DNA from: an uncultured delta proteobacterium
GTDB taxonomy: Bacteria > Desulfobacterota > BSN033 > UBA1163
Length of the DNA stretch: 64,000 nucleotides
Direction of reading: 5' to 3'
NCBI GenBank assembly: GCA_963827685.1
Contig: CAWHBU010000004.1
Location: 448,001-512,000 of the forward strand
A program made the translations under genes and the position numbers. Shown here one piece after another: positions 1-64,000 of the stretch (positions are counted from its first letter, which is position 1; the number at the start of each line of letters is the position of its first letter). The notes under the pieces were generated by a model. That model was given only the letters and a program-made list of their open reading frames with translations, was not told the origin of the DNA and searched no databases.

Positions 1-57
1 TTAGAGCATATACGACATTATCTGGAGAATGCCTTTCCCTTCCCCGACACAAGGATT

Positions 58-654
58 ATGAATAGCGTCCTGAGAATCGTTCGGGACCGCAAGATGGTTG
101 GGGTGCTGGGCATAGGAGGGTTGATCTGGGCCTCCACATGGGTGTTCAGTTCACTGAGGACAGCTTTGAATATTGTTTTTCAGGTTGAGAAGGGTCGCGG
201 CATCATTCGTGGAAAGGGAATTGATCTTCTCATGATCCTTTTGGCAGGAACCTTTTTCCTTATCAGTATGGTTTTCACCTCTGTGATCACCTTTATTCAG
301 GGTTACCGTTTCAGTCCCTTTCTGGATATGGTCCCAATCATTCGCTTCATCTTGAAATACCTCATTCCCTTTTTCTTCACTTTTTGGATGTGTTTCTTGA
401 TTTACAAGATCATTCCCGACAAGAAAATCCATTTCAAAACAGCTCTTCAAGCGGCCTTTTTTACCAGTCTTTTCTGGGAAACGGCAAAGCAGTTGTTTGG
501 ATGGTATGTCCTTCACCTGGGAAGGTTTTCTATGATCTATGGCTCCTTGAGCACCCTGGCCATTTTCTTTCTCTGGATTTACTATTCCTCAATCATCCTC
601 CTCTTGGGAGGGGAGGTCGCCTTTTTGTTGGAAAAAGAGAAAGGGTACAAATGA
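58..654 (+). CDS. YihY/virulence factor BrkB family inner membrane protein, probably 5'-truncated by the window edge
   Basis: Multiple hydrophobic helices and the YihY-type C-terminal pattern 'IYGSLSTLAIFFLWIYYSSIILLLGGE'; the frame appears open back to the window start. Confidence 0.85.
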   Translation: MNSVLRIVRDRKMVGVLGIGGLIWASTWVFSSLRTALNIVFQVEKGRGIIRGKGIDLLMILLAGTFFLISMVFTSVITFIQGYRFSPFLDMVPIIRFILKYLIPFFFTFWMCFLIYKIIPDKKIHFKTALQAAFFTSLFWETAKQLFGWYVLHLGRFSMIYGSLSTLAIFFLWIYYSSIILLLGGEVAFLLEKEKGYK

Positions 655-2078
655 AAGAAGAAAAGCAGCGAAAGACAAAGATTGTCTGTACGATTGGTCC
701 AGCGAGCGAATCGCCTCAGATCCTGGAAGCCCTGATCCAGGGCGGGATGAATGTGGCACGGCTCAATTTTTCTCATGGAACTCACGAAGAGCATTTAAGG
801 AAGATCAAAACGATTCGTCAAATCGCTGACCGATTGAGACGGCCTGTGGCTATCCTTCAAGATCTTGGCGGTCCCAAAATTCGGATCGGCATGATGAAAG
901 AGGGGGGAGGTGAGTTAAAAAGGGGGAAGGAATTTTGTCTAACCAACCAGTTGCTCATCGGCGACGAGACCAAAGTAACCGTGACTTACCCCGCCCTTCC
1001 CAGAGAAGTAAAACCCGGGGACAGAATTCTACTTGCTGATGGAACGATCGAACTTCGGGTCTTAGAAAGTGATGGGAAGAATATTCGATGTCAAGTGATC
1101 GTGGGAGGAATTTTAACCTCCCACAAGGGGATGAACTTTCCAACGAGAACCCCTCTGGCTTCAGCCTTTACAGAGAAGGATCAGAAGGATCTTCTCTTCG
1201 GCATTCAACATGGAGTGGATTTGGTCAGCCTTTCCTATATCCAAAGGGCCGCTGACATTGAGGGGGTTAAAAAAATTTTAAAGAAAGAATCACCTGCTAT
1301 TCCGGTCATTGCCAAAATCGAAAGAAAGGAAGCTTTAGAAAATATCGACGAAATTATCCTGGCCTCGGATGGGATCATGGTGGCCCGGGGAGATTTAGGT
1401 TTGGAGACTCCGATTGAAAAGATTCCAAATGTTCAGAAGAAACTGATACGGAAGGCCAATGACTCAGGAAAACCGGTGATCACAGCCACGCAAATGCTTC
1501 GTTCGATGGTGGACCATACTCAACCCACCCGGGCAGAAGTCACGGATGTGGTCAATGCCATTTATGACGGGACGGATGCGGTGATGCTTTCAGAGGAGAC
1601 GGCCAGCGGCCAATTTCCTGTCCAAGCTTTCCAGATGATGGCGAAGATTGCTCAATCAGCGGAAGAAGAATTTCCTCACCCACTATTTTTGAGAAGGGAA
1701 ACAGGCGAAGGGATGAATCTCCAACAGGCAATCACCTACACGGCATCGTTACTGGCTGAGGAAGTGGGAGCGAAGGTGATTGTGACCCCGACGGAATCAG
1801 GAAGCACGGCGCGCTGGGTGTCGAAGCTTCGACCTCGTCAGCCCATTCTTGCCTTGAGCCAACACCTTTCAACAGTCAGAGAGCTCAATCTCTCCTGGGG
1901 GGTCTATCCAGTTCTTGACCCCGCCTGGAAGGATACGGATGAGATGTTAGAGAGGTCGAAGAGAATGCCGAAGGAGTTGGGGATGGCTTCAAAAGGAGAG
2001 AAGATCGTCATCATCGCCGGGGTCCCTATCAGCATTCCAGGAACCACCAATCTCATTAAAGTGGAGTTTGTGGAATAA
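651..2078 (+). CDS. pyk: Pyruvate kinase
   Basis: Motifs RKTKIVCTIGPAS, ARLNFSHG, IAKIER, MVARGDLG, TATQML, DAVMLSEETA; start placed at ATG 651, overlapping the upstream stop (ATGA). Confidence 0.97.
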   Translation: MKEEKQRKTKIVCTIGPASESPQILEALIQGGMNVARLNFSHGTHEEHLRKIKTIRQIADRLRRPVAILQDLGGPKIRIGMMKEGGGELKRGKEFCLTNQLLIGDETKVTVTYPALPREVKPGDRILLADGTIELRVLESDGKNIRCQVIVGGILTSHKGMNFPTRTPLASAFTEKDQKDLLFGIQHGVDLVSLSYIQRAADIEGVKKILKKESPAIPVIAKIERKEALENIDEIILASDGIMVARGDLGLETPIEKIPNVQKKLIRKANDSGKPVITATQMLRSMVDHTQPTRAEVTDVVNAIYDGTDAVMLSEETASGQFPVQAFQMMAKIAQSAEEEFPHPLFLRRETGEGMNLQQAITYTASLLAEEVGAKVIVTPTESGSTARWVSKLRPRQPILALSQHLSTVRELNLSWGVYPVLDPAWKDTDEMLERSKRMPKELGMASKGEKIVIIAGVPISIPGTTNLIKVEFVE

Positions 2079-2261
2079 GTGACGCGCCTCAGATATGCCA
2101 ATCATTTTCCTCCCTTCGCAAAGATTGCGGAAATCGGGTTTTTGAATTTGATCCCACAATGGAATATGTTAAATTGAAATCGAGAAAATTAGAATTGATT
2201 GAAACAAATCCATTTCTATATCATATAGGCAACAAGACTCTTTTGTAGACGATCCAATTTT

Positions 2262-3017
2262 ATGACGGCTGCCAAGACCCATACCCCGAAATCCCGGATG
2301 ACGGATATTGTGTGGAAACCGCTGATCATGCTGGCTGTGGTGGCGGCCGCGTTTGGTTTGGCGTATTTGCTGCCTGCGCGGAAATATATCGGCGACATCG
2401 AGAGCGTCAAATACTGGCTGCTGTCGCTGGGGTGGGTGGCGCCGGCAGCATGGATGGGGATTGTTTTTGCACTGGTGGCCGCGGGGATGCCACGTCTGCT
2501 GTTCTGTCCCATCGGCGGCCTGGCGTTCGGATTCTGGCACGGCCTGCTGTGGACGCAAGTGGCGACACTGGGCGGCTATTATGCCCTGTTTCTGTTTGTG
2601 CGCTGGGGAGGTCAGGATTTCGTCCTTCGCCACTGGCCGCGGGTCGGGCGGCTCAAGGAGCATTTTCACGGACATTCCGCGGCGCTGCTGGTCTTTGCTG
2701 TGCGTCAGCTCCCCATCAGCGGGCTCATCATCAATTTTCTTTTAGGGCTTTCGCCCATCCGACACCGCCACTTTCTGCTGGGGACCGCCTTCGGGATTCT
2801 GCCCGAGGCCATCCCGTTCACGCTGGTTGCGAGTGGCGTCTTCAAGCTGACCGGCCGAAACACGCCGCTCTACATTGCCACCGCGGTCGGGCTTCTCCTG
2901 CTGGTATGCGCAGCCCTGTGGTATTTCTCTCGTCATTCAAAACTGCTGGCCCAACTGCGGGGAGAAACCGAGGCCGCGAGGGAGGAGACCGGATCCCCTC
3001 CACCCGACGCGTCCTAA
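2262..3017 (+). CDS. TVP38/TMEM64 (DedA/VTT domain) membrane protein
   Basis: 'GGLAFGFWHG', 'FAVRQLP...INFLLGLSPI...FLLGTAFGILP' pattern; visibly GC-richer than neighbours. Confidence 0.8.
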   Translation: MTAAKTHTPKSRMTDIVWKPLIMLAVVAAAFGLAYLLPARKYIGDIESVKYWLLSLGWVAPAAWMGIVFALVAAGMPRLLFCPIGGLAFGFWHGLLWTQVATLGGYYALFLFVRWGGQDFVLRHWPRVGRLKEHFHGHSAALLVFAVRQLPISGLIINFLLGLSPIRHRHFLLGTAFGILPEAIPFTLVASGVFKLTGRNTPLYIATAVGLLLLVCAALWYFSRHSKLLAQLRGETEAAREETGSPPPDAS

Positions 3018-3241
3018 ACAAGATCTAACACGAGCAGGGTGGTGGTTGGTTTAAAATTTAACCGCCATTGCAGGAGGGTGGCCTCACTTTCTCAGGCCAA
3101 TCGTCAAACGTCCTCAACGATTGATTCCGAGGACTTGTCGGTGGAAGGGATATCCCCTTTTCTTCAGAGCTGCTTCCTAGAAGTGAGAGTTATGGGTTTT
3201 CTTCAGAATAGAAGATTTCATCTCGAGATTGATCTCTTCTT

Positions 3242-4261
3242 CTATTGATTTCCCAGACTGTCAAACCAAGCCAGATTCTCTTTAATCAGGTCGGGGATGG
3301 GTAACTGGTAAGGGCAGCGCGGCAGACATTCCCCACATTCCGAGCAGTTTCGGGCTTTCTCTATTAAATCCTTCATCCACCCCACCTCCTGAGCATGAGG
3401 GCCAAAGCGCTTGATAACGGACTTTAGCCCGACAACAAACTGAATATTGATCTTTTCCGTGCAGGGCTGACAGTAGTCGCAGCGCCTACAGAATTGATGG
3501 TCGAACTCCTTCTTGACGGCTTCCATGCGCTCTTTATCTTCCTCAATAAGTGAATAGCCTTCAGCGAAAATCTTCCAATTCTCACGAACCTTTTTCAGAG
3601 TCTCCGACCCTGGGATGGGCACGATGTTCGCCGTTGAGAGGACGAACCTCAAGGCCGGGCCGGCCTCTTCAATCACCCCGCCCGAAAATGGCTTCATAGC
3701 CAATACACCGATGTCTTTTTCATTAGCCAAGGGAAACACTTTCTTGGCTGCGTCCGGTTCTAAAAAGCTATAGCAAGCCATGATGACTTCAAAATGACCA
3801 TCCTCGATCGCCCTCTCCAATACGTTGAGGTTGTGGCTGGTGATGCCGATATGATCGATTAATCCTTCATCTCTCGCGCGTTTTAACCCTTCGTGGGCTC
3901 CTCCAGGGGCCAGGAGCCTCTCATAATCTTCGAAGGTGGAGACGCTGTGCAGATGGTAGATATTGACTTTCTTTACCTTCATCTGCTTGAGGCTCTCCTG
4001 TACATCATTATAAATCTTCGCCGTTCTTATCAGAGATTTTGAAGAAAGGATGATAGACCTATCTATTCTTTGGAGTGCCAATCCAATCCGGTGCTCGCTG
4101 TTTGTATAAGCACGGGCTGTATCCAGGAGGTCGACTCCCGTTTCAATCACAGCCCGTATGACGGAAACCGCCTCGCGTTCACCGACCCGTTGGATAGGAA
4201 TTCCACCCCATCCCAGTTTTGTCACGATTAGATTGGTCCTGCCCAGCCTGATTTTTTCCAT
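3242..4261 (-). CDS. Aldo/keto reductase with C-terminal 4Fe-4S dicluster domain
   Basis: 'RLGRTNL', 'DTARAY', 'IGITSH', 'AMKPF' plus CRRCDYCQPC and CSECGECLPRCP. Confidence 0.9.
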   Translation of the reverse strand: MEKIRLGRTNLIVTKLGWGGIPIQRVGEREAVSVIRAVIETGVDLLDTARAYTNSEHRIGLALQRIDRSIILSSKSLIRTAKIYNDVQESLKQMKVKKVNIYHLHSVSTFEDYERLLAPGGAHEGLKRARDEGLIDHIGITSHNLNVLERAIEDGHFEVIMACYSFLEPDAAKKVFPLANEKDIGVLAMKPFSGGVIEEAGPALRFVLSTANIVPIPGSETLKKVRENWKIFAEGYSLIEEDKERMEAVKKEFDHQFCRRCDYCQPCTEKINIQFVVGLKSVIKRFGPHAQEVGWMKDLIEKARNCSECGECLPRCPYQLPIPDLIKENLAWFDSLGNQ

Positions 4262-4554
4262 CTGCGTACTCCTTGAACTAAGGATAATACAAAAAAACTC
4301 GTATCACCATAAGAACCATTTCTTTTCCTATATTTCTTACCAAATTCTCATCCAATTGGAGATTAGAGTAGATTTACAGTGAAGACTTCCTATAAAGTGT
4401 GAAGTTAAAATTCCTCAAGATCTGTCGATTTTTGGTTGAAGGATTGGATAACGATTAATAACACTCTTAAGTTTGTTTAACTACGACTCTAATGCGGAGA
4501 TGAGCTGAATCCGTGCTGTAAACCGGTGATTTCTGCTCGAATGACCTGGTTCTT

Positions 4555-4581
4555 AAAGTGTATAGTTTAGCTTTGACCCCC
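4555..4581 (-). repeat. Copy of dispersed ~26-bp GG(G/T)GTCA...CTACACTAT(A/T)CAC repeat
   Basis: Minus strand GGGGTCAAAGCTAAACTATACACTTT matches 56288-56313 at 24/26 positions. Confidence 0.75.
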
Positions 4582-4610
4582 AATCTCCCAAATCTCGACA
4601 TCAATTTATT

Positions 4611-5426
4611 CTATTCTGCCTTTTCAATTTCCCTAAAGGCAATGGTTTTTATTAAATCTTCTTCTGTTTGAAACAAACTGAATTGATTGAGATTATATTC
4701 GTCTAGATATGATAAAACTTTTATTCTTTCTTTGGTTGGAATTGTTATTTTTATCATGATGTCTTGGAATCCGTCTTCCTCGCCCTCGATGTATTCTTGA
4801 AATAATCCTGCATGGCTAATAAATTCCCAGTCCTTTTGATCAGGTAAATTCCTTGCAGCAACAGTATACCATGCTTGTTGTAAAAAATGACGTTTATGAG
4901 TATTGATATTCGGCCCAAATTTAGTAATTACACCGCTATCAGGGTGATACGTTTTTGCCATATTCGGATACTCTACATATACAAAAATGGCGTTTCTTTC
5001 AATTTCTTTGTATTTGGAAAACGCAAAAAAAGCTGCGATGTATGGTGACGCGGTCCAATCTAAAAGTGGTGATGGAAAACCATGTTGACGTAGGTGTATC
5101 CAATAACTATAAAATTGTGGTAGTAAACCAAGAGCATTTTCCGAATAATTGTTAGCTAATTTGCGCTCTAACTCTTCCCACTTTGGTAAATCCCACGCTC
5201 TAAGAGTATAAGATTCAATTTGCGGAGTAAATCGCATAATGAGTTTAATATATGATTTTACCGTCCATGATTTTTTGCTAAACCTTTCAAGTGTCGTTTT
5301 AAGATGTTTATTGTCTTTATCTGCATCACCTCCACGATATAAGATCTTATTCCCACGATATTGGTTCTGTATTTCCTGAATCCTCGGAATAAAGTCTTCC
5401 CATGAATTTAAATCATTTTTATTCAT
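4611..5426 (-). CDS. FRG domain protein
   Basis: 'ILYRGG', 'LRQHGFPSPLLDWTASPYIAAFFA', 'RHFLQQAWY'; AT-rich. Confidence 0.9.
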   Translation of the reverse strand: MNKNDLNSWEDFIPRIQEIQNQYRGNKILYRGGDADKDNKHLKTTLERFSKKSWTVKSYIKLIMRFTPQIESYTLRAWDLPKWEELERKLANNYSENALGLLPQFYSYWIHLRQHGFPSPLLDWTASPYIAAFFAFSKYKEIERNAIFVYVEYPNMAKTYHPDSGVITKFGPNINTHKRHFLQQAWYTVAARNLPDQKDWEFISHAGLFQEYIEGEEDGFQDIMIKITIPTKERIKVLSYLDEYNLNQFSLFQTEEDLIKTIAFREIEKAE

Positions 5427-5467
5427 TTAAGCCTCTTCAATGATTTATATTCTTTGTTTGGTTCTGC

Positions 5468-8400
5468 TCACAGCCTCACTTCGAGCAGGCTTGTTTCTAC
5501 TTCTGCAAATAGATTATCAAGAGATTGTTGTATGCTGATTGTCTCTGCAATGGCCGTCACTACAATGCAGTAGTGGGCTACTTCTTCAGATGAAAGTCCC
5601 TTGCCCTTGCGGTCTTTGAGCCATTTCTCTGAAACCTGATAGCCGCCTATGTGATATTCCCAGACGTTGGGAGGAATACCAGTAAACCATTTCTCAGGAT
5701 TGATGTGAACACGAGCTTTCTTTTGATCGTACGTTACCTTGTCCACACGAAGGTCGCCAGACCCTTCGCACTTGGCCATCGGTTTGGCAAGCTTCTTGGA
5801 CTTGAGAAGGTGGAGTTCAACAAGCTCCTCGCCTTTTTGGGCAAGTTTGTTAAAAAGCTTGTACTCTTTCGTAAACGGGACACGGGGAAAATCTGTCTTC
5901 AAAAACTCCGCATATTTCTTCCGATATGCGTTTGAATAGAGGAGGGCATAAATGTAGTGGAAAATTTGCTCCGGTGCGGGCTGCCTTTTGTAAGCATTGG
6001 CTAATGATATAAGTAATCCAGAACTGATATTCGAATGCCGCATCGAGTATGCTTCCGCCGGTTCAAATACAAACATAGGTTGATATCGAGATAATCCGCT
6101 TTTCCGACCAGACCCGCCAGAATCAAGTTTTTCATATAGATACAATGGAAAACAATAGTCAATCGTTTTCAAAGATACAGCAACGTGCTCCACCAGATGG
6201 TTCGATAGAAAAACATGTGACCACGGAATAGCGGTTTCAACACGACGTGGCAAGATAATGGCGAGATTGGGCTGCAACATATGTCGCATGATTTCTCCTC
6301 GCGGCATACAGTGAAACCCTTTTGAATTGCCAGTGTAGTAGGTAAAACGAATGTCAAAAGGCCGATAAAGGATAGGGACAATATTCCCTTTGGTTGGACC
6401 CCCTTTCTTCAAATCTTCTTGCGCTAACTTTACCTTCCAGTCCCGGACATCATTGCCAAGCTGATAAGCCTGACGGGCAATCTCCGGGTCAAGAGAGGAG
6501 AAGTTCAACACTGTTGTCCACGCTTGCTGAGGAGTCCAATGAATCGTTAGATGATCTCTGGCCGTCACAATTCCCACGCTGTTCACAGGGAAAATCGCCG
6601 GAATGCTCAGATACGATTGGAATCGCTTGCCTAATTTTTCATCTCTTGGAACGAACAGGTAGAAGGGTGTGACAGGTTTAAGCTGGTTCCAATCTGTTTT
6701 TTTCAATTCATGCTTTTTCAGCCATTCATATTTCTGTTCCCATACACCCCAAATCTCACTATGCATCAGGATTTTTGAGGGAGTGCACTGCTTCCTTTTC
6801 ACAAAAAGGCCAATGGCGACGCCCTGCTGTATATCAAAAACGTTTTCGTCTTTCGAACCGTTAGGAGCTTTCTCCTTTTTGAGGGAGTTACCATGAAGGT
6901 CAAGGATGTATATTTCATCAAAAGAGTTCATGAGCGATTGCCGCATTCCTCGAAACGTAGGGTTATCAAGATAGCTGTGATTCGTGATAAAGCCGAGGGC
7001 GCCTTCGCCGATCTGGTCAATCTTCCATTGAGCGAATCGGATGAACTTGACGTAGTCATCCTGAAGCCACTTGGGATTTTTTTCGCCGAGGGGTTTGCCA
7101 TCAACCTTCTTATAGGTCTCAATTTGATCTTTAATCCAATCGCCCTTGTTTGCTGAATGTCCGGAGTACGGCGGATTGCCGAGAATGACAAGAATCGGCC
7201 TCTCTTTCTTTACTTTGTTAGCGAGATGGGATTCTTCCGAAAGGGATGCCATTCCTGGAAGCGATGTCTGGGCAAGCTCCCCCATTTCAAGCGTATTCGT
7301 TAGATAGAACTGAAATCGTTCATCGCCTGAGAGCTTGTGGCCCAACTCTTCTAAGAGGTAGCCCATCTTCAAGTGGCCTGCTGCGTATGGAGCCATCATT
7401 AACTCGAAGGCGAAGAAGTGCTTGAGAATGTGATCCTCAATAAATTTTGCCTTTGAGCCCTCGCCGTACTTACTGACAAATTCTTCCACGGCGAGCCTTG
7501 CCGCTTCAGCGAGGAACGTGAGCGTTCCGCCAGCAGGGTCGAGCACCGTCACGGATTGCGTGGCAAACCCGTCCTGCCGTTCAAATTTCTCCTTCAGAAT
7601 GATGTTGAGAGAACGGACAATGTAAGAAACAACAGGCTCAGGGGTGTAATAAACACCCCGTCGCTCGCGCTCTTGAGGGTTGTATTCAGCAAGGAACGTC
7701 TCGTAGAAATGGAAAATCGGATCGCTTCCTTTGCCCTCTTTGAAATACTGGTGAAGGATGTTCTTGACATCCGCGACGGCGAGGACTTCCGCAATGTCAT
7801 CGACGGTCGCCTGGAGTTGCTCAGGAGGGTCAAATGAAACGAAGTGGAAGATATCGCGCAGGATACCGATAGTCTTAGGAATCAAGTCATAAGCCAGGAT
7901 TCGATTGAATGCTCCATTGGCTCGGGTTCTCGCGGCAAAAAGGCCATAGGTTATGGTCTGGGCATACAGGTCGGCAAACTCGTCCTGCTTAAGGTTGAAA
8001 ATCAGATGTTTCTGGAAAGCCTCATAGAAGCCAAGGATCTTCTTTGCGCCTGCATTGGATGTTTCTCGAAGTTCCTCTTTGATGACTTGATCTCTAAGAA
8101 AGCGGGTGCGGGTAGCGAGTTCTTTTGCAAGACTCTCAGCGGTGAACTTGGTAGGTAGCGAGAATTGAAAGAACTTCTCCAGTAAGGCCAAGAATTCATC
8201 AGTATGCTCAGCAGGAGGAATGGTTTTCAGCTTTGTCGGAATATACGGGCGTGCAAGGAGAACGTGGGCAACACGCTGCCCATTTCGGTAAAGCCTGAAC
8301 TCATAGAAGTTTGTCAGAATAAGATTAGGAAAAGTGGAAAGGTAGCGCTTCAATTGGTCGGAAGTCTCGACTTCGTCGAGATTAGCTTTGGGCGGCTTCG

Positions 8401-8620
8401 CTTCAACGTAGCCGACCTGAGAGTGCTTGCCGTCCCAAACTCGGAAGTCTGGATTGCCTGCTTCGGTCTTCTTTGGCAGTACAGTGACGTGGGCCTTCTT
8501 TTTTCTCACGCTTTCGGAAAACCATTCAAGAAGTTCCGCAAAGGCAGGGTAGTAGGATTCCTCGCGAGCATCCCCGCGCTTGGTAATTGATGCGATCTTT
8601 TTAATATATGTGTCTATCAT
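5468..8620 (-). CDS. Fused restriction-modification enzyme (Type IIG-like N6-adenine MTase with Type ISP-like C-terminal specificity region, no helicase)
   Basis: N-terminal PD-(D/E)xK 'GNPDFRV...GYVEAK'; 'GVYYTPEPVV'; motif I 'VLDPAGGTLTF'; motif IV 'GNPPY'; C-terminal 'YRPFD', 'FPRVPF', 'WEYHIGGYQV...KWLKDR'. Confidence 0.88.
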   Translation of the reverse strand: MIDTYIKKIASITKRGDAREESYYPAFAELLEWFSESVRKKKAHVTVLPKKTEAGNPDFRVWDGKHSQVGYVEAKPPKANLDEVETSDQLKRYLSTFPNLILTNFYEFRLYRNGQRVAHVLLARPYIPTKLKTIPPAEHTDEFLALLEKFFQFSLPTKFTAESLAKELATRTRFLRDQVIKEELRETSNAGAKKILGFYEAFQKHLIFNLKQDEFADLYAQTITYGLFAARTRANGAFNRILAYDLIPKTIGILRDIFHFVSFDPPEQLQATVDDIAEVLAVADVKNILHQYFKEGKGSDPIFHFYETFLAEYNPQERERRGVYYTPEPVVSYIVRSLNIILKEKFERQDGFATQSVTVLDPAGGTLTFLAEAARLAVEEFVSKYGEGSKAKFIEDHILKHFFAFELMMAPYAAGHLKMGYLLEELGHKLSGDERFQFYLTNTLEMGELAQTSLPGMASLSEESHLANKVKKERPILVILGNPPYSGHSANKGDWIKDQIETYKKVDGKPLGEKNPKWLQDDYVKFIRFAQWKIDQIGEGALGFITNHSYLDNPTFRGMRQSLMNSFDEIYILDLHGNSLKKEKAPNGSKDENVFDIQQGVAIGLFVKRKQCTPSKILMHSEIWGVWEQKYEWLKKHELKKTDWNQLKPVTPFYLFVPRDEKLGKRFQSYLSIPAIFPVNSVGIVTARDHLTIHWTPQQAWTTVLNFSSLDPEIARQAYQLGNDVRDWKVKLAQEDLKKGGPTKGNIVPILYRPFDIRFTYYTGNSKGFHCMPRGEIMRHMLQPNLAIILPRRVETAIPWSHVFLSNHLVEHVAVSLKTIDYCFPLYLYEKLDSGGSGRKSGLSRYQPMFVFEPAEAYSMRHSNISSGLLISLANAYKRQPAPEQIFHYIYALLYSNAYRKKYAEFLKTDFPRVPFTKEYKLFNKLAQKGEELVELHLLKSKKLAKPMAKCEGSGDLRVDKVTYDQKKARVHINPEKWFTGIPPNVWEYHIGGYQVSEKWLKDRKGKGLSSEEVAHYCIVVTAIAETISIQQSLDNLFAEVETSLLEVRL

Positions 8621-8666
8621 TGTCTATCCAATAAATGGCTTACAATCAATCGAAATATGGATTAGG

Positions 8667-8796
8667 ATGTAACACAAAAGGTGAGCGACCGCCGCCGGAA
8701 GCGCGCTCACGCAAGCAAGGTAAATGTTCGAAATCATCCGGCAACTCCGGAACCGAGACGCGGGGCAGCAGTTCATCTTGACCGTTTTGTTAGGGC
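8667..8796 (-). other. attC-like integron cassette recombination site (~130 bp)
   Basis: Minus strand GCCCTAAC (R'', contains the ORF stop)-AAAAC-GGTCAAG...imperfect stem (ACTGCTGCC / GGCGGCGGT)...CTCACC-TTTTGT-GTTACAT (R'). Confidence 0.72.
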
Positions 8797-9377
8797 TCTT
8801 TGAGGCGCCTTATTATATGCTTAAACATATCCCGGTTCAGCGCTGCTGCCACCTTTTCGCTCGCGGCTGAGACAACTCCTAAACCGTGTAATGCGTAGAT
8901 GTCGTCAATGGCCGACTTGATCCGAGCAACGTCTGCTTTCTCGTGCACGACTTTGAGGCCCTTCCGACCTTTCGTTTTTGCCTTTCTTCTTTCATAGCAT
9001 TCACAGATGAATATACAGTTAAGCCACAGAGAGTGGACGATCAGGTTCCTGAATTCCTCGGCAGCCGACAACGCTGCCGCAACGGTTCTCACATGTTCTT
9101 GCTGGGTTGCGTTGTCTCGATACCGTCTGAGCAACAATGCGGTAAGAAGATCAACACGCTGCCCGAAGCTCATTGACGCCAGAATCATATCAGCGGTCTC
9201 AATGTCGCTACTGCCAAGCTCCTTTGTCACCGCTTGTGAAATACGCAAATCGAGATCGTTGAAGGCGATCACCAGCCGTCCGATCCAAAGCGATAGCTGA
9301 TTTCTGCGAATACTCAACACGCGGCGGCGTCGTTGAGCGATGCCACGCCCGATCTTTTTTAGGATTTTGTTAGTCAC
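8790..9377 (-). CDS. Hypothetical cassette protein, putative HEPN-like fold
   Basis: Predicted largely helical with Rx4H motif 'FRNLIVHS'; stop lies within the attC-like R'' box; GC-richer than flanks. Confidence 0.55.
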   Translation of the reverse strand: MTNKILKKIGRGIAQRRRRVLSIRRNQLSLWIGRLVIAFNDLDLRISQAVTKELGSSDIETADMILASMSFGQRVDLLTALLLRRYRDNATQQEHVRTVAAALSAAEEFRNLIVHSLWLNCIFICECYERRKAKTKGRKGLKVVHEKADVARIKSAIDDIYALHGLGVVSAASEKVAAALNRDMFKHIIRRLKEP

Positions 9378-9383
9378 GTACTC

Positions 9384-9410
9384 GCCCGAACATTATTTTT
9401 ATGCTGTTAC
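9384..9410 (-). other. Cassette 5' core site / attI-like site
   Basis: Minus strand GCATAAAAATAAT-GTTCGGGC just before the ORF; GTTCGGGC is complementary (1 mismatch) to the downstream R'' GCCCTAAC. Confidence 0.5.
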
Positions 9411-9674
9411 TAGCTGTCGCTATGTTTTGCTACAAAATAAACCTATGCGTGTCCCAAATTGTCAATTTATGGTTGTAATATATACCTTTTTTGGAATTTT
9501 TGGAAGTACCGAATACAGAGATGAGCTTTCATCTACGAAGTTTTAATTTTTTGAAATGATAAAAATTGCCACCTTCGAGTTGAAACCGTGTAGGCATTTC
9601 AACTTATGATTGAATCAATCAAATTGTATTTGTTGGTTAATTTGTCAAGTGGAGGTCGAAAGGTCAACGGCTAC

Positions 9675-10307
9675 TCATGCGGGATTCAGTTTTGTATATA
9701 ATTCTTGTTTCAATTGTTCAGCCGAAATAAAATGGATGCCCTGCATTCCTAAAGAAACGGCTACTTCGACATGTTTCTTCATGTCATCGACAAAAAGAAT
9801 CTTTCGGGGTTCGACCTTAGCCCACTCGATGGCGTTTTGATAGATCTCGATAGCAGGTTTTTTAAAACCCACCTCGTGGGACAGAATCCATTGATCAAAC
9901 ACCCTGATGATAGGAAATTTTGAAAGGATGTAGTCGAAATGGAGAGGATTGGTGTTGGAAAGGAGGCCGAGTTTCCACCTCCTTTTTTGGGAGAGGATGA
10001 TCTGGGAGACCTCTTGATTTTCAAGAAAGATATCGTTCCAGATGGGAATGAACTCCTCAAAGGAAAGGGAGAGTTGAAGGAATTCTCTTATGGATTGGAA
10101 GAATTCCGGAGAGGATACTTTTCCGATTTCATAACCATTGACCGCTCCCTTTCCAAAATCGAAGAGGTAGGAAAAAATTTTGGCGGGATCCTGAAATTCT
10201 ATTCTTTGAGAGAACGGAGAGAGTTTTTCTGCGATCTGGAAATGGTTGAAAGGAAGAATGACATTTCCCAAGTCGTAAAGGATGACTTCAATCGGAGGCT
10301 GGGTCAT
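9675..10307 (-). CDS. HAD-superfamily phosphatase (YihX-like)
   Basis: 'YDLGNV', 'LLSNTN', 'SHEVGFKKP', 'FVDD'; start placed at MTQPP (10307). Confidence 0.88.
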   Translation of the reverse strand: MTQPPIEVILYDLGNVILPFNHFQIAEKLSPFSQRIEFQDPAKIFSYLFDFGKGAVNGYEIGKVSSPEFFQSIREFLQLSLSFEEFIPIWNDIFLENQEVSQIILSQKRRWKLGLLSNTNPLHFDYILSKFPIIRVFDQWILSHEVGFKKPAIEIYQNAIEWAKVEPRKILFVDDMKKHVEVAVSLGMQGIHFISAEQLKQELYTKLNPA

Positions 10308-10333
10308 CTTTGTCCACGGATTTAACCAAGAAC

Positions 10334-10394
10334 TGTAGCGCCCCCATTTACTGGGGGCGCATAAAAACCGTCGGCAATAAATGCCGACGCTACA
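10334..10394. repeat. REPIN-like doublet of GTAG-type palindromes
   Basis: TGTAGCGCCCCCATTTACTGGGGGCGC ... CGTCGGCAATAAATGCCGACGCTACA: two hairpins in inverted orientation bounded by TGTAGCG/CGCTACA. Confidence 0.7.
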
Positions 10395-10397
10395 CAT

Positions 10398-11195
10398 TTA
10401 TGAAATGGGTTTGGGAAGATCGAAATACTCGGCGATCGCTTGGGTCAGACCGGGGATGGTATATTGTCTCGGCTGAATCTGCGCTTTCAATCCCCATTCC
10501 TTTGCCGTCCTGGCAGTCACCGGCCCGATACAGGCAATAGCGACACCCTTTAACAGTTTTTTAAGATCTTCTTTTTTAAGGAGTTCGGCAAAATGGTTGA
10601 CCGTGGAAGAGGAGGTGAAGGTGATGACATCCGTCTTTCCGTCTTTCAGGATTTTCTTCAATTTCTTCGATCCGCCCTTTGGCCTGACCGTCCGATAAGC
10701 CTCCACCACATCTACCTCTGCGCCCATTTTTCTCAAGCCTTTTGGCAGTATATCCCGCGCCTTTTTAGCACGAGCCAGAAGGATCCGTTTTCCATTTAGA
10801 GACATTCTTTCAAATCCTTTAAGGATGGATTCAGCGATAAACTCTTTCGGGATATAGTGGACGGAAACTCCTTTTTCCTTTAATTGTTTGGCCGTAGCAG
10901 GTCCGATGGCACAGACTCTAAGGGAAGGGGGAAGTCTCTTGGCCTTCCCCCTTCCCTCAAGCCTTTGCCAGAAAAAATTGACTCCATTGGCACTGGTAAA
11001 AAGTATCCAGTCATAAGACTCCAACTGATCAATGGCCTGGTCAAGTTCCTTCCAGTGGAGCGGAGAAACAATCTCGATGGTGGGAAATTCGATCACCTCT
11101 GCTCCCAATTTTTTAAGCTGAGTGGCAAAATCACCCGACTGCTCACGGGCTCGGGTGATCAGGATTTTCTTTCCAACGAGGCATTTTTTATTCAT
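10398..11195 (-). CDS. hemD: Uroporphyrinogen-III synthase
   Basis: 'ILITRAREQ', 'FTSANGV', 'AIGPAT', 'FTSSSTV'; downstream of hemC. Confidence 0.95.
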   Translation of the reverse strand: MNKKCLVGKKILITRAREQSGDFATQLKKLGAEVIEFPTIEIVSPLHWKELDQAIDQLESYDWILFTSANGVNFFWQRLEGRGKAKRLPPSLRVCAIGPATAKQLKEKGVSVHYIPKEFIAESILKGFERMSLNGKRILLARAKKARDILPKGLRKMGAEVDVVEAYRTVRPKGGSKKLKKILKDGKTDVITFTSSSTVNHFAELLKKEDLKKLLKGVAIACIGPVTARTAKEWGLKAQIQPRQYTIPGLTQAIAEYFDLPKPIS

Positions 11196-11222
11196 CTAAG
11201 TTAGAGAATAACACCAAAATTT

Positions 11223-11312
11223 TCCTCCCCCCCTTGTGGGGGAGGATTAAGGTCGGGGGGACTAACACTCCTCACCCCCACCCTCGCCCTCCCCCGTCAA
11301 AGGGGGAGGGGA
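11223..11312. repeat. C/G-rich REP-like hairpin doublet
   Basis: CCTCCCCCCCTTGTGGGGGAGG and CCCTCCCCCGTCAAAGGGGGAGGG; related copies near 14771, 30671, 30862, 37401. Confidence 0.7.
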
Positions 11313-11366
11313 ATAGATTAGTGTCCCATGGTTTTTGGTTAATTAGACCATCATAGCAAGTTGGCT

Positions 11367-12314
11367 TCATATTCGAATCGCAGGGCTGGATCTCCGATAG
11401 ACCTCATCAAGAATCTCTTTGGCTCCTTTGCCCAAGAGGATCTCCGCCAATTGGAGCCCGAGCGTCTCGGCTCTCTCAATGGGTCCCTCCATATGATGTG
11501 TGATGAGCCTCTTCCCGTCCATCGTTCCAACTAATCCATCGACTTGGAGGGTGGCTCCAACGATTCGGGCAAAAGCAGCGATGGGGACCTGACAACCTCC
11601 CTCCAATTTCTTAAGGAAGGTCCTCTCCGCGGTAATGGCGATGGAGGAGTCTCGATCGTTGAGAAATCGGATTTGACCCTCCACCTCGTCATCATCCATT
11701 CTTGTCTCAATTCCCAATGCCCCCTGACCGATGGCGGGGAGAGAGATCTCTGGAAGAATAATTTCTGTGATTTTTTCTTCTAAGCCCAGCCTTCTTACAC
11801 CTGAGAGAGCCAGGATGATTGCATCTAAGTCGGTTGTTTTTAACTTCCTGAGTCGCGTATCTAAATTTCCCCTCAGAGGAATGAATTCAAAGTCACTTCT
11901 GAAATGAAGCAACTGGGCCTGCCGCCTCAGGCTGCTTGTACCAATCTTTGCTCCTTGGGGAAGATCTTTTAATGGCTTTCCATCCTTTGAGATGAGGACA
12001 TCTCGAGGATCTTCTCTTTTTGTGATCACGGAGAGATGGAGACCTTTTGGAAATTCGGTTGGGACATCCTTGATGCTATGAACGGCAAGGTCGATCCTTT
12101 TTTGCAGGAGTGCTTCCTCGATTTCTTTGACGAAAAGACCTTTTCCCCCGATCTTCGCTAACGGAGCATCCTGAATCTTATCTCCGGTGGTTTTGATTTT
12201 GATGAGCGTGACGTCGAGGTCAGAATGGGCCTGGACCAATTGATCCTTCACCCAATTGGCCTGAAAAAGAGCGAGTTGACTCCCACGGGTCCCGATTTTG
12301 AGCTCAGAGGGCAT
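11367..12314 (-). CDS. hemC: Hydroxymethylbilane synthase (porphobilinogen deaminase)
   Basis: 'IGTRGSQLAL', 'GGKGLFVKEIE', 'GTSSLRR', 'LEGGCQVP'. Confidence 0.98.
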   Translation of the reverse strand: MPSELKIGTRGSQLALFQANWVKDQLVQAHSDLDVTLIKIKTTGDKIQDAPLAKIGGKGLFVKEIEEALLQKRIDLAVHSIKDVPTEFPKGLHLSVITKREDPRDVLISKDGKPLKDLPQGAKIGTSSLRRQAQLLHFRSDFEFIPLRGNLDTRLRKLKTTDLDAIILALSGVRRLGLEEKITEIILPEISLPAIGQGALGIETRMDDDEVEGQIRFLNDRDSSIAITAERTFLKKLEGGCQVPIAAFARIVGATLQVDGLVGTMDGKRLITHHMEGPIERAETLGLQLAEILLGKGAKEILDEVYRRSSPAIRI

Positions 12315-13644
12315 CTTCGAGACGGGGTTCCTCCTTTTCTTTCTCCTCTTCGAATTTTTCCAAGAAGGTTTCTAATGATTTCTCAGGCAGTCCAAAGAGA
12401 GTATGGAGGGCATCGAGATAAAGGTCAGCCATCGCCTCCTCATTGGTTTGTTTGAGAAGGGTGATCGGCGTGTGGAGAATCTTATTGATGATGGCGGAAG
12501 TGAGGGCCTCCAAAGATTTCTTCTCCTTATCCGATAGATCGGGGTGGAGGGAAAGGGTTTTTTCCAACTCCTTCTTTCTGATCTCTTCAAACTTTTTCCT
12601 CAAGGCCACGATGGTGGGGGTCACGTCGAGAGATCGATACCAGTTGACGAATTTAAACATCTCGTCCTGGACAATCGCCTCAGCTTTTCGGGCCTCCTTT
12701 TCCCGATCTTTGGTGTTTTCATTAGCTACTTTTTGGAGATCATCGATATTGTAGAGGTAGACATTTTCAATATCACCGACCTTGGGTTCGATATCCCGAG
12801 GGTCAGCGATATCGATGAAAAAGATCGGTTTCTGTCTCCGATCCTTGATCACCTTCGTGATCTGGTCATGTCTGATAAGATATTGAGGTGAATCCGTAGC
12901 AGTGATGACGATGTCCACTTTCTTCAAACCCTGTGCCATGTCCTCAAAGGGGATGGCTTCGCCCCTAAATTCCTGAGCCAGTGACACAGCCCGTTCATCA
13001 GTACGATTCGTCACCAAGATTTTTTCTATACCAGCTGAGACGAGGTGTCGGGCAGCCAGTTCACACATCTCTCCTGCTCCAATGAGTAAGACGGTTTTTC
13101 TTTCCAGGGTCCCAAAGATTTTTTCGGCCAACTCGACCGCGACAGAACTAACGGATACGGCACTATTGCCAATCTTCGTCTCTGTTCTCACCCTTTTTGC
13201 TACATGAAAGGCCCGATGAAGAAGTCGATGGAGAATGAGACCCGAAGTTTTAACCTGTTGGGAGAGATCATAGGCTTCCTTGATCTGGCCCAAAATTTGA
13301 GGTTCTCCCACGACCATGGAATCAAGACTTGAGGCAACCCGGAAGATATGTCTCACGGCCTCTTCTCCGACATAAAAATAGAGACTTTTTTCGAATTGCT
13401 TCAAGGGGATGCTATGGTACCGAGAGAGAAATTCCTTCAGATCGCGGATGGCTTTTTCTGTCTCTCGTGTGGCCGCATAAACTTCCACCCGATTACAGGT
13501 GGAGACGATCATGTCTTCCTTGAGAGAGGAAAGGGTATGGACCTTGTCTAAAGCGTCTTCTATCTTATCTTCGGGAAACGCGAGGCATTCCCGGATCTCA
13601 ATAGGCGCAGTCTTATGATTTAGTCCGACAACGAGGAGTTCCAT
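12304..13644 (-). CDS. hemA: Glutamyl-tRNA reductase
   Basis: 'GLNHKTAPIEIRE', 'STCNRVE', 'SLDSMVVGEPQILGQ', 'GAGEM'. Confidence 0.98.
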   Translation of the reverse strand: MELLVVGLNHKTAPIEIRECLAFPEDKIEDALDKVHTLSSLKEDMIVSTCNRVEVYAATRETEKAIRDLKEFLSRYHSIPLKQFEKSLYFYVGEEAVRHIFRVASSLDSMVVGEPQILGQIKEAYDLSQQVKTSGLILHRLLHRAFHVAKRVRTETKIGNSAVSVSSVAVELAEKIFGTLERKTVLLIGAGEMCELAARHLVSAGIEKILVTNRTDERAVSLAQEFRGEAIPFEDMAQGLKKVDIVITATDSPQYLIRHDQITKVIKDRRQKPIFFIDIADPRDIEPKVGDIENVYLYNIDDLQKVANENTKDREKEARKAEAIVQDEMFKFVNWYRSLDVTPTIVALRKKFEEIRKKELEKTLSLHPDLSDKEKKSLEALTSAIINKILHTPITLLKQTNEEAMADLYLDALHTLFGLPEKSLETFLEKFEEEKEKEEPRLEDAL

Positions 13645-13714
13645 GTTACCAGATAAATAAACAAAGGATAAGGTTGAGGTTAAGGTTGAGCCTCAACCGA
13701 CTTCTCTCTTTTTT

Positions 13715-14536
13715 CTACCAATTCGAATAGGCATGAAGTCCCGGAAGAAGGAGGTTGACGCCCAAAAATGTGAAGAGGGCAGCCAGAAATCCTACAATGG
13801 CCATCATGGCTGCCTTCCGTCCCCTCCATCCAACCGTCAGACGCTGGTGAAGCAGTGCCGCATAGAGGAGCCAGGTGATCAGGGACCACGTTTCTTTAGG
13901 GTCCCAATTCCAGTATCTCCCCCAGGCATATTCAGCCCAAACAGCACCTGTGATGATCCCCAGGGTCAATAAGGGGAACCCAAATTTGAGGGACTGGTAG
14001 CTCAGATCGTCCAGAAGATTCAAAGGAGGAAGTCTTCTTGTGATGGCCCCCATCTTTTTCGATTTGAGTTGATGCTCTTGAATTAAATACATCACTCCGC
14101 AACAGAAGGTTAAGGTGAAGATGGCATTGCCCAGAAAGGCAAAGATCACATGGAAGGGATGCCAGAAACTTTTTAAAACGGGAGCCAAGGGAAAAATCTC
14201 TTTAGGGAGGGCAAAAGCAAAAAGCATGAGAATGAGGGCAATGGGAGTGAGAAAGGAACCCAAAACCTTGACCTTATATTTAAGATTAGCGATCAACAAG
14301 ATGCCGATGATCATCCATGCAAAGAAAGAAAGGGATTCATAAAGATTGGTCACAGGAGTATGGCCGGCTTCCACATACCTCGTAAGGATGGCCAGGGTAT
14401 GGGAGGCGAATCCGATGGAGACGACGGTGGCTGCGATTTTAGAGAGGGCCTCTTTCAGGAAAATGATATAGGCTAAATAGGCCAACGTCCCGAACAAGTA
14501 GAGAAAGGAGGCGAACTTAAAAAAATAGATGTTCAT
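13715..14536 (-). CDS. ccsA: Cytochrome c biogenesis protein, system II (CcsA/ResC)
   Basis: WWD domain 'GAVWAEYAWGRYWNWDPKETWS' and C-terminal 'GLHAY'. Confidence 0.95.
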   Translation of the reverse strand: MNIYFFKFASFLYLFGTLAYLAYIIFLKEALSKIAATVVSIGFASHTLAILTRYVEAGHTPVTNLYESLSFFAWMIIGILLIANLKYKVKVLGSFLTPIALILMLFAFALPKEIFPLAPVLKSFWHPFHVIFAFLGNAIFTLTFCCGVMYLIQEHQLKSKKMGAITRRLPPLNLLDDLSYQSLKFGFPLLTLGIITGAVWAEYAWGRYWNWDPKETWSLITWLLYAALLHQRLTVGWRGRKAAMMAIVGFLAALFTFLGVNLLLPGLHAYSNW

Positions 14537-14639
14537 AAAAATTCATTCTAACATTTTCTTTCAATTGATGAAATAGTTCATTCCTTGCCCAAGTGATCTA
14601 TTTCAAATCCTAATGCCAAATAATGATTTGCATGGCGCA

Positions 14640-14882
14640 TCGCATACATGGAAGCACCAAATCACAAGCCCTGTACCTAATATGGTGCAGGGCAAGCACC
14701 AAACCTGTTCCTGACAGGTTCAGGGATAACAAACAAATTCCAATGGTCCAAATTCGAAATTTCCCGTCACCCTCCCCCTCTCCCCAGTGAGGAGAGGGAT
14801 GGGGGGCATAATAGTTTTGGTCACTCGAAATTGGAATTTGGAGCTTATTTGGGATTTGGAGTTTGTGATTTGGGATTTTAGA
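14640..14882. repeat. Degenerate heptamer repeat tract with embedded small palindromes
   Basis: TTGG(A/G)ATT-type units at 14831-14879 and their complements upstream; embedded CCCTGTACCTAATATGGTGCAGGG and a C/G hairpin at ~14771. Confidence 0.55.
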
Positions 14883-14915
14883 CACATTGTAGTCTGCTCT
14901 ATGGTGTCAACTCGC

Positions 14916-16262
14916 TTACCACGTTTTTGTCAATTGGTGAAACTGCCAATTCATCGCCAAGTAGAAGAGAGGATGGACCCAGGGTCTTTTAATAATCCTT
15001 GTATAGATCGAAGAGGTTGAAAAAACCTCTTTCCAAACTCTCCTCATTCCTTTTTCTAATTCTTCCACAGACATCAATAAAGGCTGATAGACGGCGTTGA
15101 GGGAATCGTATTTCTCCCAATCTCTGCAGAGAATCCTTCCTTCTTTCTCCAATCGAAGAAATGAATCGGTTCCGGGATAGGGGGCCATGATGAAGGCAAG
15201 AGCCCAGTCGAGTTTCGAGTCAATGCAGAAGTCAATGATCCTTTGGAAGACTCCAGGGTCATCATCATCTAGACCTACGATGAAGGTTCCCATGACACCA
15301 ATTCCTTGATCGTGAATTCTTTTGACAGCCTCGGCATACCGAGAGGGCTGGTTGAATCCCTTTCCCATCGTATTCAGGTTCTTTGTTGAGAAGGACTCAA
15401 ACCCGATATTGATCGCGATACAGCCACTTTGGGAGAATCCTTCTAACAGTTCTTGATCGAAAGCAATGGAAACAGGGGCATGGCCATACCAGAGGAGATC
15501 GAATTCTTTAAGAAGGGAGAGGAGGTTAAGACAAAACCGCTTATCCCCTGCGATGTTGGAATCGATGATGTAAAGGAGCCTTCTCTTGAGAAAATAAGGA
15601 AGGTCTTTGCTAAATAGGGAGAGGATTTTTTTTGGAACAAGGTTCATCACCGGCCCCTTTTGGAAAAGGGTTTTAAGTTCTCGCTCAATTTCGCTGATCG
15701 GGCGATTGCGGTATCGAAATCCGAAAAATTTTGAGACGCCGCAGAAGTCGCAGCGGTGAGGACATCCTCGTGTGGTTTCGAGTAATTTCAGTGGAAAGTA
15801 AAATGTTTTGTTGAGAAGTTCCCTTCTGGGAAGGGGAAGGTCGGAGGGGTTCACCAATTCGCTCCCCACATAAACCCGCCTCATTTGCCCTCTTCTCAGA
15901 TCCTCGATCAGATCTGGCCAAACCTCTTCTGCTTCCCCCACCACGACTGCATCCACATGTCGGAGCGCCTCCTGAGGGAGCATGCTGGCATGGACCCCTC
16001 CCATGACCACAGGGATTCCTCTCTTTTTGAACTCTTCTGCGATCTGGTAAGCTCGGGGGGCAACGGGGGTCTGGGCAGTCATCCCCACCAGATCCACCTT
16101 TTCTTCGAAATCGATTTTTTCGAAGGCTTCATCCACGATCTTTAGCTCCACACCAGGAGGGGTGACGGCGGCGACATAGGGAAGGTTTAAAAAACTTAGT
16201 CTGAACAGGAAGGCCTCTTCCTTTTTTCGCTCCCGCTCAGGTGAGATCAAAAGGATCTTCAT
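14916..16262 (-). CDS. B12-binding domain radical SAM protein
   Basis: 'VVMGGVHAS', 'VVGEAE', CxxxCxxC 'RGCPHRCDFC', 'IGFES', 'PYPGT'. Confidence 0.92.
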   Translation of the reverse strand: MKILLISPERERKKEEAFLFRLSFLNLPYVAAVTPPGVELKIVDEAFEKIDFEEKVDLVGMTAQTPVAPRAYQIAEEFKKRGIPVVMGGVHASMLPQEALRHVDAVVVGEAEEVWPDLIEDLRRGQMRRVYVGSELVNPSDLPLPRRELLNKTFYFPLKLLETTRGCPHRCDFCGVSKFFGFRYRNRPISEIERELKTLFQKGPVMNLVPKKILSLFSKDLPYFLKRRLLYIIDSNIAGDKRFCLNLLSLLKEFDLLWYGHAPVSIAFDQELLEGFSQSGCIAINIGFESFSTKNLNTMGKGFNQPSRYAEAVKRIHDQGIGVMGTFIVGLDDDDPGVFQRIIDFCIDSKLDWALAFIMAPYPGTDSFLRLEKEGRILCRDWEKYDSLNAVYQPLLMSVEELEKGMRRVWKEVFSTSSIYTRIIKRPWVHPLFYLAMNWQFHQLTKTW

Positions 16263-16380
16263 GCTTTCAATTTAACCCATTCTATAGGAAGGGGTCAACG
16301 CCCGCCTGCGGTAGGCAGGCCTGCCTTGGCCGTGTAAACCCGCCTACGGCAGGGAAGCCACCTGCCGATAGGCCTACCTT

Positions 16381-16395
16381 TGGCACGAATATTGC
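16381..16395 (+). promoter_or_regulatory. Sigma54 (-24/-12) promoter consensus upstream of mreB
   Basis: TGGCAC-GAATA-TTGC, exact consensus spacing. Confidence 0.6.
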
Positions 16396-16472
16396 TTAAA
16401 TATTGCATTGAGAAGCTAAGATGTAAATTTTTTGTGATGAATTTTCTTGAATCAGGTGGTCGTATTTGTTAA

Positions 16473-17546
<1,074 letters not shown>

Positions 17547-17551
17547 GATTA

Positions 17552-18436
17552 ATGAGGCTACGTGGTCTTTTTTTCTTCCGAAGGTATCATCTTTTTGTTT
17601 TCATCATCCTCCTCTTGCTGTTTGCCCTCGTTCTGATGTCGTTGAGGGCGAAACAGAGGAAAGGGGTGGAATTTTTTGATGCCCTTCTGATGGAGATCTG
17701 CTCTCCTTTCCAAAAAGCTTCCACGTTTGTCATCAAGACCATTCAAGGATCCTTCCAGCAATATGTTTTTTTGGTCAACCTTGAAAAAGAGAACAGGATG
17801 CTCAGGCAAAAGATCGCTGAACTTCAAGAAGAGAACCATCAAATGAAGGAGATAACGCTGGCCAACGAGCGCCTGAAGCAACTTCTCCAATTTCGTGAAA
17901 AAAACTCCCCTTCGATGGTCGGGGCTGAAGTGATTGGTCAAGATCCTTCTTCGTGGTTCAAGAGCGTGACCATCGATAAAGGGGAAAGGGATGGAGTGAA
18001 AAAGGGGATGGCGGTGATTTCTCCGACAGGGGTCATCGGTCAGATCCTGAAAACCGCTCCCCATTATGCCACCGTTCTTCTCATGACCGATTACAACAGC
18101 GCCATTGATTCCATTGTCCAGAGAACCCGTGCGAAGGCCATTGTTGAAGGAAAAGGAGAAAACCGATGCCAGCTGAAATACCTTCTTCGAACTGAAGAGG
18201 TGGCTGTCGGGGATGCTGTCGTCACCTCAGGATTGGGTGGAAATTTTCCAAAAGGATTGATGGTGGGTGAGATCAAGAAGGTGGACAAGAAAGGTCACGG
18301 CGTATTTCAATATGCCGAATTGGCTCCCAGTGTGGACATGACACAGTTGGAGGAGGTCTTCGTCATCATGGAGCCTCCCCCGCCCTCGCCAGTCCAAGAA
18401 GAAAAGGCAAAGAAGGGGAAGAAGAGCAAAAAATGA
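17552..18436 (+). CDS. mreC: Rod shape-determining protein MreC
   Basis: N-terminal TM, coiled coil 'ENRMLR', 'IDKGERDGV', 'VTSGLGGNFPKG'; operon position. Confidence 0.95.
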   Translation: MRLRGLFFFRRYHLFVFIILLLLFALVLMSLRAKQRKGVEFFDALLMEICSPFQKASTFVIKTIQGSFQQYVFLVNLEKENRMLRQKIAELQEENHQMKEITLANERLKQLLQFREKNSPSMVGAEVIGQDPSSWFKSVTIDKGERDGVKKGMAVISPTGVIGQILKTAPHYATVLLMTDYNSAIDSIVQRTRAKAIVEGKGENRCQLKYLLRTEEVAVGDAVVTSGLGGNFPKGLMVGEIKKVDKKGHGVFQYAELAPSVDMTQLEEVFVIMEPPPPSPVQEEKAKKGKKSKK

Positions 18437-18957
18437 GACGGGTTATTCTGCCTCTTTTGGCCGGAATTCTTTTGCTTATCGTTCAGACAACGTTGTTATC
18501 CTCCTTTCCTATTCAAAGGATCAGGCCGGACCTCCTCCTCATCTTTACCCTCTACCTGGCCTTCTTATTTCCGCCGATCTTCGGTGGGATCTTGGCCTTC
18601 TTCATGGGATATCTCATGGATCTGTTTTCTGGAAACACCTTAGGCCTTTACACCTTTTCCAGGCCCCTCGTCTTTTTAGCTGCCCAATTCTTCAAAGAAC
18701 GATTCTATCTGGAAGGGTTTTCCTTCCAATTTCTCTTCGCCTTCATCTTTGGTATGTTAGAGGGAATTCTCATCTTAATGCTGATGAATGGCCTTCAACC
18801 TATCCCTGTTGGAAACCCTTATTCCTTGTTTCTCACCTTCTTTCTTCCCCAAGCATTTTTTACGGGTCTCGTTACCCCTCTTCTCTTTTTGCTTTTTCAA
18901 AAGGGGGCATCGTTATTATTTCGTCTTCCCGCGAAGGGATTAAAAGAGAGAGTTTAG
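18433..18957 (+). CDS. mreD: Rod shape-determining protein MreD
   Basis: Hydrophobic, 'RPDLLL', 'GYLMD'; between mreC and mrdA. Confidence 0.9.
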   Translation: MRRVILPLLAGILLLIVQTTLLSSFPIQRIRPDLLLIFTLYLAFLFPPIFGGILAFFMGYLMDLFSGNTLGLYTFSRPLVFLAAQFFKERFYLEGFSFQFLFAFIFGMLEGILILMLMNGLQPIPVGNPYSLFLTFFLPQAFFTGLVTPLLFLLFQKGASLLFRLPAKGLKERV

Positions 18958-18960
18958 GTC

Positions 18961-20829
18961 ATGGTGGAACTAAACACCCAGAGGATGGAAGATTTCGAAG
19001 GTATTTATAGATACCTTATGGTCTTTGTCGGGCTGGCTTTTTTCTTGATTTCCATCCGCCTGTGGTCCCTTCAAGTGTTCAAAGGAAGTGACCTCCGGCG
19101 TTTGTCTGAGAATAATTGCATTCGACTCCTTGAAAGTCCTGCGGATCGAGGAATGTTGTTAGATCGAAAGGGGAATGTTTTGGCTCATAATCGTCCCTCC
19201 TTCGAAGTCTATCTTGTTCCTGAAGACGCCAAAGCCAGTCCAGGGGTCATGACCAAAGTTGGAGAGATATTGAACATGACTCCAGACGAGATGGAGGAGA
19301 AAATCAAAGCCCAAAAACGACGGGCACCTTTCAGACCGGTGAAGATTAAATCGGATATCGATTGGAATGAACTGGCGCTCCTCGAATCGAACCGGGTTTT
19401 TCTCCCAGGACTCATCGTGGATGTCAGACCCCGGAGAGCCTATGACTATGGGGACCTGGCTTCTCATCTCATCGGTTATCTTGGAGAGGTTGATGAGAAT
19501 GAATTGAGACAATCCAGGGAGGCTCCCTATCGAATGGGCGCCCTGATTGGAAAATATGGGGTCGAATACCGGTGGGAAGATGATCTTAGGGGAGTGGATG
19601 GAGGTCGGCAGATTGAAGTCGATGCGTTGGGAAGGGAGATCAGACCCCTGGGGGAGGTGGAACCTTTTCCCGGGAACAACCTCTTTCTCACCATCGATTC
19701 AGACCTCCAGAAAACGGCTGAGGAAGCCTTTAAGGATAAGAATGGAGCTCTTATTGCCATGGACCCCGAAACGGGGCGTATCTTAGCCATGGTGAGCAAG
19801 CCTTCTTTTGAACCCTTTACTAGAAACATTTCGCCAGAAGAATGGAAATCTCTTGTGGAGAACCCTTATCACCCCCTCACCAACAAGGGAATTCAGGGGC
19901 AATACCCTGCGGGGTCGGTCTTCAAGATCGTCACTGCCATAGCGGGTCTGGAATCGGGAGTGATCACACCGAACACGCAGCTTCTCTGCGAGGGAACCTT
20001 CCATTATGGAGACCGGGATTTTCGATGCTGGAAGCAAGGGGGGCACGGAATGATCAACCTCCATCGGGCTATCGCTGAATCCTGTGATATCTATTTCTAT
20101 CAACTCGGTTTGAAATTGGGACCTGATCTCATCGCTCGTTATGCTCATGAGTTTGGTTTAGGAAAGGCGACAGGCATCTACCTCCCTCATGAGAAGTCAG
20201 GAATCGTTCCCTCCAGTTCCTGGAAAAAGAAACGTCTCGGAGTTCCATGGTATAGCGGCGAAACCCTTTCTTTTGCAGTAGGTCAGGGATATCTGTCAGC
20301 GACCCCTCTTCAGCTCTTGATGCTCATTTCAGGCGTTGCCAACGGAGGGAAGCTCTACCTGCCTCAAGTCGTGGAAAAGGTAGAAAATATCTATGGGGAA
20401 ACATTAAAAGAGTATCCACCTGTGGAACTAGGAAGAGCGAACGTTTCAGGGAAGACCCTTCAAATCATCCAGGACGCGCTTAAGGCAGCAGTGAACGATC
20501 CCCATGGGACAGGTTCGGCTTGTTTGTTGAAAGATGTCAAGGTGGCGGGGAAAACGGGTACGGCCCAAGTCGTCACACTGCCAGAGGACTTTAAAAGGGG
20601 AGAGATGAATCGAATCCCTCTAAAACTCCGGGATCATGCCTGGTTTGTGGCCTATGCCCCATTTGAAGACCCCAAAATATCGGTTGTTGTCCTCGTTGAG
20701 CACGGAGGATTTGGGGCTACGGCGGCTGCCCCCATTGCCAAGAAGGTCATCGGAAAATATCTCAACCTTGAACCTTCACCTCCCTTGAAGATGGAAGAAA
20801 AGGAAAACGATTTGAATTATGCAGATTGA
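18961..20829 (+). CDS. mrdA: Penicillin-binding protein 2
   Basis: SxxK 'GSVFK', SxD 'SCDIYFY', 'GKTGTAQ', 'DHAWF'. Confidence 0.96.
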   Translation: MVELNTQRMEDFEGIYRYLMVFVGLAFFLISIRLWSLQVFKGSDLRRLSENNCIRLLESPADRGMLLDRKGNVLAHNRPSFEVYLVPEDAKASPGVMTKVGEILNMTPDEMEEKIKAQKRRAPFRPVKIKSDIDWNELALLESNRVFLPGLIVDVRPRRAYDYGDLASHLIGYLGEVDENELRQSREAPYRMGALIGKYGVEYRWEDDLRGVDGGRQIEVDALGREIRPLGEVEPFPGNNLFLTIDSDLQKTAEEAFKDKNGALIAMDPETGRILAMVSKPSFEPFTRNISPEEWKSLVENPYHPLTNKGIQGQYPAGSVFKIVTAIAGLESGVITPNTQLLCEGTFHYGDRDFRCWKQGGHGMINLHRAIAESCDIYFYQLGLKLGPDLIARYAHEFGLGKATGIYLPHEKSGIVPSSSWKKKRLGVPWYSGETLSFAVGQGYLSATPLQLLMLISGVANGGKLYLPQVVEKVENIYGETLKEYPPVELGRANVSGKTLQIIQDALKAAVNDPHGTGSACLLKDVKVAGKTGTAQVVTLPEDFKRGEMNRIPLKLRDHAWFVAYAPFEDPKISVVVLVEHGGFGATAAAPIAKKVIGKYLNLEPSPPLKMEEKENDLNYAD

Positions 20830-21919
20830 CCGACGCCTCTTCATCCATTTCGATTGGACTTTATTGGGGATTGTTCTCGTCATCGCCTCGATTGGAATTC
20901 TCAACCTCTACAGCGCCACAGCGAAGATGGAGATGTCCGGAACCCCGCTCTATCTCAAACAAATATTTTGGCTGCTGATTGGACTAACGGTGATGGTGAT
21001 CGTCGCCTTTGCCGAATACCGTTTTTATTCGGATTTTGCTTATATCGTTTATTCTGTTGCCTTATTTCTTTTAATCGTCGTATTGGTTTATGGCATTATT
21101 ACCTCAGGTGCCCAACGATGGGTTAAAATCGGATTCCTTTCCGTTCAGCCTTCGGAGTTTGTCAAGATCGCACTCATCTTAGCGCTGGCAAAGTTTTTCC
21201 ATCGTCCTCCGGATCGAAAGGGGTATGCGTTGAAGCAACTTGCTCTACCGTTTCTCCTTCTTCTGCTGCCGATGGCTATGATCCTGAAACAACCTGACCT
21301 GGGGACGGCCATTATCCTTCTCTTAGTTTTTTTCTCAATTCTGATCTTTGTTAAGATTCGATGGTCTTCCTTGCTGATCATTGGTTTGTCTGGAGCTGCT
21401 GGTGTGCCGCTTCTTTGGAAACTTCTTAAAGAATATCAGAGATTGCGAATCAAGACCTTCTTTAACCCAGACCTGGACCCCCTGGGTGCGGGATATCATA
21501 TCATTCAATCGAAGATTGCGGTAGGCTCAGGGGGACTTATTGGAAAAGGTTTTATGAAAGGAACTCAATCCAAGTTGGGCTTTCTGCCTGAACAACAGAC
21601 GGACTTCATCTTCTCAGCCCTCGGAGAGGAGTGGGGCTTGATCGGCTCTCTCTTTGTCGTAGGGCTCTATATGGCATTAATCCTGTGGGGGATCCGCATC
21701 GCCGTCCAAGCCAAAGACCGCTTTAGTGCCATCCTTGCTTTTGGTGTGGTGGCGATGCTCTTCTGGCATGTCTTCATCAACATTGGAATGGTGCTGGGAA
21801 TGATGCCGGTGGTAGGAATTCCTCTTCCCCTGCTCAGTTATGGCGGGTCCTTTATCATCTCCACTCTGATTGGAGTTGGTCTTCTCCTGAATGTGAGCAT
21901 GAGAAGGTATCTCTTTTAA
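20819..21919 (+). CDS. rodA: Peptidoglycan glycosyltransferase RodA
   Basis: 'GAQRW', 'QPSEF', 'QPDLGT', 'TDFIF', 'SYGGS'. Confidence 0.96.
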   Translation: MQIDRRLFIHFDWTLLGIVLVIASIGILNLYSATAKMEMSGTPLYLKQIFWLLIGLTVMVIVAFAEYRFYSDFAYIVYSVALFLLIVVLVYGIITSGAQRWVKIGFLSVQPSEFVKIALILALAKFFHRPPDRKGYALKQLALPFLLLLLPMAMILKQPDLGTAIILLLVFFSILIFVKIRWSSLLIIGLSGAAGVPLLWKLLKEYQRLRIKTFFNPDLDPLGAGYHIIQSKIAVGSGGLIGKGFMKGTQSKLGFLPEQQTDFIFSALGEEWGLIGSLFVVGLYMALILWGIRIAVQAKDRFSAILAFGVVAMLFWHVFINIGMVLGMMPVVGIPLPLLSYGGSFIISTLIGVGLLLNVSMRRYLF

Positions 21920-21996
21920 AAGTTCGGAGTTCGGAGTTTTGAGTTCGGAGATTCTAAACAAAAAACTCCTAACTCCGAACTAATCACTACGAACTT
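21920..21996. repeat. Heptamer (AGTTCGG) tandem units followed by inverted copies, between convergent rodA and ssb; possible terminator
   Basis: AGTTCGG AGTTCGG AGTTTTG AGTTCGG ... CTCCTAA CTCCGAA CT. Confidence 0.65.
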
Positions 21997-22419
21997 CTAA
22001 AAGGGGACGTCGTCGTCCGGTCCGGGGACCCCTTCTTGGTCAATCTCCATTTCTTTCTCAGAGGCGGGTGATTCCACGGATGCTCCCGGTGTTCCTAACA
22101 TCTGCATCTGAGTGGCGACAATTTCGGTGGTATACCTACGGTTTCCGTCCTTGCCTTCCCAAGAGCGGGTTCGAATTCGGCCTTCGATGTAGACCTGTTT
22201 TCCTTTATTCAGATATTCTCCACAAATCTCAGCCAATCGTCCGAAAGCCACAATCCGGTGCCATTCCGTGATCGTCGTTTTTTCTCCGGAAGATCGATTG
22301 ACTCGATTTTCACTCGTGGCCATGCGGAAATTTGCCACCGTTGTGCCATTGCTGAGATACTTCACCTCAGGATTTGCACCCAGATTACCGATGAGGATGA
22401 CCTTGTTGACTCCCGCCAT
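21997..22419 (-). CDS. ssb: Single-stranded DNA-binding protein
   Basis: '[11 protein letters not shown]', 'TEWHR', acidic tip 'DDDVPF'. Confidence 0.98.
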
Positions 22420-22681
22420 AAAACCCTCCTGTTCGTGCCCGGAAAAGGCAGAAACGATCGTTGCTTGCGATTTCTTAGATTCCCCCGTGTATGCATCTGA
22501 GCATTTTCTTCTAACATTTAGAAAGAGCCCTCCGAAAACCTCTCCTCACCTGGTGGGAGGGAATAGGTCAAGGGAATTTCAAATATCTTTGATTCGTGTT
22601 TGAAGTTAAACAAATCGTATCCAAGATCGATGTGTCACCTTATCATTTCTAAGAACTCTTTTCAAGTCGAAAAGACCCGAC

Positions 22682-24073
22682 GTAAGCATCTCTTTTCCTG
22701 TGATGAGATCATGCGGCGTATCGTGCTACCTCTCTTCGTCGTTGCGCCCAATAAGTCCCCCATTCCCCGTTAAGCTTCAAGAGTCTCAATTTCAGAAGAG
22801 GGTTAGCGCCACCCCGATGCCAATTCATCCCTCGTTTCTTAAACCTCCGGGCGACCGTGATATCCACGGTCTTCTCCACAGGCCCTGACCCATAGCCCTT
22901 GACCTTCGGTATGTTTCCAATCCAATCCAAGTTATTCCTCACATAAGTCATCGCTTCCAAGATCTTCTTCCTCCGCTCAATCTCCCCAACCCTCGCTCCC
23001 TCTCCCATAAGCCGCTGAATAATCTCTGAACCCTTCCCTTCGAAAGCGAATCCTTTGAGCTCTTCAATGACCCTCTGGTTCTCCTCTCCTAGAGCCCACC
23101 TCAGCTCCTTCTCTAAATGCCAGATATCTAAGACCCCGATCGCCTCCGGAAAGTAACCCTCCTTCAACGTCCGGATCCAATTGGCCCCATCCCCAATAAA
23201 AATAACCTCCTTGGCCTTCAGAACCCCCTGCCTCACACATTCTAGGAAAAACTTTTCTCCAAACGCCTCAATCCCTTCAATCGATGCATAGCTCTTCTTG
23301 TCCCTCAGCCAAAACCGATCCTTCGACACCTTCATCCGTTCACTAAAACTTGCTCCTACCTTGCATTCCATCCACTCCCCAGCCCCCCGCCCATTGACCG
23401 CTGTCCCATCCACCTGAACATAAAGCACCTCCGGGACTCTCTCCGACCCTCCGCCCTCCACCCCTCGCCCCTCCTCAAACACCTCCCGGCGCCTCTGCTC
23501 CTCCCATCGGCCAATCCTATCCCCTTCCTCTAACGCCATCCCGTGAATCTTCTTCCGACTAACCTCTAACCCCGTAAACTTCTCTAAAAACTCATGCGCC
23601 TTCTCATAACTGACCTCCACCGCTGCCCATAAACTCCTCTCCCTCACCCCTAACGTAACACTCTCCCCTGACTCTAACCCAATCGCCTCATCCAAAGGGT
23701 AGATCTCTTGCCCACACCTCGGACAACGCAATCGAACCCGGTCCAACTCCACCACTCCTAACAACGTCTTAATCCTTCTCAACGCCTGCCCATTCCTCAC
23801 CATCTCCAACCCACATCCCTCACACTCCCTCGAATCCCTCAAAACTTCTCCTTCGATCTCCTCCAACACCCTCTTCAATACCCCTAAAAAAACCTCCTCC
23901 CGAATCCTCAACAACTCCTCCTCCACCCAATGGACATCCCTCTGCCTCAATGTTATACTCACGTCGAAGGATACTCTTATTTCCTTCATGGCTCACCTCC
24001 TGTGTGTGTTGCTCTCACAATCACACTACCAGGTGAGCCTTTTTTATTCCATCACAGTTTTGGAGATGCTTCC
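22682..24073 (-). mobile_element. Insertion sequence, ISLre2/ISKra4-type (Mutator-like DDE), apparently complete
   Basis: Imperfect TIRs AAGCATCTCTTTTCCTGTGATG (22684-22705) and the complement of AAGCATCTCCAAAACTGTGATG (24050-24071); flanks AGACCCGAC / AGACCGAC resemble an imperfect target duplication. Confidence 0.8.
22709..23989 (-). CDS. Transposase (UPF0236 / ISLre2-ISKra4-like)
   Basis: 'QVDGT', 'IGDGANWI', 'LDIWH', 'GSGPVEK', 'RRFKKRGMNW'; N-terminal Cys pairs. Confidence 0.88.
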   Translation of the reverse strand: MKEIRVSFDVSITLRQRDVHWVEEELLRIREEVFLGVLKRVLEEIEGEVLRDSRECEGCGLEMVRNGQALRRIKTLLGVVELDRVRLRCPRCGQEIYPLDEAIGLESGESVTLGVRERSLWAAVEVSYEKAHEFLEKFTGLEVSRKKIHGMALEEGDRIGRWEEQRRREVFEEGRGVEGGGSERVPEVLYVQVDGTAVNGRGAGEWMECKVGASFSERMKVSKDRFWLRDKKSYASIEGIEAFGEKFFLECVRQGVLKAKEVIFIGDGANWIRTLKEGYFPEAIGVLDIWHLEKELRWALGEENQRVIEELKGFAFEGKGSEIIQRLMGEGARVGEIERRKKILEAMTYVRNNLDWIGNIPKVKGYGSGPVEKTVDITVARRFKKRGMNWHRGGANPLLKLRLLKLNGEWGTYWAQRRREVARYAA

Positions 24074-24308
24074 AGACCGACCACGGGAAGATATTGACCC
24101 TTCGATTGCCTGCATAGTATATTATTAAAAATATGGTAAAAAGCTCACTCAGGGTCAACCCTGAGCCTTTGTCTAAGCCCTGGGCGTAAGCTTATTCATA
24201 AGCCTATGCCAAAGGCGGGTTCAAACCTTTTGCCTGGAGAGGCCGAAGGGTTGACGGGGGTAGAAATATATTTTAGTCTTTTCTTACTCCTTTCATTTGG
24301 AGATGGGG

Positions 24309-24872
24309 ATGAGAAGAAAAATCGTTCTTCTAATGTTGATCATGATGGAAATGGCTATCTTGCTCAGTCCTTTCCCTCAGGTTGGAAGGGCTGCCATATC
24401 CTCCCAACCGAAATGTCCTTCCTGTGAATCTTTCGGTGTTCAAAGATTTCAGGAAAGAAAAGAAGCCCCCGCTTTTTCCCTCAACAGTTTGGATGGGAAA
24501 AAAATCAGCCTCAGCGACTTCAAAGGAAAACCGGTTCTCATCACCTTCTGGGCGACTTGGTGTGATTCCTGCAAAGAGGACATCCCTTTGTTGGAAAAAC
24601 TCTCCGCCGGGGAAAAGGATCAATTGACGATCCTTTTGATTACCATTGATGGGGAAAGAAAGAAAGCCGCTCAAAAGATCGCGGACCAAAATAAGATTAC
24701 CGTTCCTGTCCTTTTGCTCTTGAAGGAAAGGGTGATGGACCAATACGGAGTCAGGGGCTGGATTCCTCTGACTTTCCTCATCGATCAACAAGGGATGTTG
24801 GTGGGGAAGGTTGTGGGACAAAGGGATTGGTGCTCACCGGAAGCCTGGTCTTGCCTGAAAGAGACTCTTTGA
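24309..24872 (+). CDS. TlpA/ResA-like thiol-disulfide oxidoreductase
   Basis: Signal/TM segment, 'FWATWCDSC', cis-Pro 'IPLTFLID'. Confidence 0.9.
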   Translation: MRRKIVLLMLIMMEMAILLSPFPQVGRAAISSQPKCPSCESFGVQRFQERKEAPAFSLNSLDGKKISLSDFKGKPVLITFWATWCDSCKEDIPLLEKLSAGEKDQLTILLITIDGERKKAAQKIADQNKITVPVLLLLKERVMDQYGVRGWIPLTFLIDQQGMLVGKVVGQRDWCSPEAWSCLKETL

Positions 24873-24878
24873 ACTTCG

Positions 24879-24906
24879 TTGACAAATTCCGTTATTTTCG
24901 TATAAT
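24879..24906 (+). promoter_or_regulatory. Sigma70-type promoter upstream of lon
   Basis: TTGACA-N16-TATAAT. Confidence 0.7.
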
Positions 24907-24917
24907 AATACCTGATT

Positions 24918-27281
24918 TTGAATTTGGAACTGGAGTTTTTTGTGAGATATCTCTACAAGTCAGAAAGCGTTTCCATCCCGCAAAGACTTCTCTTCATCCC
25001 CCTGAAAGAGACGATCATCTTTCCTTACGTCATCGCCCCTCTTTTTCTTCAATCGGATGAAGCCTTAGCCATATTCAATAAGGTCCTCCTGGACAATAGT
25101 CTCATCGGATGTGTCGGTCTGCGTGACCCCTATCTGAAAGATCCCCAACCCAAGGATCTCCTGTCCGTTGGGACGGTCTGTAAAATTCTCCAATTGGTTA
25201 AGTTGCCCAATAAAGGGATGAAGATTCTTGTGGAAGGGCTTTCGAGAGTCTTTCTCCAAGACATTACCCGGGAGCCTCCTTATTTCAAGGCAGATGTCTG
25301 TGAGATCAATGAGCATCAAGAAAGGACGGTTCTTTCTGAAACCCTTATTCAGAGCATCGGGACCCTTTTCAAAATTTCACTCTCCATGGGGAAACCCCTT
25401 CCCGAGGAGATATCGAAGACCCTCGATAAAATTGACCAGCCGGGCAGACTCGCTGACCTGATCGCCATTACCCTCCATTTGGGATTGAAGGAACAGCAAG
25501 AAATCTTTGAGACCATCGATCCCCTGGAACGATTGAAAAAAGTCTTCCGTCACTTCAGTCGAGAGATCCAATCCTCCCCGGCCAGGCCTCAGTCCCTGCT
25601 CCACCCTGGAAAAGAGGGGGGAAAATTTCAGAAAGATCATTCCCTTCGTCCTCCCATTAGAGGGCAGAGGGAACCGCCTGAAGAGGATCCCTATCTGGCT
25701 GAGATCCACGAGCTTAGGGAGAAAGTCCAAAACGCCGCGATGCCGCAAAAGGTTGAAGAGATCGCTTATAAAGAGATCAACCGACTGGAACGGATGAACC
25801 CCATCTCTGCAGAATATACCGTTTCCAGAACGTATCTCGACTACCTCATCACGATACCATGGAATAAGAAGACCGTGGACAACCTGGACCTCAGCCGGGC
25901 TCAGGCCATCCTGAACGAAGACCATTATGACCTTGAAAAAGTGAAGGAACGGATCTTGGAGTTCTTAGCCGTTAAAAAATTGAAGGAACCCATGAAGGGT
26001 CCCATCCTCTGTTTTGTCGGTCCCCCTGGTGTCGGCAAGACATCCCTGGGACGCTCCATCGCCCGCGCTTTGGAGAGGAAATTTATTCGGATCTCCCTGG
26101 GAGGGGTAAGGGATGAAGCAGAGGTGCGGGGACACCGTCGAACTTACGTGGGAGCCCTTCCAGGCCGGATCATTCAAGAGATCCGGAGGGCGGAAACGTC
26201 CAATCCAGTTTTTATGCTCGATGAGGTGGATAAGATCGGTCAGGATGTCCGGGGCGATCCAGCCGCAGCCCTTCTCGAAACCCTCGATTCGGAGCAGAAT
26301 TTTTCATTTACCGATCATTACTTAGATGTCCCGTTTGATCTCTCCCACGCCCTGTTCATCACGACGGCCAATACCCTGTCACCGATTCCTCCTGCTTTAT
26401 TGGATCGAATGGAAGTCATCCATCTGGCAGGATATACTGAGGAAGAGAAGGAGAAGATTGCCTTTCAATTTCTGATTCCCCGCCAGAAGGAAGAGAACGG
26501 GTTGAGAGACACGCCGCTCTCTTTCACTCCGGAAGCGGTTTCCAAAATCATTCGAGAATATACCCGGGAAGCAGGGGTTCGAAATTTAGAAAGAGAGATT
26601 GCTACCCTCTGTCGCAAAGTGGCCAAGGAAGTGGCCATGGGAAATACTCCGAAAGAGATCATCGATGAGGCAGCCGTTGAGGAGCTTCTGGGGCCACGAG
26701 CGTTCTTCCGCGAAGTCGCTCAAGAGAGAGACCGCATCGGCGTGGCCACCGGACTGGCCTGGACGGAGAATGGAGGGGACATCATCTTTATCGAGACGTC
26801 TAAGATGAAAGGGGAGAAGGGACTCATCTTGACGGGATCCCTGGGAGAGGTGATGAAGGAATCTGCTCAGGCAGCCCTCTCTTATATTCGAACGAATGCC
26901 CCCTCCCTCCATGTCCCTGAGAATTTTTATCAGGAGTGCGATATCCACATCCATATCCCGGCTGGGGCAACTCCCAAAGACGGACCTTCTGCCGGAATCA
27001 CCATTGCCACGGCCGTTCTGTCTCTTTTAAGAGAAAAGCCCGTTCCCCGTGAGACGGCGATGACCGGTGAGCTGACCTTGAGTGGAAGAGTGCTTCCGGT
27101 GGGGGGGATTAAGGAAAAGATCCTGGCTGCCCGCCGAGCTGGCGTGAAGACCGTGATCCTGCCCAAACAGAACGAAAAGAATCTTGATGATATTCCAGAC
27201 TATATCAAAAAGGAAATGCACTTCATCTTCGTCGAACACATCCAGGAGGTATTGGATTTGATCCTACCCTCATCGGGGTAA
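24918..27281 (+). CDS. lon: ATP-dependent Lon protease
   Basis: LON N-domain, Walker A 'GPPGVGKTS', 'LDEVDK', catalytic 'PKDGPSAG', 'GGIKEK'; start uncertain (TTG 24918 or GTG 24942). Confidence 0.96.
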
Positions 27282-27303
27282 ATAGTTCGGAGTGATGAGT
27301 TCG

Positions 27304-27323
27304 CCTGCCTGCCGGCAGGCAGG
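27304..27323. repeat. 20-bp palindrome CCTGCCTGCCGGCAGGCAGG within a GAGTTCG heptamer tract
   Basis: Perfect palindrome; relatives at 30776, 30872, 39978, 57415, 59879. Confidence 0.75.
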
Positions 27324-27394
27324 GAGTTCGGAGACGAAGAAATGCTCCGAGCAAAAGACTCCCAACTCATAACGCTGCAAGTCTGCAGAGGAGA

Positions 27395-28306
27395 ATGGCA
27401 CCCTTCAAATCTGGTTTCATCTCCATCCTGGGAAGGCCGAATGTTGGGAAGTCGACCCTTTTCAATCGTCTCCTCGGTGATAAAATTGCCATCGTCGCTG
27501 AAAAACCTCAGACCACACGAAACCGAATTCTTGGCATCAAGAATGTTGAAGGAGGTCAGCTTATCTTCCTCGATACCCCGGGGATTCACCCAGGACGATC
27601 TGAACTGAACCAACGGATGGTCCGAACAGCCATTGCCTCGGGTCGGGATGCAGAGGTCGTCCTCTTTCTCATCGAGGCGACCGCTCCACGCGTCGAAAAA
27701 GACCGGGAGATGATAGAACCCCTCAGGGAGAGCAGGGGCGTCCCCTTTCTGGTCATCAACAAAATTGATTTGGTGAAAAGAAAACACCTCCTTCCCATCA
27801 TGGATCAATATCAAACCCTTCATCCCTTCAGAGAGATACTTCCTGTCTCGGCCATGACGGGAGAAGGGATCGATATTCTGTTAGATGAAATCCTGAAAGT
27901 CCTTCCGGAATCCTTGCCCTATTATCCGGAAGACATGGTCACTGACCAGACCGAACGCTTTTGGGTTTCCGAAATCATTCGAGAGAAGGTGATCCGCCAA
28001 TCCTATCAAGAGATTCCTTATTCAACGGCTGTCACCATCGAGGCGTTCAAAGAACATTCTGAAAAAAATCTCATGGTCATTCAAGGAACGATCCATGTCG
28101 AAAGAGAATCTCAAAAAAAGATTCTCATCGGAAAAGGCGGGCAGAGATTGAGAAAGATTGGAGAGGCTGCCCGGAAAGAAGTGGAGGCCCTCTTGGGGAC
28201 AAGGGTCTTTTTAGAGTTGTGGGTGAGTGTGGAAAGAAATTGGACCCAAGACCCCCGTGCCTTGAATCGGCTGGGTTATCCATCGAGCTTAAACCATTCA
28301 CCTTGA
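27395..28306 (+). CDS. era: GTPase Era
   Basis: 'GRPNVGKST', 'PQTTR', 'DTPG', 'NKID', KH domain 'SQKKILIGKGG'. Confidence 0.97.
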   Translation: MAPFKSGFISILGRPNVGKSTLFNRLLGDKIAIVAEKPQTTRNRILGIKNVEGGQLIFLDTPGIHPGRSELNQRMVRTAIASGRDAEVVLFLIEATAPRVEKDREMIEPLRESRGVPFLVINKIDLVKRKHLLPIMDQYQTLHPFREILPVSAMTGEGIDILLDEILKVLPESLPYYPEDMVTDQTERFWVSEIIREKVIRQSYQEIPYSTAVTIEAFKEHSEKNLMVIQGTIHVERESQKKILIGKGGQRLRKIGEAARKEVEALLGTRVFLELWVSVERNWTQDPRALNRLGYPSSLNHSP

Positions 28307-28312
28307 GGGGGG

Positions 28313-29170
28313 TTGTCTGTGGATGAGAGGGAAACGTTAGGAAGCTATCTTAAAAATCAGCGGGAATCCAAGAAGATTTCTCTGAGAGAAGTGACAAAAA
28401 ATACAAGGGTGAGGGAATACATCCTCAGGGCCATCGAAGAGGACCGACATGATCTTCTTCCTGCGGCGACCTATGTGAAAGGATTTCTTTTAGCCTATGC
28501 CAAATATCTCAGGCTCGATCGCAATGATGTCCTTCTCCGTTATGAAAGAGTTTTGAAAGGAGAACCTGCTCCCCCGCCAGCCCCTCCTCCCCCCAAACCC
28601 AAAAAGAAGATTTCGTGGAATACCAAGCAGATCTGGGTGGTCGGCGGGGTCATCGCGGCAAGCTTTATTGTCTTTTATTTCTTCTCCCCCTACTCTTTTA
28701 AACCTGCCGTTGAACCCATTCCTGAAAAACCTGTTCCCGGAAGACCTATCGTCGAAGGAGAACCTTCCATCGCTCCTTCTCCTCCTGTGACTGCGACAAC
28801 CGGTGCGCCAGAAGAAAAACCCGTTGTCGAAGAGAAGAAGCCTCTCGCTCCTTCTCCTCCCGTACCGGCAACCACTTCTGTTCAGGAAAAAAAGGCCTTC
28901 TCCCTCCAGCTTAAAGCAGTCGAGGAGACATGGGTGAGGCTTCAGGTGGAGGGTCAATCGGAAAAGGAGATGACCTTCAAGCGAGGAGACGGTATTTCCG
29001 TTCTGGCATCGAATCGGATTCGGATGATCATTGGAAATGCAGGTGGCCTCAACCTGATCTGGAATGGGAAATTGTTGGATAAATTTGGAAAGTCAGGGGA
29101 AGTGATCACTCTCGTCATCACCTCCCAAGGGGTAGAGGTAACACGGCCGGAACCTCCAAAATCCCCCTAA
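28313..29170 (+). CDS. rodZ: RodZ-like cytoskeleton protein (HTH, TM, Pro-rich linker, DUF4115)
   Basis: 'LGSYLKNQRE', 'YVKGFLLAYAKYL', single TM, C-terminal 'IGNAGG'. Confidence 0.85.
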   Translation: MSVDERETLGSYLKNQRESKKISLREVTKNTRVREYILRAIEEDRHDLLPAATYVKGFLLAYAKYLRLDRNDVLLRYERVLKGEPAPPPAPPPPKPKKKISWNTKQIWVVGGVIAASFIVFYFFSPYSFKPAVEPIPEKPVPGRPIVEGEPSIAPSPPVTATTGAPEEKPVVEEKKPLAPSPPVPATTSVQEKKAFSLQLKAVEETWVRLQVEGQSEKEMTFKRGDGISVLASNRIRMIIGNAGGLNLIWNGKLLDKFGKSGEVITLVITSQGVEVTRPEPPKSP

Positions 29171-29279
29171 GAAGCGAAAGGTCAAACGAGGTTCATATTC
29201 CTTTCAAATTCCAAAAAATAGATTTTAAGCTCTTTGAATGTTGACATTTGAAATCTAATTTTTAACTTTTTTCGAGAGG

Positions 29280-29813
29280 GTGATATCAAAGAATGACTCA
29301 TCCAGAAGGATAGAGAAGATCATGGTTCGGCACCACGATGAAGAGGAAAGAGAAAAGATTTCCTGGAGAGAAATTGATCGGAGAAGAGACCGCAGTCCCT
29401 ATGCTCCCAAAGAAACTCCCGGGGATCGAGAAAGATCCCGTCGTTCCGAATGGGTGATGAGAAAATATCGAAAGGAGGCTGATAAACTTTTCATGGGGAA
29501 AAAAGGAACCAAGAAACATCAAAAGGCCCATCACGACATCGATCGTTATCACGGCACAGATCAGTTTGAAACAACGGTCAAGGCCTATTTAGATCAATAC
29601 GGTCTGCCGGATGACTGGAGCACACTCACCCTTCTACTGGATTATTCAGATTCCGAGAAGGTTCTACAGGTGCTCGCTGCCATGAAGGATCTCTATGAAA
29701 CGAGAAGTCCGATTGAGAAGCAGGGCTTCAAAGCCAAGGTGGACATCTTAGCGATGACCGCCAGTGACAGCGATCTAAGAGATTTTGCGGAAGAGATGCT
29801 CAAAACCTTATAG
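29280..29813 (+). CDS. Hypothetical protein
   Basis: Long ORF with host-like codon use; start may be ATG 29322; no motif recognised. Confidence 0.65.
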   Translation: MISKNDSSRRIEKIMVRHHDEEEREKISWREIDRRRDRSPYAPKETPGDRERSRRSEWVMRKYRKEADKLFMGKKGTKKHQKAHHDIDRYHGTDQFETTVKAYLDQYGLPDDWSTLTLLLDYSDSEKVLQVLAAMKDLYETRSPIEKQGFKAKVDILAMTASDSDLRDFAEEMLKTL

Positions 29814-30113
29814 GCTCAAACGCATTATTTAAAAAACCGTTCCACGTGTCCGTTGTCCGTGTCCGCAAATCAGCCAATACGGCACTTAATTGAAATAGCC
29901 CGTTGGTGTTACAAATAGTATTGTTTCATTCAATGGTTTTCTTTGGACCTTGGAATGTTTTCTTTGCAGGTGTTTTCTTTAGAGGTTTTTGAAGAAGGAC
30001 GCTATGCCGTTTTTGACGCAATCGTTCAAACCGTTTGATCTCTCCGTATTTGCCGAATCGTCCGCCTCTTCCCATGTGGGGCAAACCGCACTCTTCGTTA
30101 TGAGCCCTCCGAT

Positions 30114-30524
30114 TTACGAAAGGGAAGGCTGAAGGCTTCGACGTTTTGATGGAAGAGCGTTCTTAATATACGCATCCAGAAGACTCTCGAGCTGATTCTT
30201 ATCCCATCCCGTGTAGGTCTCTTTCCCTTCCACAATGAAGGTAGGGTAGGTTCGGATCCGATGACGCAGGGATTTATAGATTCCGAGAGGCGATTGGGCA
30301 TCGATCAGCTTAATGAGGAGGCGATGCTTATAGAGCCGGTTTAATTCTCGAATCCAGTCTGAAAGTTTCGTATACTCCTCTTTTAAATCCGGAGGATACT
30401 CATCTATCTCTTCTTGATGAAACTTCTGATCAAGCCCTGCCTGGTCAAAGAGGATTTTGCAACGGCGGCACTCCCCCCAGGCGGTGAGCACTTTTGTGAC
30501 GATTTCCAATAGAATGGGTTTCAT
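30114..30524 (-). CDS. Hypothetical protein, possible thioredoxin-like fold
   Basis: CxxC 'ECRRC' and 'YPTFIVEG'. Confidence 0.6.
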   Translation of the reverse strand: MKPILLEIVTKVLTAWGECRRCKILFDQAGLDQKFHQEEIDEYPPDLKEEYTKLSDWIRELNRLYKHRLLIKLIDAQSPLGIYKSLRHRIRTYPTFIVEGKETYTGWDKNQLESLLDAYIKNALPSKRRSLQPSLS

Positions 30525-30670
30525 GATGGTTCTTCCAACCTCAATATATAATAATAACCCAATGATCTATGAGATTTCAAACGGGAGATTTCAAATGGAC
30601 CATTTCAAACGGAGGGAGGCCGCTTCCCTTCTCCCCCAAAATAGAAATTGAAAAAGACAAACCCCAAAAA

Positions 30671-30910
30671 CTCCCCTCCCCTCGGTTTCGAGTCGCAACG
30701 ACTGGCGGGAGGGGATTAAGGGGAGGGGGATAAAAAAGGTGATAATGCACCCTTACCGCGCCGTCGCCAAAGCGGCCTGCCTGCACGACCTGCTCGCCGA
30801 AGAAGTTCTCCGGCACACGAGAGCTTTTCGGCGAAGGCAGGCTATGGCGCGTCGGCGACCCAACCCTCTCCCCTGCCTACCGGCAGGCAGGCATCAAGGA
30901 AGAGGGGGAC
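30671..30910. repeat. Cluster of nested REP-like palindromes
   Basis: C/G hairpins interrupted by CCTGCC...GGCAGG elements at 30776-30841 and 30872-30891. Confidence 0.65.
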
Positions 30911-31032
30911 TGGATCGAGTCAATGTCTATTTTTCGGTCTCATGGATGAATGAATTGACAGGCTGTTTGATAAGGTGTAAGTTTTTTGTGATCAACGCTT
31001 TTTGGACTTCATCTCTGTCGGCTCCGAAAAAA

Positions 31033-31140
31033 TGAAGCTCCCCGCCCGCAGGGCGGAGCTTCCCGGCATTGTAATATCATTCATATTGTGCCCCTTGACC
31101 CCGCCTGCAAGGCGAGGCTTACGGGGCACGTTCCGGTCAA
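31033..31140. repeat. MITE-like element with two GC hairpins (IS200/IS605-end-like)
   Basis: GAAGCTCCCCGCCCGCAGGGCGGAGCTTC and CCCCGCCTGCAAGGCGAGG; family assignment is a guess. Confidence 0.45.
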
Positions 31141-31177
31141 GAAGGGTGGAACGGAAATTTCCTTCTCAGTGAAAGCC

Positions 31178-33763
31178 ATGGCCCATGCCGTCCTGGAAAA
31201 AGATTCATCCATCCAATTTCCACATGTTACACTCTTGAAGGCTTCTGCAGGTTCTGGAAAGACCTACTCCCTCACGGAGAGATTCGTCCAGTTCCTCCTG
31301 TCCGGTAAAATTCCCCAAAACCATCTCAGAAATATTCTCGCCATTACCTTTTCAAATAACGCTGCGAAGGAAATGAAAGAGCGGATCCTCTCCTGGCTCA
31401 AGGACCTCTATTTCAAGGACCCCGAAAAGATCGAAAAGCTCTCTGAAATTGTTTCCTTAAAAAAAGAAGACCTCCCGAACAAAGCCGAGGTGACGATCGA
31501 CGAAATTCTAAGAAACTACACCGAGTTCCAGGTGAAGACGATTGACAGTTTCATGACCTCTATCTACAAGGCCTCGGCGATCAATCTCGGATATAGCCCT
31601 GACTTTGACGTGGTCATGGTCCCGGAGAACATCATGGCCTATGCCTTCAATCGATTTCTGCGGGGAGTCCGGGAAAAAACTCCAGAGGCTGAATTCCTTG
31701 AGAAACTCCTGGAGATCATCCTTGAGAGCAGGGGAGGGGAGTCTGCCTATCTCTGGGATCCCTCGAAGGATTTTCTTGAAGAGACAGAGGAGCTTTACGA
31801 TAAGCTCTCCGGTATCGTCAAAGGAGCAAAGATCGTCGATGTCGAAAAGAAGATCGAATCCATCAAGAAAGAGATTCGGGATGCGGCGGAGGGCCTGAAT
31901 GGTTTGATTGGAAAATCGGGTCTTACCAAAAACAAAGGAAGTTCATTTACCAAAATTTTGGAGACGGCAAGAAGCGGTAACTTCCCCGATCTCGTTGATA
32001 AAGGTCTTCTAAACGTCCCCGTCATCAAACCTAAGAAAGAAGGAGAGATGACATGGTATGAAAAAATATCGAAACAGTGGGACCTGCTCGGCCATCAGAT
32101 AAAGGAATATATCGGGCTCTATGCAACGGCTTACTACGGTCCGTATCTCAGGACTTACGAAGCTTTCAAAGATATCCTCGAGGAAGTGAAGAAAAAGGAA
32201 GGGACCATCTTTATTCACGACATCAACAAGAAGCTTTCCGACTATCTCGATCATGAAATCGTACCGGATGTTTACTTCAGGATAGGTGAGACGATCTACC
32301 ACTATCTGATCGATGAATTCCAGGATACCTCTCCCATCCAGTGGGCCAATCTCTTTCCCCTGATCGAGAACTCCCTTTCCCAGGGGGGAAGTCTCTTTGC
32401 CGTGGGCGACACCAAGCAGGCGATCTATGGTTTCAGGAACGCCGATTACGGGATCATGAAGCGGCTTGAATCGAGCAATCCCTTTTCTTCTGCCCTTCAC
32501 AACGTAAAAGAGCTGGAGATCAATTACCGCAGCCTCGAGGGAGTGGTCGATTTCAGCAAAGCATTCTTCAAAACGGTGATTGCCCATCATGACAAATACC
32601 GGGAAGCCGCCAGCAGGAGCGGGCTCATTGATTATGAACAAAGGGTCAAGGAGGACCACGGGGGTTCGGGATACGTGGAAGTCATTCGATGTGAAAAGAA
32701 GGATGACGAGCCCACTGAAAAACAGAGGATCCAGGATTTAGTAGAGGATTTAGTCCGCCGAGGGTACGCCTACTCGGATATCGCTATCCTGGCCTACCGA
32801 AATGAAGACGTTGTCAATATCACGACCTGGCTGAACGAGGTCGGCATTCCCTTCATCTCCTACAGCAGCCTTGACATCAGGACGCGGAAGCTCACCGCTG
32901 AAATCGTCGCCTTGCTGGCCTTCCTCGATGCTCCGCCCGATGATCTTTCCTTCGCAGGTTTTGTCCTCGGAGAGATCTTCAGAAAAGCTCTTGAAAGAAA
33001 TGAAAAGGTCTTCGAATTGAAAGCATTGCACGAATTCCTTTTCAGGAACAGGAAGAAAACGCCCCTTTACAAGGCTTTCCGGGAGGAATTCCCTGAGCTT
33101 TGGGAGATTTATTTTGAAACTCTTTTCAAGTCGACAGGCTATTTACCCCTCTATGACCTGGTGAGCGAGATTTACCGCCTTTACAGGGTTTTCGATCACT
33201 TCAGGGAGGAGGAGGCGACTCTCATGAAGATCTTGGAGGTGATCAAGAATTTTGAGGGGGAAGGCAGAAACAATCCCGGCGATTTTCTCAAATGCGCCGC
33301 CAGCGAAGAGGCAGGGGAGTCGGATTGGACCATTGATGTCCCCGCAGGCATCCATGCCGTGAAGGTGATGACCCTCCACAAGGCAAAAGGATTGGGTTTC
33401 CCGGTAGCCATTGTTCTCATCTATGAGGAGATCCCGCGGGGGTTCAAATATATTCTTGATGAGGAGACGGATGGGGTCCAGTTGCTCAAAATCAACCAGC
33501 GGATCATGAAAGCCAGCCCCTTTCTTCAAGAGAAATATGAAGAGGAAAGGCTCAAGGATCTGGTGAACAAGCTCAATATCCTTTATGTGGGCTTTACGCG
33601 GGCCGAGGATGAACTTTATATCGTTGGGGTCCAAGGGACGAGAAATCAGTTCCCCATCGATCTCCTGAAGGAGACGGATCCTCAAATTGGATGGAAGAAT
33701 GTTCCACGCCGCCGTTCTCCTGAAACGACTCAAGAGAGAATGGAGGCTCTATCATCCGCCTGA
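31178..33763 (+). CDS. AddA/RecB-like UvrD helicase (N-terminal part of a frameshifted gene)
   Basis: 'ASAGSGKT', 'ITFSNNAAKEMKERI', 'IDEFQDTS', 'VGDTKQAIYGFR', 'MTLHKAKGL', 'LYVGFTRA'. Confidence 0.92.
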   Translation: MAHAVLEKDSSIQFPHVTLLKASAGSGKTYSLTERFVQFLLSGKIPQNHLRNILAITFSNNAAKEMKERILSWLKDLYFKDPEKIEKLSEIVSLKKEDLPNKAEVTIDEILRNYTEFQVKTIDSFMTSIYKASAINLGYSPDFDVVMVPENIMAYAFNRFLRGVREKTPEAEFLEKLLEIILESRGGESAYLWDPSKDFLEETEELYDKLSGIVKGAKIVDVEKKIESIKKEIRDAAEGLNGLIGKSGLTKNKGSSFTKILETARSGNFPDLVDKGLLNVPVIKPKKEGEMTWYEKISKQWDLLGHQIKEYIGLYATAYYGPYLRTYEAFKDILEEVKKKEGTIFIHDINKKLSDYLDHEIVPDVYFRIGETIYHYLIDEFQDTSPIQWANLFPLIENSLSQGGSLFAVGDTKQAIYGFRNADYGIMKRLESSNPFSSALHNVKELEINYRSLEGVVDFSKAFFKTVIAHHDKYREAASRSGLIDYEQRVKEDHGGSGYVEVIRCEKKDDEPTEKQRIQDLVEDLVRRGYAYSDIAILAYRNEDVVNITTWLNEVGIPFISYSSLDIRTRKLTAEIVALLAFLDAPPDDLSFAGFVLGEIFRKALERNEKVFELKALHEFLFRNRKKTPLYKAFREEFPELWEIYFETLFKSTGYLPLYDLVSEIYRLYRVFDHFREEEATLMKILEVIKNFEGEGRNNPGDFLKCAASEEAGESDWTIDVPAGIHAVKVMTLHKAKGLGFPVAIVLIYEEIPRGFKYILDEETDGVQLLKINQRIMKASPFLQEKYEEERLKDLVNKLNILYVGFTRAEDELYIVGVQGTRNQFPIDLLKETDPQIGWKNVPRRRSPETTQERMEALSSA

Positions 33764-34358
33764 CCCGATCAAATTCCCTTTCGCCCCGTTAGAAAGCCCT
33801 GCCATGAATGGCCGGGATGATATCTCAATTCCTCCCACAAAAGGCGCGGGCAGAGCCCCGTCCTTTCTAACGGGGTTTGCAGCCGTTGAGGAGCTCAACT
33901 TCGAGGAGAGGATGAGAGGCCAGTTTGTTCACAGGGTTCTCTATTTTGTTGACGGCCTGGACGAAAACGTCGGACCGGAACTCGAGCGGATCATCAAGCA
34001 AGTGAATGATGAATTAATGACGGATTATTCCGTGGAGACGATGAAAAAAGATCTTCTGGAATTCCTAAACCATGAAGAAATAAGCCCTTATTTCCGGGCC
34101 ATGCCGGGTAGGGTTATCAAAAGTGAGCAAGAATTTTCAGACCCTATGGGGAATCTCTTCAGGATGGACAGGGTGGTGTTTCAAGAGGGTCGGGTAACCG
34201 TGATCGATTATAAAACAGGCGCCGAGAGAGAAGCTGAAAAGGAATATATCTCCCAGCTCAAAAATTATATCCGGATCTTAAAAGAGATCTATCCCGATAA
34301 AAATGTCGAAGGGGTGATTGCTTACGTGGACCTGAAAGAGATTAGCAGAGTCAAGTGA
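33687..34358 (+). CDS. C-terminal PD-(D/E)xK nuclease domain of the AddA-like gene, in a shifted frame
   Basis: 'RGQFVHRVL', 'RMDRV', 'IDYKTG', 'QLKNY'; joins the helicase if one G is removed near 33745. Confidence 0.85.
   Translation: MDGRMFHAAVLLKRLKREWRLYHPPDPIKFPFAPLESPAMNGRDDISIPPTKGAGRAPSFLTGFAAVEELNFEERMRGQFVHRVLYFVDGLDENVGPELERIIKQVNDELMTDYSVETMKKDLLEFLNHEEISPYFRAMPGRVIKSEQEFSDPMGNLFRMDRVVFQEGRVTVIDYKTGAEREAEKEYISQLKNYIRILKEIYPDKNVEGVIAYVDLKEISRVK
33783..33876. mobile_element. MITE-like element inserted in frame in the addA-like gene
   Basis: 13-bp TIRs CCCCGTTAGAAAG (33784-33796) / CTTTCTAACGGGG (33863-33875). Confidence 0.75.
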
Positions 34359-34388
34359 CTGTGGTTCAGACGTTAGGCCATAGACTGA

Positions 34389-34460
34389 TAACCCCCCTTC
34401 ATCCCCCCTTAATTTAAGGGGGGATGAAGGGGGGTTACAAGGGGGGACGAAGGGGGGTTA
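34389..34460. repeat. Long palindrome with partial tandem duplication between addA- and addB-like genes
   Basis: TAACCCCCCTTCATCCCCCCTTAATTTAAGGGGGGATGAAGGGGGGTTA followed by AAGGGGGGACGAAGGGGGGTTA. Confidence 0.75.
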
Positions 34461-34554
34461 GGGTGGAAAGCACTCCGAGGGTTAATTTTCGATATAGGAA
34501 AGTCTGAACTCTAAAGTCCGAAGTCGAGTGTCTGAATTTCAGAAGGAAGGTCAA

Positions 34555-37413
34555 GTGAACGTTCTCTTGATTTCGACATCGGAGAATCTGGTTGAAAAAG
34601 TAGCGGAGCATTTGATCGGTGTTGAAAAGGACTATGCTTCCAGTCTCGTGGTCTTTCCCGGTAAGAGGCCTTCGCACTTCCTCAGGAAACTCCTGGCAGA
34701 TAGAGAGAAGTCAAGTTTCGTACCGCCTGTCATCCTTTCCATAGATGAATTCATCGAACATGTTCATGACGAATCCCTGGGGCTCCAAGGAAGAAAGCTC
34801 GAAGCCATTGATGCCGTCTCGATCCTTTACACCCTTCATGCCGCGTCGCCCGAACACTTAGGCAAGAAGAGCTTTCTCACTCCCGACACTTTTTTCCCTG
34901 TCGGGATGAAGCTGTACAACGACCTGGAAGAGCTTTATATCGAAGGGGTCCCCTCCAAAAAGGTAAGGGAGATCGACAGCATCGCCGGGGAGAATATTCC
35001 TGAGCCCGCGGCGAAAAGGCTCCAATCCCTCTCCTATTTTTACGAAACGTTTTACAGGGGGATAGAGAAAGACCATTTTTCTACGAGGTCCTCGAGATAC
35101 CGGGCTGTTTCAGAAAATATCGACCGTTTAAATCTGGATCGTTTTAGAAAAGTGATCCTCGCAGGTTTTTTTGCTCTCACGGAATCGGAGAAAAAGATCT
35201 TTAGATCCCTGATGAAAAGAGAAAACACCCTCTTCATTTTTCAGGAGGGTGAGGGAATAAAAAAGAAGCTGGCCGACCTGGGCATATCGGCTCAAAAGCG
35301 ATTCACTCCCATCGAGCCTGAAATCCATTGCTATCAGAGTCCGGATTCCCATGGCCAGGTCCTCGGCGTGAGCACGTTCTTGAAAAACAAGATCGATCGG
35401 AAGGAACGGCTTGACGAAAACACGGTCATTGTCCTTCCCTCCGCGGAAGCCTTGCTTCCTCTTTTCCACCACGCTCTGAGCCTCCTCGATCCGGACAACT
35501 ATAATGTCTCCCTCGGATACCCTCTTCAGAGGACTCCTCTCTTCGGTTTTTTCAATAACCTGATGGAAGTGGTCACCACCATGGATGGGGATCGTCTCTA
35601 CATCCCTTATTACCTGGAGTTCATCCTCCATCCGTACACAAAGAACATCTATTTCGAGCGAAGGGCGGACCCTACCAGGATTCTTTTTCATACCATCGAG
35701 GAGACCCTCCTGGAGAAGCGAACCAGGAAGTTTCTGTCCTTGTCAGAACTGGAGAGTGATAAGGCCATCCTCGGCTCCATCAAAGAAAAAGTTATAAGAG
35801 TCGAGCCGGGGATCACCCTGAAGAGAATGAGAGAGCACCTGGAGGCGATCCATGCCCATACCATCAGGAAGATGCTTTCTTTTAGAGATGTGGGGGACTT
35901 TGCGAGGAAACTGAGAGAGGTGGTCGAATACCTCTATCAAAACAGCACGGCCCGTCTCCATCCCTTTTTCTACCCCTACGCGGAGTCTTTCGTCACCCAC
36001 CTCGATATCCTTTCCAGATCCCTGATGAAGGAGATCCAGTTTCAGGAGGTCGCAAGCTATTTCACCCTTTTTAGAAAATATATCGTGACTTCTTATACTC
36101 CTTTTGCAGGAACGCCTCTGAGAGGGGTGCAGGTCCTTGGTTTTCTGGAGACGAGGAATCTAAAATTTGAGAACGTCCTCTTTCTCGATGCGAACGAAGG
36201 CATCCTCCCTGATACGACGAGAGAGGATTCCTTTTTGCCCTTTAAGGCAAGGCAGATGTTAGGACTTCCCACCTACCTGGATAGGGAAGAGATCATGTTC
36301 TATACCTTCGATACGCTGGTCAGAGGAGCAAAGGAATCCCATCTCTTTTACGTCGAAAACGATGAGAAAGAGAAGAGCAGGTTTGTTGAGAGGTTCCTCT
36401 GGGAGAGGCAAAAGAGAGAAGGGAAGAGGGATGACAAGAAGTATGTTAAAACTATCCAGTACTCTGTAAACCTGAGAGAAGAGAGCCCCCGTCCCATAAA
36501 AAAATCCGGGGGGATGATCAGGTTCTTAAAGGAATATCCTTTCAGCGCAACTTCCCTGAATACCTATCTTACTTGTCCCCTTCAGTTCTATTACGAATAT
36601 GTTCTCGGGCTCAGGGAAAGAGAGGTCATTTCTGAAGAGTTCGAGAAGGAGGAAATTGGATCGTTTGTTCACCTGGTCCTTTCCCAATACTTCAAGGGGA
36701 AAACAGGATCTGTCCTGACAGAAAAGGAGATGAATCTTAAGGAATTCGAGAAAGTCATCCGTAAGCATTTTGAGGAGCAATACGGTAAAGACCCTACCGG
36801 GGAGATCTATCTGCTCAGGAACCAGGTGGAGAGGCATCTGAGAGATTTCATCAAGAATTACCAGGTGCCGAAGATCAAAGAGTTTCAAACAAAAATCCTG
36901 GGCCTTGAGCAAAGGATCGATGTCGTGAAGCATTCCTTCAAACTCGGGGCGCGGCTCGACAGGGTCGAGAAGAGGGCAGATAGGACAGTCATTATCGATT
37001 ATAAGACTTCTGCCAATAAAAATTACCTCACCATCCATTACAATAAGCTCGATCTAAAAAACAGGGATTCCTGGAGCGAAGCGATAGGCACGCTTCAGCT
37101 TCCCTTTTATCTCCTCACGTATTCTACTTTAACGGGGGAAAAACCGGAAGACATCGATTGTCTATTTTTACTCCTCGGAAAGACAAGGATTGACTCCGGC
37201 ATTGAAGTTCCACTTTTTAAAAATGAAACCGAGTTCAAGGAGCATTTTGGAAACCTGACCCAGGTCGTTTTCAGTCTGCTGAGAGAAATGGTGAATCCGG
37301 ATCAGCCCTTCATGCCTACCGTTGATCCAAAGAAAAATTGTAGCAGGTGTCCTTACGGATATATCTGCACTAATGCAAACGCATTAAATAAAGTGACATC
37401 ACCCTCTCCCTAA
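34555..37413 (+). CDS. AddB-like protein: inactive helicase scaffold plus PD-(D/E)xK nuclease with Fe-S cysteines
   Basis: 'VFPGKRP', 'QVLGFLETR', 'SATSLNTYLTCP', 'RLDRVE', 'IDYKT', C-terminal 'CSRCPYGYIC'. Confidence 0.9.
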   Translation: MNVLLISTSENLVEKVAEHLIGVEKDYASSLVVFPGKRPSHFLRKLLADREKSSFVPPVILSIDEFIEHVHDESLGLQGRKLEAIDAVSILYTLHAASPEHLGKKSFLTPDTFFPVGMKLYNDLEELYIEGVPSKKVREIDSIAGENIPEPAAKRLQSLSYFYETFYRGIEKDHFSTRSSRYRAVSENIDRLNLDRFRKVILAGFFALTESEKKIFRSLMKRENTLFIFQEGEGIKKKLADLGISAQKRFTPIEPEIHCYQSPDSHGQVLGVSTFLKNKIDRKERLDENTVIVLPSAEALLPLFHHALSLLDPDNYNVSLGYPLQRTPLFGFFNNLMEVVTTMDGDRLYIPYYLEFILHPYTKNIYFERRADPTRILFHTIEETLLEKRTRKFLSLSELESDKAILGSIKEKVIRVEPGITLKRMREHLEAIHAHTIRKMLSFRDVGDFARKLREVVEYLYQNSTARLHPFFYPYAESFVTHLDILSRSLMKEIQFQEVASYFTLFRKYIVTSYTPFAGTPLRGVQVLGFLETRNLKFENVLFLDANEGILPDTTREDSFLPFKARQMLGLPTYLDREEIMFYTFDTLVRGAKESHLFYVENDEKEKSRFVERFLWERQKREGKRDDKKYVKTIQYSVNLREESPRPIKKSGGMIRFLKEYPFSATSLNTYLTCPLQFYYEYVLGLREREVISEEFEKEEIGSFVHLVLSQYFKGKTGSVLTEKEMNLKEFEKVIRKHFEEQYGKDPTGEIYLLRNQVERHLRDFIKNYQVPKIKEFQTKILGLEQRIDVVKHSFKLGARLDRVEKRADRTVIIDYKTSANKNYLTIHYNKLDLKNRDSWSEAIGTLQLPFYLLTYSTLTGEKPEDIDCLFLLLGKTRIDSGIEVPLFKNETEFKEHFGNLTQVVFSLLREMVNPDQPFMPTVDPKKNCSRCPYGYICTNANALNKVTSPSP

Positions 37414-37507
37414 CCCTCCCCCCTTGTGGGGGAGGGGAGGGTGGGGGTAAAAAAATTAATACGTTCGTATTAATTAAAAAGAATCTTTTCATGATAAGGA
37501 GATCAAC

Positions 37508-39070
37508 ATGACCGGCGCAGAAAGCCTGATTCGCACCCTGATCGCCTCCGACGTTGAGATGTGCTTCGCCAATCCCGGCACCACCGAGATACAGTTCGTT
37601 GTTGCCCTTGACAAGGTTGAGTCCATGCGCTGCGTACTCGGTCTGGCCGAGACCGTTGTCACGGGCTGCGCCGACGGCTACGCGAGGATGGCAGAGAAAC
37701 CCGCGATGACGCTGCTCCACTGCGGACCGGGTTTCGCCAACGGGATCGCCAACGTGCACAATGCGCGCAGGGCGAATACGCCGATGGTAAACATCGTCGG
37801 CGACCAGGCTTCTTACCATCGTCCATTCGATCCACCGTTGACCGCGGACACCGAGGGGCTCGCGCGTGCGGCGTCGCACTGGGTTAGGACGAGCGGGTCC
37901 GCGCAGCAGGTTGCCTCCGACGGCGCCGCAGCGGTACAGGCCGCGCTTACCCCTCCGGGGCAGATTGCTACGCTGATCGTCCCTGCCGATGTGGCCTGGA
38001 GCGAGGCAAGCGGGCCGGCTGTGCCGCTTGCGGTATCGCCCCGGCCGCAGGTGGCGCCGGAGGTTCTTCGAACGGTGGCGCGGATCCTCCGTTCGGGCGA
38101 ACCGACCTTGTTGTTCCTCAACGGACAGGCCCTAAGTGAGGCAGGCCTCGTCGCTGCGCACCGAATTGCTCACGCCACCGGTGCGAAGCTGCGTGCGCCC
38201 TCGCATGTGCCGCGCATGGCGCGCGGTCGCGGCAGAGTTCCGGTGGACCGCGTTCCGTACGTGGTCGACACAGCCCTCCAGGTGTTGGCCGGGCTCAAAC
38301 ACGTGATCCTCGTCGGCGCAAAGCCGCTGGCGGGGTTCTTCGCCTATCCCGGAAAGCCCAGCCTCATGGTACCACAGGACTGCGCGACGCACGTGCTCGC
38401 GCGGCCGGACCAAGACGCCGTGGCCGCACTGCAAGGACTTGCCGACGAGATCGGCGCGCCGCGCGTCGTTCGGATTGAGGAAGCAGGCCCCAAGCCACGC
38501 ATTGCCAGCGGCCCCTTCGAATCGGAAGCCTTCGGGATGACGCTTGCTGCGCTGCTGCCCGAGAACGCGATCGTGGCCGATGATGCGGTGACGTCGGGCC
38601 GCGCGGTCTTTCCAGCCACGTTCAACGCGGCGCCCCATGACTGGATCCAGAGCACCGGAGGTGCGATCGGTCACGGCTTTCCGTGCGCCACGGGTGCTGC
38701 CGTGGCCTGCCCTGACCGGAAGGTCGTCTGCCTGCAGGCCGACGGGGCTGGCATGTTCACGCTGCAGGCGCTGTGGACGCAGGCGCGCGAGAAGCTGGAC
38801 GTGGTGAATGTGGTCTTTGCCAACCGCGTGTACAAGATCCTGTACGGCGAGCTGCGCACAGGGGGCGCGACGCCCGGACGCGCCTCAGACACCCTCTTCG
38901 ACCTCGGCCGTCCCGACCTCGATTGGGTTGGGCTGGCCAAAGGCATGGGCGTGGAAGCGGTCAGTGTAGAGACGCTGGAGGGGTTTGCCGACACGTTTCG
39001 CGCCGCCTGCAGCCGCCGGGGGCCCTTTCTGATTGAATTCCGGATTCAGAAGTGGAGCGGGGAGGGTTGA
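37508..39070 (+). CDS. Thiamine-diphosphate enzyme, acetolactate synthase large subunit-like
   Basis: 'CFANPGTTE', 'ADGYAR', 'LLHCGPG', ThDP motif 'ADGAGMF...N'; markedly GC-rich. Confidence 0.9.
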   Translation: MTGAESLIRTLIASDVEMCFANPGTTEIQFVVALDKVESMRCVLGLAETVVTGCADGYARMAEKPAMTLLHCGPGFANGIANVHNARRANTPMVNIVGDQASYHRPFDPPLTADTEGLARAASHWVRTSGSAQQVASDGAAAVQAALTPPGQIATLIVPADVAWSEASGPAVPLAVSPRPQVAPEVLRTVARILRSGEPTLLFLNGQALSEAGLVAAHRIAHATGAKLRAPSHVPRMARGRGRVPVDRVPYVVDTALQVLAGLKHVILVGAKPLAGFFAYPGKPSLMVPQDCATHVLARPDQDAVAALQGLADEIGAPRVVRIEEAGPKPRIASGPFESEAFGMTLAALLPENAIVADDAVTSGRAVFPATFNAAPHDWIQSTGGAIGHGFPCATGAAVACPDRKVVCLQADGAGMFTLQALWTQAREKLDVVNVVFANRVYKILYGELRTGGATPGRASDTLFDLGRPDLDWVGLAKGMGVEAVSVETLEGFADTFRAACSRRGPFLIEFRIQKWSGEG

Positions 39071-39084
39071 CCCACCCAATTGTT

Positions 39085-39240
39085 TTTTTCAATCTGCAAT
39101 CCGAATTCGGCATTCTGGATTGGGCAGGCGCATTCCGAATTCCAATTTTCTTACGCTATGCGCTATGCGCCATGCGGTTTGCGCCAGACGAGATTCTGTA
39201 CGCCTTGCACCTCACGCTTTACGCCTCACGGCTCACGGTT
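39085..39240. repeat. Degenerate heptamer tandem tracts
   Basis: AATCCG(C/A)-type, CGCTATG-type and CCTCACG-type units. Confidence 0.6.
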
Positions 39241-39329
39241 CAGATAATTGCCTTTGTGTAGCGTTTCTGATATAGTGGGGCAAAATCCGGTGGGGGATTC
39301 AAATATTGAAAAATCTCGGGAATAAATTG

Positions 39330-39365
39330 AAGCCTATTCTCAAAAAGAATGGGCTTTTTTGTTTT
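39330..39365 (+). terminator. Putative intrinsic terminator; near-duplicate at 43658-43692
   Basis: AGCCTATTCT-CAAAA-AGAATGGGCT followed by a T-tract. Confidence 0.55.
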
Positions 39366-39485
39366 AACTCTCACGAATTTCACGAATCACGAATCCCGAG
39401 TCACGATTCACGGTGATAGGGGGCTCCAGAACAATTGAAAGCCAAGCCATCCTTTGCAGGTTAATTCTTTAAGGGAACTCCCAGC

Positions 39486-39806
39486 ATGGACGAGAATACC
39501 ATCATAGAACAGCTTGAGGAATTAACAAAAAGCTTTGGTATACAAATCCGCCATGAAGCCATAAAGCAGGATGAAGATTTGGTCAATGTCGTAGGAGGTC
39601 TGTGCCTATTAAGAGGGGAGTATGTACTCATCATCAATTCTAAGGCAACGACAATGGATAGAATTAAGACCTTGGCGACGGCATTGAAGCATTTCGATCT
39701 CGATCAGATTTATTTACGACCAGTTCTCAGGGAGCTATTGGACAGGACACCCGCGCAAAGACCATTCAACCTAATTGATAAGCAGAATTTGAAAGATTCT
39801 CCTTAG
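39486..39806 (+). CDS. Hypothetical protein
   Basis: 106-aa ORF with 'GGLCLLRGEYVLIIN'; no catalytic motif recognised. Confidence 0.65.
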   Translation: MDENTIIEQLEELTKSFGIQIRHEAIKQDEDLVNVVGGLCLLRGEYVLIINSKATTMDRIKTLATALKHFDLDQIYLRPVLRELLDRTPAQRPFNLIDKQNLKDSP

Positions 39807-39906
39807 AATTCCTCAATACTCATTCACCACGCTGTCCCCAGTCTCCACCCCGAAGTTTTTGACTACCCACACCGGTTCTGATAAAGTTCTGAAAGGATGG
39901 ATCCTC

Positions 39907-40100
39907 TATAGTGAACGCCTTAATAAAGTGGTCATTGCGAGGAGCGAAACGACGTGCCTGCGCGCTGAAGCGCTACGCCTGCCTGCGCGAAGCCGCTTCG
40001 GCGAAGGCAGGGCGCGCAAGCGTGGCAATCCCGTGAGATTGCTTCACTTCGTTCGCAATGACACGACGTGGATGTCAACTTATTTATGGCGTTCACTATA
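39907..40100. mobile_element. MITE with TATAGTGAACGCC terminal inverted repeats, containing nested palindromic elements
   Basis: TATAGTGAACGCCTTAA ... TTATGGCGTTCACTATA; inner GTCATTGCGA...TCGCAATGAC element. Confidence 0.75.
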
Positions 40101-40133
40101 ATTACATGCCTTTAATCAGAGTCGATAAACAAA

Positions 40134-42299
40134 ATGCAAATCATCTTTGGTCTTCTCGAAAAAATCTCTTACCACAACGAAGAAAATGACTTTGTGGTGG
40201 CAAAACTCCGTGAAAAAGAAAAGAAGGAGCTGACCACCATTATCGGTAATCTTTCAGGTGTCAACCCCGGTGAATCCCTGAAACTGACAGGTAAATGGGT
40301 ACAGAATAAGAGATTCGGCGAACAATTCCAGGTCGAGAGCTTCGAGGTCACCGTACCGGCTACCCTCCATGGGATTCAGAAATATCTCACCTCCGGGTTG
40401 ATTCAAGGCATTGGCCCGATCATGTCAGAGAGGATTGTCGAAAAATTTGGGCTTCATACCCTGGAGGTGATCGAAAAGAAACCTGAAAGGCTGTCCGAGG
40501 TGGAAGGCATCGGTCCTAAACGGATCTCCATGATCAGAAAAGCCTGGGGGGAGCAGAAAGAGATCAAAGAGATCATGATCTTTCTGCAGGGCCATGGAGT
40601 AGGCGCTGCCTATTCTGCCAAAATCTACAAACAGTACGCGGATCAATCGATTGAGATGGTGAGAGAGAATCCCTATCGTTTAGCCCACGATATATACGGG
40701 ATTGGCTTCATTACTGCAGATAAGATCGCTCAAAATCTCGGTATCGATCGCAATTCCTTGATCCGGGCCAAGGCAGGTCTTCTCTATGTCTTGAATCAGT
40801 TGACCGAAGAAGGCCATGTCTACTATCCTGAGAGTCAATTGATTCATAAGGCAAGAGAGATACTCAATGTGGATGAAGAAATCATTATCCTGGCTGTAAG
40901 GGAGCTAACCAAAGAAAAGGAGCTCTTCTTAGAAGACCTTGATCCTGATGGTAATCTCAAAGCCGTCTATCTTACCCCCTTCTATGTGGCAGAGACGGGG
41001 GTGGCTCAGAGATTAATCAATCTGAAGGAATCTCCTTCAAACATCCGGCCCATCCATCCGGAAAAGGCGATCGAATGGGTGCAGCAGAAACTGAACATAG
41101 AACTAGCCCAAAGACAGGAGGAGGCCGTTCTTCTGGCAGCCACTTCAAAGGTGTTGATTATCACCGGTGGCCCCGGGACCGGGAAGACAACACTCATCAC
41201 GGCCATATTGAGAATCTTTCAGCAATTAAAGCTGAGGATCCTTCTCGCCGCTCCCACGGGAAGGGCAGCCAAGAGAATGAATGAGGCGACGGGCTGGGAG
41301 GCAAAGACCATTCATCGCCTCCTTGAGTACTCTCCCCATAAGGGTGATTTCAAGAAAGACCAGGACGATCCTCTTGAGGCGGATGTGGTCATCATCGATG
41401 AGGCCTCCATGGTCGACACCCTTTTGATGTACCATCTCCTGAAAGCCATTCCCTCCCATGCCCACCTGATCTTGGTAGGAGATGTCGATCAGCTCCCTTC
41501 GGTTGGTCCTGGAAATGTCCTGAAGGATATCATCAGATCAGGAAAGTTTACCGTGGTGAGGCTCTTCGAGATCTTTCGCCAGGCTCAGGAGAGCATGATC
41601 GTGGTCAATGCGCACAAAGTCAATCAAGGTGAGCTCCCCGTTTTAAAGGAAATCGACAAACCCGAGAAAACCGACTTTCAATTCATCCAGGAAGAGGATC
41701 CGGAGAAGATCCTTCAAAATATCCTGGACCTCTGTAGTGAGAGGATACCCAGGGATTTCAGGTTTCATCCACTCAGAGAGATCCAGGTCCTGACACCCAT
41801 GCACAAGGGAACAATTGGTGTAACCAATCTCAACATCGAGTTACAGAAGAGACTGAACCCCGGTCAGTCAGGCATCACCCGTGGAGCATGGAGCTTCAGA
41901 GTAGGGGACAAGGTGATGCAGATCGTTAACAATTATGATAAAGATGTCTTTAACGGGGATATCGGGTGGATCTCAGAAATCAATCCGGAGGAAAGAAAGG
42001 TGACCATCGAATTCGATGGGAGACTGGTCCCTTATGACTATTCTGATCTCGATGAAGTTGTCCTGGCCTATGCCGTATCCGTCCACAAGTCCCAGGGGAG
42101 CGAGTACCCGGTCGTGATTCTTCCGGTTGTCACCCAGCACTACATGCTTCTACAGAGAAACCTGATCTACACGGGAATCACCAGAGCGAAAAAACTGGTC
42201 ATCATGATCGGAACGAAGAAGGCCCTGGCCATTGCCATAAGGAATAACAAACCCCAACGAAGGTACACTCTTCTTTCGGAGAGGTTGGCAGCGTCATGA
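40134..42299 (+). CDS. recD2: RecD2-like ATP-dependent helicase
   Basis: HhH repeats 'GIGP', 'ENPYRL', Walker A 'GGPGTGKT', 'DEASM', 'VGDVDQLPSVG', 'HKSQGSEY'. Confidence 0.95.
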   Translation: MQIIFGLLEKISYHNEENDFVVAKLREKEKKELTTIIGNLSGVNPGESLKLTGKWVQNKRFGEQFQVESFEVTVPATLHGIQKYLTSGLIQGIGPIMSERIVEKFGLHTLEVIEKKPERLSEVEGIGPKRISMIRKAWGEQKEIKEIMIFLQGHGVGAAYSAKIYKQYADQSIEMVRENPYRLAHDIYGIGFITADKIAQNLGIDRNSLIRAKAGLLYVLNQLTEEGHVYYPESQLIHKAREILNVDEEIIILAVRELTKEKELFLEDLDPDGNLKAVYLTPFYVAETGVAQRLINLKESPSNIRPIHPEKAIEWVQQKLNIELAQRQEEAVLLAATSKVLIITGGPGTGKTTLITAILRIFQQLKLRILLAAPTGRAAKRMNEATGWEAKTIHRLLEYSPHKGDFKKDQDDPLEADVVIIDEASMVDTLLMYHLLKAIPSHAHLILVGDVDQLPSVGPGNVLKDIIRSGKFTVVRLFEIFRQAQESMIVVNAHKVNQGELPVLKEIDKPEKTDFQFIQEEDPEKILQNILDLCSERIPRDFRFHPLREIQVLTPMHKGTIGVTNLNIELQKRLNPGQSGITRGAWSFRVGDKVMQIVNNYDKDVFNGDIGWISEINPEERKVTIEFDGRLVPYDYSDLDEVVLAYAVSVHKSQGSEYPVVILPVVTQHYMLLQRNLIYTGITRAKKLVIMIGTKKALAIAIRNNKPQRRYTLLSERLAAS

Positions 42300-43204
42300 G
42301 TGAGCTGAAGAACGAATTCTCCTGGTCGAAAACGAGGGATGAGGTCTTTAAAACCTGTCCCCGGCAATATTGGTTTGCCTATTATGGCTACTGGAACGGA
42401 TGGCTTGAGAACGCCCCGGAGAGAACCCGGCAGATTTACGTTCTGAAGAACCTCAAGAACAGGCAGATGTGGGCAGGAGAAAAAGTCCATGAGTGCATTC
42501 AAAGATCTCTCTACAACATCCGAAGGGGTATTAAGGTGCTTCCGGTAGATGAAATTGTCTCCATCACACTCGACCAGATGAGAGCCGAGTTTCGTTCTTC
42601 AAAGTCGAAGAACTACTGGAAGAATCCTAAATCGTGTGGCCTGCTTGAACATGAATATGAAGTGGAAGTGAGTGATGAGGAATGGAAAGACGCGGCGGGT
42701 AATGTGGAGACTTGCCTGAGAAATTTTTATGCCTCGGATATTTATGATGGCTTAAAGTCCCATCTAAAAGATGGGTGGCTTGAAGTAGAAGAATTCTCAT
42801 CCTCTTATCTGGATGGCATAAAAATCAATTTAGTCATCGACTGCGCCATAAAAGAAGGGGAGGGTGTCTATCTGTACGACTGGAAGACAGGAAAGAGCCT
42901 TTCAGAAGACCTCTCCATCCAATTAGGCTGTTATGCTCTTTATGCTATGGAGAAATGGAATGCTCCTCCTGAATCGCTGAGCATCATTGAATATAACCTC
43001 TCTTTTGACAAGTCCAACTGGTTTTCAGTGAGTCAGGAAGAGATGAAAGGCATCAAGGGTTACATCAACGGAAGCATCAAAGATATGCAGTCCCTTCTCA
43101 TTGATGTCTCGAATAACATCCCCATGGAAGAAGATCGGTTTAGTAAGATAGAGGATGAACACATCATCTCCAGATGTAATTATAAAAAAGTCTGCAGAAA
43201 ATAA
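42296..43204 (+). CDS. PD-(D/E)xK nuclease (RecB/Cas4-like), translationally coupled to recD2
   Basis: 'FSWS...CPRQY', 'VIDC', 'YDWKTG', 'QLGCY', C-terminal Cys. Confidence 0.85.
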   Translation: MSELKNEFSWSKTRDEVFKTCPRQYWFAYYGYWNGWLENAPERTRQIYVLKNLKNRQMWAGEKVHECIQRSLYNIRRGIKVLPVDEIVSITLDQMRAEFRSSKSKNYWKNPKSCGLLEHEYEVEVSDEEWKDAAGNVETCLRNFYASDIYDGLKSHLKDGWLEVEEFSSSYLDGIKINLVIDCAIKEGEGVYLYDWKTGKSLSEDLSIQLGCYALYAMEKWNAPPESLSIIEYNLSFDKSNWFSVSQEEMKGIKGYINGSIKDMQSLLIDVSNNIPMEEDRFSKIEDEHIISRCNYKKVCRK

Positions 43205-43358
43205 AAACAACAGACCCTTCACGAATCACGATTATAAGGGGCTCCTGAACAATAACTATTTCGTCAAAGATCAAGGGCTGACCCCATTCCTCTCCTAAAT
43301 AAATTTGATTTTCTGGTTTCTTTTTGGTACATTGGGTTATCCTTTATTATAAGAGGGT

Positions 43359-43574
43359 GTGAAAATGGCTAAAGAATTTACAGTGATCATAGAACAGGAT
43401 GAAGAAGGATACTATATTGCGGAAGTTCCTGAGCTTAAGGGATGCCACACGCAGGCCAAGTCTCTGGACACATTAATGGAAAGGATTAAGGAGGCCATCC
43501 AGCTCTGTTTAGAAGTGTATGGGAAGAAGTATCCGATTACCCATCTTGTTGGTGTCCAGAAAATTGCTTTATGA
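43359..43574 (+). CDS. hicB: HicB-family antitoxin
   Basis: 'VIIEQDEEGYYIAEVPELKGCHTQAKS...IKEAI'. Confidence 0.9.
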   Translation: MKMAKEFTVIIEQDEEGYYIAEVPELKGCHTQAKSLDTLMERIKEAIQLCLEVYGKKYPITHLVGVQKIAL

Positions 43575-43630
43575 GCAAGTTGCCATCTTTAACAGGAAAA
43601 GAGGTTGTCTCTTTGCTTAAAAAGAGGTGA
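43571..43630 (+). pseudogene. Truncated HicA toxin (19 codons)
   Basis: MSKLPSLTGKEVVSLLKKR*, a HicA-like N-terminus overlapping the hicB stop; no GSH motif follows. Confidence 0.7.
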
Positions 43631-43839
43631 AGAGGATTTATCATATGATTCAAAACAGAGCCTATTCTTAAGAAGAATGGGCTCTTTGTTTTTCGCCGCA
43701 GGACGATGACCCACCTGTCGCCCTTCTTCATTGTCCCGTAATCCGGGGAGTAGGAGGATACCCTCAGATCTCAGCTATTTGATTTATTCTCCTTAACGCC
43801 GTGTCTCCCCATCCCTCCATCACCCTATCTTTTTTGCTC

Positions 43840-44060
43840 TATATTTCCTTATCTCCCTAATTCCTTATTTTGCTTTTTAGATTCCGCATTCCGCAATCCC
43901 CATTTGGCACTCCTTATTTCCCTTATTTCCCTTACTTCCCTTATCTCCCCAACCCCGAGTTTCCTCATCATCTTCTTATTTTTAAATTAGCTTTTTCCAT
44001 TCCACAATCCGCACTCCGCAATCCGAAATTTAAGATGTCTCCGTGTCTCTTTTATTCCCT
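43840..44060. repeat. Low-complexity tandem tracts (9-mer TTCCCTTAT and 7-mer AATCCGC)
   Basis: Repeated TTTCCCTTA units at ~43910-43950 and ATTCCGC/AATCCGC units at ~43881 and ~44000. Confidence 0.65.
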
Positions 44061-44146
44061 TGTCCGTTTCACAAATTCACAAGGTTTAGGATATTTTTGG
44101 CCAATTCTTGACCAGTTTAATTTTCCTGCCGATAAAAAACCTTTTA

Positions 44147-44188
44147 AATCAAAAAGTTATAAACAAACACCTCTGGCACAAAAAATGC
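44147..44188 (+). promoter_or_regulatory. IHF site plus sigma54-like promoter upstream of the methylase-HerA-NurA operon
   Basis: AATCAA-AAAG-TTA (WATCAANNNNTTR) at 44147-44159; TGGCAC-N5-ATGC at 44174-44188. Confidence 0.55.
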
Positions 44189-44357
44189 TTATTGATTATT
44201 ATTGTCCTGTTTTTTGATATGGTGGACCCAATTGGAGCAACATGGGTTCTTATTCATGTCCCTTTGCCATTTTAAGCGTAGTTTTAAAAAGAATGGGTTC
44301 TTGTCTTGTTAATGTTATGAAAACAATGAACCAACATAAAAATAAGTTGGTGGGCTG

Positions 44358-45185
44358 ATGAATCAAGCAAAGAATATTTTCCTGAGATACCCCGGGGGTA
44401 AAGGGCGAATGCTTAATTTCCTGATCCCTCGGCTCATTTCAGCAACCAAGAGTACATATCGCCTCGTTGAACCATTTGCGGGAGGGTGTGCTGTTTTCTT
44501 TGGGCTGAATCCCGAACGAGCACTCCTGTCAGATATTAATCCAGAACTTATCGATTTATATCGTGGCATTCGTCGTTATCCAATCGAAGTCTGGAAAATT
44601 TTCAGCAGCTTCCCATCAAGTAAACGCGCCTATTACAGGATTCGTAACTGGAAGCAGGAAAATCTTGATTTGCCAACTCGTGCTGCAAGGACGCTTTATC
44701 TAAACAGGACCTGTTTTAAGGGAATGTGGCGGCATAATGCAGATGGAGAATTCAATGTTGGCTATGGAGGACAGCAAAGGAGGTGGGTAATTAGTAAGGA
44801 AACGTTGCTTTCTGTTTCAAAAAGGCTAAGAAATGCTTCTATTAAATGCAACGACTTTGAAGAAGTTATTGATGCCTGTAGACAAGATGATTTCATTTTT
44901 GTTGATCCACCTTACTGTCCAGGGGAGCGCGATATGGTTCATGACCATTTCAGGTTTGGTAAATTCACTCTTAATGACCATAAACGGTTGGCAATAACGT
45001 TGAGAAAAGCATCGGCAAGGCGTATTCGTTGGGCCCTTACAACCTCAGACCATCCTGACATAGTTTCTCTTTTCCACGGGTATAATATTTTGGCTATTCC
45101 AAGAGGGACTGGTAGGACAATTGGCGCGTTAACAAACGATTCAGGTGAGGTTCTTATTCGTAATTACAAGGGGGTATCCCAATGA
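44358..45185 (+). CDS. Dam/D12-class N6-adenine DNA methyltransferase
   Basis: 'RYPGGK', 'EPFAGG', 'SDINPELI', 'YLNRTCFKG', 'FVDPPY'. Confidence 0.92.
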   Translation: MNQAKNIFLRYPGGKGRMLNFLIPRLISATKSTYRLVEPFAGGCAVFFGLNPERALLSDINPELIDLYRGIRRYPIEVWKIFSSFPSSKRAYYRIRNWKQENLDLPTRAARTLYLNRTCFKGMWRHNADGEFNVGYGGQQRRWVISKETLLSVSKRLRNASIKCNDFEEVIDACRQDDFIFVDPPYCPGERDMVHDHFRFGKFTLNDHKRLAITLRKASARRIRWALTTSDHPDIVSLFHGYNILAIPRGTGRTIGALTNDSGEVLIRNYKGVSQ

Positions 45186-47140
45186 AAGATTTTTTCGAAA
45201 AAGCTGCAATGCAAAACCATCCGCTAAGGGTTTTACAAACATTTCTTGAGTTCGAGGGAGCTAGCGAAAAAGCAAAGAAATATGATGATATGCGCTTCGT
45301 AGGGTATGTACTTGATATTGGATACGATACGGTTACGATCATTACTTCCGATCCATTCAAGGTAGCGGTCGGCGGGGTGCCTCGGAACTCACTGCTCATA
45401 ATGGTTCCGGTGAATTCCGACACATTACCTCCACATTTTACATTATTAAGAGTATTAGAAGCGGCTCCAACCCCTTTATCTAAAGAAGTTCAACAGACCT
45501 ACTTTGAATTACAGAAAAAGTCTATGCCAGAGCTTGATGTTTTCATACAGAGCGAACTGCAATGGGGAGCTCTCAAGACTGGTGTTCTTGGGATGTTTTA
45601 TCCGCACCCAGAGGAAATAGATCATATTGAGTTTTCTGGTGATCTAAACAATTTTGTTAGCGCCCACAAATATCGAGTTTACGCCCCTGATGACTCTTTG
45701 TTGAAACTGATTACGAACTCGATGGTCCCGAGCGAAAATCGCTTTGCCATCGGAAACCTAAGGTTAACTGAATGCAGGCTTCCTTTGCCAAATAAGCCTC
45801 GACCTCAGGTTGAAGTCTTTGTTTCAACAAAGGACTTTATGGGTGCGAGAACAGCGATGTTTGGCAAAACACGGCTTGGCAAAAGTAATGTTGTCAAACT
45901 TATTGCACAGAGCTTGATCGAGACGACTGCAAAGAGTAAGAATGTTGGTCAAATCATATTTGACATCAACGGCGAATATGCTAATGACAATCCTCAAGAT
46001 AATAGCCGCTCTCTTGCAAGTGGATATTCAGATCGTTGTGTCGTATATGCACTGACTAAAAAAGAGAAGACAGAATCAAAACCATTACGTCTGGATTTTT
46101 ATGAACACCCTGAGAGTTCTCATAAGATAATTGCCACATTGTTAAAGGAAGCAGGCAAAGACGTTTCTAACTATATTACTAGCTTCCTTTCTGTAGATAT
46201 TCCGTCGATTGAATTGCTCAAGGAATTGCCGCCGAATGAAGAAAAAAGATCTAGAAGAAAAATACTGATGTATTGGTCCATTCTATTCAGAGCGGGATAC
46301 GTAGCTGATATAGGAAAGCTCAGGAAGTCGATAAGGTTTGATCCCCAAATTAATGAGGCTTCCAGAAAAATAATCTACGGCGTGAGTGATATAAGCCAAT
46401 GCCCTGTGATCAATTCATTGGATGCTCTAGCAACTGAGTTTGAAAAATGCGCAGAAGCAGATCGGAAATCAAAATTGAAATCATCTACGGGCAAAGACCT
46501 TTTCGATGCGGATGACCTCGCTATCCTCGGATTCCTTAAACCTGTTTCAACAGCGAGTACTGGGCCAGGCATTATTCAAGGTTTCCGGAAGTACCATGAT
46601 TCTAAAGCGGGGGACTTTGTGGACGAGATCATCAAGCTTTTAGGTGGTGGACAAACGGTTATACTTGACCTTGGGAATGCACCACCAGAAGTAATGGAAT
46701 ACTTTTCAGTTTATCTTTCGAGAGCCATATTTCACCAGCAAGTCGAAAAATTCTCGAACAACGAACTAGGTAATCATTTCGTTCAACTTTACTTCGAAGA
46801 AGCACATAACTTGTTCCCTGCTAGTGGGCAAGGCGAGGTAGATATCTATCGCCGCATCGCAAAAGAAGGCGCAAAGTATCATATTGGGATGGTTTACTCA
46901 ACCCAGTCTATAACGACCATTAACAAAGACCTGCTTGCCCAGACAGAGAATTTTTTTATTGCCCATCTTTCATCTCAAGATGAGGTAAACGCACTTGCTA
47001 AAGTCAATGTTGCCTACGAAAGCTTAAAAGATGACATTCTTCAGGCAAAAACTGTGGGCTACATAAGGATGCTTACACGCTCTCATCGATTTGTTGTGTC
47101 GGTACAAGCGAGGAAATTTATTCCACCTGGCGCTGCATAA
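45182..47140 (+). CDS. HerA/FtsK-superfamily ATPase (HAS barrel + DUF87-like)
   Basis: Walker A 'FGKTRLGKS', 'IFDINGEY', Walker B 'LYFEEAHNL', 'AKEGAKY', 'YSTQ'. Confidence 0.88.
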   Translation: MKDFFEKAAMQNHPLRVLQTFLEFEGASEKAKKYDDMRFVGYVLDIGYDTVTIITSDPFKVAVGGVPRNSLLIMVPVNSDTLPPHFTLLRVLEAAPTPLSKEVQQTYFELQKKSMPELDVFIQSELQWGALKTGVLGMFYPHPEEIDHIEFSGDLNNFVSAHKYRVYAPDDSLLKLITNSMVPSENRFAIGNLRLTECRLPLPNKPRPQVEVFVSTKDFMGARTAMFGKTRLGKSNVVKLIAQSLIETTAKSKNVGQIIFDINGEYANDNPQDNSRSLASGYSDRCVVYALTKKEKTESKPLRLDFYEHPESSHKIIATLLKEAGKDVSNYITSFLSVDIPSIELLKELPPNEEKRSRRKILMYWSILFRAGYVADIGKLRKSIRFDPQINEASRKIIYGVSDISQCPVINSLDALATEFEKCAEADRKSKLKSSTGKDLFDADDLAILGFLKPVSTASTGPGIIQGFRKYHDSKAGDFVDEIIKLLGGGQTVILDLGNAPPEVMEYFSVYLSRAIFHQQVEKFSNNELGNHFVQLYFEEAHNLFPASGQGEVDIYRRIAKEGAKYHIGMVYSTQSITTINKDLLAQTENFFIAHLSSQDEVNALAKVNVAYESLKDDILQAKTVGYIRMLTRSHRFVVSVQARKFIPPGAA

Positions 47141-47153
47141 GGAGGAATCTGAA

Positions 47154-48467
47154 GTGCCTTACAAGGCCGGAGACCGATTACCGGCAGAACATGCGAGCCG
47201 CTTAGGGCACCTTGACGTGCTCAAAAGTGAGTTGGTGAAAAAACTTTGTGCAAGTTTTGAGGATTCTGGCCCACCCACTATACCCCCTCAGAGTTTTTGG
47301 GAAGCCATCCCGTCGATAGGACAACCCTTACCTCTGGTATTTGGCGTTGACGGTTCCATGCAGGTTATCGAATCGGAGAGTCCCCCGTATAAAGCACTGG
47401 TGTTCATTAAAACTTCGCTTCTAAGGGTTGATCAGGTGGCCCTTTCCTTAATCGATGAGGAATCACCTCATCCGTTTGCTTTGCGAGACATATTGGCCAA
47501 TTCTGCTTTGTATCACGCCACAGTATTGCCATTAAGGCATGTCAGTATTCCAGGAATGTCTTTATACGATGCGGTTCGCCAGATAATATACGAGTCGGTA
47601 AAAGATGCTTCCTTGAATGGTGAACCCCTAGAAACGCTGAAGTGGATTGCTTACGAAAAGTGGGATGGTAAGAAGAAAAGTCTTCCACCATTTGAGTGCC
47701 CTCACTGTGAAGGGAAAGATGCTGCAACCTTACCCTACGATTCCGATGAAGGGAACTGCCCGACTTGTAACGGAAAGTTGTTTCTTACGGACATGCTGGG
47801 CTTTCATCAAGAGATGGCCCCAGATTCCGCCCCCGATGTTGTCGCAACGGCATACATGAGTATCCATGAAACATTATTGTTGTTTACAGGGATTAGATAC
47901 TTCTGGAATAGAAACAAGGAATTACTTAAAAACTGTCTGTTTGTGAAAGATGGACCTCTCTCAATTCGAGCACAATATTCAAAACTCGTGAATCCAATAA
48001 GAAGATTCTTAGCTTTTTCAAGAGATCATGGGTATCCAGTACACCTCGTTGGGCAAGAGAAAACCGGCGCATTTGCTGACCATTTGCAACTTATCGGGAA
48101 GAACGCGCCTGCCGAATCGCTATTTATTCCCAATAATAAGTATATTAAAGAATATATTCAGCATAGGCCAGACAGAGGAGACCCCTACGGAAAATATACA
48201 AATTACGGGGCTAAGGTTTTCGTCAGAATTAGTGACTATCATCAAACCGTATTAAACGTTCCTACTGGAGAGTACATTGAAAACCCCATACTTTCCAATC
48301 TCATCGGCGCGGGAAGAATCTTTTCCACAATACCGAAGATTTTGAGTAGCCGATTTGAAGGCGGCCTTTTACCCGTTGAACTGGCTCACGGCGTGGCGTC
48401 ATTATCAACTTACCCTTCAGCACAGATTCTCAAAATATTTTCAGAGGCGAAAACAATTAATCCCTAA
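47154..48467 (+). CDS. NurA-family (RNase H fold) nuclease with inserted Zn finger
   Basis: 'FGVDGS', 'FVKDGPL', 'GQEKTG', 'PVELAH'; CPHC...CPTC; GTG start after AAGGAGGA. Confidence 0.82.
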   Translation: MPYKAGDRLPAEHASRLGHLDVLKSELVKKLCASFEDSGPPTIPPQSFWEAIPSIGQPLPLVFGVDGSMQVIESESPPYKALVFIKTSLLRVDQVALSLIDEESPHPFALRDILANSALYHATVLPLRHVSIPGMSLYDAVRQIIYESVKDASLNGEPLETLKWIAYEKWDGKKKSLPPFECPHCEGKDAATLPYDSDEGNCPTCNGKLFLTDMLGFHQEMAPDSAPDVVATAYMSIHETLLLFTGIRYFWNRNKELLKNCLFVKDGPLSIRAQYSKLVNPIRRFLAFSRDHGYPVHLVGQEKTGAFADHLQLIGKNAPAESLFIPNNKYIKEYIQHRPDRGDPYGKYTNYGAKVFVRISDYHQTVLNVPTGEYIENPILSNLIGAGRIFSTIPKILSSRFEGGLLPVELAHGVASLSTYPSAQILKIFSEAKTINP

Positions 48468-48689
48468 ATAGGCAATTATCGAAATATCAACAGACTGGAG
48501 TTACGCATTTAAGCACCTGGAAAGAAATAATTGGAGACGGGTTCCAATTTTATTGCTATCCACCCTCGACAAAGCCTTCAAAGGAGAATTGTAATTAGAA
48601 ATCATCGTCAACATTTAGAAATCGGAGAGACTTCCCAAATTTCATGCTTAGCCGAGGTGTGATGGGCCTGTTTAATTTGGAGGAATGTT

Positions 48690-49259
48690 ATGCATGGAAA
48701 AAATCAAAATATCGAGCAAGACCAAAATGAGAACAATAAAGACAAAGGATATAGAAACATTAAAGAAACCAAAGTCATGCTGGAGGAATGGCAGACAGTG
48801 GTAGAAACTCAAATTCATTTCAACGAGATGATTATGCGTGCAAGAACGACAGGAGTGAGTGTTGTTATGGCTGTATATGGAGCTGCAGCCCTTGCTTATG
48901 GGCAATATCCATATAGGTTTTACAACGCCTTTGGGACTGAATTTCATGTTAGCACAGCAATAATTTTCTTTGGACTTTTGCTGCTCATAAGTATTTTTCT
49001 CATCGATTATTGCTACTACTACCGTCTATTAATAGGGGCGGTAGAACGGGGGGAGGAAATAGACAAAGCCTATCGTGATCGGATTATAGATGGAACGAAA
49101 CTTTTTGGTTTGACAACTGCAATATCAAACAGAGTAAGCCGAAATCGCGCAAGGATTTGCCTTTTTTTCTTTTATGGGACCCCGCTCTTTGTTGGTATAG
49201 TTTCCCTAACTTATCTGTCGTGTTTTTACCGTCCTTATTCATTTGGATTTCGCATTTGA
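48690..49259 (+). CDS. Hypothetical membrane protein with about 3 TM helices
   Basis: Good RBS (GGAGG); three hydrophobic segments. Confidence 0.75.
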   Translation: MHGKNQNIEQDQNENNKDKGYRNIKETKVMLEEWQTVVETQIHFNEMIMRARTTGVSVVMAVYGAAALAYGQYPYRFYNAFGTEFHVSTAIIFFGLLLLISIFLIDYCYYYRLLIGAVERGEEIDKAYRDRIIDGTKLFGLTTAISNRVSRNRARICLFFFYGTPLFVGIVSLTYLSCFYRPYSFGFRI

Positions 49260-49915
49260 AGTTTAAACTTGTGGTTTTCGATCTTGACGGAGTTCTTGTA
49301 AATGAGCCAAGTGCATGGTGGACATTGCATCACGCCTTTGGTACTTTCGAGGCATCGAAAGAAAATTTGCGTGCTTATGAAGCAGGCATTATCGATTACC
49401 CTGAATTCATGAGGAGAGATATACATCTCTGGGGTATACGCAGTATCAAGGAGGTAGAAACCGTGCTACACAATTTTACTCTCTCCGAAGGCGCCTTGGA
49501 AGTCTGCGATATTCTGCGCCAACGAGGATATCAAATTGCTATCCTGAGTGCAGGGATTGACATCATCGCTCGTGCTGTTTCCGGGAAACTGGGAATAGAA
49601 TACTGGGTTGCTAACGGTCTGAAAGTAGATGCAAAAGGTCTATTAACAGGTGAGGGGATATTCAGAGTTGATCTTAAAGAAAAGGAAAGAGCTCTCAAGA
49701 AACTTGTTGGGCCCCTAGGAATAGCATTCCCTGATGTAGCAGCCATCGGTGATAGCAAGCATGACGTTTCCTTTATGCAGGCTTGTGGGGTTGGAATTGC
49801 TCTAACTAGATGCGATATTTGTGAAGAATCTGAGCCTTGGGTGAAAGCTTTTCACAGGATAATTTGCCTTGCTGACCTTCCGGGGACTTTGACGAAAATT
49901 GAGGGACCGCAATGA
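49256..49915 (+). CDS. HAD-IB phosphoserine-phosphatase-like hydrolase
   Basis: 'VFDLDGVL', 'ILSAG', 'AIGDSKHD'; TTG start overlaps the upstream TGA. Confidence 0.85.
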   Translation: MKFKLVVFDLDGVLVNEPSAWWTLHHAFGTFEASKENLRAYEAGIIDYPEFMRRDIHLWGIRSIKEVETVLHNFTLSEGALEVCDILRQRGYQIAILSAGIDIIARAVSGKLGIEYWVANGLKVDAKGLLTGEGIFRVDLKEKERALKKLVGPLGIAFPDVAAIGDSKHDVSFMQACGVGIALTRCDICEESEPWVKAFHRIICLADLPGTLTKIEGPQ

Positions 49916-49929
49916 ATGGACCCAATGAA

Positions 49930-50200
49930 TGGGGTCAATTTTTCATCGTTGATAAGCCATATAAGAATATGCTGAAGCCCTGAAATGGTAAGGCCGCTTC
50001 GGAGGAGAAAGGAGTTCTTCGTCAGATGGGGATGGAGTTACATTACCGGGTAGGAGGACTGAGAGGCCGGGAAATAGGAGAGCTTTTCCGAGGGGGTGAC
50101 AGATCGGTGACCCAGGAGTGAAAGAGATTGAGGGATCGGCTAAGCGATGATCGGAATACTCAGAATCTTGGAAAATATAACGATTGAAGAATTGGCCCCC
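49930..50200 (+). pseudogene. Degenerate remnant resembling the C-terminal HTH of a REP-associated (Y1) transposase
   Basis: Broken reading 'GVLRQM..ME..YRVGGLRGREIGELF...RLRDRL'; bounded by TGGGGTCAATT and AATTGGCCCC. Confidence 0.4.
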
Positions 50201-50291
50201 TGGTTCCCTTCTTAAGCCAGAAAATGGTAAATGTTTTTAACGTGGTCTTCAAAGGTTGAAGCATAGAGAGCTTGCCTGCTCTTAAGATCTT

Positions 50292-51119
50292 CTATGAACA
50301 CACCTCCTTTGCAGGTTCCTTTAAGTATTGCCCCAAAATCGATTTTGAAAACAATCCATTCGAAAAAGAGACATACGTTATTAGATGCGACTCCTCTGGA
50401 ATTATAACAAATCTATGTAATGGCTTATAGGATTTGCTCATTAGTCGCTCTATTAACAGCTTTCCTGGTTTCACCCCACCTTGGATGAAATCCCTTATGC
50501 CGTCAAACTGTGCTTTAAGCAATTGGTTACCAAGCCAGAAATATAGAAAGTTCATTGCTATTGAGGTGGGAACCCTATCATCCATCAAGTTTCCCTTTAA
50601 TTCAGGAATTATCTTTTCAATTTCGACTTTTTTTATCGACAGTTCTCCGGACAGTTCAGTTTTGACGTTGAAAGGCATTTCGCTGTAAATTTCAACCAAT
50701 TCTTTCCCTAATTTGTTTCTCTTTGACATGCCGTTCAGTATTCTTGTCGCCTCGGTTGGATCACAGATCACCGAACCATTATCCAATTCCTTGGCAGCTA
50801 CTTTGAACTTCCCTTTCTTGAAAAACATATGTACAAAACGACCCAGCTGATCCCTTCCAAGAAATTTTCTTTTTTCTCTGATTTTATCTGCTAACTCAGG
50901 GATCTCCTTGCTTACATTTTCGATAGCAAGACTTATGGATGGATCGTCCCTAAGCTGAGAAATCAATCTTGCCCCTCCTACTTGATTGTTACACTTTGTG
51001 CAAAGCAAGCAGGCCTGTGTAAATCCTCCCACAGATTCAGGGAAAAGATGCTCCCAGCTATCAGGAGTATTTCTATTGCAAAAAAGGCAACGATCCGGCA
51101 GTCCAATTTTGAGTCTCAC
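50292..51119 (-). CDS. HNH endonuclease domain protein; C-terminus possibly frameshifted (would extend to 50212)
   Basis: 'CLFC...SWEHLFPESVGG...LCTKCNN'. Confidence 0.82.
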   Translation of the reverse strand: MRLKIGLPDRCLFCNRNTPDSWEHLFPESVGGFTQACLLCTKCNNQVGGARLISQLRDDPSISLAIENVSKEIPELADKIREKRKFLGRDQLGRFVHMFFKKGKFKVAAKELDNGSVICDPTEATRILNGMSKRNKLGKELVEIYSEMPFNVKTELSGELSIKKVEIEKIIPELKGNLMDDRVPTSIAMNFLYFWLGNQLLKAQFDGIRDFIQGGVKPGKLLIERLMSKSYKPLHRFVIIPEESHLITYVSFSNGLFSKSILGQYLKEPAKEVCS

Positions 51120-51456
51120 CCTATTTCCTTAAGAACTGTAGAGCAGACGTCCTTCAACCGCGTCCAATACCTACGCTCGGCATTTCAAAAGTGGAGAATA
51201 CTAATTGATTTGGTGAATATGATACCTCTTTCGACAAAAGAATTAAAGACCCTCCTCCCTCACCATTTCAGGATACTTCAGAAGGCACTTATCTTGATCC
51301 GGCTTTCTTTTCTCTATGCGGTCTTCACAAACATTTCCAGAAACAATTCCGTGCTTCGGAATTGTTCCCAAATCGCGAATGTTAAATTATTTGTTTTGTT
51401 TGAACCGCTGTGGAATTGAAAAAGAGCAACCAATAACCTGAGAATCGTATCGATAT

Positions 51457-51981
51457 CTATAAGTATCCCAAATTTGTCAAACGATACCTCATCGTGTCTT
51501 CACTAACATTAAATCGCTCGGCCAGATCCTTAATTGAGACTATATTGTTTTCGATACACCTGAGCAGCAACTTTTCTGGAAGAAGTAGCTCAGCGGCAAA
51601 ATGGTTTGCCTCTACCTCATCTAAACCTGACACGTTATCAGCCCGTAAATAAATTTTATCTGGGTCGTTCTTATCGTAATGTAGTACTTCAGCTGAATGA
51701 AGTATATAATGCCCAATTTCATGGGCGATTGTAAACCTGCGTCTGTGTTCATGATGGTTTGAATTGACACCCAGGAATAATTTACCATCTTTTTTGAAAA
51801 AAACCCCCGATATGTTATCAGAGAAAGAATGTTCAATAACCTTGACTTCAAGAGCATCTGTAATTTGTTCCAAGTCTGTTGAAAAGTCCTTAGACCTTCT
51901 TATATTTATATTATCTGGATTAAACCCGCATTGAGAAAGCAATTTTTTTGCTTGTCTTATAGCAAACTTTTTCCCTTTCAT
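51457..51981 (-). CDS. ImmA/IrrE-family zinc metallopeptidase (CapP-like)
   Basis: 'RRRFTIAHEIGH', 'EVEANHFAAELLLP', 'LAERFNVS'. Confidence 0.92.
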   Translation of the reverse strand: MKGKKFAIRQAKKLLSQCGFNPDNINIRRSKDFSTDLEQITDALEVKVIEHSFSDNISGVFFKKDGKLFLGVNSNHHEHRRRFTIAHEIGHYILHSAEVLHYDKNDPDKIYLRADNVSGLDEVEANHFAAELLLPEKLLLRCIENNIVSIKDLAERFNVSEDTMRYRLTNLGYL

Positions 51982-51992
51982 ATTTCACCTCC

Positions 51993-52319
51993 TTACTCTG
52001 CATTTTCAATAAAATCCTTAATTTCTTTTTTCTCAATAGTTTTCAGATCGTTGGCCTGATCTAATAGACCATGAGGTTGAGATCTTGATTTGATTTCCCT
52101 TAAGGAGGGCAAAATATCTCCTGCTTCAATTTCAAGAAAGTCAGCTATTTTATAAAGATCAGAGATATAGATAGCTTGATTACTGTTTTCATAATTGGCA
52201 ATTGAGGCTCTGGAAACACCGATAGCTTTTCCTAACTCTTCTTGAGTAAGGCTTTTGTTTTCACGAAATTGTCTGATTCTCTTGCCTATCTCTATGTAGA
52301 GAAGATCATCGTCAATCAT
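51993..52319 (-). CDS. XRE-family HTH regulator (CapH-like)
   Basis: 'IGKRIRQFR...LTQEELGKAIGVSRASIANYE'. Confidence 0.92.
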   Translation of the reverse strand: MIDDDLLYIEIGKRIRQFRENKSLTQEELGKAIGVSRASIANYENSNQAIYISDLYKIADFLEIEAGDILPSLREIKSRSQPHGLLDQANDLKTIEKKEIKDFIENAE

Positions 52320-52331
52320 ATTGTCCTGCTA

Positions 52332-52361
52332 ATACTACTAATTTCATAAACAACTTGTCAA
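52332..52361 (-). promoter_or_regulatory. Sigma70-type promoter for the HTH-peptidase pair
   Basis: Minus strand TTGACA-N18-TAGTAT. Confidence 0.55.
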
Positions 52362-52480
52362 CATTTATTTTAACCCATTTCTGGGAAAAAACCAACTTCT
52401 TTTAATCGTACTAACATATTAATATCGTTAATTATTTTTTCAAAACATGAGGCCACCTCCTCAAAAAAATGTTTTCAGTA

Positions 52481-52509
52481 TTGACATTTGTATGAATGTT
52501 TGTTAAACT
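52481..52509 (+). promoter_or_regulatory. Sigma70-type promoter for the CBASS operon
   Basis: TTGACA-N17-TAAACT. Confidence 0.65.
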
Positions 52510-52555
52510 GGAACAGAAATTAGTTTAATTGTATAATCCAAATGGAGGAAGAGAA

Positions 52556-52657
52556 ATGAAAAATGAAGCTGGGGCAAGGGGCCGCCCCTCTCCCCTGAAA
52601 CAGGGGATGAGGCAAATACAGCCCAAGCGAAACCGGAGTCGCAAATCGTTCAATTGA
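52556..52657 (+). CDS. Possible 33-aa basic leader ORF
   Basis: GGAGG RBS then MKNEAGARGRPSPLKQGMRQIQPKRNRSRKSFN*. Confidence 0.35.
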   Translation: MKNEAGARGRPSPLKQGMRQIQPKRNRSRKSFN

Positions 52658-52699
52658 TGCTTCAATGGGCTAAAGGGCATGGACGGGTAGGGAATCATA

Positions 52700-53218
52700 A
52701 TGAACTTGGATGATGATCAAAAATTACAGGTTTTACTGGCTGACCTCCAAGAGCGGTACAGTGCTTCCCACATGATACGGGAACGAAGCGTAAAGTTTAC
52801 TCTATGGATTTCAGGAATGGCCATCGGTCTTGGCTGGCTGCTAATAAGTCAGAAGGCTCTTACCCTTCCTCAACAGGTTGCCCTGACACTTCTCATTCTG
52901 GCTCTTTTTGCTGGTACACTCTATTTCTTGATGGGTCTTAGAAGGGGTTTTCAAAAAAACCGTGAGGCCATGATCAATTGCGAATCTGCCTTGGGTATGC
53001 ACGAATCAGGAATCTATTTGAAAGACGTACCCCTTTTGCCCATAGAATACAGGAATACAAATCGTAAATGGAGCGACCATTTCCTTACATTATATATGTG
53101 GTTGATTCTAGTAGCTGTATCATTACTTATCCTTACATGGACCTGTCCCGAGCCGGCAAAAAGCCTTTCACCAAAGGTTAAAAGTCAACAATTGATAGGA
53201 GGTAAAGACAATGTCTGA
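52700..53218 (+). CDS. Putative CBASS membrane effector with about 3 TM helices
   Basis: TM hairpin, polar helix, third TM; overlaps the CD-NTase start. Confidence 0.75.
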   Translation: MNLDDDQKLQVLLADLQERYSASHMIRERSVKFTLWISGMAIGLGWLLISQKALTLPQQVALTLLILALFAGTLYFLMGLRRGFQKNREAMINCESALGMHESGIYLKDVPLLPIEYRNTNRKWSDHFLTLYMWLILVAVSLLILTWTCPEPAKSLSPKVKSQQLIGGKDNV

Positions 53219-54194
53219 TCTAAAGAGTGAATTCAAAACATTTCATGATCGAATTGTGCTAACCCCTGGGAAAAAGGAAGCTCTCAGAAAGGGGCGGAAG
53301 GCTATTCGAGATCGCATTCGAAATTATTTCCGCGAAGAATTAAAGGTGAAATTACCCAAATTTCAGGGGCAGGGCTCCTTTGTAATGGAAACGACAGTAA
53401 ATCCATTGGATGGCGAATTCGACATTGATGACGGTGTTTACCTTCAGCATTTGGATGAAAAAGATGATAGCAAATGGCCCAAACCTGAGACCGTGCATAA
53501 CTGGCTACTTAAAGCCACTGAAGGACATACGAACGAGAAACCCAAAGACAAACGCACTTGCGTTCGCGTTCGGTATGCGGGTCAATACCATGTGGACTTG
53601 CCTTCTTATACAAAACTTGATGGCGACTATTTACTGGCTGAAAAGGGAAATAAGGGCTGGCATCGGAGTGATCCCCTCGCCCTAACCCTCTGGTTCGAGA
53701 ACCATGTAAAGGCTCACGGTGAACAACTTCGCAGGTTAGTTCGATACCTCAAAGCATGGGGGGACTTCCAAACCGGCAGGAGAGGGACGATGCCAAGTGG
53801 ATTGATCTTAACAGTGCTAGCGACCCAATATTTTAGTGCGGATGAAAGGGAGGATGTAGCTTTAGGGAATTTAGCACAGGCCATTTCCAATACTGTTCAT
53901 TCGGTTTTCTGTGTCTATAATCCCGTTGATACCGAAGAAGAACTTACCGCCCACCTGACCGATGAACAAAAGGCACGATTCCAGGAATCCATTTCGGAGT
54001 TGGCCTCTGACGCTGCCAAGGCCACCGACACCGATGACAGTCAGGAGGCATCTAGACTCTGGAGAAGGCAACTCGGTGACCGCTTTCCCTCAATCGAGAC
54101 GGATATGACATTCGGTGACAGGCAGAAAGCCGTCAGTAGTCTTGCTGGAGGATACATGACAAGTAATCCATCAAAACCCTGGGCGATCTCCTGA
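53211..54194 (+). CDS. CBASS cGAS/DncV-like nucleotidyltransferase (CD-NTase)
   Basis: 'QGSF...T...P..GEFDIDDGVY', 'KRTCVRV', 'YHVDLP', 'SDP', 'LVRYLKAW', 'NPV'. Confidence 0.93.
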   Translation: MSDLKSEFKTFHDRIVLTPGKKEALRKGRKAIRDRIRNYFREELKVKLPKFQGQGSFVMETTVNPLDGEFDIDDGVYLQHLDEKDDSKWPKPETVHNWLLKATEGHTNEKPKDKRTCVRVRYAGQYHVDLPSYTKLDGDYLLAEKGNKGWHRSDPLALTLWFENHVKAHGEQLRRLVRYLKAWGDFQTGRRGTMPSGLILTVLATQYFSADEREDVALGNLAQAISNTVHSVFCVYNPVDTEEELTAHLTDEQKARFQESISELASDAAKATDTDDSQEASRLWRRQLGDRFPSIETDMTFGDRQKAVSSLAGGYMTSNPSKPWAIS

Positions 54195-54931
54195 TGACAC
54201 AATGGTATCAAAGGAACCGTGAACTATTTTGCAAGGAACGGAATGCTGTGGTATCAACCTGTCCGTTAATGCGAATGGTAATAGCACCGTTGGGGTTTAG
54301 AATAAACAGAGTATCCTCACTGAAACATGAATCCGCTATTGCCCATGGGACATATTTGCTCAGAATACCTGATTCCAATAAACAGATTGAGTATGGGATT
54401 GTTCTTGTTTTTCCAAACAATTATCCTAAAGAAGCCCCGTTAATGTTCTGTAATGACCCGAAACTGCCCATCGGAGATATCGACCGCCATATAATGAATG
54501 ATGGTATGGCTTGCTTGGGAGTTCATGCCGAAATATATATGCGGTGGCAACCTTCTCTCAATTTTATTAATTTCCTTGAACAGTTCGTTGCGCCTTTCCT
54601 GGCTTGGCAGGCCTATTATGATGTATATCAAAAGCCACCCTTCTGGGGAGAACGATCACATTATGGAAAGGGCATAATTCAATTCTATGCAGAACTACTT
54701 GGTAGAGAACCAGATCCTTCAGTTGCGAATTTTATCCACCTATTGGCTAAAAAGAACTACCCCAAAGGCCACACACTTTGCCCGTGTAATTCAGGATTGA
54801 AATTGAGAAATTGCCACAAAGAGTTTGTGGATGAGATGCGTAAGCGCATTCCATGGCAGGAGGTAGAAAAAGATCTAAACGCCCTATTACTGAGCAATCA
54901 CAGGCTTAAGGAACGTAATCAAGTTATTTAA
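54194..54931 (+). CDS. Prokaryotic E2 (UBC-fold) protein with C-terminal SEC-C motif
   Basis: 'FPNNYPKEAP', 'RHIMNDGMACLG' (catalytic Cys context), 'GERSH', 'CPCNSGLKLRNCH'. Confidence 0.82.
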   Translation: MTQWYQRNRELFCKERNAVVSTCPLMRMVIAPLGFRINRVSSLKHESAIAHGTYLLRIPDSNKQIEYGIVLVFPNNYPKEAPLMFCNDPKLPIGDIDRHIMNDGMACLGVHAEIYMRWQPSLNFINFLEQFVAPFLAWQAYYDVYQKPPFWGERSHYGKGIIQFYAELLGREPDPSVANFIHLLAKKNYPKGHTLCPCNSGLKLRNCHKEFVDEMRKRIPWQEVEKDLNALLLSNHRLKERNQVI

Positions 54932-54945
54932 CTTTTTTGGGCTAC

Positions 54946-54971
54946 GGTATCAGGGCTACACTATTCACAGG
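54946..54971 (+). repeat. Copy of dispersed ~26-bp repeat directly after the CBASS operon
   Basis: GGTATCAGGGCTACACTATTCACAGG versus GGTGTCAGGACTACACTATTCACAAG at 58493. Confidence 0.7.
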
Positions 54972-55024
54972 TAATTGAAACAATAAGAAAAGAAATTTCA
55001 CCTTAATGAGAAAGGAGGTTTCAG

Positions 55025-55315
55025 ATGTCAAAATCTATTCATGACGAAATTGCTTCACGAATTGCTAAAAAATTGGGCACCGAATACAAGGCTCACGAGG
55101 GGATAGACATTGTTAAGGATAAGGTCATTGAAGTGGAAACTAAGAAAAACTCACTTTCTCAAGGCATACGGCAAGTAATTAGATCACAAAAACCAAGGTA
55201 TCTTGCTGTGAATAATCCTAACATTATAAATGCTCTGGAGGTAACAAAAGGGACAGGCGTAGGTGTAATGGGCCCAACAGGGAGAATTATTAAGAGGGCT
55301 TCGAGAAAAGGGTGA
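55025..55315 (+). CDS. Small hypothetical protein, minimal PD-(D/E)xK-like motif
   Basis: Strong RBS AAGGAGGT; 'H...GIDIV...IEVET...Q'. Confidence 0.65.
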   Translation: MSKSIHDEIASRIAKKLGTEYKAHEGIDIVKDKVIEVETKKNSLSQGIRQVIRSQKPRYLAVNNPNIINALEVTKGTGVGVMGPTGRIIKRASRKG

Positions 55316-55395
55316 TTTGGCTTTTGGCGTCATCCATTAGATAGTTGGCCCGGTCAATTGTGGGTTATAATAGCCCTCTTAGATAGGAACAGCGA

Positions 55396-55965
55396 ATGGA
55401 TGGAAGGGGAGATAAGGCAATCTTTGGTCAGCTCCGACAGACACTACCGGGGGTGCGCAAGTGGATCGATGGTTACGTGGAGGCACACGCTCACTTGGCA
55501 GTTCCTGTCGCGGAGCTTGGCTTTGGCAGACTATCACAGTACTTCTATCAAAACCGCCTTGGCACTAGCAAAGCTGTAAAGGTAGATCGTGTGCAGGTTC
55601 CCCCGCTGAGCAAAATGGGAATGCCATACTTCGCCGATTTCGAAGAAACTACGTTTACAGGGATCACTTACATGGACACCTTCTTTCTTGCACCTTCAGT
55701 CCACAGCTGTGAGTCTACTCACTTCCACGAGCTTATCCACGTTGTTCAATGGGACGTATTGGGGCCAGACTTGTTTCTTATGGTTTATGCCGTAGGCCTC
55801 TTGGCACTTGGATATGAAAACTCACCTTTGGAGAGAATGGCTTACGAACTTCAGAGGGAGTTCGAGGCTGGTCACTCCATCCCGCAAGTGGAGTTGCAAG
55901 TCCGAGAAAAGACAGTACTAGTGGCAAAGACTGCAGACATCGGAGAGATCGGTGCCAGGTCTTGA
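55396..55965 (+). CDS. Hypothetical zincin-like protein
   Basis: 'GITY', 'HELIHVVQW', 'PLERMAY'. Confidence 0.7.
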   Translation: MDGRGDKAIFGQLRQTLPGVRKWIDGYVEAHAHLAVPVAELGFGRLSQYFYQNRLGTSKAVKVDRVQVPPLSKMGMPYFADFEETTFTGITYMDTFFLAPSVHSCESTHFHELIHVVQWDVLGPDLFLMVYAVGLLALGYENSPLERMAYELQREFEAGHSIPQVELQVREKTVLVAKTADIGEIGARS

Positions 55966-56025
55966 CGGGCTCCTACTCAAATGGCCCAATTCAAAAATGT
56001 CTGAAAATTTAAGTTTCGATGAATG
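55958..56025. repeat. IS-end remnant duplicated at 61905-61971
   Basis: GGTCTTGACGG...GCCCAATTCAAAAAT(G/A)TCTGAAAATTTAAGTTTCGATGAATG present in both places. Confidence 0.75.
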
Positions 56026-56456
56026 GCAATTCAGGGGGGCGTCCAGAAAATTATAAGAATCTTATAAGGGATTTAGGTCATCCGCAAAAAAGCTGGCCCA
56101 CCCAATTGTCGAATGCGGATTGCGGAATGGGGAATTCAAAATATTAGAAACAGCATGGATCAGAGCGCAAAGGGCATGGTGTAAACCTCAAAGTTGAAAG
56201 CTCAAAGTCCTCGTTCACTCATTTTATCTCGCCAGCAGAACAAAAAATCAGTTGACATTGTGATATAAACGGATTATGTGAGGCTTTGGGGTCAAAGCTA
56301 CATTATACACTTTGCTTGATACAGAACGAGAGGGCTCTGGGCTTAGAAATTAAGGTGAGTCGGGTCTCGGGTCGGACCCAGTGAACTGCTTGATCGAATT
56401 AATGAACTATCGGGACGTTCGTGCAGAGCGTGCTTGGAAGTATCAGGAATCACGTG

Positions 56457-56560
56457 GCATCCATAAAAAAGCTGGCCCATTCGATTGCAGAATGCGGATT
56501 TCGGATTGCGGACTGCGAATGCCGAATTCAAAACTAAAAACAGCATAGCGCATAGCGTCC
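56457..56560 (+). repeat. ~100-bp direct repeat (copy 1) flanking the AbrB-PIN module
   Basis: CATCCATAAAAAAGCTGGCCCATTCGATTGCAGAATGCG...AAAACTAAAAACAGCAT...AGCGTC; second copy at 57374-57505. Confidence 0.8.
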
Positions 56561-56600
56561 AGTAGATGTTAGACAGCAATAAAGGTTGAATTTAAGGGAA

Positions 56601-56629
56601 TATTCTGATATATTGAGATTATCAGAATA
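56601..56629. promoter_or_regulatory. Inverted-repeat operator upstream of the antitoxin
   Basis: TATTCTGATA-N9-TATCAGAATA, a perfect 10-bp IR next to the RBS. Confidence 0.65.
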
Positions 56630-56641
56630 AGGAGGATTTTT

Positions 56642-56929
56642 ATGGAAAATATGGCTACCGCCCCTAAATTGGTGCGAGTCAGATCAAAGGGTCAACTCAC
56701 CATCCCGCAGGATATGAGAGAGGCCTTAAGTCTTGATGAGAGTACAGGTCTCAATATCTTTCGGGTTGGCAAGGTATTGATTCTATCTCCCAAACGCTTG
56801 CAACGGGCCTCATTGGCTAAGGAAGTAGAGCGAGAAATGAAGCGTCAAGGATTGACCTTGAAAGATCTCATTTCAGATCTACGGGTTCAAAGGGAGAAAT
56901 ACCTTGCGGAAGCCTACTCAGAAGATTAA
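56642..56929 (+). CDS. AbrB/MazE/SpoVT-family antitoxin
   Basis: 'VRSKGQLTIPQDMREAL'. Confidence 0.88.
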   Translation: MENMATAPKLVRVRSKGQLTIPQDMREALSLDESTGLNIFRVGKVLILSPKRLQRASLAKEVEREMKRQGLTLKDLISDLRVQREKYLAEAYSED

Positions 56930-57359
56930 GGTTTTTATCGACACCAACGTCCTTATTGCTGGAGTCAATTCGGTTACCGGAGCATCAGCAACCATCCTGG
57001 ACTTATGTGAGGCACGAGTTCTGCAGATGGTGGTTAGTCGGCAAGTTTTAATTGAGGCCGACAGAAATTTTGCAGCGAAGTTTCCCCAATTGGTTGGCCG
57101 TTTCCGTCAATTCATGCACAATTTAGCCCCTCTCATGGTTGAGGACCCAACGCCGGAGTCTATGGAAAAGGCGGCCACTATCATTGATCGCAAGGATGCG
57201 CCCATACTGGCTGCGGCAGAGAATGCCAATGTAGATTTTCTAATTACATTAGATAAGAAGCACTTTCTCAATCCAAAAACGAGACAGAAAGTAATGTTGA
57301 AGGTGGTAAGCCCAATAGAATTCCTACAATCCTTTGAGAAATTATTCCTTGAAGAATAA
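56904..57359 (+). CDS. PIN-domain toxin
   Basis: 'VFIDTNVL', 'KDAPILAAA', 'LITLDKKHF'. Confidence 0.9.
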   Translation: MRKPTQKIKVFIDTNVLIAGVNSVTGASATILDLCEARVLQMVVSRQVLIEADRNFAAKFPQLVGRFRQFMHNLAPLMVEDPTPESMEKAATIIDRKDAPILAAAENANVDFLITLDKKHFLNPKTRQKVMLKVVSPIEFLQSFEKLFLEE

Positions 57360-57373
57360 CTTAGATGTCCGGT

Positions 57374-57505
57374 GTCATCCATAAAAAAGTTGGCCCATTC
57401 GATTGCAGAATGCGCCTGCCTGCGCGAAGCCGCTCCGGCGGAGGCAGGGATTTCGGATTGCTGATTGCGGAATTTAAAACTAAAAAGAGCATGGAGCACA
57501 GCGTC
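57374..57505 (+). repeat. ~100-bp direct repeat (copy 2) carrying a 34-bp palindromic insertion at 57415-57448
   Basis: Aligns to 56457-56560 except for CCTGCCTGCGCGAAGCCGCTCCGGCGGAGGCAGG. Confidence 0.8.
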
Positions 57506-57925
57506 AACAATAAACCACTTGTTGGGGCATCGAGGAATCGATGGTTGAGAAGCAGGAGACATGGTATTACCCCCAAATTCCGCTTTCTCCTGACCGAACC
57601 CGGAGCAAAGGCTATTTCAAGTCGACTTGGTCAAGAACTCGGGTGAGCGAGATGACGATATGCCGCCAACCTGATGATTACAAAAAAGTCAGAGATTCAC
57701 GTGACAACCCCTGTCTTTCTCCGAACAGATCTTCCATCCATTCCAAGCCGTGTCCGATCTCTTCCTTGCTGAAGCCAATGGTGATATTGACGCCACCATT
57801 CTGATTATGTAGACTTTTAATATATATGGAGAAGGAGAGCATTCCGTTCAAAATTCTTCGCTTCGTTTGCGCCTCTCGCGGGATAGAGCTTAGAGATACA
57901 ACCCATTTACGAAAGGAGACGCCAT

Positions 57926-58474
57926 ATGGAAATGCATGAAGTAATCGCAAAGAGGAGAACAATTCGCATTTTTAAGAAGAAAGCTTCGGAAGAACAGCTC
58001 AAGAAAATTATTCTGGCGGGCACCCAGGCACCCTCAGCCGGAAATTCTCAGCCCTGGGAGTTCATTATTATTGATGATCAAAAGACTATCGATCAAATTG
58101 CGGAACGAAAGTATCAGCTTAGCTTAACGATGCCTCCTCGTGCTGGAGAAGGACAGGATAAAGTTCAAGAGAGGGCGGTCGGTCAGAGGAAATCATTCGA
58201 GAATGCGAGTGCTGTTGCAGTCTGCCATCAGAAAGGGGCGGCGGCAAGTGCCTGGCTTTGCATCGAAAATATGTCTTTGGTTGCGGTTGCCGATGGTTTG
58301 GGAAGTGGGATCGTGGTCTTTTGGGGGGAGCAGGAAAAGGAGGTTAAAAAAATCCTTGGTATTCCAGAAGATTATGAGTTAGCTGCCATTCTGAAGATCG
58401 GGGAACCAGGGGAGAAACCCTCTCTTCCTCCGAAGCGATCCGAATTCAGTTGGTTACACAGAAACAGGTTTTAA
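57926..58474 (+). CDS. Nitroreductase family protein
   Basis: 'RRTIRIF', 'APSAGNSQPWEFII', 'ENMSL...GLGS'. Confidence 0.92.
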   Translation: MEMHEVIAKRRTIRIFKKKASEEQLKKIILAGTQAPSAGNSQPWEFIIIDDQKTIDQIAERKYQLSLTMPPRAGEGQDKVQERAVGQRKSFENASAVAVCHQKGAAASAWLCIENMSLVAVADGLGSGIVVFWGEQEKEVKKILGIPEDYELAAILKIGEPGEKPSLPPKRSEFSWLHRNRF

Positions 58475-58620
58475 TAAATGAAAACGGACTCCGGTGTCAG
58501 GACTACACTATTCACAAGTTCTTGGGTCAGGCATTGGTAATTCGGTAAAGGCTCTCTTATTTCTTTTGATCCCTGCGCTAATCCCTTTATTTTAAATTAA
58601 ATCGAGGAGGCTCGGAAATC

Positions 58621-59400
58621 ATGAAAATGAAATCGCTATCTATAGCAATCTTGGTGTTGCTGCTGGTGGCATTCGGCGACAAGATGGTTTTTGGACAAGC
58701 TGTTGGAGCTGGTGGGGAAACGCAAGGTGCCAAGACTCAAAGCATGAATGCCTTAATCAGTCAGGCTCAAAATGCCCTGAATGCCAAGAACTGGCAGGAG
58801 GCCATAAACCTTTTCCAACAACTCATTGTTGCTGATCCTAACCGGTGGGAGTTCTTTCAGGCGCTGGGAAATGCGCAACTCAATCTCGGACGATATGAAG
58901 ATTCTGTCCGTAGCTATGAAAAAGGGGTCCAGGTGGCCCAGAAGGTGCTCTCTGGCTCCGCCCCTAAAGATGTACGAAATCCCGGCTCTGATCCTGCCAA
59001 GGCGAAGTCCGGGATAAGCCAGATGTTGATCGGAGAAGGAAATGCGTACCTTAAACTGCGTAAGAACAATGAGGCGATCGCTGCCTTCAGCAAGGCTGCA
59101 GAAATGTCCGACAATCCTGCCACCGCCTATTTCAATCTCTGCGCGACTCAGTATAACGTTGGCAACATGGAGGGGGCAGAGGTGGCCTGCGACAAGGCCA
59201 TCGCCGCCAACCCTACTAAAGCCGATGCCTACTTCATTAAGGGATCGGCAATGTTCGGAAGGGGCAAGCTCGATGCCCGTAACAAGTATGTGGTTCCTGA
59301 CGGAACTGCAGTTATGTTGAAGAAGTATCTGGAGCTTTCTCCTGGCGGCGCCCATGCTAACGATGTAAAAGCAATGTTGGAGGCGATAGGAGTCAAATAG
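58621..59400 (+). CDS. Exported tetratricopeptide repeat protein
   Basis: Signal peptide and several TPR units ('ALGNAQLNLGRYEDS', 'AYFNL', 'ADAYFIKG'). Confidence 0.88.
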   Translation: MKMKSLSIAILVLLLVAFGDKMVFGQAVGAGGETQGAKTQSMNALISQAQNALNAKNWQEAINLFQQLIVADPNRWEFFQALGNAQLNLGRYEDSVRSYEKGVQVAQKVLSGSAPKDVRNPGSDPAKAKSGISQMLIGEGNAYLKLRKNNEAIAAFSKAAEMSDNPATAYFNLCATQYNVGNMEGAEVACDKAIAANPTKADAYFIKGSAMFGRGKLDARNKYVVPDGTAVMLKKYLELSPGGAHANDVKAMLEAIGVK

Positions 59401-59517
59401 GCGCCATACCTAATGGACTGAAGGCCAGGTTTTTACTTTTAATCAAGGGGGGCGTTCATAAAATTATAAGAATGTTAAAAGGGATTTAGGTCATCCATAA
59501 AAAAGGAGGAAATCCAT

Positions 59518-59814
59518 TTGATCAAAAAACTATTTTCCTTTCTCGTAGCGAAGCTGAAGGGTTCTCCCAAAGTGGTTGGGGAGATCATGTATGGACTGTT
59601 GCTCCATGAGACGGTTCTGGTAATGAAAAAGGAAAGAGGGCACCTGGATAACCTCTTTATGCTGGTCATCTATGGAGATCTGATCGGTCTTCCTCTGCTT
59701 CCACCTTTTTATTCTTTGCGATTGCTGCCGCATATCCTCCCCTCTGTTAAAACATGGAAAAGGAGGGTTCTGAGAGAAAAGGATCTGACCGATTTCGTAG
59801 CACATGATCTTTAA
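59518..59814 (+). CDS. Small hypothetical protein
   Basis: RBS AAGGAGG; conserved-looking 'LFML..YGDLIGLP..PPFYSLRLLP'. Confidence 0.65.
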   Translation: MIKKLFSFLVAKLKGSPKVVGEIMYGLLLHETVLVMKKERGHLDNLFMLVIYGDLIGLPLLPPFYSLRLLPHILPSVKTWKRRVLREKDLTDFVAHDL

Positions 59815-60057
59815 TAAGTGATTGGACCTAAGTCATTGGGGACGGGTTATTATTTTAGAATGCGGAATGCAGATTGCGCCTGCCTGCGGTAGCCAGAGAG
59901 TTCGGAATTGTTTTTATCCATTAGGTCAAGAATCAATATGGACATCAAGCTTGATGATGCACTGTAGGGGGAATTGAGTTATCTGTCTCTGATTACTCCG
60001 CTGCTCATACTGTGTCCCTCATGTTGCACTGACCAATAAACCAATAATAGAAATAAG

Positions 60058-61359
60058 ATGATCACTAAGAAGAATCGGGCTACACCGGATATCATTGTTG
60101 TGGGGGGAGGTGCTGCCGGCATGATGGCAGCGGGGCGCGCAGCGGAGCGGGGCGCGAAAGTAATACTCGTTGAAAAGACACACCGTCTGGGGAACAAATT
60201 GCTCCTGACGGGCGGTGGCCGGTGCAACATCACCAACAAGGCTGGCCTCAAGGAATTCGTTAATGCCTTTGGGAAGAATGGCAGATTTCTCTATCGGGCA
60301 TTCACCGTATTTTCGAACAGCGATTTGATCAATTTCTTCAGTTCCCGTGGACTGGAAATGAGGGTTGATCCTGACGGGAAGGTCTTCCCCGCCGATCATC
60401 GTGCCGAAAGCGTGCTTGCCGTATTGCGTCAATATATAGATGACCACCACGTTCGTATCCTTCACAATACCGTCGTAGCAAAACTTATTTTTCAGTCCGG
60501 AGAAAGCTTACGCGCTGGCGGTGTCAGATGTGCCGACCACAGCGTGTTGGATGCCGGAAAAGTAATTGTTGCCGCGGGCGGCATGTCGTATCCGAAGACC
60601 GGATCTTCCGGCGACGGGTACAAGCTGGCAAGACAATGCGGACATTCCATTGTGCCGCTGAGGCCAGGTCTCGTCGCGCTTGAGTCGGACGAGCCATTTC
60701 TTCAGGAATTGCAGGGGATAACGCTTAAAGACATTTCGCTTTCCGTGTGGGTGGACGGAAAAAAGAAGGTTTCAGAGAAGGGCGACATCCTGTTCACACA
60801 TTTTGGTGTATCAGGCCCAACCGTGCTTATTCTTAGTGGGATCGTTATCGATGCGCTGGCTGCTGGCAGCCCTGTCGCCCTTTCACTGCAATTAAGGCCG
60901 GCTCATACAGTTCAAGAACTTGACCCTATTCTTCAGCGGGAGTTTGAGTCCTGCGGGACCGTCACCCTTTCACAGTATTTGAAAGATGCTCTGCCAAAAT
61001 CGTTCGCGCTGCTCTTTGAACGCCGGTGCGCCGCCGAGCCGGGTAAGCGGTGTAGTAAAATCAGCCGGGAGGAGCGGAAAAGAATCGTCTTATGCCTTAC
61101 AGATTTCAGAATAAATATAACAAAACCGAGGCCCATTGAAGAGGCGACCATCACGCGGGGGGGCGTATCGTTAGAAGAAATAAATCCCCAGACAATGGAG
61201 TCGCGGAGAGTGCATGGTTTATTTTTTTGCGGCGAGATGATTGATGTGGATGGAACGACTGGAGGGTATAACCTGCAGGCTGCATTTTCCACGGGATACC
61301 TCGCCGGAGAATCGGCAGCCGGAGCAGACAAAAAGGGGGCAGGCCGGGTCTTGAATTAA
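60058..61359 (+). CDS. HI0933/BaiN-family NAD(P)/FAD-dependent oxidoreductase
   Basis: 'GGGAAG', 'GGGRCNITN', 'LFTHFGVSGP', 'TRGGV', 'GGYNLQAA'. Confidence 0.93.
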   Translation: MITKKNRATPDIIVVGGGAAGMMAAGRAAERGAKVILVEKTHRLGNKLLLTGGGRCNITNKAGLKEFVNAFGKNGRFLYRAFTVFSNSDLINFFSSRGLEMRVDPDGKVFPADHRAESVLAVLRQYIDDHHVRILHNTVVAKLIFQSGESLRAGGVRCADHSVLDAGKVIVAAGGMSYPKTGSSGDGYKLARQCGHSIVPLRPGLVALESDEPFLQELQGITLKDISLSVWVDGKKKVSEKGDILFTHFGVSGPTVLILSGIVIDALAAGSPVALSLQLRPAHTVQELDPILQREFESCGTVTLSQYLKDALPKSFALLFERRCAAEPGKRCSKISREERKRIVLCLTDFRINITKPRPIEEATITRGGVSLEEINPQTMESRRVHGLFFCGEMIDVDGTTGGYNLQAAFSTGYLAGESAAGADKKGAGRVLN

Positions 61360-61383
61360 AGAGTATCGAAAGGAGGATAGATC

Positions 61384-61872
61384 ATGAGACGATATCCATG
61401 GGTATGTACCGTTATTGCCGTAACGCTCGTCTTCAGTCTGTTCATTATTGGGTATGGGCCGAGCAGGGGCAGCAGCAATGATGACCGCTCGACCATGACC
61501 ACAGAGACCTGGAAATCGATTGTTGATCGCGGTGGTGGCAAAGGGGTTTGGACTTTGACTAAGAAATCAGATGGGACGGTGACCGTTACCGGAGAGTGGA
61601 CGTATCTAAACTCCACTACGTGTCCTTTCACTGGAGGAAGCGTGCCCCTCTCGGGCCCTGTTCTTTTGTTCACCGCTACGGGCACAGCGACGAATCCTTC
61701 CGCCCCCCCAGGATATCAGGATTCTCCATTTACCCTCAAAGTCAAGGGTATATTGAAGGACGGAAGGGGGAGTGGAACATATACCATAACCTTCTCAACT
61801 CCAGCGTGGTCGTCAGGTTTTTCAGGGGAATGGACAGCGACACGGACAGAAGGTAAAGGCGTAACAGAATAA
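61384..61872 (+). CDS. Hypothetical exported beta-rich protein
   Basis: RBS AAGGAGG, N-terminal hydrophobic segment, Gly/Thr-rich strands. Confidence 0.7.
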   Translation: MRRYPWVCTVIAVTLVFSLFIIGYGPSRGSSNDDRSTMTTETWKSIVDRGGGKGVWTLTKKSDGTVTVTGEWTYLNSTTCPFTGGSVPLSGPVLLFTATGTATNPSAPPGYQDSPFTLKVKGILKDGRGSGTYTITFSTPAWSSGFSGEWTATRTEGKGVTE

Positions 61873-61904
61873 TCAACAGAAAGTACAAATAGGATACGGG
61901 GCCG

Positions 61905-62230
61905 GGTCTTGACGGCCTGTTGCTCAAAAGCCCAATTCAAAAATATCTGAAAATTTAAGTTTCGATGAATGATAGCCGGGGGTAAATAGAACCAAATAGC
62001 ACCATTTGGCCAATTTTAAAGCTCATCAGCTCCTTAAAATCTGAAAAAGACCTTATCTCCCTTGTCACAGCCCCTTTGATCTGCTCCATCATTACCGATG
62101 GACTTCTCTTTAGGTAAGATCCATACCTCAGCAAAACCTCAATGTTCTGGACAGCAGAGATCAGGTATTCCTGTATCTGCACCCGCCAAAGCCCTCTCCA
62201 TCGTGCCCGGTCATATCCATACCGGACTTG
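61905..62230 (-). pseudogene. 3' remnant of an IS1182-like transposase with its right end
   Basis: 'RYGYDRARWRGLWRVQIQEYLISAVQNI' resembles the IS1182/IS5-type DDE C-terminus; no N-terminal part. Confidence 0.65.
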
Positions 62231-62523
62231 CGGCGAGACTGGGACGTAGTTGAAAATTAACACTTTTCCCCCTTCTGCATTACATTTGTGAGTGGGTATC
62301 ATCCATAAAAAGGTTGGCCCTGCAAACAAGAGATCGCAAAGAGCATGGCGCATAGAGCATAGCGCATCACAGACATTTATATGAGGAGATAAGGAGATAG
62401 TATAATAATAGATTGCGGATTGTGGAATGCAAATTGTAAAAACGAATTTCAAAGTCATTGGGACATTTGGGATATTCCATAAGTAAGTCCTGGTAGAACT
62501 CCGAAGACAACTTAAAAATTGCG

Positions 62524-62700
62524 ATGTTAACTTTGAGGAAGAAGATTGCCGAAGCCTTGGAAGGAGAATCTCTTGATTTGCGGGAGATTTCGCAATTGTT
62601 CGGGATCAAAGAAAAAGAAGTTCTTGATCATCTCATGCATATTGAAAAGTCAGTACATCACAGGGGCTTTACTGAAGTGGCTATAGTGTCACACTATTGA
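62524..62700 (+). pseudogene. Truncated HTH transcriptional regulator (family normally with a C-terminal Zn ribbon)
   Basis: MLTLRKKIAEALEGESLDLREISQLFGIKEKEVLDHLMHIEKS..., ending at a CACACTATTGACA motif with no Cys pairs. Confidence 0.5.
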
Positions 62701-62846
62701 CATATAATTCTACTTTGGGATGTTCCTACATTCATTGAAGCAGTTTAGGATAAGGAAAGTGGCAAAGAATAAAAACGAAATATTAAGATTTCAAAAGAGG
62801 CTGTTATATAAGTGTAAAGTGTAGGCCTGACACTTTAATGTACACT

Positions 62847-63677
62847 CTAATGTAAATTTAATATCTTTCTCGCTTCCGCGGGAGTTGCAATTTCCCTTCC
62901 GAATTCACGAGCGATTATTTTTGCTTTCTCAACAAAATCAACGTTTGATTTGGCCAGCACTCCCTTCGAGAGATAAATATTGTCTTCCATACCTACTCTA
63001 ATATGGCCGCCGGTAATTACAGTCATGTACATTATTGTAAGATACGCCGCTCCTATCCCGAACGCGGAGAATGTTGAACCAGCAGGCAGCTGGCTTTTTA
63101 AATGCATAAAATTTTCTATGGTTGCCGTCATACCGCCTGGCGCGCCAAGGCAAAGCTGAAAGTGGAGGGGCGCTTTAATAAAATCTCTGCTGTAATAATA
63201 CAGCGAATTGTAAAGCATTCCTGTATCAAATATTTCCAGCTCAGGCTTAATATTATTTTCAATTGCAAGCTTACCCAAATTTTCAAGAAACACCGGTGGA
63301 TTAAGAAAAACAGTTGTATTCATCCAATTCATCGATCCCGCGTCATAAGAACACATCTCTGGTTTTAAATTTATTAGTTGTTTTGTTCTGTCTTCAAAGG
63401 TAAGGTTTGGATCCACAGACCCTGATGTTGTCAAATTAAGGACTATATCGCAGTCTTTTTTTGCTCTGATCAGGTTGACCGTCTCTTTAAAAGTTTCATA
63501 TTTCATCGAAGGCGCTTCATCTTCCCCTCTTACGTGTATATGTGCTATGGCAGCTCCCGCCTTCCAGCACGCATAAACCTCTTCTGCTATTTCTTTCGGC
63601 TTTGTGGGCACATATGGAGTATTTTGTTTCTTAGGCCATGCTCCGGTAGGAGCTACAGTAATTATACATTTGTTCAT
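62847..63677 (-). CDS. 3-keto-5-aminohexanoate cleavage enzyme family (BKACE/DUF849)
   Basis: 'IITVAPTG', 'AGAAIAHIHVR', 'KPELEIFD', 'GGHIRVGMEDN', 'ATPAEAR'; AT-rich. Confidence 0.93.
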   Translation of the reverse strand: MNKCIITVAPTGAWPKKQNTPYVPTKPKEIAEEVYACWKAGAAIAHIHVRGEDEAPSMKYETFKETVNLIRAKKDCDIVLNLTTSGSVDPNLTFEDRTKQLINLKPEMCSYDAGSMNWMNTTVFLNPPVFLENLGKLAIENNIKPELEIFDTGMLYNSLYYYSRDFIKAPLHFQLCLGAPGGMTATIENFMHLKSQLPAGSTFSAFGIGAAYLTIMYMTVITGGHIRVGMEDNIYLSKGVLAKSNVDFVEKAKIIAREFGREIATPAEARKILNLH

Positions 63678-64000
63678 GGAAATCCTCCTCAGAAAAAACT
63701 TTCAATTGATAAAAATTCGTTTAATGAAGCATTATAGTCCGATCATTTCGAAGATTATTTCATGGATCTTGGTCATGGTCTTATTTGAGAAGCCAAGGTT
63801 TGAATACTGTATTGGGAGGTTGACGCCCAGCTGGTCCAGAAAATTATCCCATAAATCAATCCATACCCTCTTTTGACAAACTCCACCGCTTTCTATCCGA
63901 CAAATCGGGGCAAACAAATACCTGGCCGCGGCACCAGAAATAATGAAAAAAGACTCACCAATTCGGCTGACAGAAACGTAAGGACGCCTGTAATTATATC

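Follow-up and report, generated by a model that had tools for sequence, protein, structure and literature searches.

A horizontally mobile Dam-type methylase, HerA-like ATPase and NurA-fold nuclease cassette as a candidate restriction-modification-like system resembling TdpABC

TdpABC is reportedly a phosphorothioate-based defence system of thermophiles, ascribed to An et al. (2025, Nat Chem Biol) together with the TdpAB structures 8wet, 8wfd and 8y1k, and TdpA is said to sense the DNA backbone. PMC12914056 gives the Tdp phosphorothioate consensus as GpsATC. A further relevant arrangement is the four-gene operon of ICETh1 in T. thermophilus HB27, which, according to PMC5365140 and PMC7767461, comprises a type IIG restriction enzyme (Tth111II/TthHB27I), a NurA-like nuclease (TTC1878), TdtA and a pfam01555 methylase (TTC1880), with loss of the methylase having only minor effects on DNA donation.

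The locus described here lies within a window of 64,000 nucleotides, the whole stretch of DNA that was analysed, and encodes a Dam-type methylase, a HerA-like ATPase and a NurA-fold nuclease containing a zinc ribbon. The cassette was not found as a described defence system in the literature searched, nor as a named system in PADLOC 2.0. The suggestion of an earlier sequence-only reading that no named system has this exact composition therefore holds for those sources, but TdpABC is a close analogue and the Thermus ICETh1 operon must be set beside it. The triad is interpreted here, with a probability of about two in three (0.68), as a self-contained, horizontally mobile, ATP-dependent restriction-modification-like system in which a TdpAB-like motor-nuclease would spare marked DNA.

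Gene layout and protein identities

The ORF list and translations place three tightly packed, co-oriented genes on the + strand at 44358-48467. The methylase gene (44358-45185, 275 aa) is followed by the ATPase gene (45182-47140, 652 aa), the start of which overlaps the methylase stop as ATGA. The nuclease ORF was listed from TTG 47091, but the likelier start is GTG 47154 (47154-48467, + strand, 437 aa), 13 nt past the HerA stop (TAA, 47138-47140) and 8 nt downstream of a GGAGG ribosome-binding site (47141-47145, + strand). Coordinates and sequence are thus in agreement with the packed layout, ATGA overlap and strong ribosome-binding site originally noted.

The first gene product is a predicted Dam-family (D12 class, alpha) N6-adenine DNA methyltransferase. 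Its Dam-type identity, as first proposed, is borne out by matches above cut-off to Pfam MethyltransfD12 (PF02086; 1.2e-40, 140.3 bits, cut-off 22) and TIGR00571 dam (4.2e-54, 184 bits, cut-off 114.85), and by the SAM-binding motif FAGG (residues 40-43) and catalytic motif DPPY (residues 183-186), both intact in the translation; PADLOC MTase_II (PDLC03294) was also matched at 2.1e-60. The best PDB match was DpnM (2dpm, 1.2e-33), with E. coli Dam next. Both of these closest relatives are GATC enzymes, and GATC is the probable target of the cassette methylase on this basis. The host genome shows no avoidance of GATC (observed/expected 0.95).

The second product is a HerA/FtsK-type ring ATPase resembling TdpA. 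Assignment to HerA is supported by Pfam DUF87 (PF01935; 2e-14, 54.6 bits, cut-off 23.2) and by invariance, within the HerA alignment, of G228, T230, R231, G233, K234 and S235 of Walker A (residues 228-235, GKTRLGKS; 45863-45886, + strand) and of E539-H542 of Walker B (residues 539-542, EEAH; 46796-46807, + strand). The best PDB sequence match was TdpA (8wet, 2.4e-28), in an alignment made up of two stretches, one spanning the region of Walker A and the other the 155 C-terminal residues, in which Walker A, Walker B (EEAH in TdpA) and a YSTQS block align. Sir2- or DUF4297-associated HerAs matched at only approximately 1e-10 in the PDB search, and canonical repair HerA was marginal, at 1e-3 to 2e-4. 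PADLOC HerA models matched at 1e-21 or weaker without reaching their cut-offs, and the NCBIfam HerA_antiphage models scored 49.6 and 48.6 bits against cut-offs of 800 and 850. In PADLOC the ATPase also gave a weak match to mad8 (1.5e-8) with no other mad match, such that the mad1-mad8 set of MADS is not present.

The third product matched nothing by sequence in Pfam, PADLOC, NCBIfam or the PDB, and gave no hit to Pfam NurA (PF09376) at E<=0.1. However, a NurA fold is seen in its AlphaFold (AF2) model (pLDDT 91.9), for which the top Foldseek chain was TdpB from the TdpAB-DNA complex (8wfd_G; E 5.7e-10, TMq 0.46, TMt 0.54, 16% identity), followed by the NurA structures 3taz, 3tai, 7f6d_G, 9x1n_G, 1zup and 2ygk (probability 1.00, E 1.6e-7 to 2.8e-5), the matched NurA chains being from P. 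furiosus, D. radiodurans, T. kodakarensis, T. maritima and S. solfataricus. PDB profile searches with two nuclease-family alignments recovered neither TdpB nor NurA. Within the nuclease family, 6/64 members matched Pfam NurA (best 3.4e-8), one of them above the cut-off (P0245, 26 bits against 21), and member P0229 aligned across the whole profile. The window nuclease is accordingly a predicted NurA family (PF09376) member by transitive rather than direct assignment, because it has no Pfam match of its own while six of its 64 relatives do. The Atlas neighbours of a homologue with 83% identity carry NurA.

The 64-sequence nuclease alignment retains the ‘VDGS’ motif previously picked out (V65-D66-G67-S68), and the Pfam NurA profile begins at this DGS strand. 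Residues D66, G67, D213, E239, D266, G267, E302 and K303 are conserved, with D66, G67, D213, E239, D266 and E302 invariant or nearly so, the acidic ones being candidate catalytic residues. An inserted Cys4 zinc ribbon (47697-47768, + strand) has near-invariant C182, C185, C202 and C205, and zinc-ribbon profile matches are weak. The original NurA and zinc-finger calls therefore stand by fold, from AF2 and Foldseek, without confirmation from sequence profiles.

Genomic setting, linkage and mobility

G+C content is 0.39-0.46 at 43-56 kb compared with approximately 0.46-0.53 upstream, in keeping with the AT-richer island described initially, and the CBASS, HNH and TA genes reported there were located as HicB (43359-43574), HNH_5 (50292-51119), CapP/CapH (51457-52319), a CBASS cyclase (53211-54194; PADLOC 4e-104) and a CBASS E2 (54194-54931). 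The RecD2 gene of the sequence-only reading was found at 40134-42299, followed by a PD-(D/E)XK nuclease (42296-43204). The locus sits in a genus-level variable region between genus-core genes. Twelve window neighbours queried against related loci had no homologue there, bar one weak HTH match in L017. Elsewhere, the cassette adjoins housekeeping genes as often as defence genes, and its defence neighbours are scattered. As the flanks elsewhere are often housekeeping, defence-island enrichment of the cassette is not supported, and the defence-island setting is a property of this genome rather than of the cassette.

Linkage of the three genes was consistent across relatives. A genome-contig search yielded 33 related loci, 26 of them with at least 3 kb upstream, and in 25 of these 26, spread across many phyla, methylase, HerA and nuclease occur in the same order. 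Given this collinearity, the arrangement is beyond chance, and the anticipated co-occurrence of HerA-NurA homologues with the methylase was recovered. Even where loci were cut by a contig end, the HerA C-terminus could be followed up to that end in six of seven cases. Intact triads were also present at 6/8 more distant genome loci, three with a D12 methylase and three with an unrelated N6_N4 methylase, with varying methylase position and orientation; PF01555 methylases occur in the distant relatives L042, L063 and L064. Three of four annotated plasmid or phage records had an adjacent methylase, among them a plasmid from a haloarchaeon and a temperate Vibrio phage with the triad flanked by integrase and excisionase. 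On a quick nuclease tree the methylase class changes at least twice, and methylase distances correlate with those of the HerA core (r 0.90) and nuclease (r 0.92).

The distribution of the cassette is patchy. It was present in 1/41 related genomes, namely this one, and searches of 14 genomes from the same genus and of 40 related genomes did not recover it; it occurred in 4/401 genomes of its own phylum and 10/401 of another. The quick nuclease tree was discordant with taxonomy, and related cassettes are carried by plasmids and a temperate phage and also lie in IS-rich loci.

These observations bear on the possibility that the cassette serves end resection in DNA repair, like the HerA-NurA pairs of archaea and Deinococcus, and happens to lie beside an orphan Dam methylase. 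The NurA fold and HerA family are common to repair machines, and PGAP labels distant relatives ‘DNA double-strand break repair nuclease NurA’. However, no Mre11/Rad50 was found beside the cassette among the scanned window ORFs, as already noted from the sequence, and canonical HerA scores far more weakly than TdpA. The cassette does not appear to be a core repair function, since it was not found in the same-genus and related genomes searched, and its phylogeny conflicts with taxonomy. Further, the methylase is co-inherited in 25/26 loci and, in relatives, gives way to a methylase of another class, and decayed copies are common (IS110 insertion, frameshift and bare fragments). A repair role is consequently considered highly improbable.

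The mobile contexts of related cassettes are also what would be expected of a DNA-mobilisation module like the ICETh1 tdtA operon, in which a NurA-like nuclease and a pump process DNA and export or import it in a transjugation-like transfer, the methylase being accessory or part of an unrelated restriction-modification pair. According to PMC5365140 and PMC7767461, TdtA, the NurA-like nuclease and the restriction enzyme of ICETh1 are required for DNA donation. Against such a role, the 43.2-56 kb part of the window lacks integrase, relaxase and other conjugation genes, and none recurs beside the 25 triads, where no Pfam family was recurrent among the 138 flanking ORFs (maximum 3/138). Gene order also differs, as the ICETh1 NurA-like gene is upstream of the ATPase, and no membrane or FtsK-alpha domain was detected in the cassette HerA, for which Pfam gives DUF87 alone. 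The most constant partner is the methylase, for which a donation module would have no need. Mobilisation is therefore regarded as improbable.

Self-marking and the swapped HerA segment

The restriction-like system with a self-marking methylase envisaged in the sequence-only reading emerges as the best-supported interpretation, given a triad mobile across phyla, swaps of methylase class, kinship with TdpA and TdpB, and absence from the 40 related genomes searched. In this model, the Dam-family methylase would mark host DNA by methylating adenine at N6, probably within GATC, and the HerA-like hexameric motor and NurA-fold nuclease would build a TdpAB-like complex that loads onto DNA, translocates along it and degrades DNA without the methyl mark. 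We infer, from homology to TdpAB and HerA-NurA, that motor and nuclease would bind one another; methylation would presumably block attack, with an anti-phage or anti-plasmid function. Change of methylase class and position while HerA-NurA stays, as in restriction-modification systems, supports self-marking, and the near-universal presence of an active-looking methylase together with its non-homologous replacement is the hallmark of modification-based self-protection.

The HerA itself contains a hypervariable, recombinationally swapped segment between Walker A and Walker B (residues ~310-490; 46109-46651, + strand), in which column identity is 0.28-0.51 compared with 0.6-0.95 in the flanks. Cassettes near-identical elsewhere carry unrelated inserts at this position, with DNA identity dropping to 45-55% across ~600 nt. 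The segment varies independently of methylase and nuclease. Because it does not follow the methylase, it probably serves as a surface for an arms race or for partner recognition and not as a reader of the methyl mark.

A possible alternative explanation is a non-classical defence in which this segment senses a phage cue and triggers indiscriminate DNA degradation, i.e. abortive infection, with the methylase acting as an epigenetic regulator, antitoxin-like safeguard or decoy. The segment resembles a sensor or arms-race surface and shows no co-variation with the methylase, and Sir2-HerA and DUF4297-HerA reportedly act by assembly-dependent activation. Two loci point the same way: L023 retains intact HerA and nuclease beside an N-terminally truncated methylase of 161 aa, which argues against obligatory lethality without a cis methylase unless another protects in trans, and a distant Tolypothrix plasmid locus carries HerA-NurA with no amino-methylase within 5 kb. 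However, an active-looking methylase is near-universal, with SAM-binding and DPPY motifs intact here; it is replaced in relatives by a non-homologous DNA methylase; and TdpAB, the nearest machine of solved structure, has a DNA-modifying enzyme as its partner. Abortive infection is thus judged unlikely. The L023 and Tolypothrix loci nevertheless count against the restriction-modification reading, as do the non-avoided GATC, the housekeeping flanks, the published donation role of the ICETh1 operon and a nuclease-TdpB tie at fold level only (16% identity).

Comparison with described systems

The archaeal and Deinococcus HerA-NurA pairs have the same two folds, presumably with a NurA dimer on a HerA hexamer (7f6d, 9x1l-n, 3tai, 2ygk, 4d2i). 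However, that repair pair belongs to the core genome, clusters with mre11-rad50 and lacks a methylase, and its similarity to the cassette is marginal for HerA (1e-3 to 2e-4) and by fold only for the nuclease. Sir2-HerA and DUF4297-HerA (the ‘Her’ of Gao) are compact, mobile defence operons that, like the cassette, couple a HerA-family motor to an effector, but the effector is a Sir2 NADase or DUF4297 nuclease with no modification gene, whereas the cassette partner has a NurA fold. DpnII/MboI-type GATC restriction-modification systems resemble the cassette in that its methylase is closest to DpnM and self-protection is presumably modification-based, and Type I/III systems in that its nuclease is presumably ATP-dependent and translocating. 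In contrast to both the Type II GATC and the Type I/III systems, the cassette has no PD-(D/E)XK or HNH endonuclease and no SF2 helicase motor, its motor being a HerA ring and its nuclease of the RNase H-like NurA fold.

The ICETh1 tdtA operon, as described in its literature, likewise combines a DNA methylase with a NurA-like nuclease and a HerA/FtsK-type ATPase, co-transcribed on a mobile element; its methylase belongs to the PF01555 family, as do those of L042, L063 and L064. The operon differs in its published role in DNA donation during transjugation, in having a fourth gene, for a type IIG restriction enzyme, in its nuclease lying upstream of the ATPase and in its location inside an ICE with an integrase.

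TdpABC shares with the cassette a HerA-type hexameric ATPase and NurA-fold nuclease beside a single DNA-modifying enzyme, TdpA being the best PDB match of the HerA and TdpB the best structural match of the nuclease. The reported Tdp consensus GpsATC also shares its core with the GATC expected for a Dam-family methylase. The two differ in that the only modification gene of the cassette is a D12 methylase (N6_N4 class in relatives) rather than TdpC, and with a predicted N6-adenine methylase in place of TdpC the mark would be on the base, not the backbone. The cassette nuclease is longer (437 aa compared with 358 aa for TdpB), carries the Cys4 zinc ribbon and has no sequence-level TdpB match; the HerA is likewise longer (652 aa compared with 586 aa for TdpA), with its swapped central segment; and TdpABC occurs in extreme thermophiles, whereas hosts of the cassette are mostly mesophilic-type MAG lineages. 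By this analogy, the cassette is most likely a methylation counterpart of the phosphorothioate-based TdpABC.

Gene identities and the fold of the third product

The cassette at positions 44358-48467 consists of three co-oriented, tightly packed genes on the forward strand, encoding a DNA methylase (44358-45185, 275 aa), a HerA-like ATPase (45182-47140, 652 aa) and a nuclease whose ORF is listed as 47091-48467. The ATGA overlap of the methylase and HerA ORFs and the 13-bp gap before the nuclease gene, both claimed in the sequence-only reading, were seen in the ORFs and the junction sequence, where the HerA stop codon TAA (47138-47140) is followed by GGAGG (47141-47145) and GTG (47154). These positions make the GTG at 47154, 13 nt past the HerA stop, the most likely nuclease start, giving a product of 437 aa. 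The first product is a Dam-family (D12 class) N6-adenine DNA methyltransferase, with profile matches to Pfam PF02086 (1.2e-40), TIGR00571 (4.2e-54) and PADLOC MTase_II (2.1e-60) and with FAGG and DPPY motifs that read as intact in translation. Among solved structures it is nearest to DpnM (1.2e-33) and then to E. coli Dam, both GATC enzymes, and on account of this proximity its target is likely to be GATC. The second product is an ATPase of the HerA/FtsK type (Pfam DUF87, 2e-14), in which Walker A (GKTRLGKS, residues 228-235) and Walker B (EEAH, 539-542) are invariant in the HerA alignment. Its top PDB match by far is TdpA (2.4e-28), the HerA-type ATPase of the phosphorothioate-based defence system TdpABC, in an alignment that extends over the Walker A region and over the last 155 residues, with an identity judged by eye to be roughly 45%; the HerA proteins of Sir2-HerA and DUF4297-HerA (about 1e-10) and of S. 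solfataricus (1e-3) matched more weakly.

The third product gave no sequence match in Pfam, PADLOC, NCBIfam or the PDB (phmmer), its database homologues are all named 'hypothetical', and PDB profile searches with an alignment of 64 relatives and with 7 distant sequences returned weak zinc-ribbon noise only. Across the 64 relatives, D66-G67 (in VDGS), D213, E239, D266-G267 (in KDGPL) and E302-K303 are invariant or nearly so, as are four cysteines at 182, 185, 202 and 205. An AlphaFold2 model from this alignment (mean pLDDT 91.9, pTM 0.89) was compared with the PDB by Foldseek, in which the first match was TdpB, the NurA-fold nuclease of TdpABC, in the TdpAB-AMPPNP-DNA complex (8wfd_G, E 5.7e-10, TMt 0.54). 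The next chains were NurA of P. furiosus, D. radiodurans, T. kodakarensis, T. maritima (TM1739) and S. solfataricus (probability 1.00 or 0.99), with Endonuclease V and Argonaute PIWI far lower in the list, in keeping with an RNase H-like fold; against BFVD the model had no match at E<=1e-3. Pfam NurA is matched by six of the 64 family members on their own, one exceeding the gathering score and one aligning across the whole profile from the DGS strand onwards, and in the Atlas a homologue with 83% identity has clusters that carry NurA as its neighbours. The earlier designation of this gene as a Zn-finger NurA was therefore right, by way of fold comparison where profiles are silent, the conserved cysteines and the NurA hits in relatives. 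Longer proteins yielded no fused form of the nuclease, a result of little weight.

Linkage of the three genes and exchange within HerA

A scan limited to one genome per species recovered 33 related loci (nuclease identity 46-82%) in Bacteroidota, Planctomycetota, Nitrospirota, Chloroflexota, Spirochaetota, Acidobacteriota, Cyanobacteriota, Verrucomicrobiota, Bacillota, Bdellovibrionota and others. Among the 26 informative loci, those with 3 kb or more of sequence on the upstream side of the nuclease gene, tblastn placed methylase, HerA and nuclease in identical order and orientation in 25, the sole exception (L014) holding two nuclease-gene fragments only; in six of the seven loci cut there by a contig end, the HerA C-terminus reaches that end. 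The 25 triads include one with a frameshifted HerA (L018), one with an insertion of about 70 aa (L022) and one in which a 161-aa C-terminal methylase piece lies beside intact HerA and nuclease genes (L023). Twelve queried neighbours from the window were not conserved in the related loci, save for one weak HTH match in L017, and no Pfam family occurred more than three times in a set of 138 ORFs from the flanks (at most three per side of each triad), which included housekeeping genes such as CobU, HypD and GcpE. PADLOC defence neighbours were scattered, with no more than one or two ORFs for any of them: KwaA/KwaB, GajB, SoFic, a DRT reverse transcriptase, MkoA, PDC-S02 and mad3. As the flanking genes vary from locus to locus, the cassette is self-contained; linkage to the methylase was recovered in 25 of 26 loci, and the scattered defence neighbours do not establish an enrichment in defence islands.

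Within this close clade, HerA residues of about 310-490, between Walker A and Walker B, have a mean pairwise column identity of 0.28-0.51, against 0.6-0.95 in the flanks, and the divergence is mosaic rather than gradual. Loci L026 and L030 differ by 0.09 in the remaining HerA core, 0.12 in the methylase and 0.10 in the nuclease, and by 0.63 in the segment; the corresponding core and segment distances are 0.11 and 0.55 between the window and L001, and 0.15 and 0.64 between L015 and L016. Along HerA, identity drops abruptly at about residue 310 and rises again at about 490, with DNA identity of 45-55% over about 600 nt inside flanks of 70-93%. Single-linkage clustering at a distance below 0.35 yielded 18 segment types among 24 HerA proteins. 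Methylase distances correlate with those of the HerA core (r 0.90) and nuclease (r 0.92), and with those of the segment at r 0.30; the partial correlation between segment and whole methylase is -0.24, and no 30-aa window of methylase or nuclease co-varies with the segment (partial r -0.25 to 0.03). The segment type of the window is found in 177 database proteins at 50-85% identity, and all of the 120 of these listed are HerA proteins of the cassette family, mostly of about 650 aa and some shorter. This mosaic divergence without co-variation shows that the segment is exchanged by recombination independently of the methylase. A role as methyl reader is disfavoured, given that the segment varies without the methylase, and we read it as a putative arms-race or recognition surface instead.

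At E<=1e-3 the nuclease query matched 1474 proteins when run against the 90%-identity cluster database, and 577 among the representatives of clusters at 50% identity; the family is common and spans bacteria, archaea, plasmids and a temperate phage. Profile searches for distant relatives gave matches in four of 401 genomes of the window's own phylum and in ten of 401 genomes of the phylum of locus L031. Eight distant genome loci were inspected, and in six an intact HerA-nuclease pair has an adjacent DNA methylase, which is of the D12 class in three (one upstream and co-oriented, two downstream and convergent) and a PF01555 N6_N4 methylase, downstream and co-oriented, in the other three. Of the remaining two, one has both methylase and HerA genes truncated, and in the other the nuclease is split by an IS110 transposase with neither HerA nor methylase nearby. 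Directly 3' of one methylase-HerA-nuclease triad, on the same strand, lies a UvrD-family helicase gene (L062:8370-11006, genome G449, 878 aa), which may be an added module.

Among annotated public records, five plasmids and two Vibrio temperate-phage entries encode full-length relatives of the nuclease, at 24-26% identity, and four of these records were inspected. The order is DUF87-nuclease-methylase on a haloarchaeal Halorarius plasmid; methylase, a DUF87 gene split by IS200/IS605, and NurA on Deferribacter pDF308; and integrase, HerA, nuclease, convergent D12 methylase and then excisionase in the Vibrio phage. On the plasmid of Tolypothrix sp. PCC 7910 (NZ_CP050441.1, 52067-58456) HTH, DUF87 and NurA genes are followed by one for an 816-aa 'exonuclease domain-containing protein', and annotation, tblastn and a motif scan found no amino-methylase within 5 kb, such that this locus may be a methylase-free variant of the HerA-NurA family. 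A metagenome scan with family member P0214 and a viral-contig scan with the window nuclease found no relatives. On a quick maximum-likelihood tree of the nuclease, in which several distant rows sit on long branches, methylase class must have changed at least twice and the branching order disagrees with taxonomy, the window copy being nearest to that of a Bacteroidales MAG and a Fischerella copy grouping with Saprospiraceae. The three-gene unit is a real, conserved and mobile system, and its constant 'R' with exchangeable non-homologous 'M', together with fast decay and promiscuous transfer, follows the pattern of restriction-modification (R-M) systems.

A hypervariable setting in the host genus

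The sequence-only reading had placed the cassette in an AT-richer island with CBASS, HNH and toxin-antitoxin genes, and this is borne out by G+C (0.39-0.46 at 43-56 kb, about 0.46-0.53 upstream) and by family and PADLOC matches. Upstream lie RecD2 (40134-42299), a translationally coupled PD-(D/E)XK nuclease (42296-43204; PADLOC 'Aga_Cas4-like_Nuc', 3.6e-21) and HicB (43359-43574), and downstream a HAD hydrolase (49157-49915) and an HNH_5 protein (50292-51119, reverse strand). The region 51457-54931 is a type II-like CBASS with an E2-only partner, comprising the CD-NTase cyclase (53211-54194, PADLOC 4e-104), the E2 partner (54194-54931, 1.4e-39) and a reverse-strand ImmA/IrrE-HTH pair (51457-52319), whose divergent CapP-like (51457-51981, 5e-30) and CapH-like (51993-52319, 1.4e-8) genes would be its regulators. 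A 172-aa ORF (52700-53218) with no family match overlaps the cyclase start and is a candidate effector.

The nuclease was found in one of 41 related genomes, that of the window itself, and in none of 14 same-genus genomes, six of which have a completeness of 90% or more and a contamination of 5% or less. Of the 14 other same-genus genomes, 13 share the RecD2/PD-(D/E)XK pair (DNA identity 73-94%), which is core in the genus. Synteny with four relatives ends at 43198-43206, the end of the PD-(D/E)XK gene, four same-genus genomes contain nothing that matches the cassette DNA, and the right flank resumes near 60022, about 17 kb from the left flank here and about 56 kb from it in the relative G010. 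The cassette, the CBASS operon and the other small genes therefore occupy a region that is hypervariable at the level of the genus. The last 93 nt of the PD-(D/E)XK gene recur in G010 about 25 kb downstream (C2:2030551-2030643, 91% identity), which suggests that the 3' end of this gene is an insertion hot spot with a duplicated target.

Several smaller features accompany this region. A short ORF directly after HicB (43571-43630), whose start was translated by eye as MSKLPSLTGKEVVSLLKKR, resembles an N-terminal HicA toxin remnant, so that the hicAB pair seems decayed, and a terminator-like hairpin with a 13-bp stem (43657-43685) follows it. Short CGCAATCCGCA-type repeats occur at 43700-44200, 56079-56140 and 56458-56519, and an element of about 60-140 nt (about 44041-44201), just upstream of the methylase, recurs in same-genus variable regions (G010 C2 at 2006002, 2018960, 2020407 and 2029759; G004; G012), often directly after the PD-(D/E)XK gene; both may mark boundaries of the variable region or serve in its recombination. 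A 115-aa ORF (43870-44217) overlapping the upstream repeats is probably spurious. REP- or MITE-like sequences of about 36-70 nt at 57413-57449, 62295-62364 and 49925-50200 have dozens of copies across the genus genomes, the first matching many contigs at 92-97%. Promoter and terminator scans gave signals no higher than shuffled controls, and neither direct repeats flanking the cassette nor a tRNA in the 64-kb window were found. Elsewhere in the host genome there are two further HerA-family genes (C3:509437-510294 and C8:32575-33336; ORFs of 633 and 594 aa, DUF87 1.8e-40 and 2e-30) and two D12-class methylases (C4:812243-812908 and C3:541180-541890), which may belong to other HerA-based defence or R-M systems, and no Pfam-detectable NurA.

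The absence of transfer genes beside the cassette bears on an alternative role in DNA donation. The only studied NurA-like/HerA-like/methylase operon found, compared here by description, is tdtA of ICETh1 in T. thermophilus HB27, and in the passages of PMC5365140 and PMC7767461 that deal with it DNA donation depends on both the NurA-like nuclease and the ATPase, and only to a small degree on the methylase. A donation module of this kind has low probability for a cassette without adjoining transfer genes.

Proposed mechanism and comparison with known systems

The cassette is a candidate for TdpAB-like restriction coupled to methylation. By analogy with TdpAB and HerA-NurA, HerA would form a hexameric ring threading duplex DNA, on which the nuclease would dock as a dimer and cut the translocated strands, an architecture drawn from PDB entry titles and from the mechanism of Tdp; the methylase would mark host DNA and thereby prevent loading, translocation or cutting. 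In the passages of PMC12914056 concerning tdp, it is the third phosphorothioate system, in which tdpC alone makes the mark, at the consensus GpsATC, and the parallel with a GATC-type methylase is suggestive. The truncated methylase beside intact HerA and nuclease genes in L023 and the methylase-less Tolypothrix locus both count against strict R-M logic. GATC is not avoided in the host genome (O/E 0.95, 6.2 sites per kb), which is uninformative, and the cassette holds 15 sites (3.6 per kb).

A broader and tentative reading, to which we give about three chances in ten, is that the family represents a widespread, unnamed, ATP-dependent R-M class of HerA ring, NurA and interchangeable methylases, the base-methylation sister of TdpABC, in which the swapped HerA segment provides a further level of specificity that does not depend on the methyl mark; this level could, for example, define the invader proteins or DNA structures by which the machine is licensed or inhibited. 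Were the cassette to restrict unmethylated DNA, it would constitute an R-M architecture beyond Types I-IV, built on a HerA ring translocase and an RNase H-like NurA nuclease, and the TdpAB machine would not be bound to phosphorothioate marks and could couple to ordinary adenine methylation. This raises the question of how a DNA-encircling ring motor reads a major-groove methyl group, and the swapped segment offers a handle on the diversification of such machines.

With PADLOC 2.0, the methylase was assigned to generic Type II methylase models, HerA had nothing beyond weak matches to HerA models, and the nuclease had no match; no system model fits, and matches to MADS mad8, DndH and PD-Lambda-5_B were weak and partial. 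As the triad is not recognised as a system, defence censuses may miss it. No description of a methylase-HerA-NurA defence system was found in the full-text literature searched, although An et al. 2025 or its supplements may already mention methylase-linked TdpAB homologues; the earlier statement that no named system has this exact composition is upheld within PADLOC 2.0 and the literature searched. Repair HerA-NurA, Sir2-HerA and DUF4297-HerA, MADS and the classical R-M types were ruled out on their defining features. The closest known system is TdpABC, which shares both machine parts, the HerA motor and the NurA-fold nuclease, although the modification enzyme and mark differ and the nuclease likeness is at the level of fold only. 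The cassette is not a member of TdpABC, as TdpC is absent, but by analogy it probably works like it.
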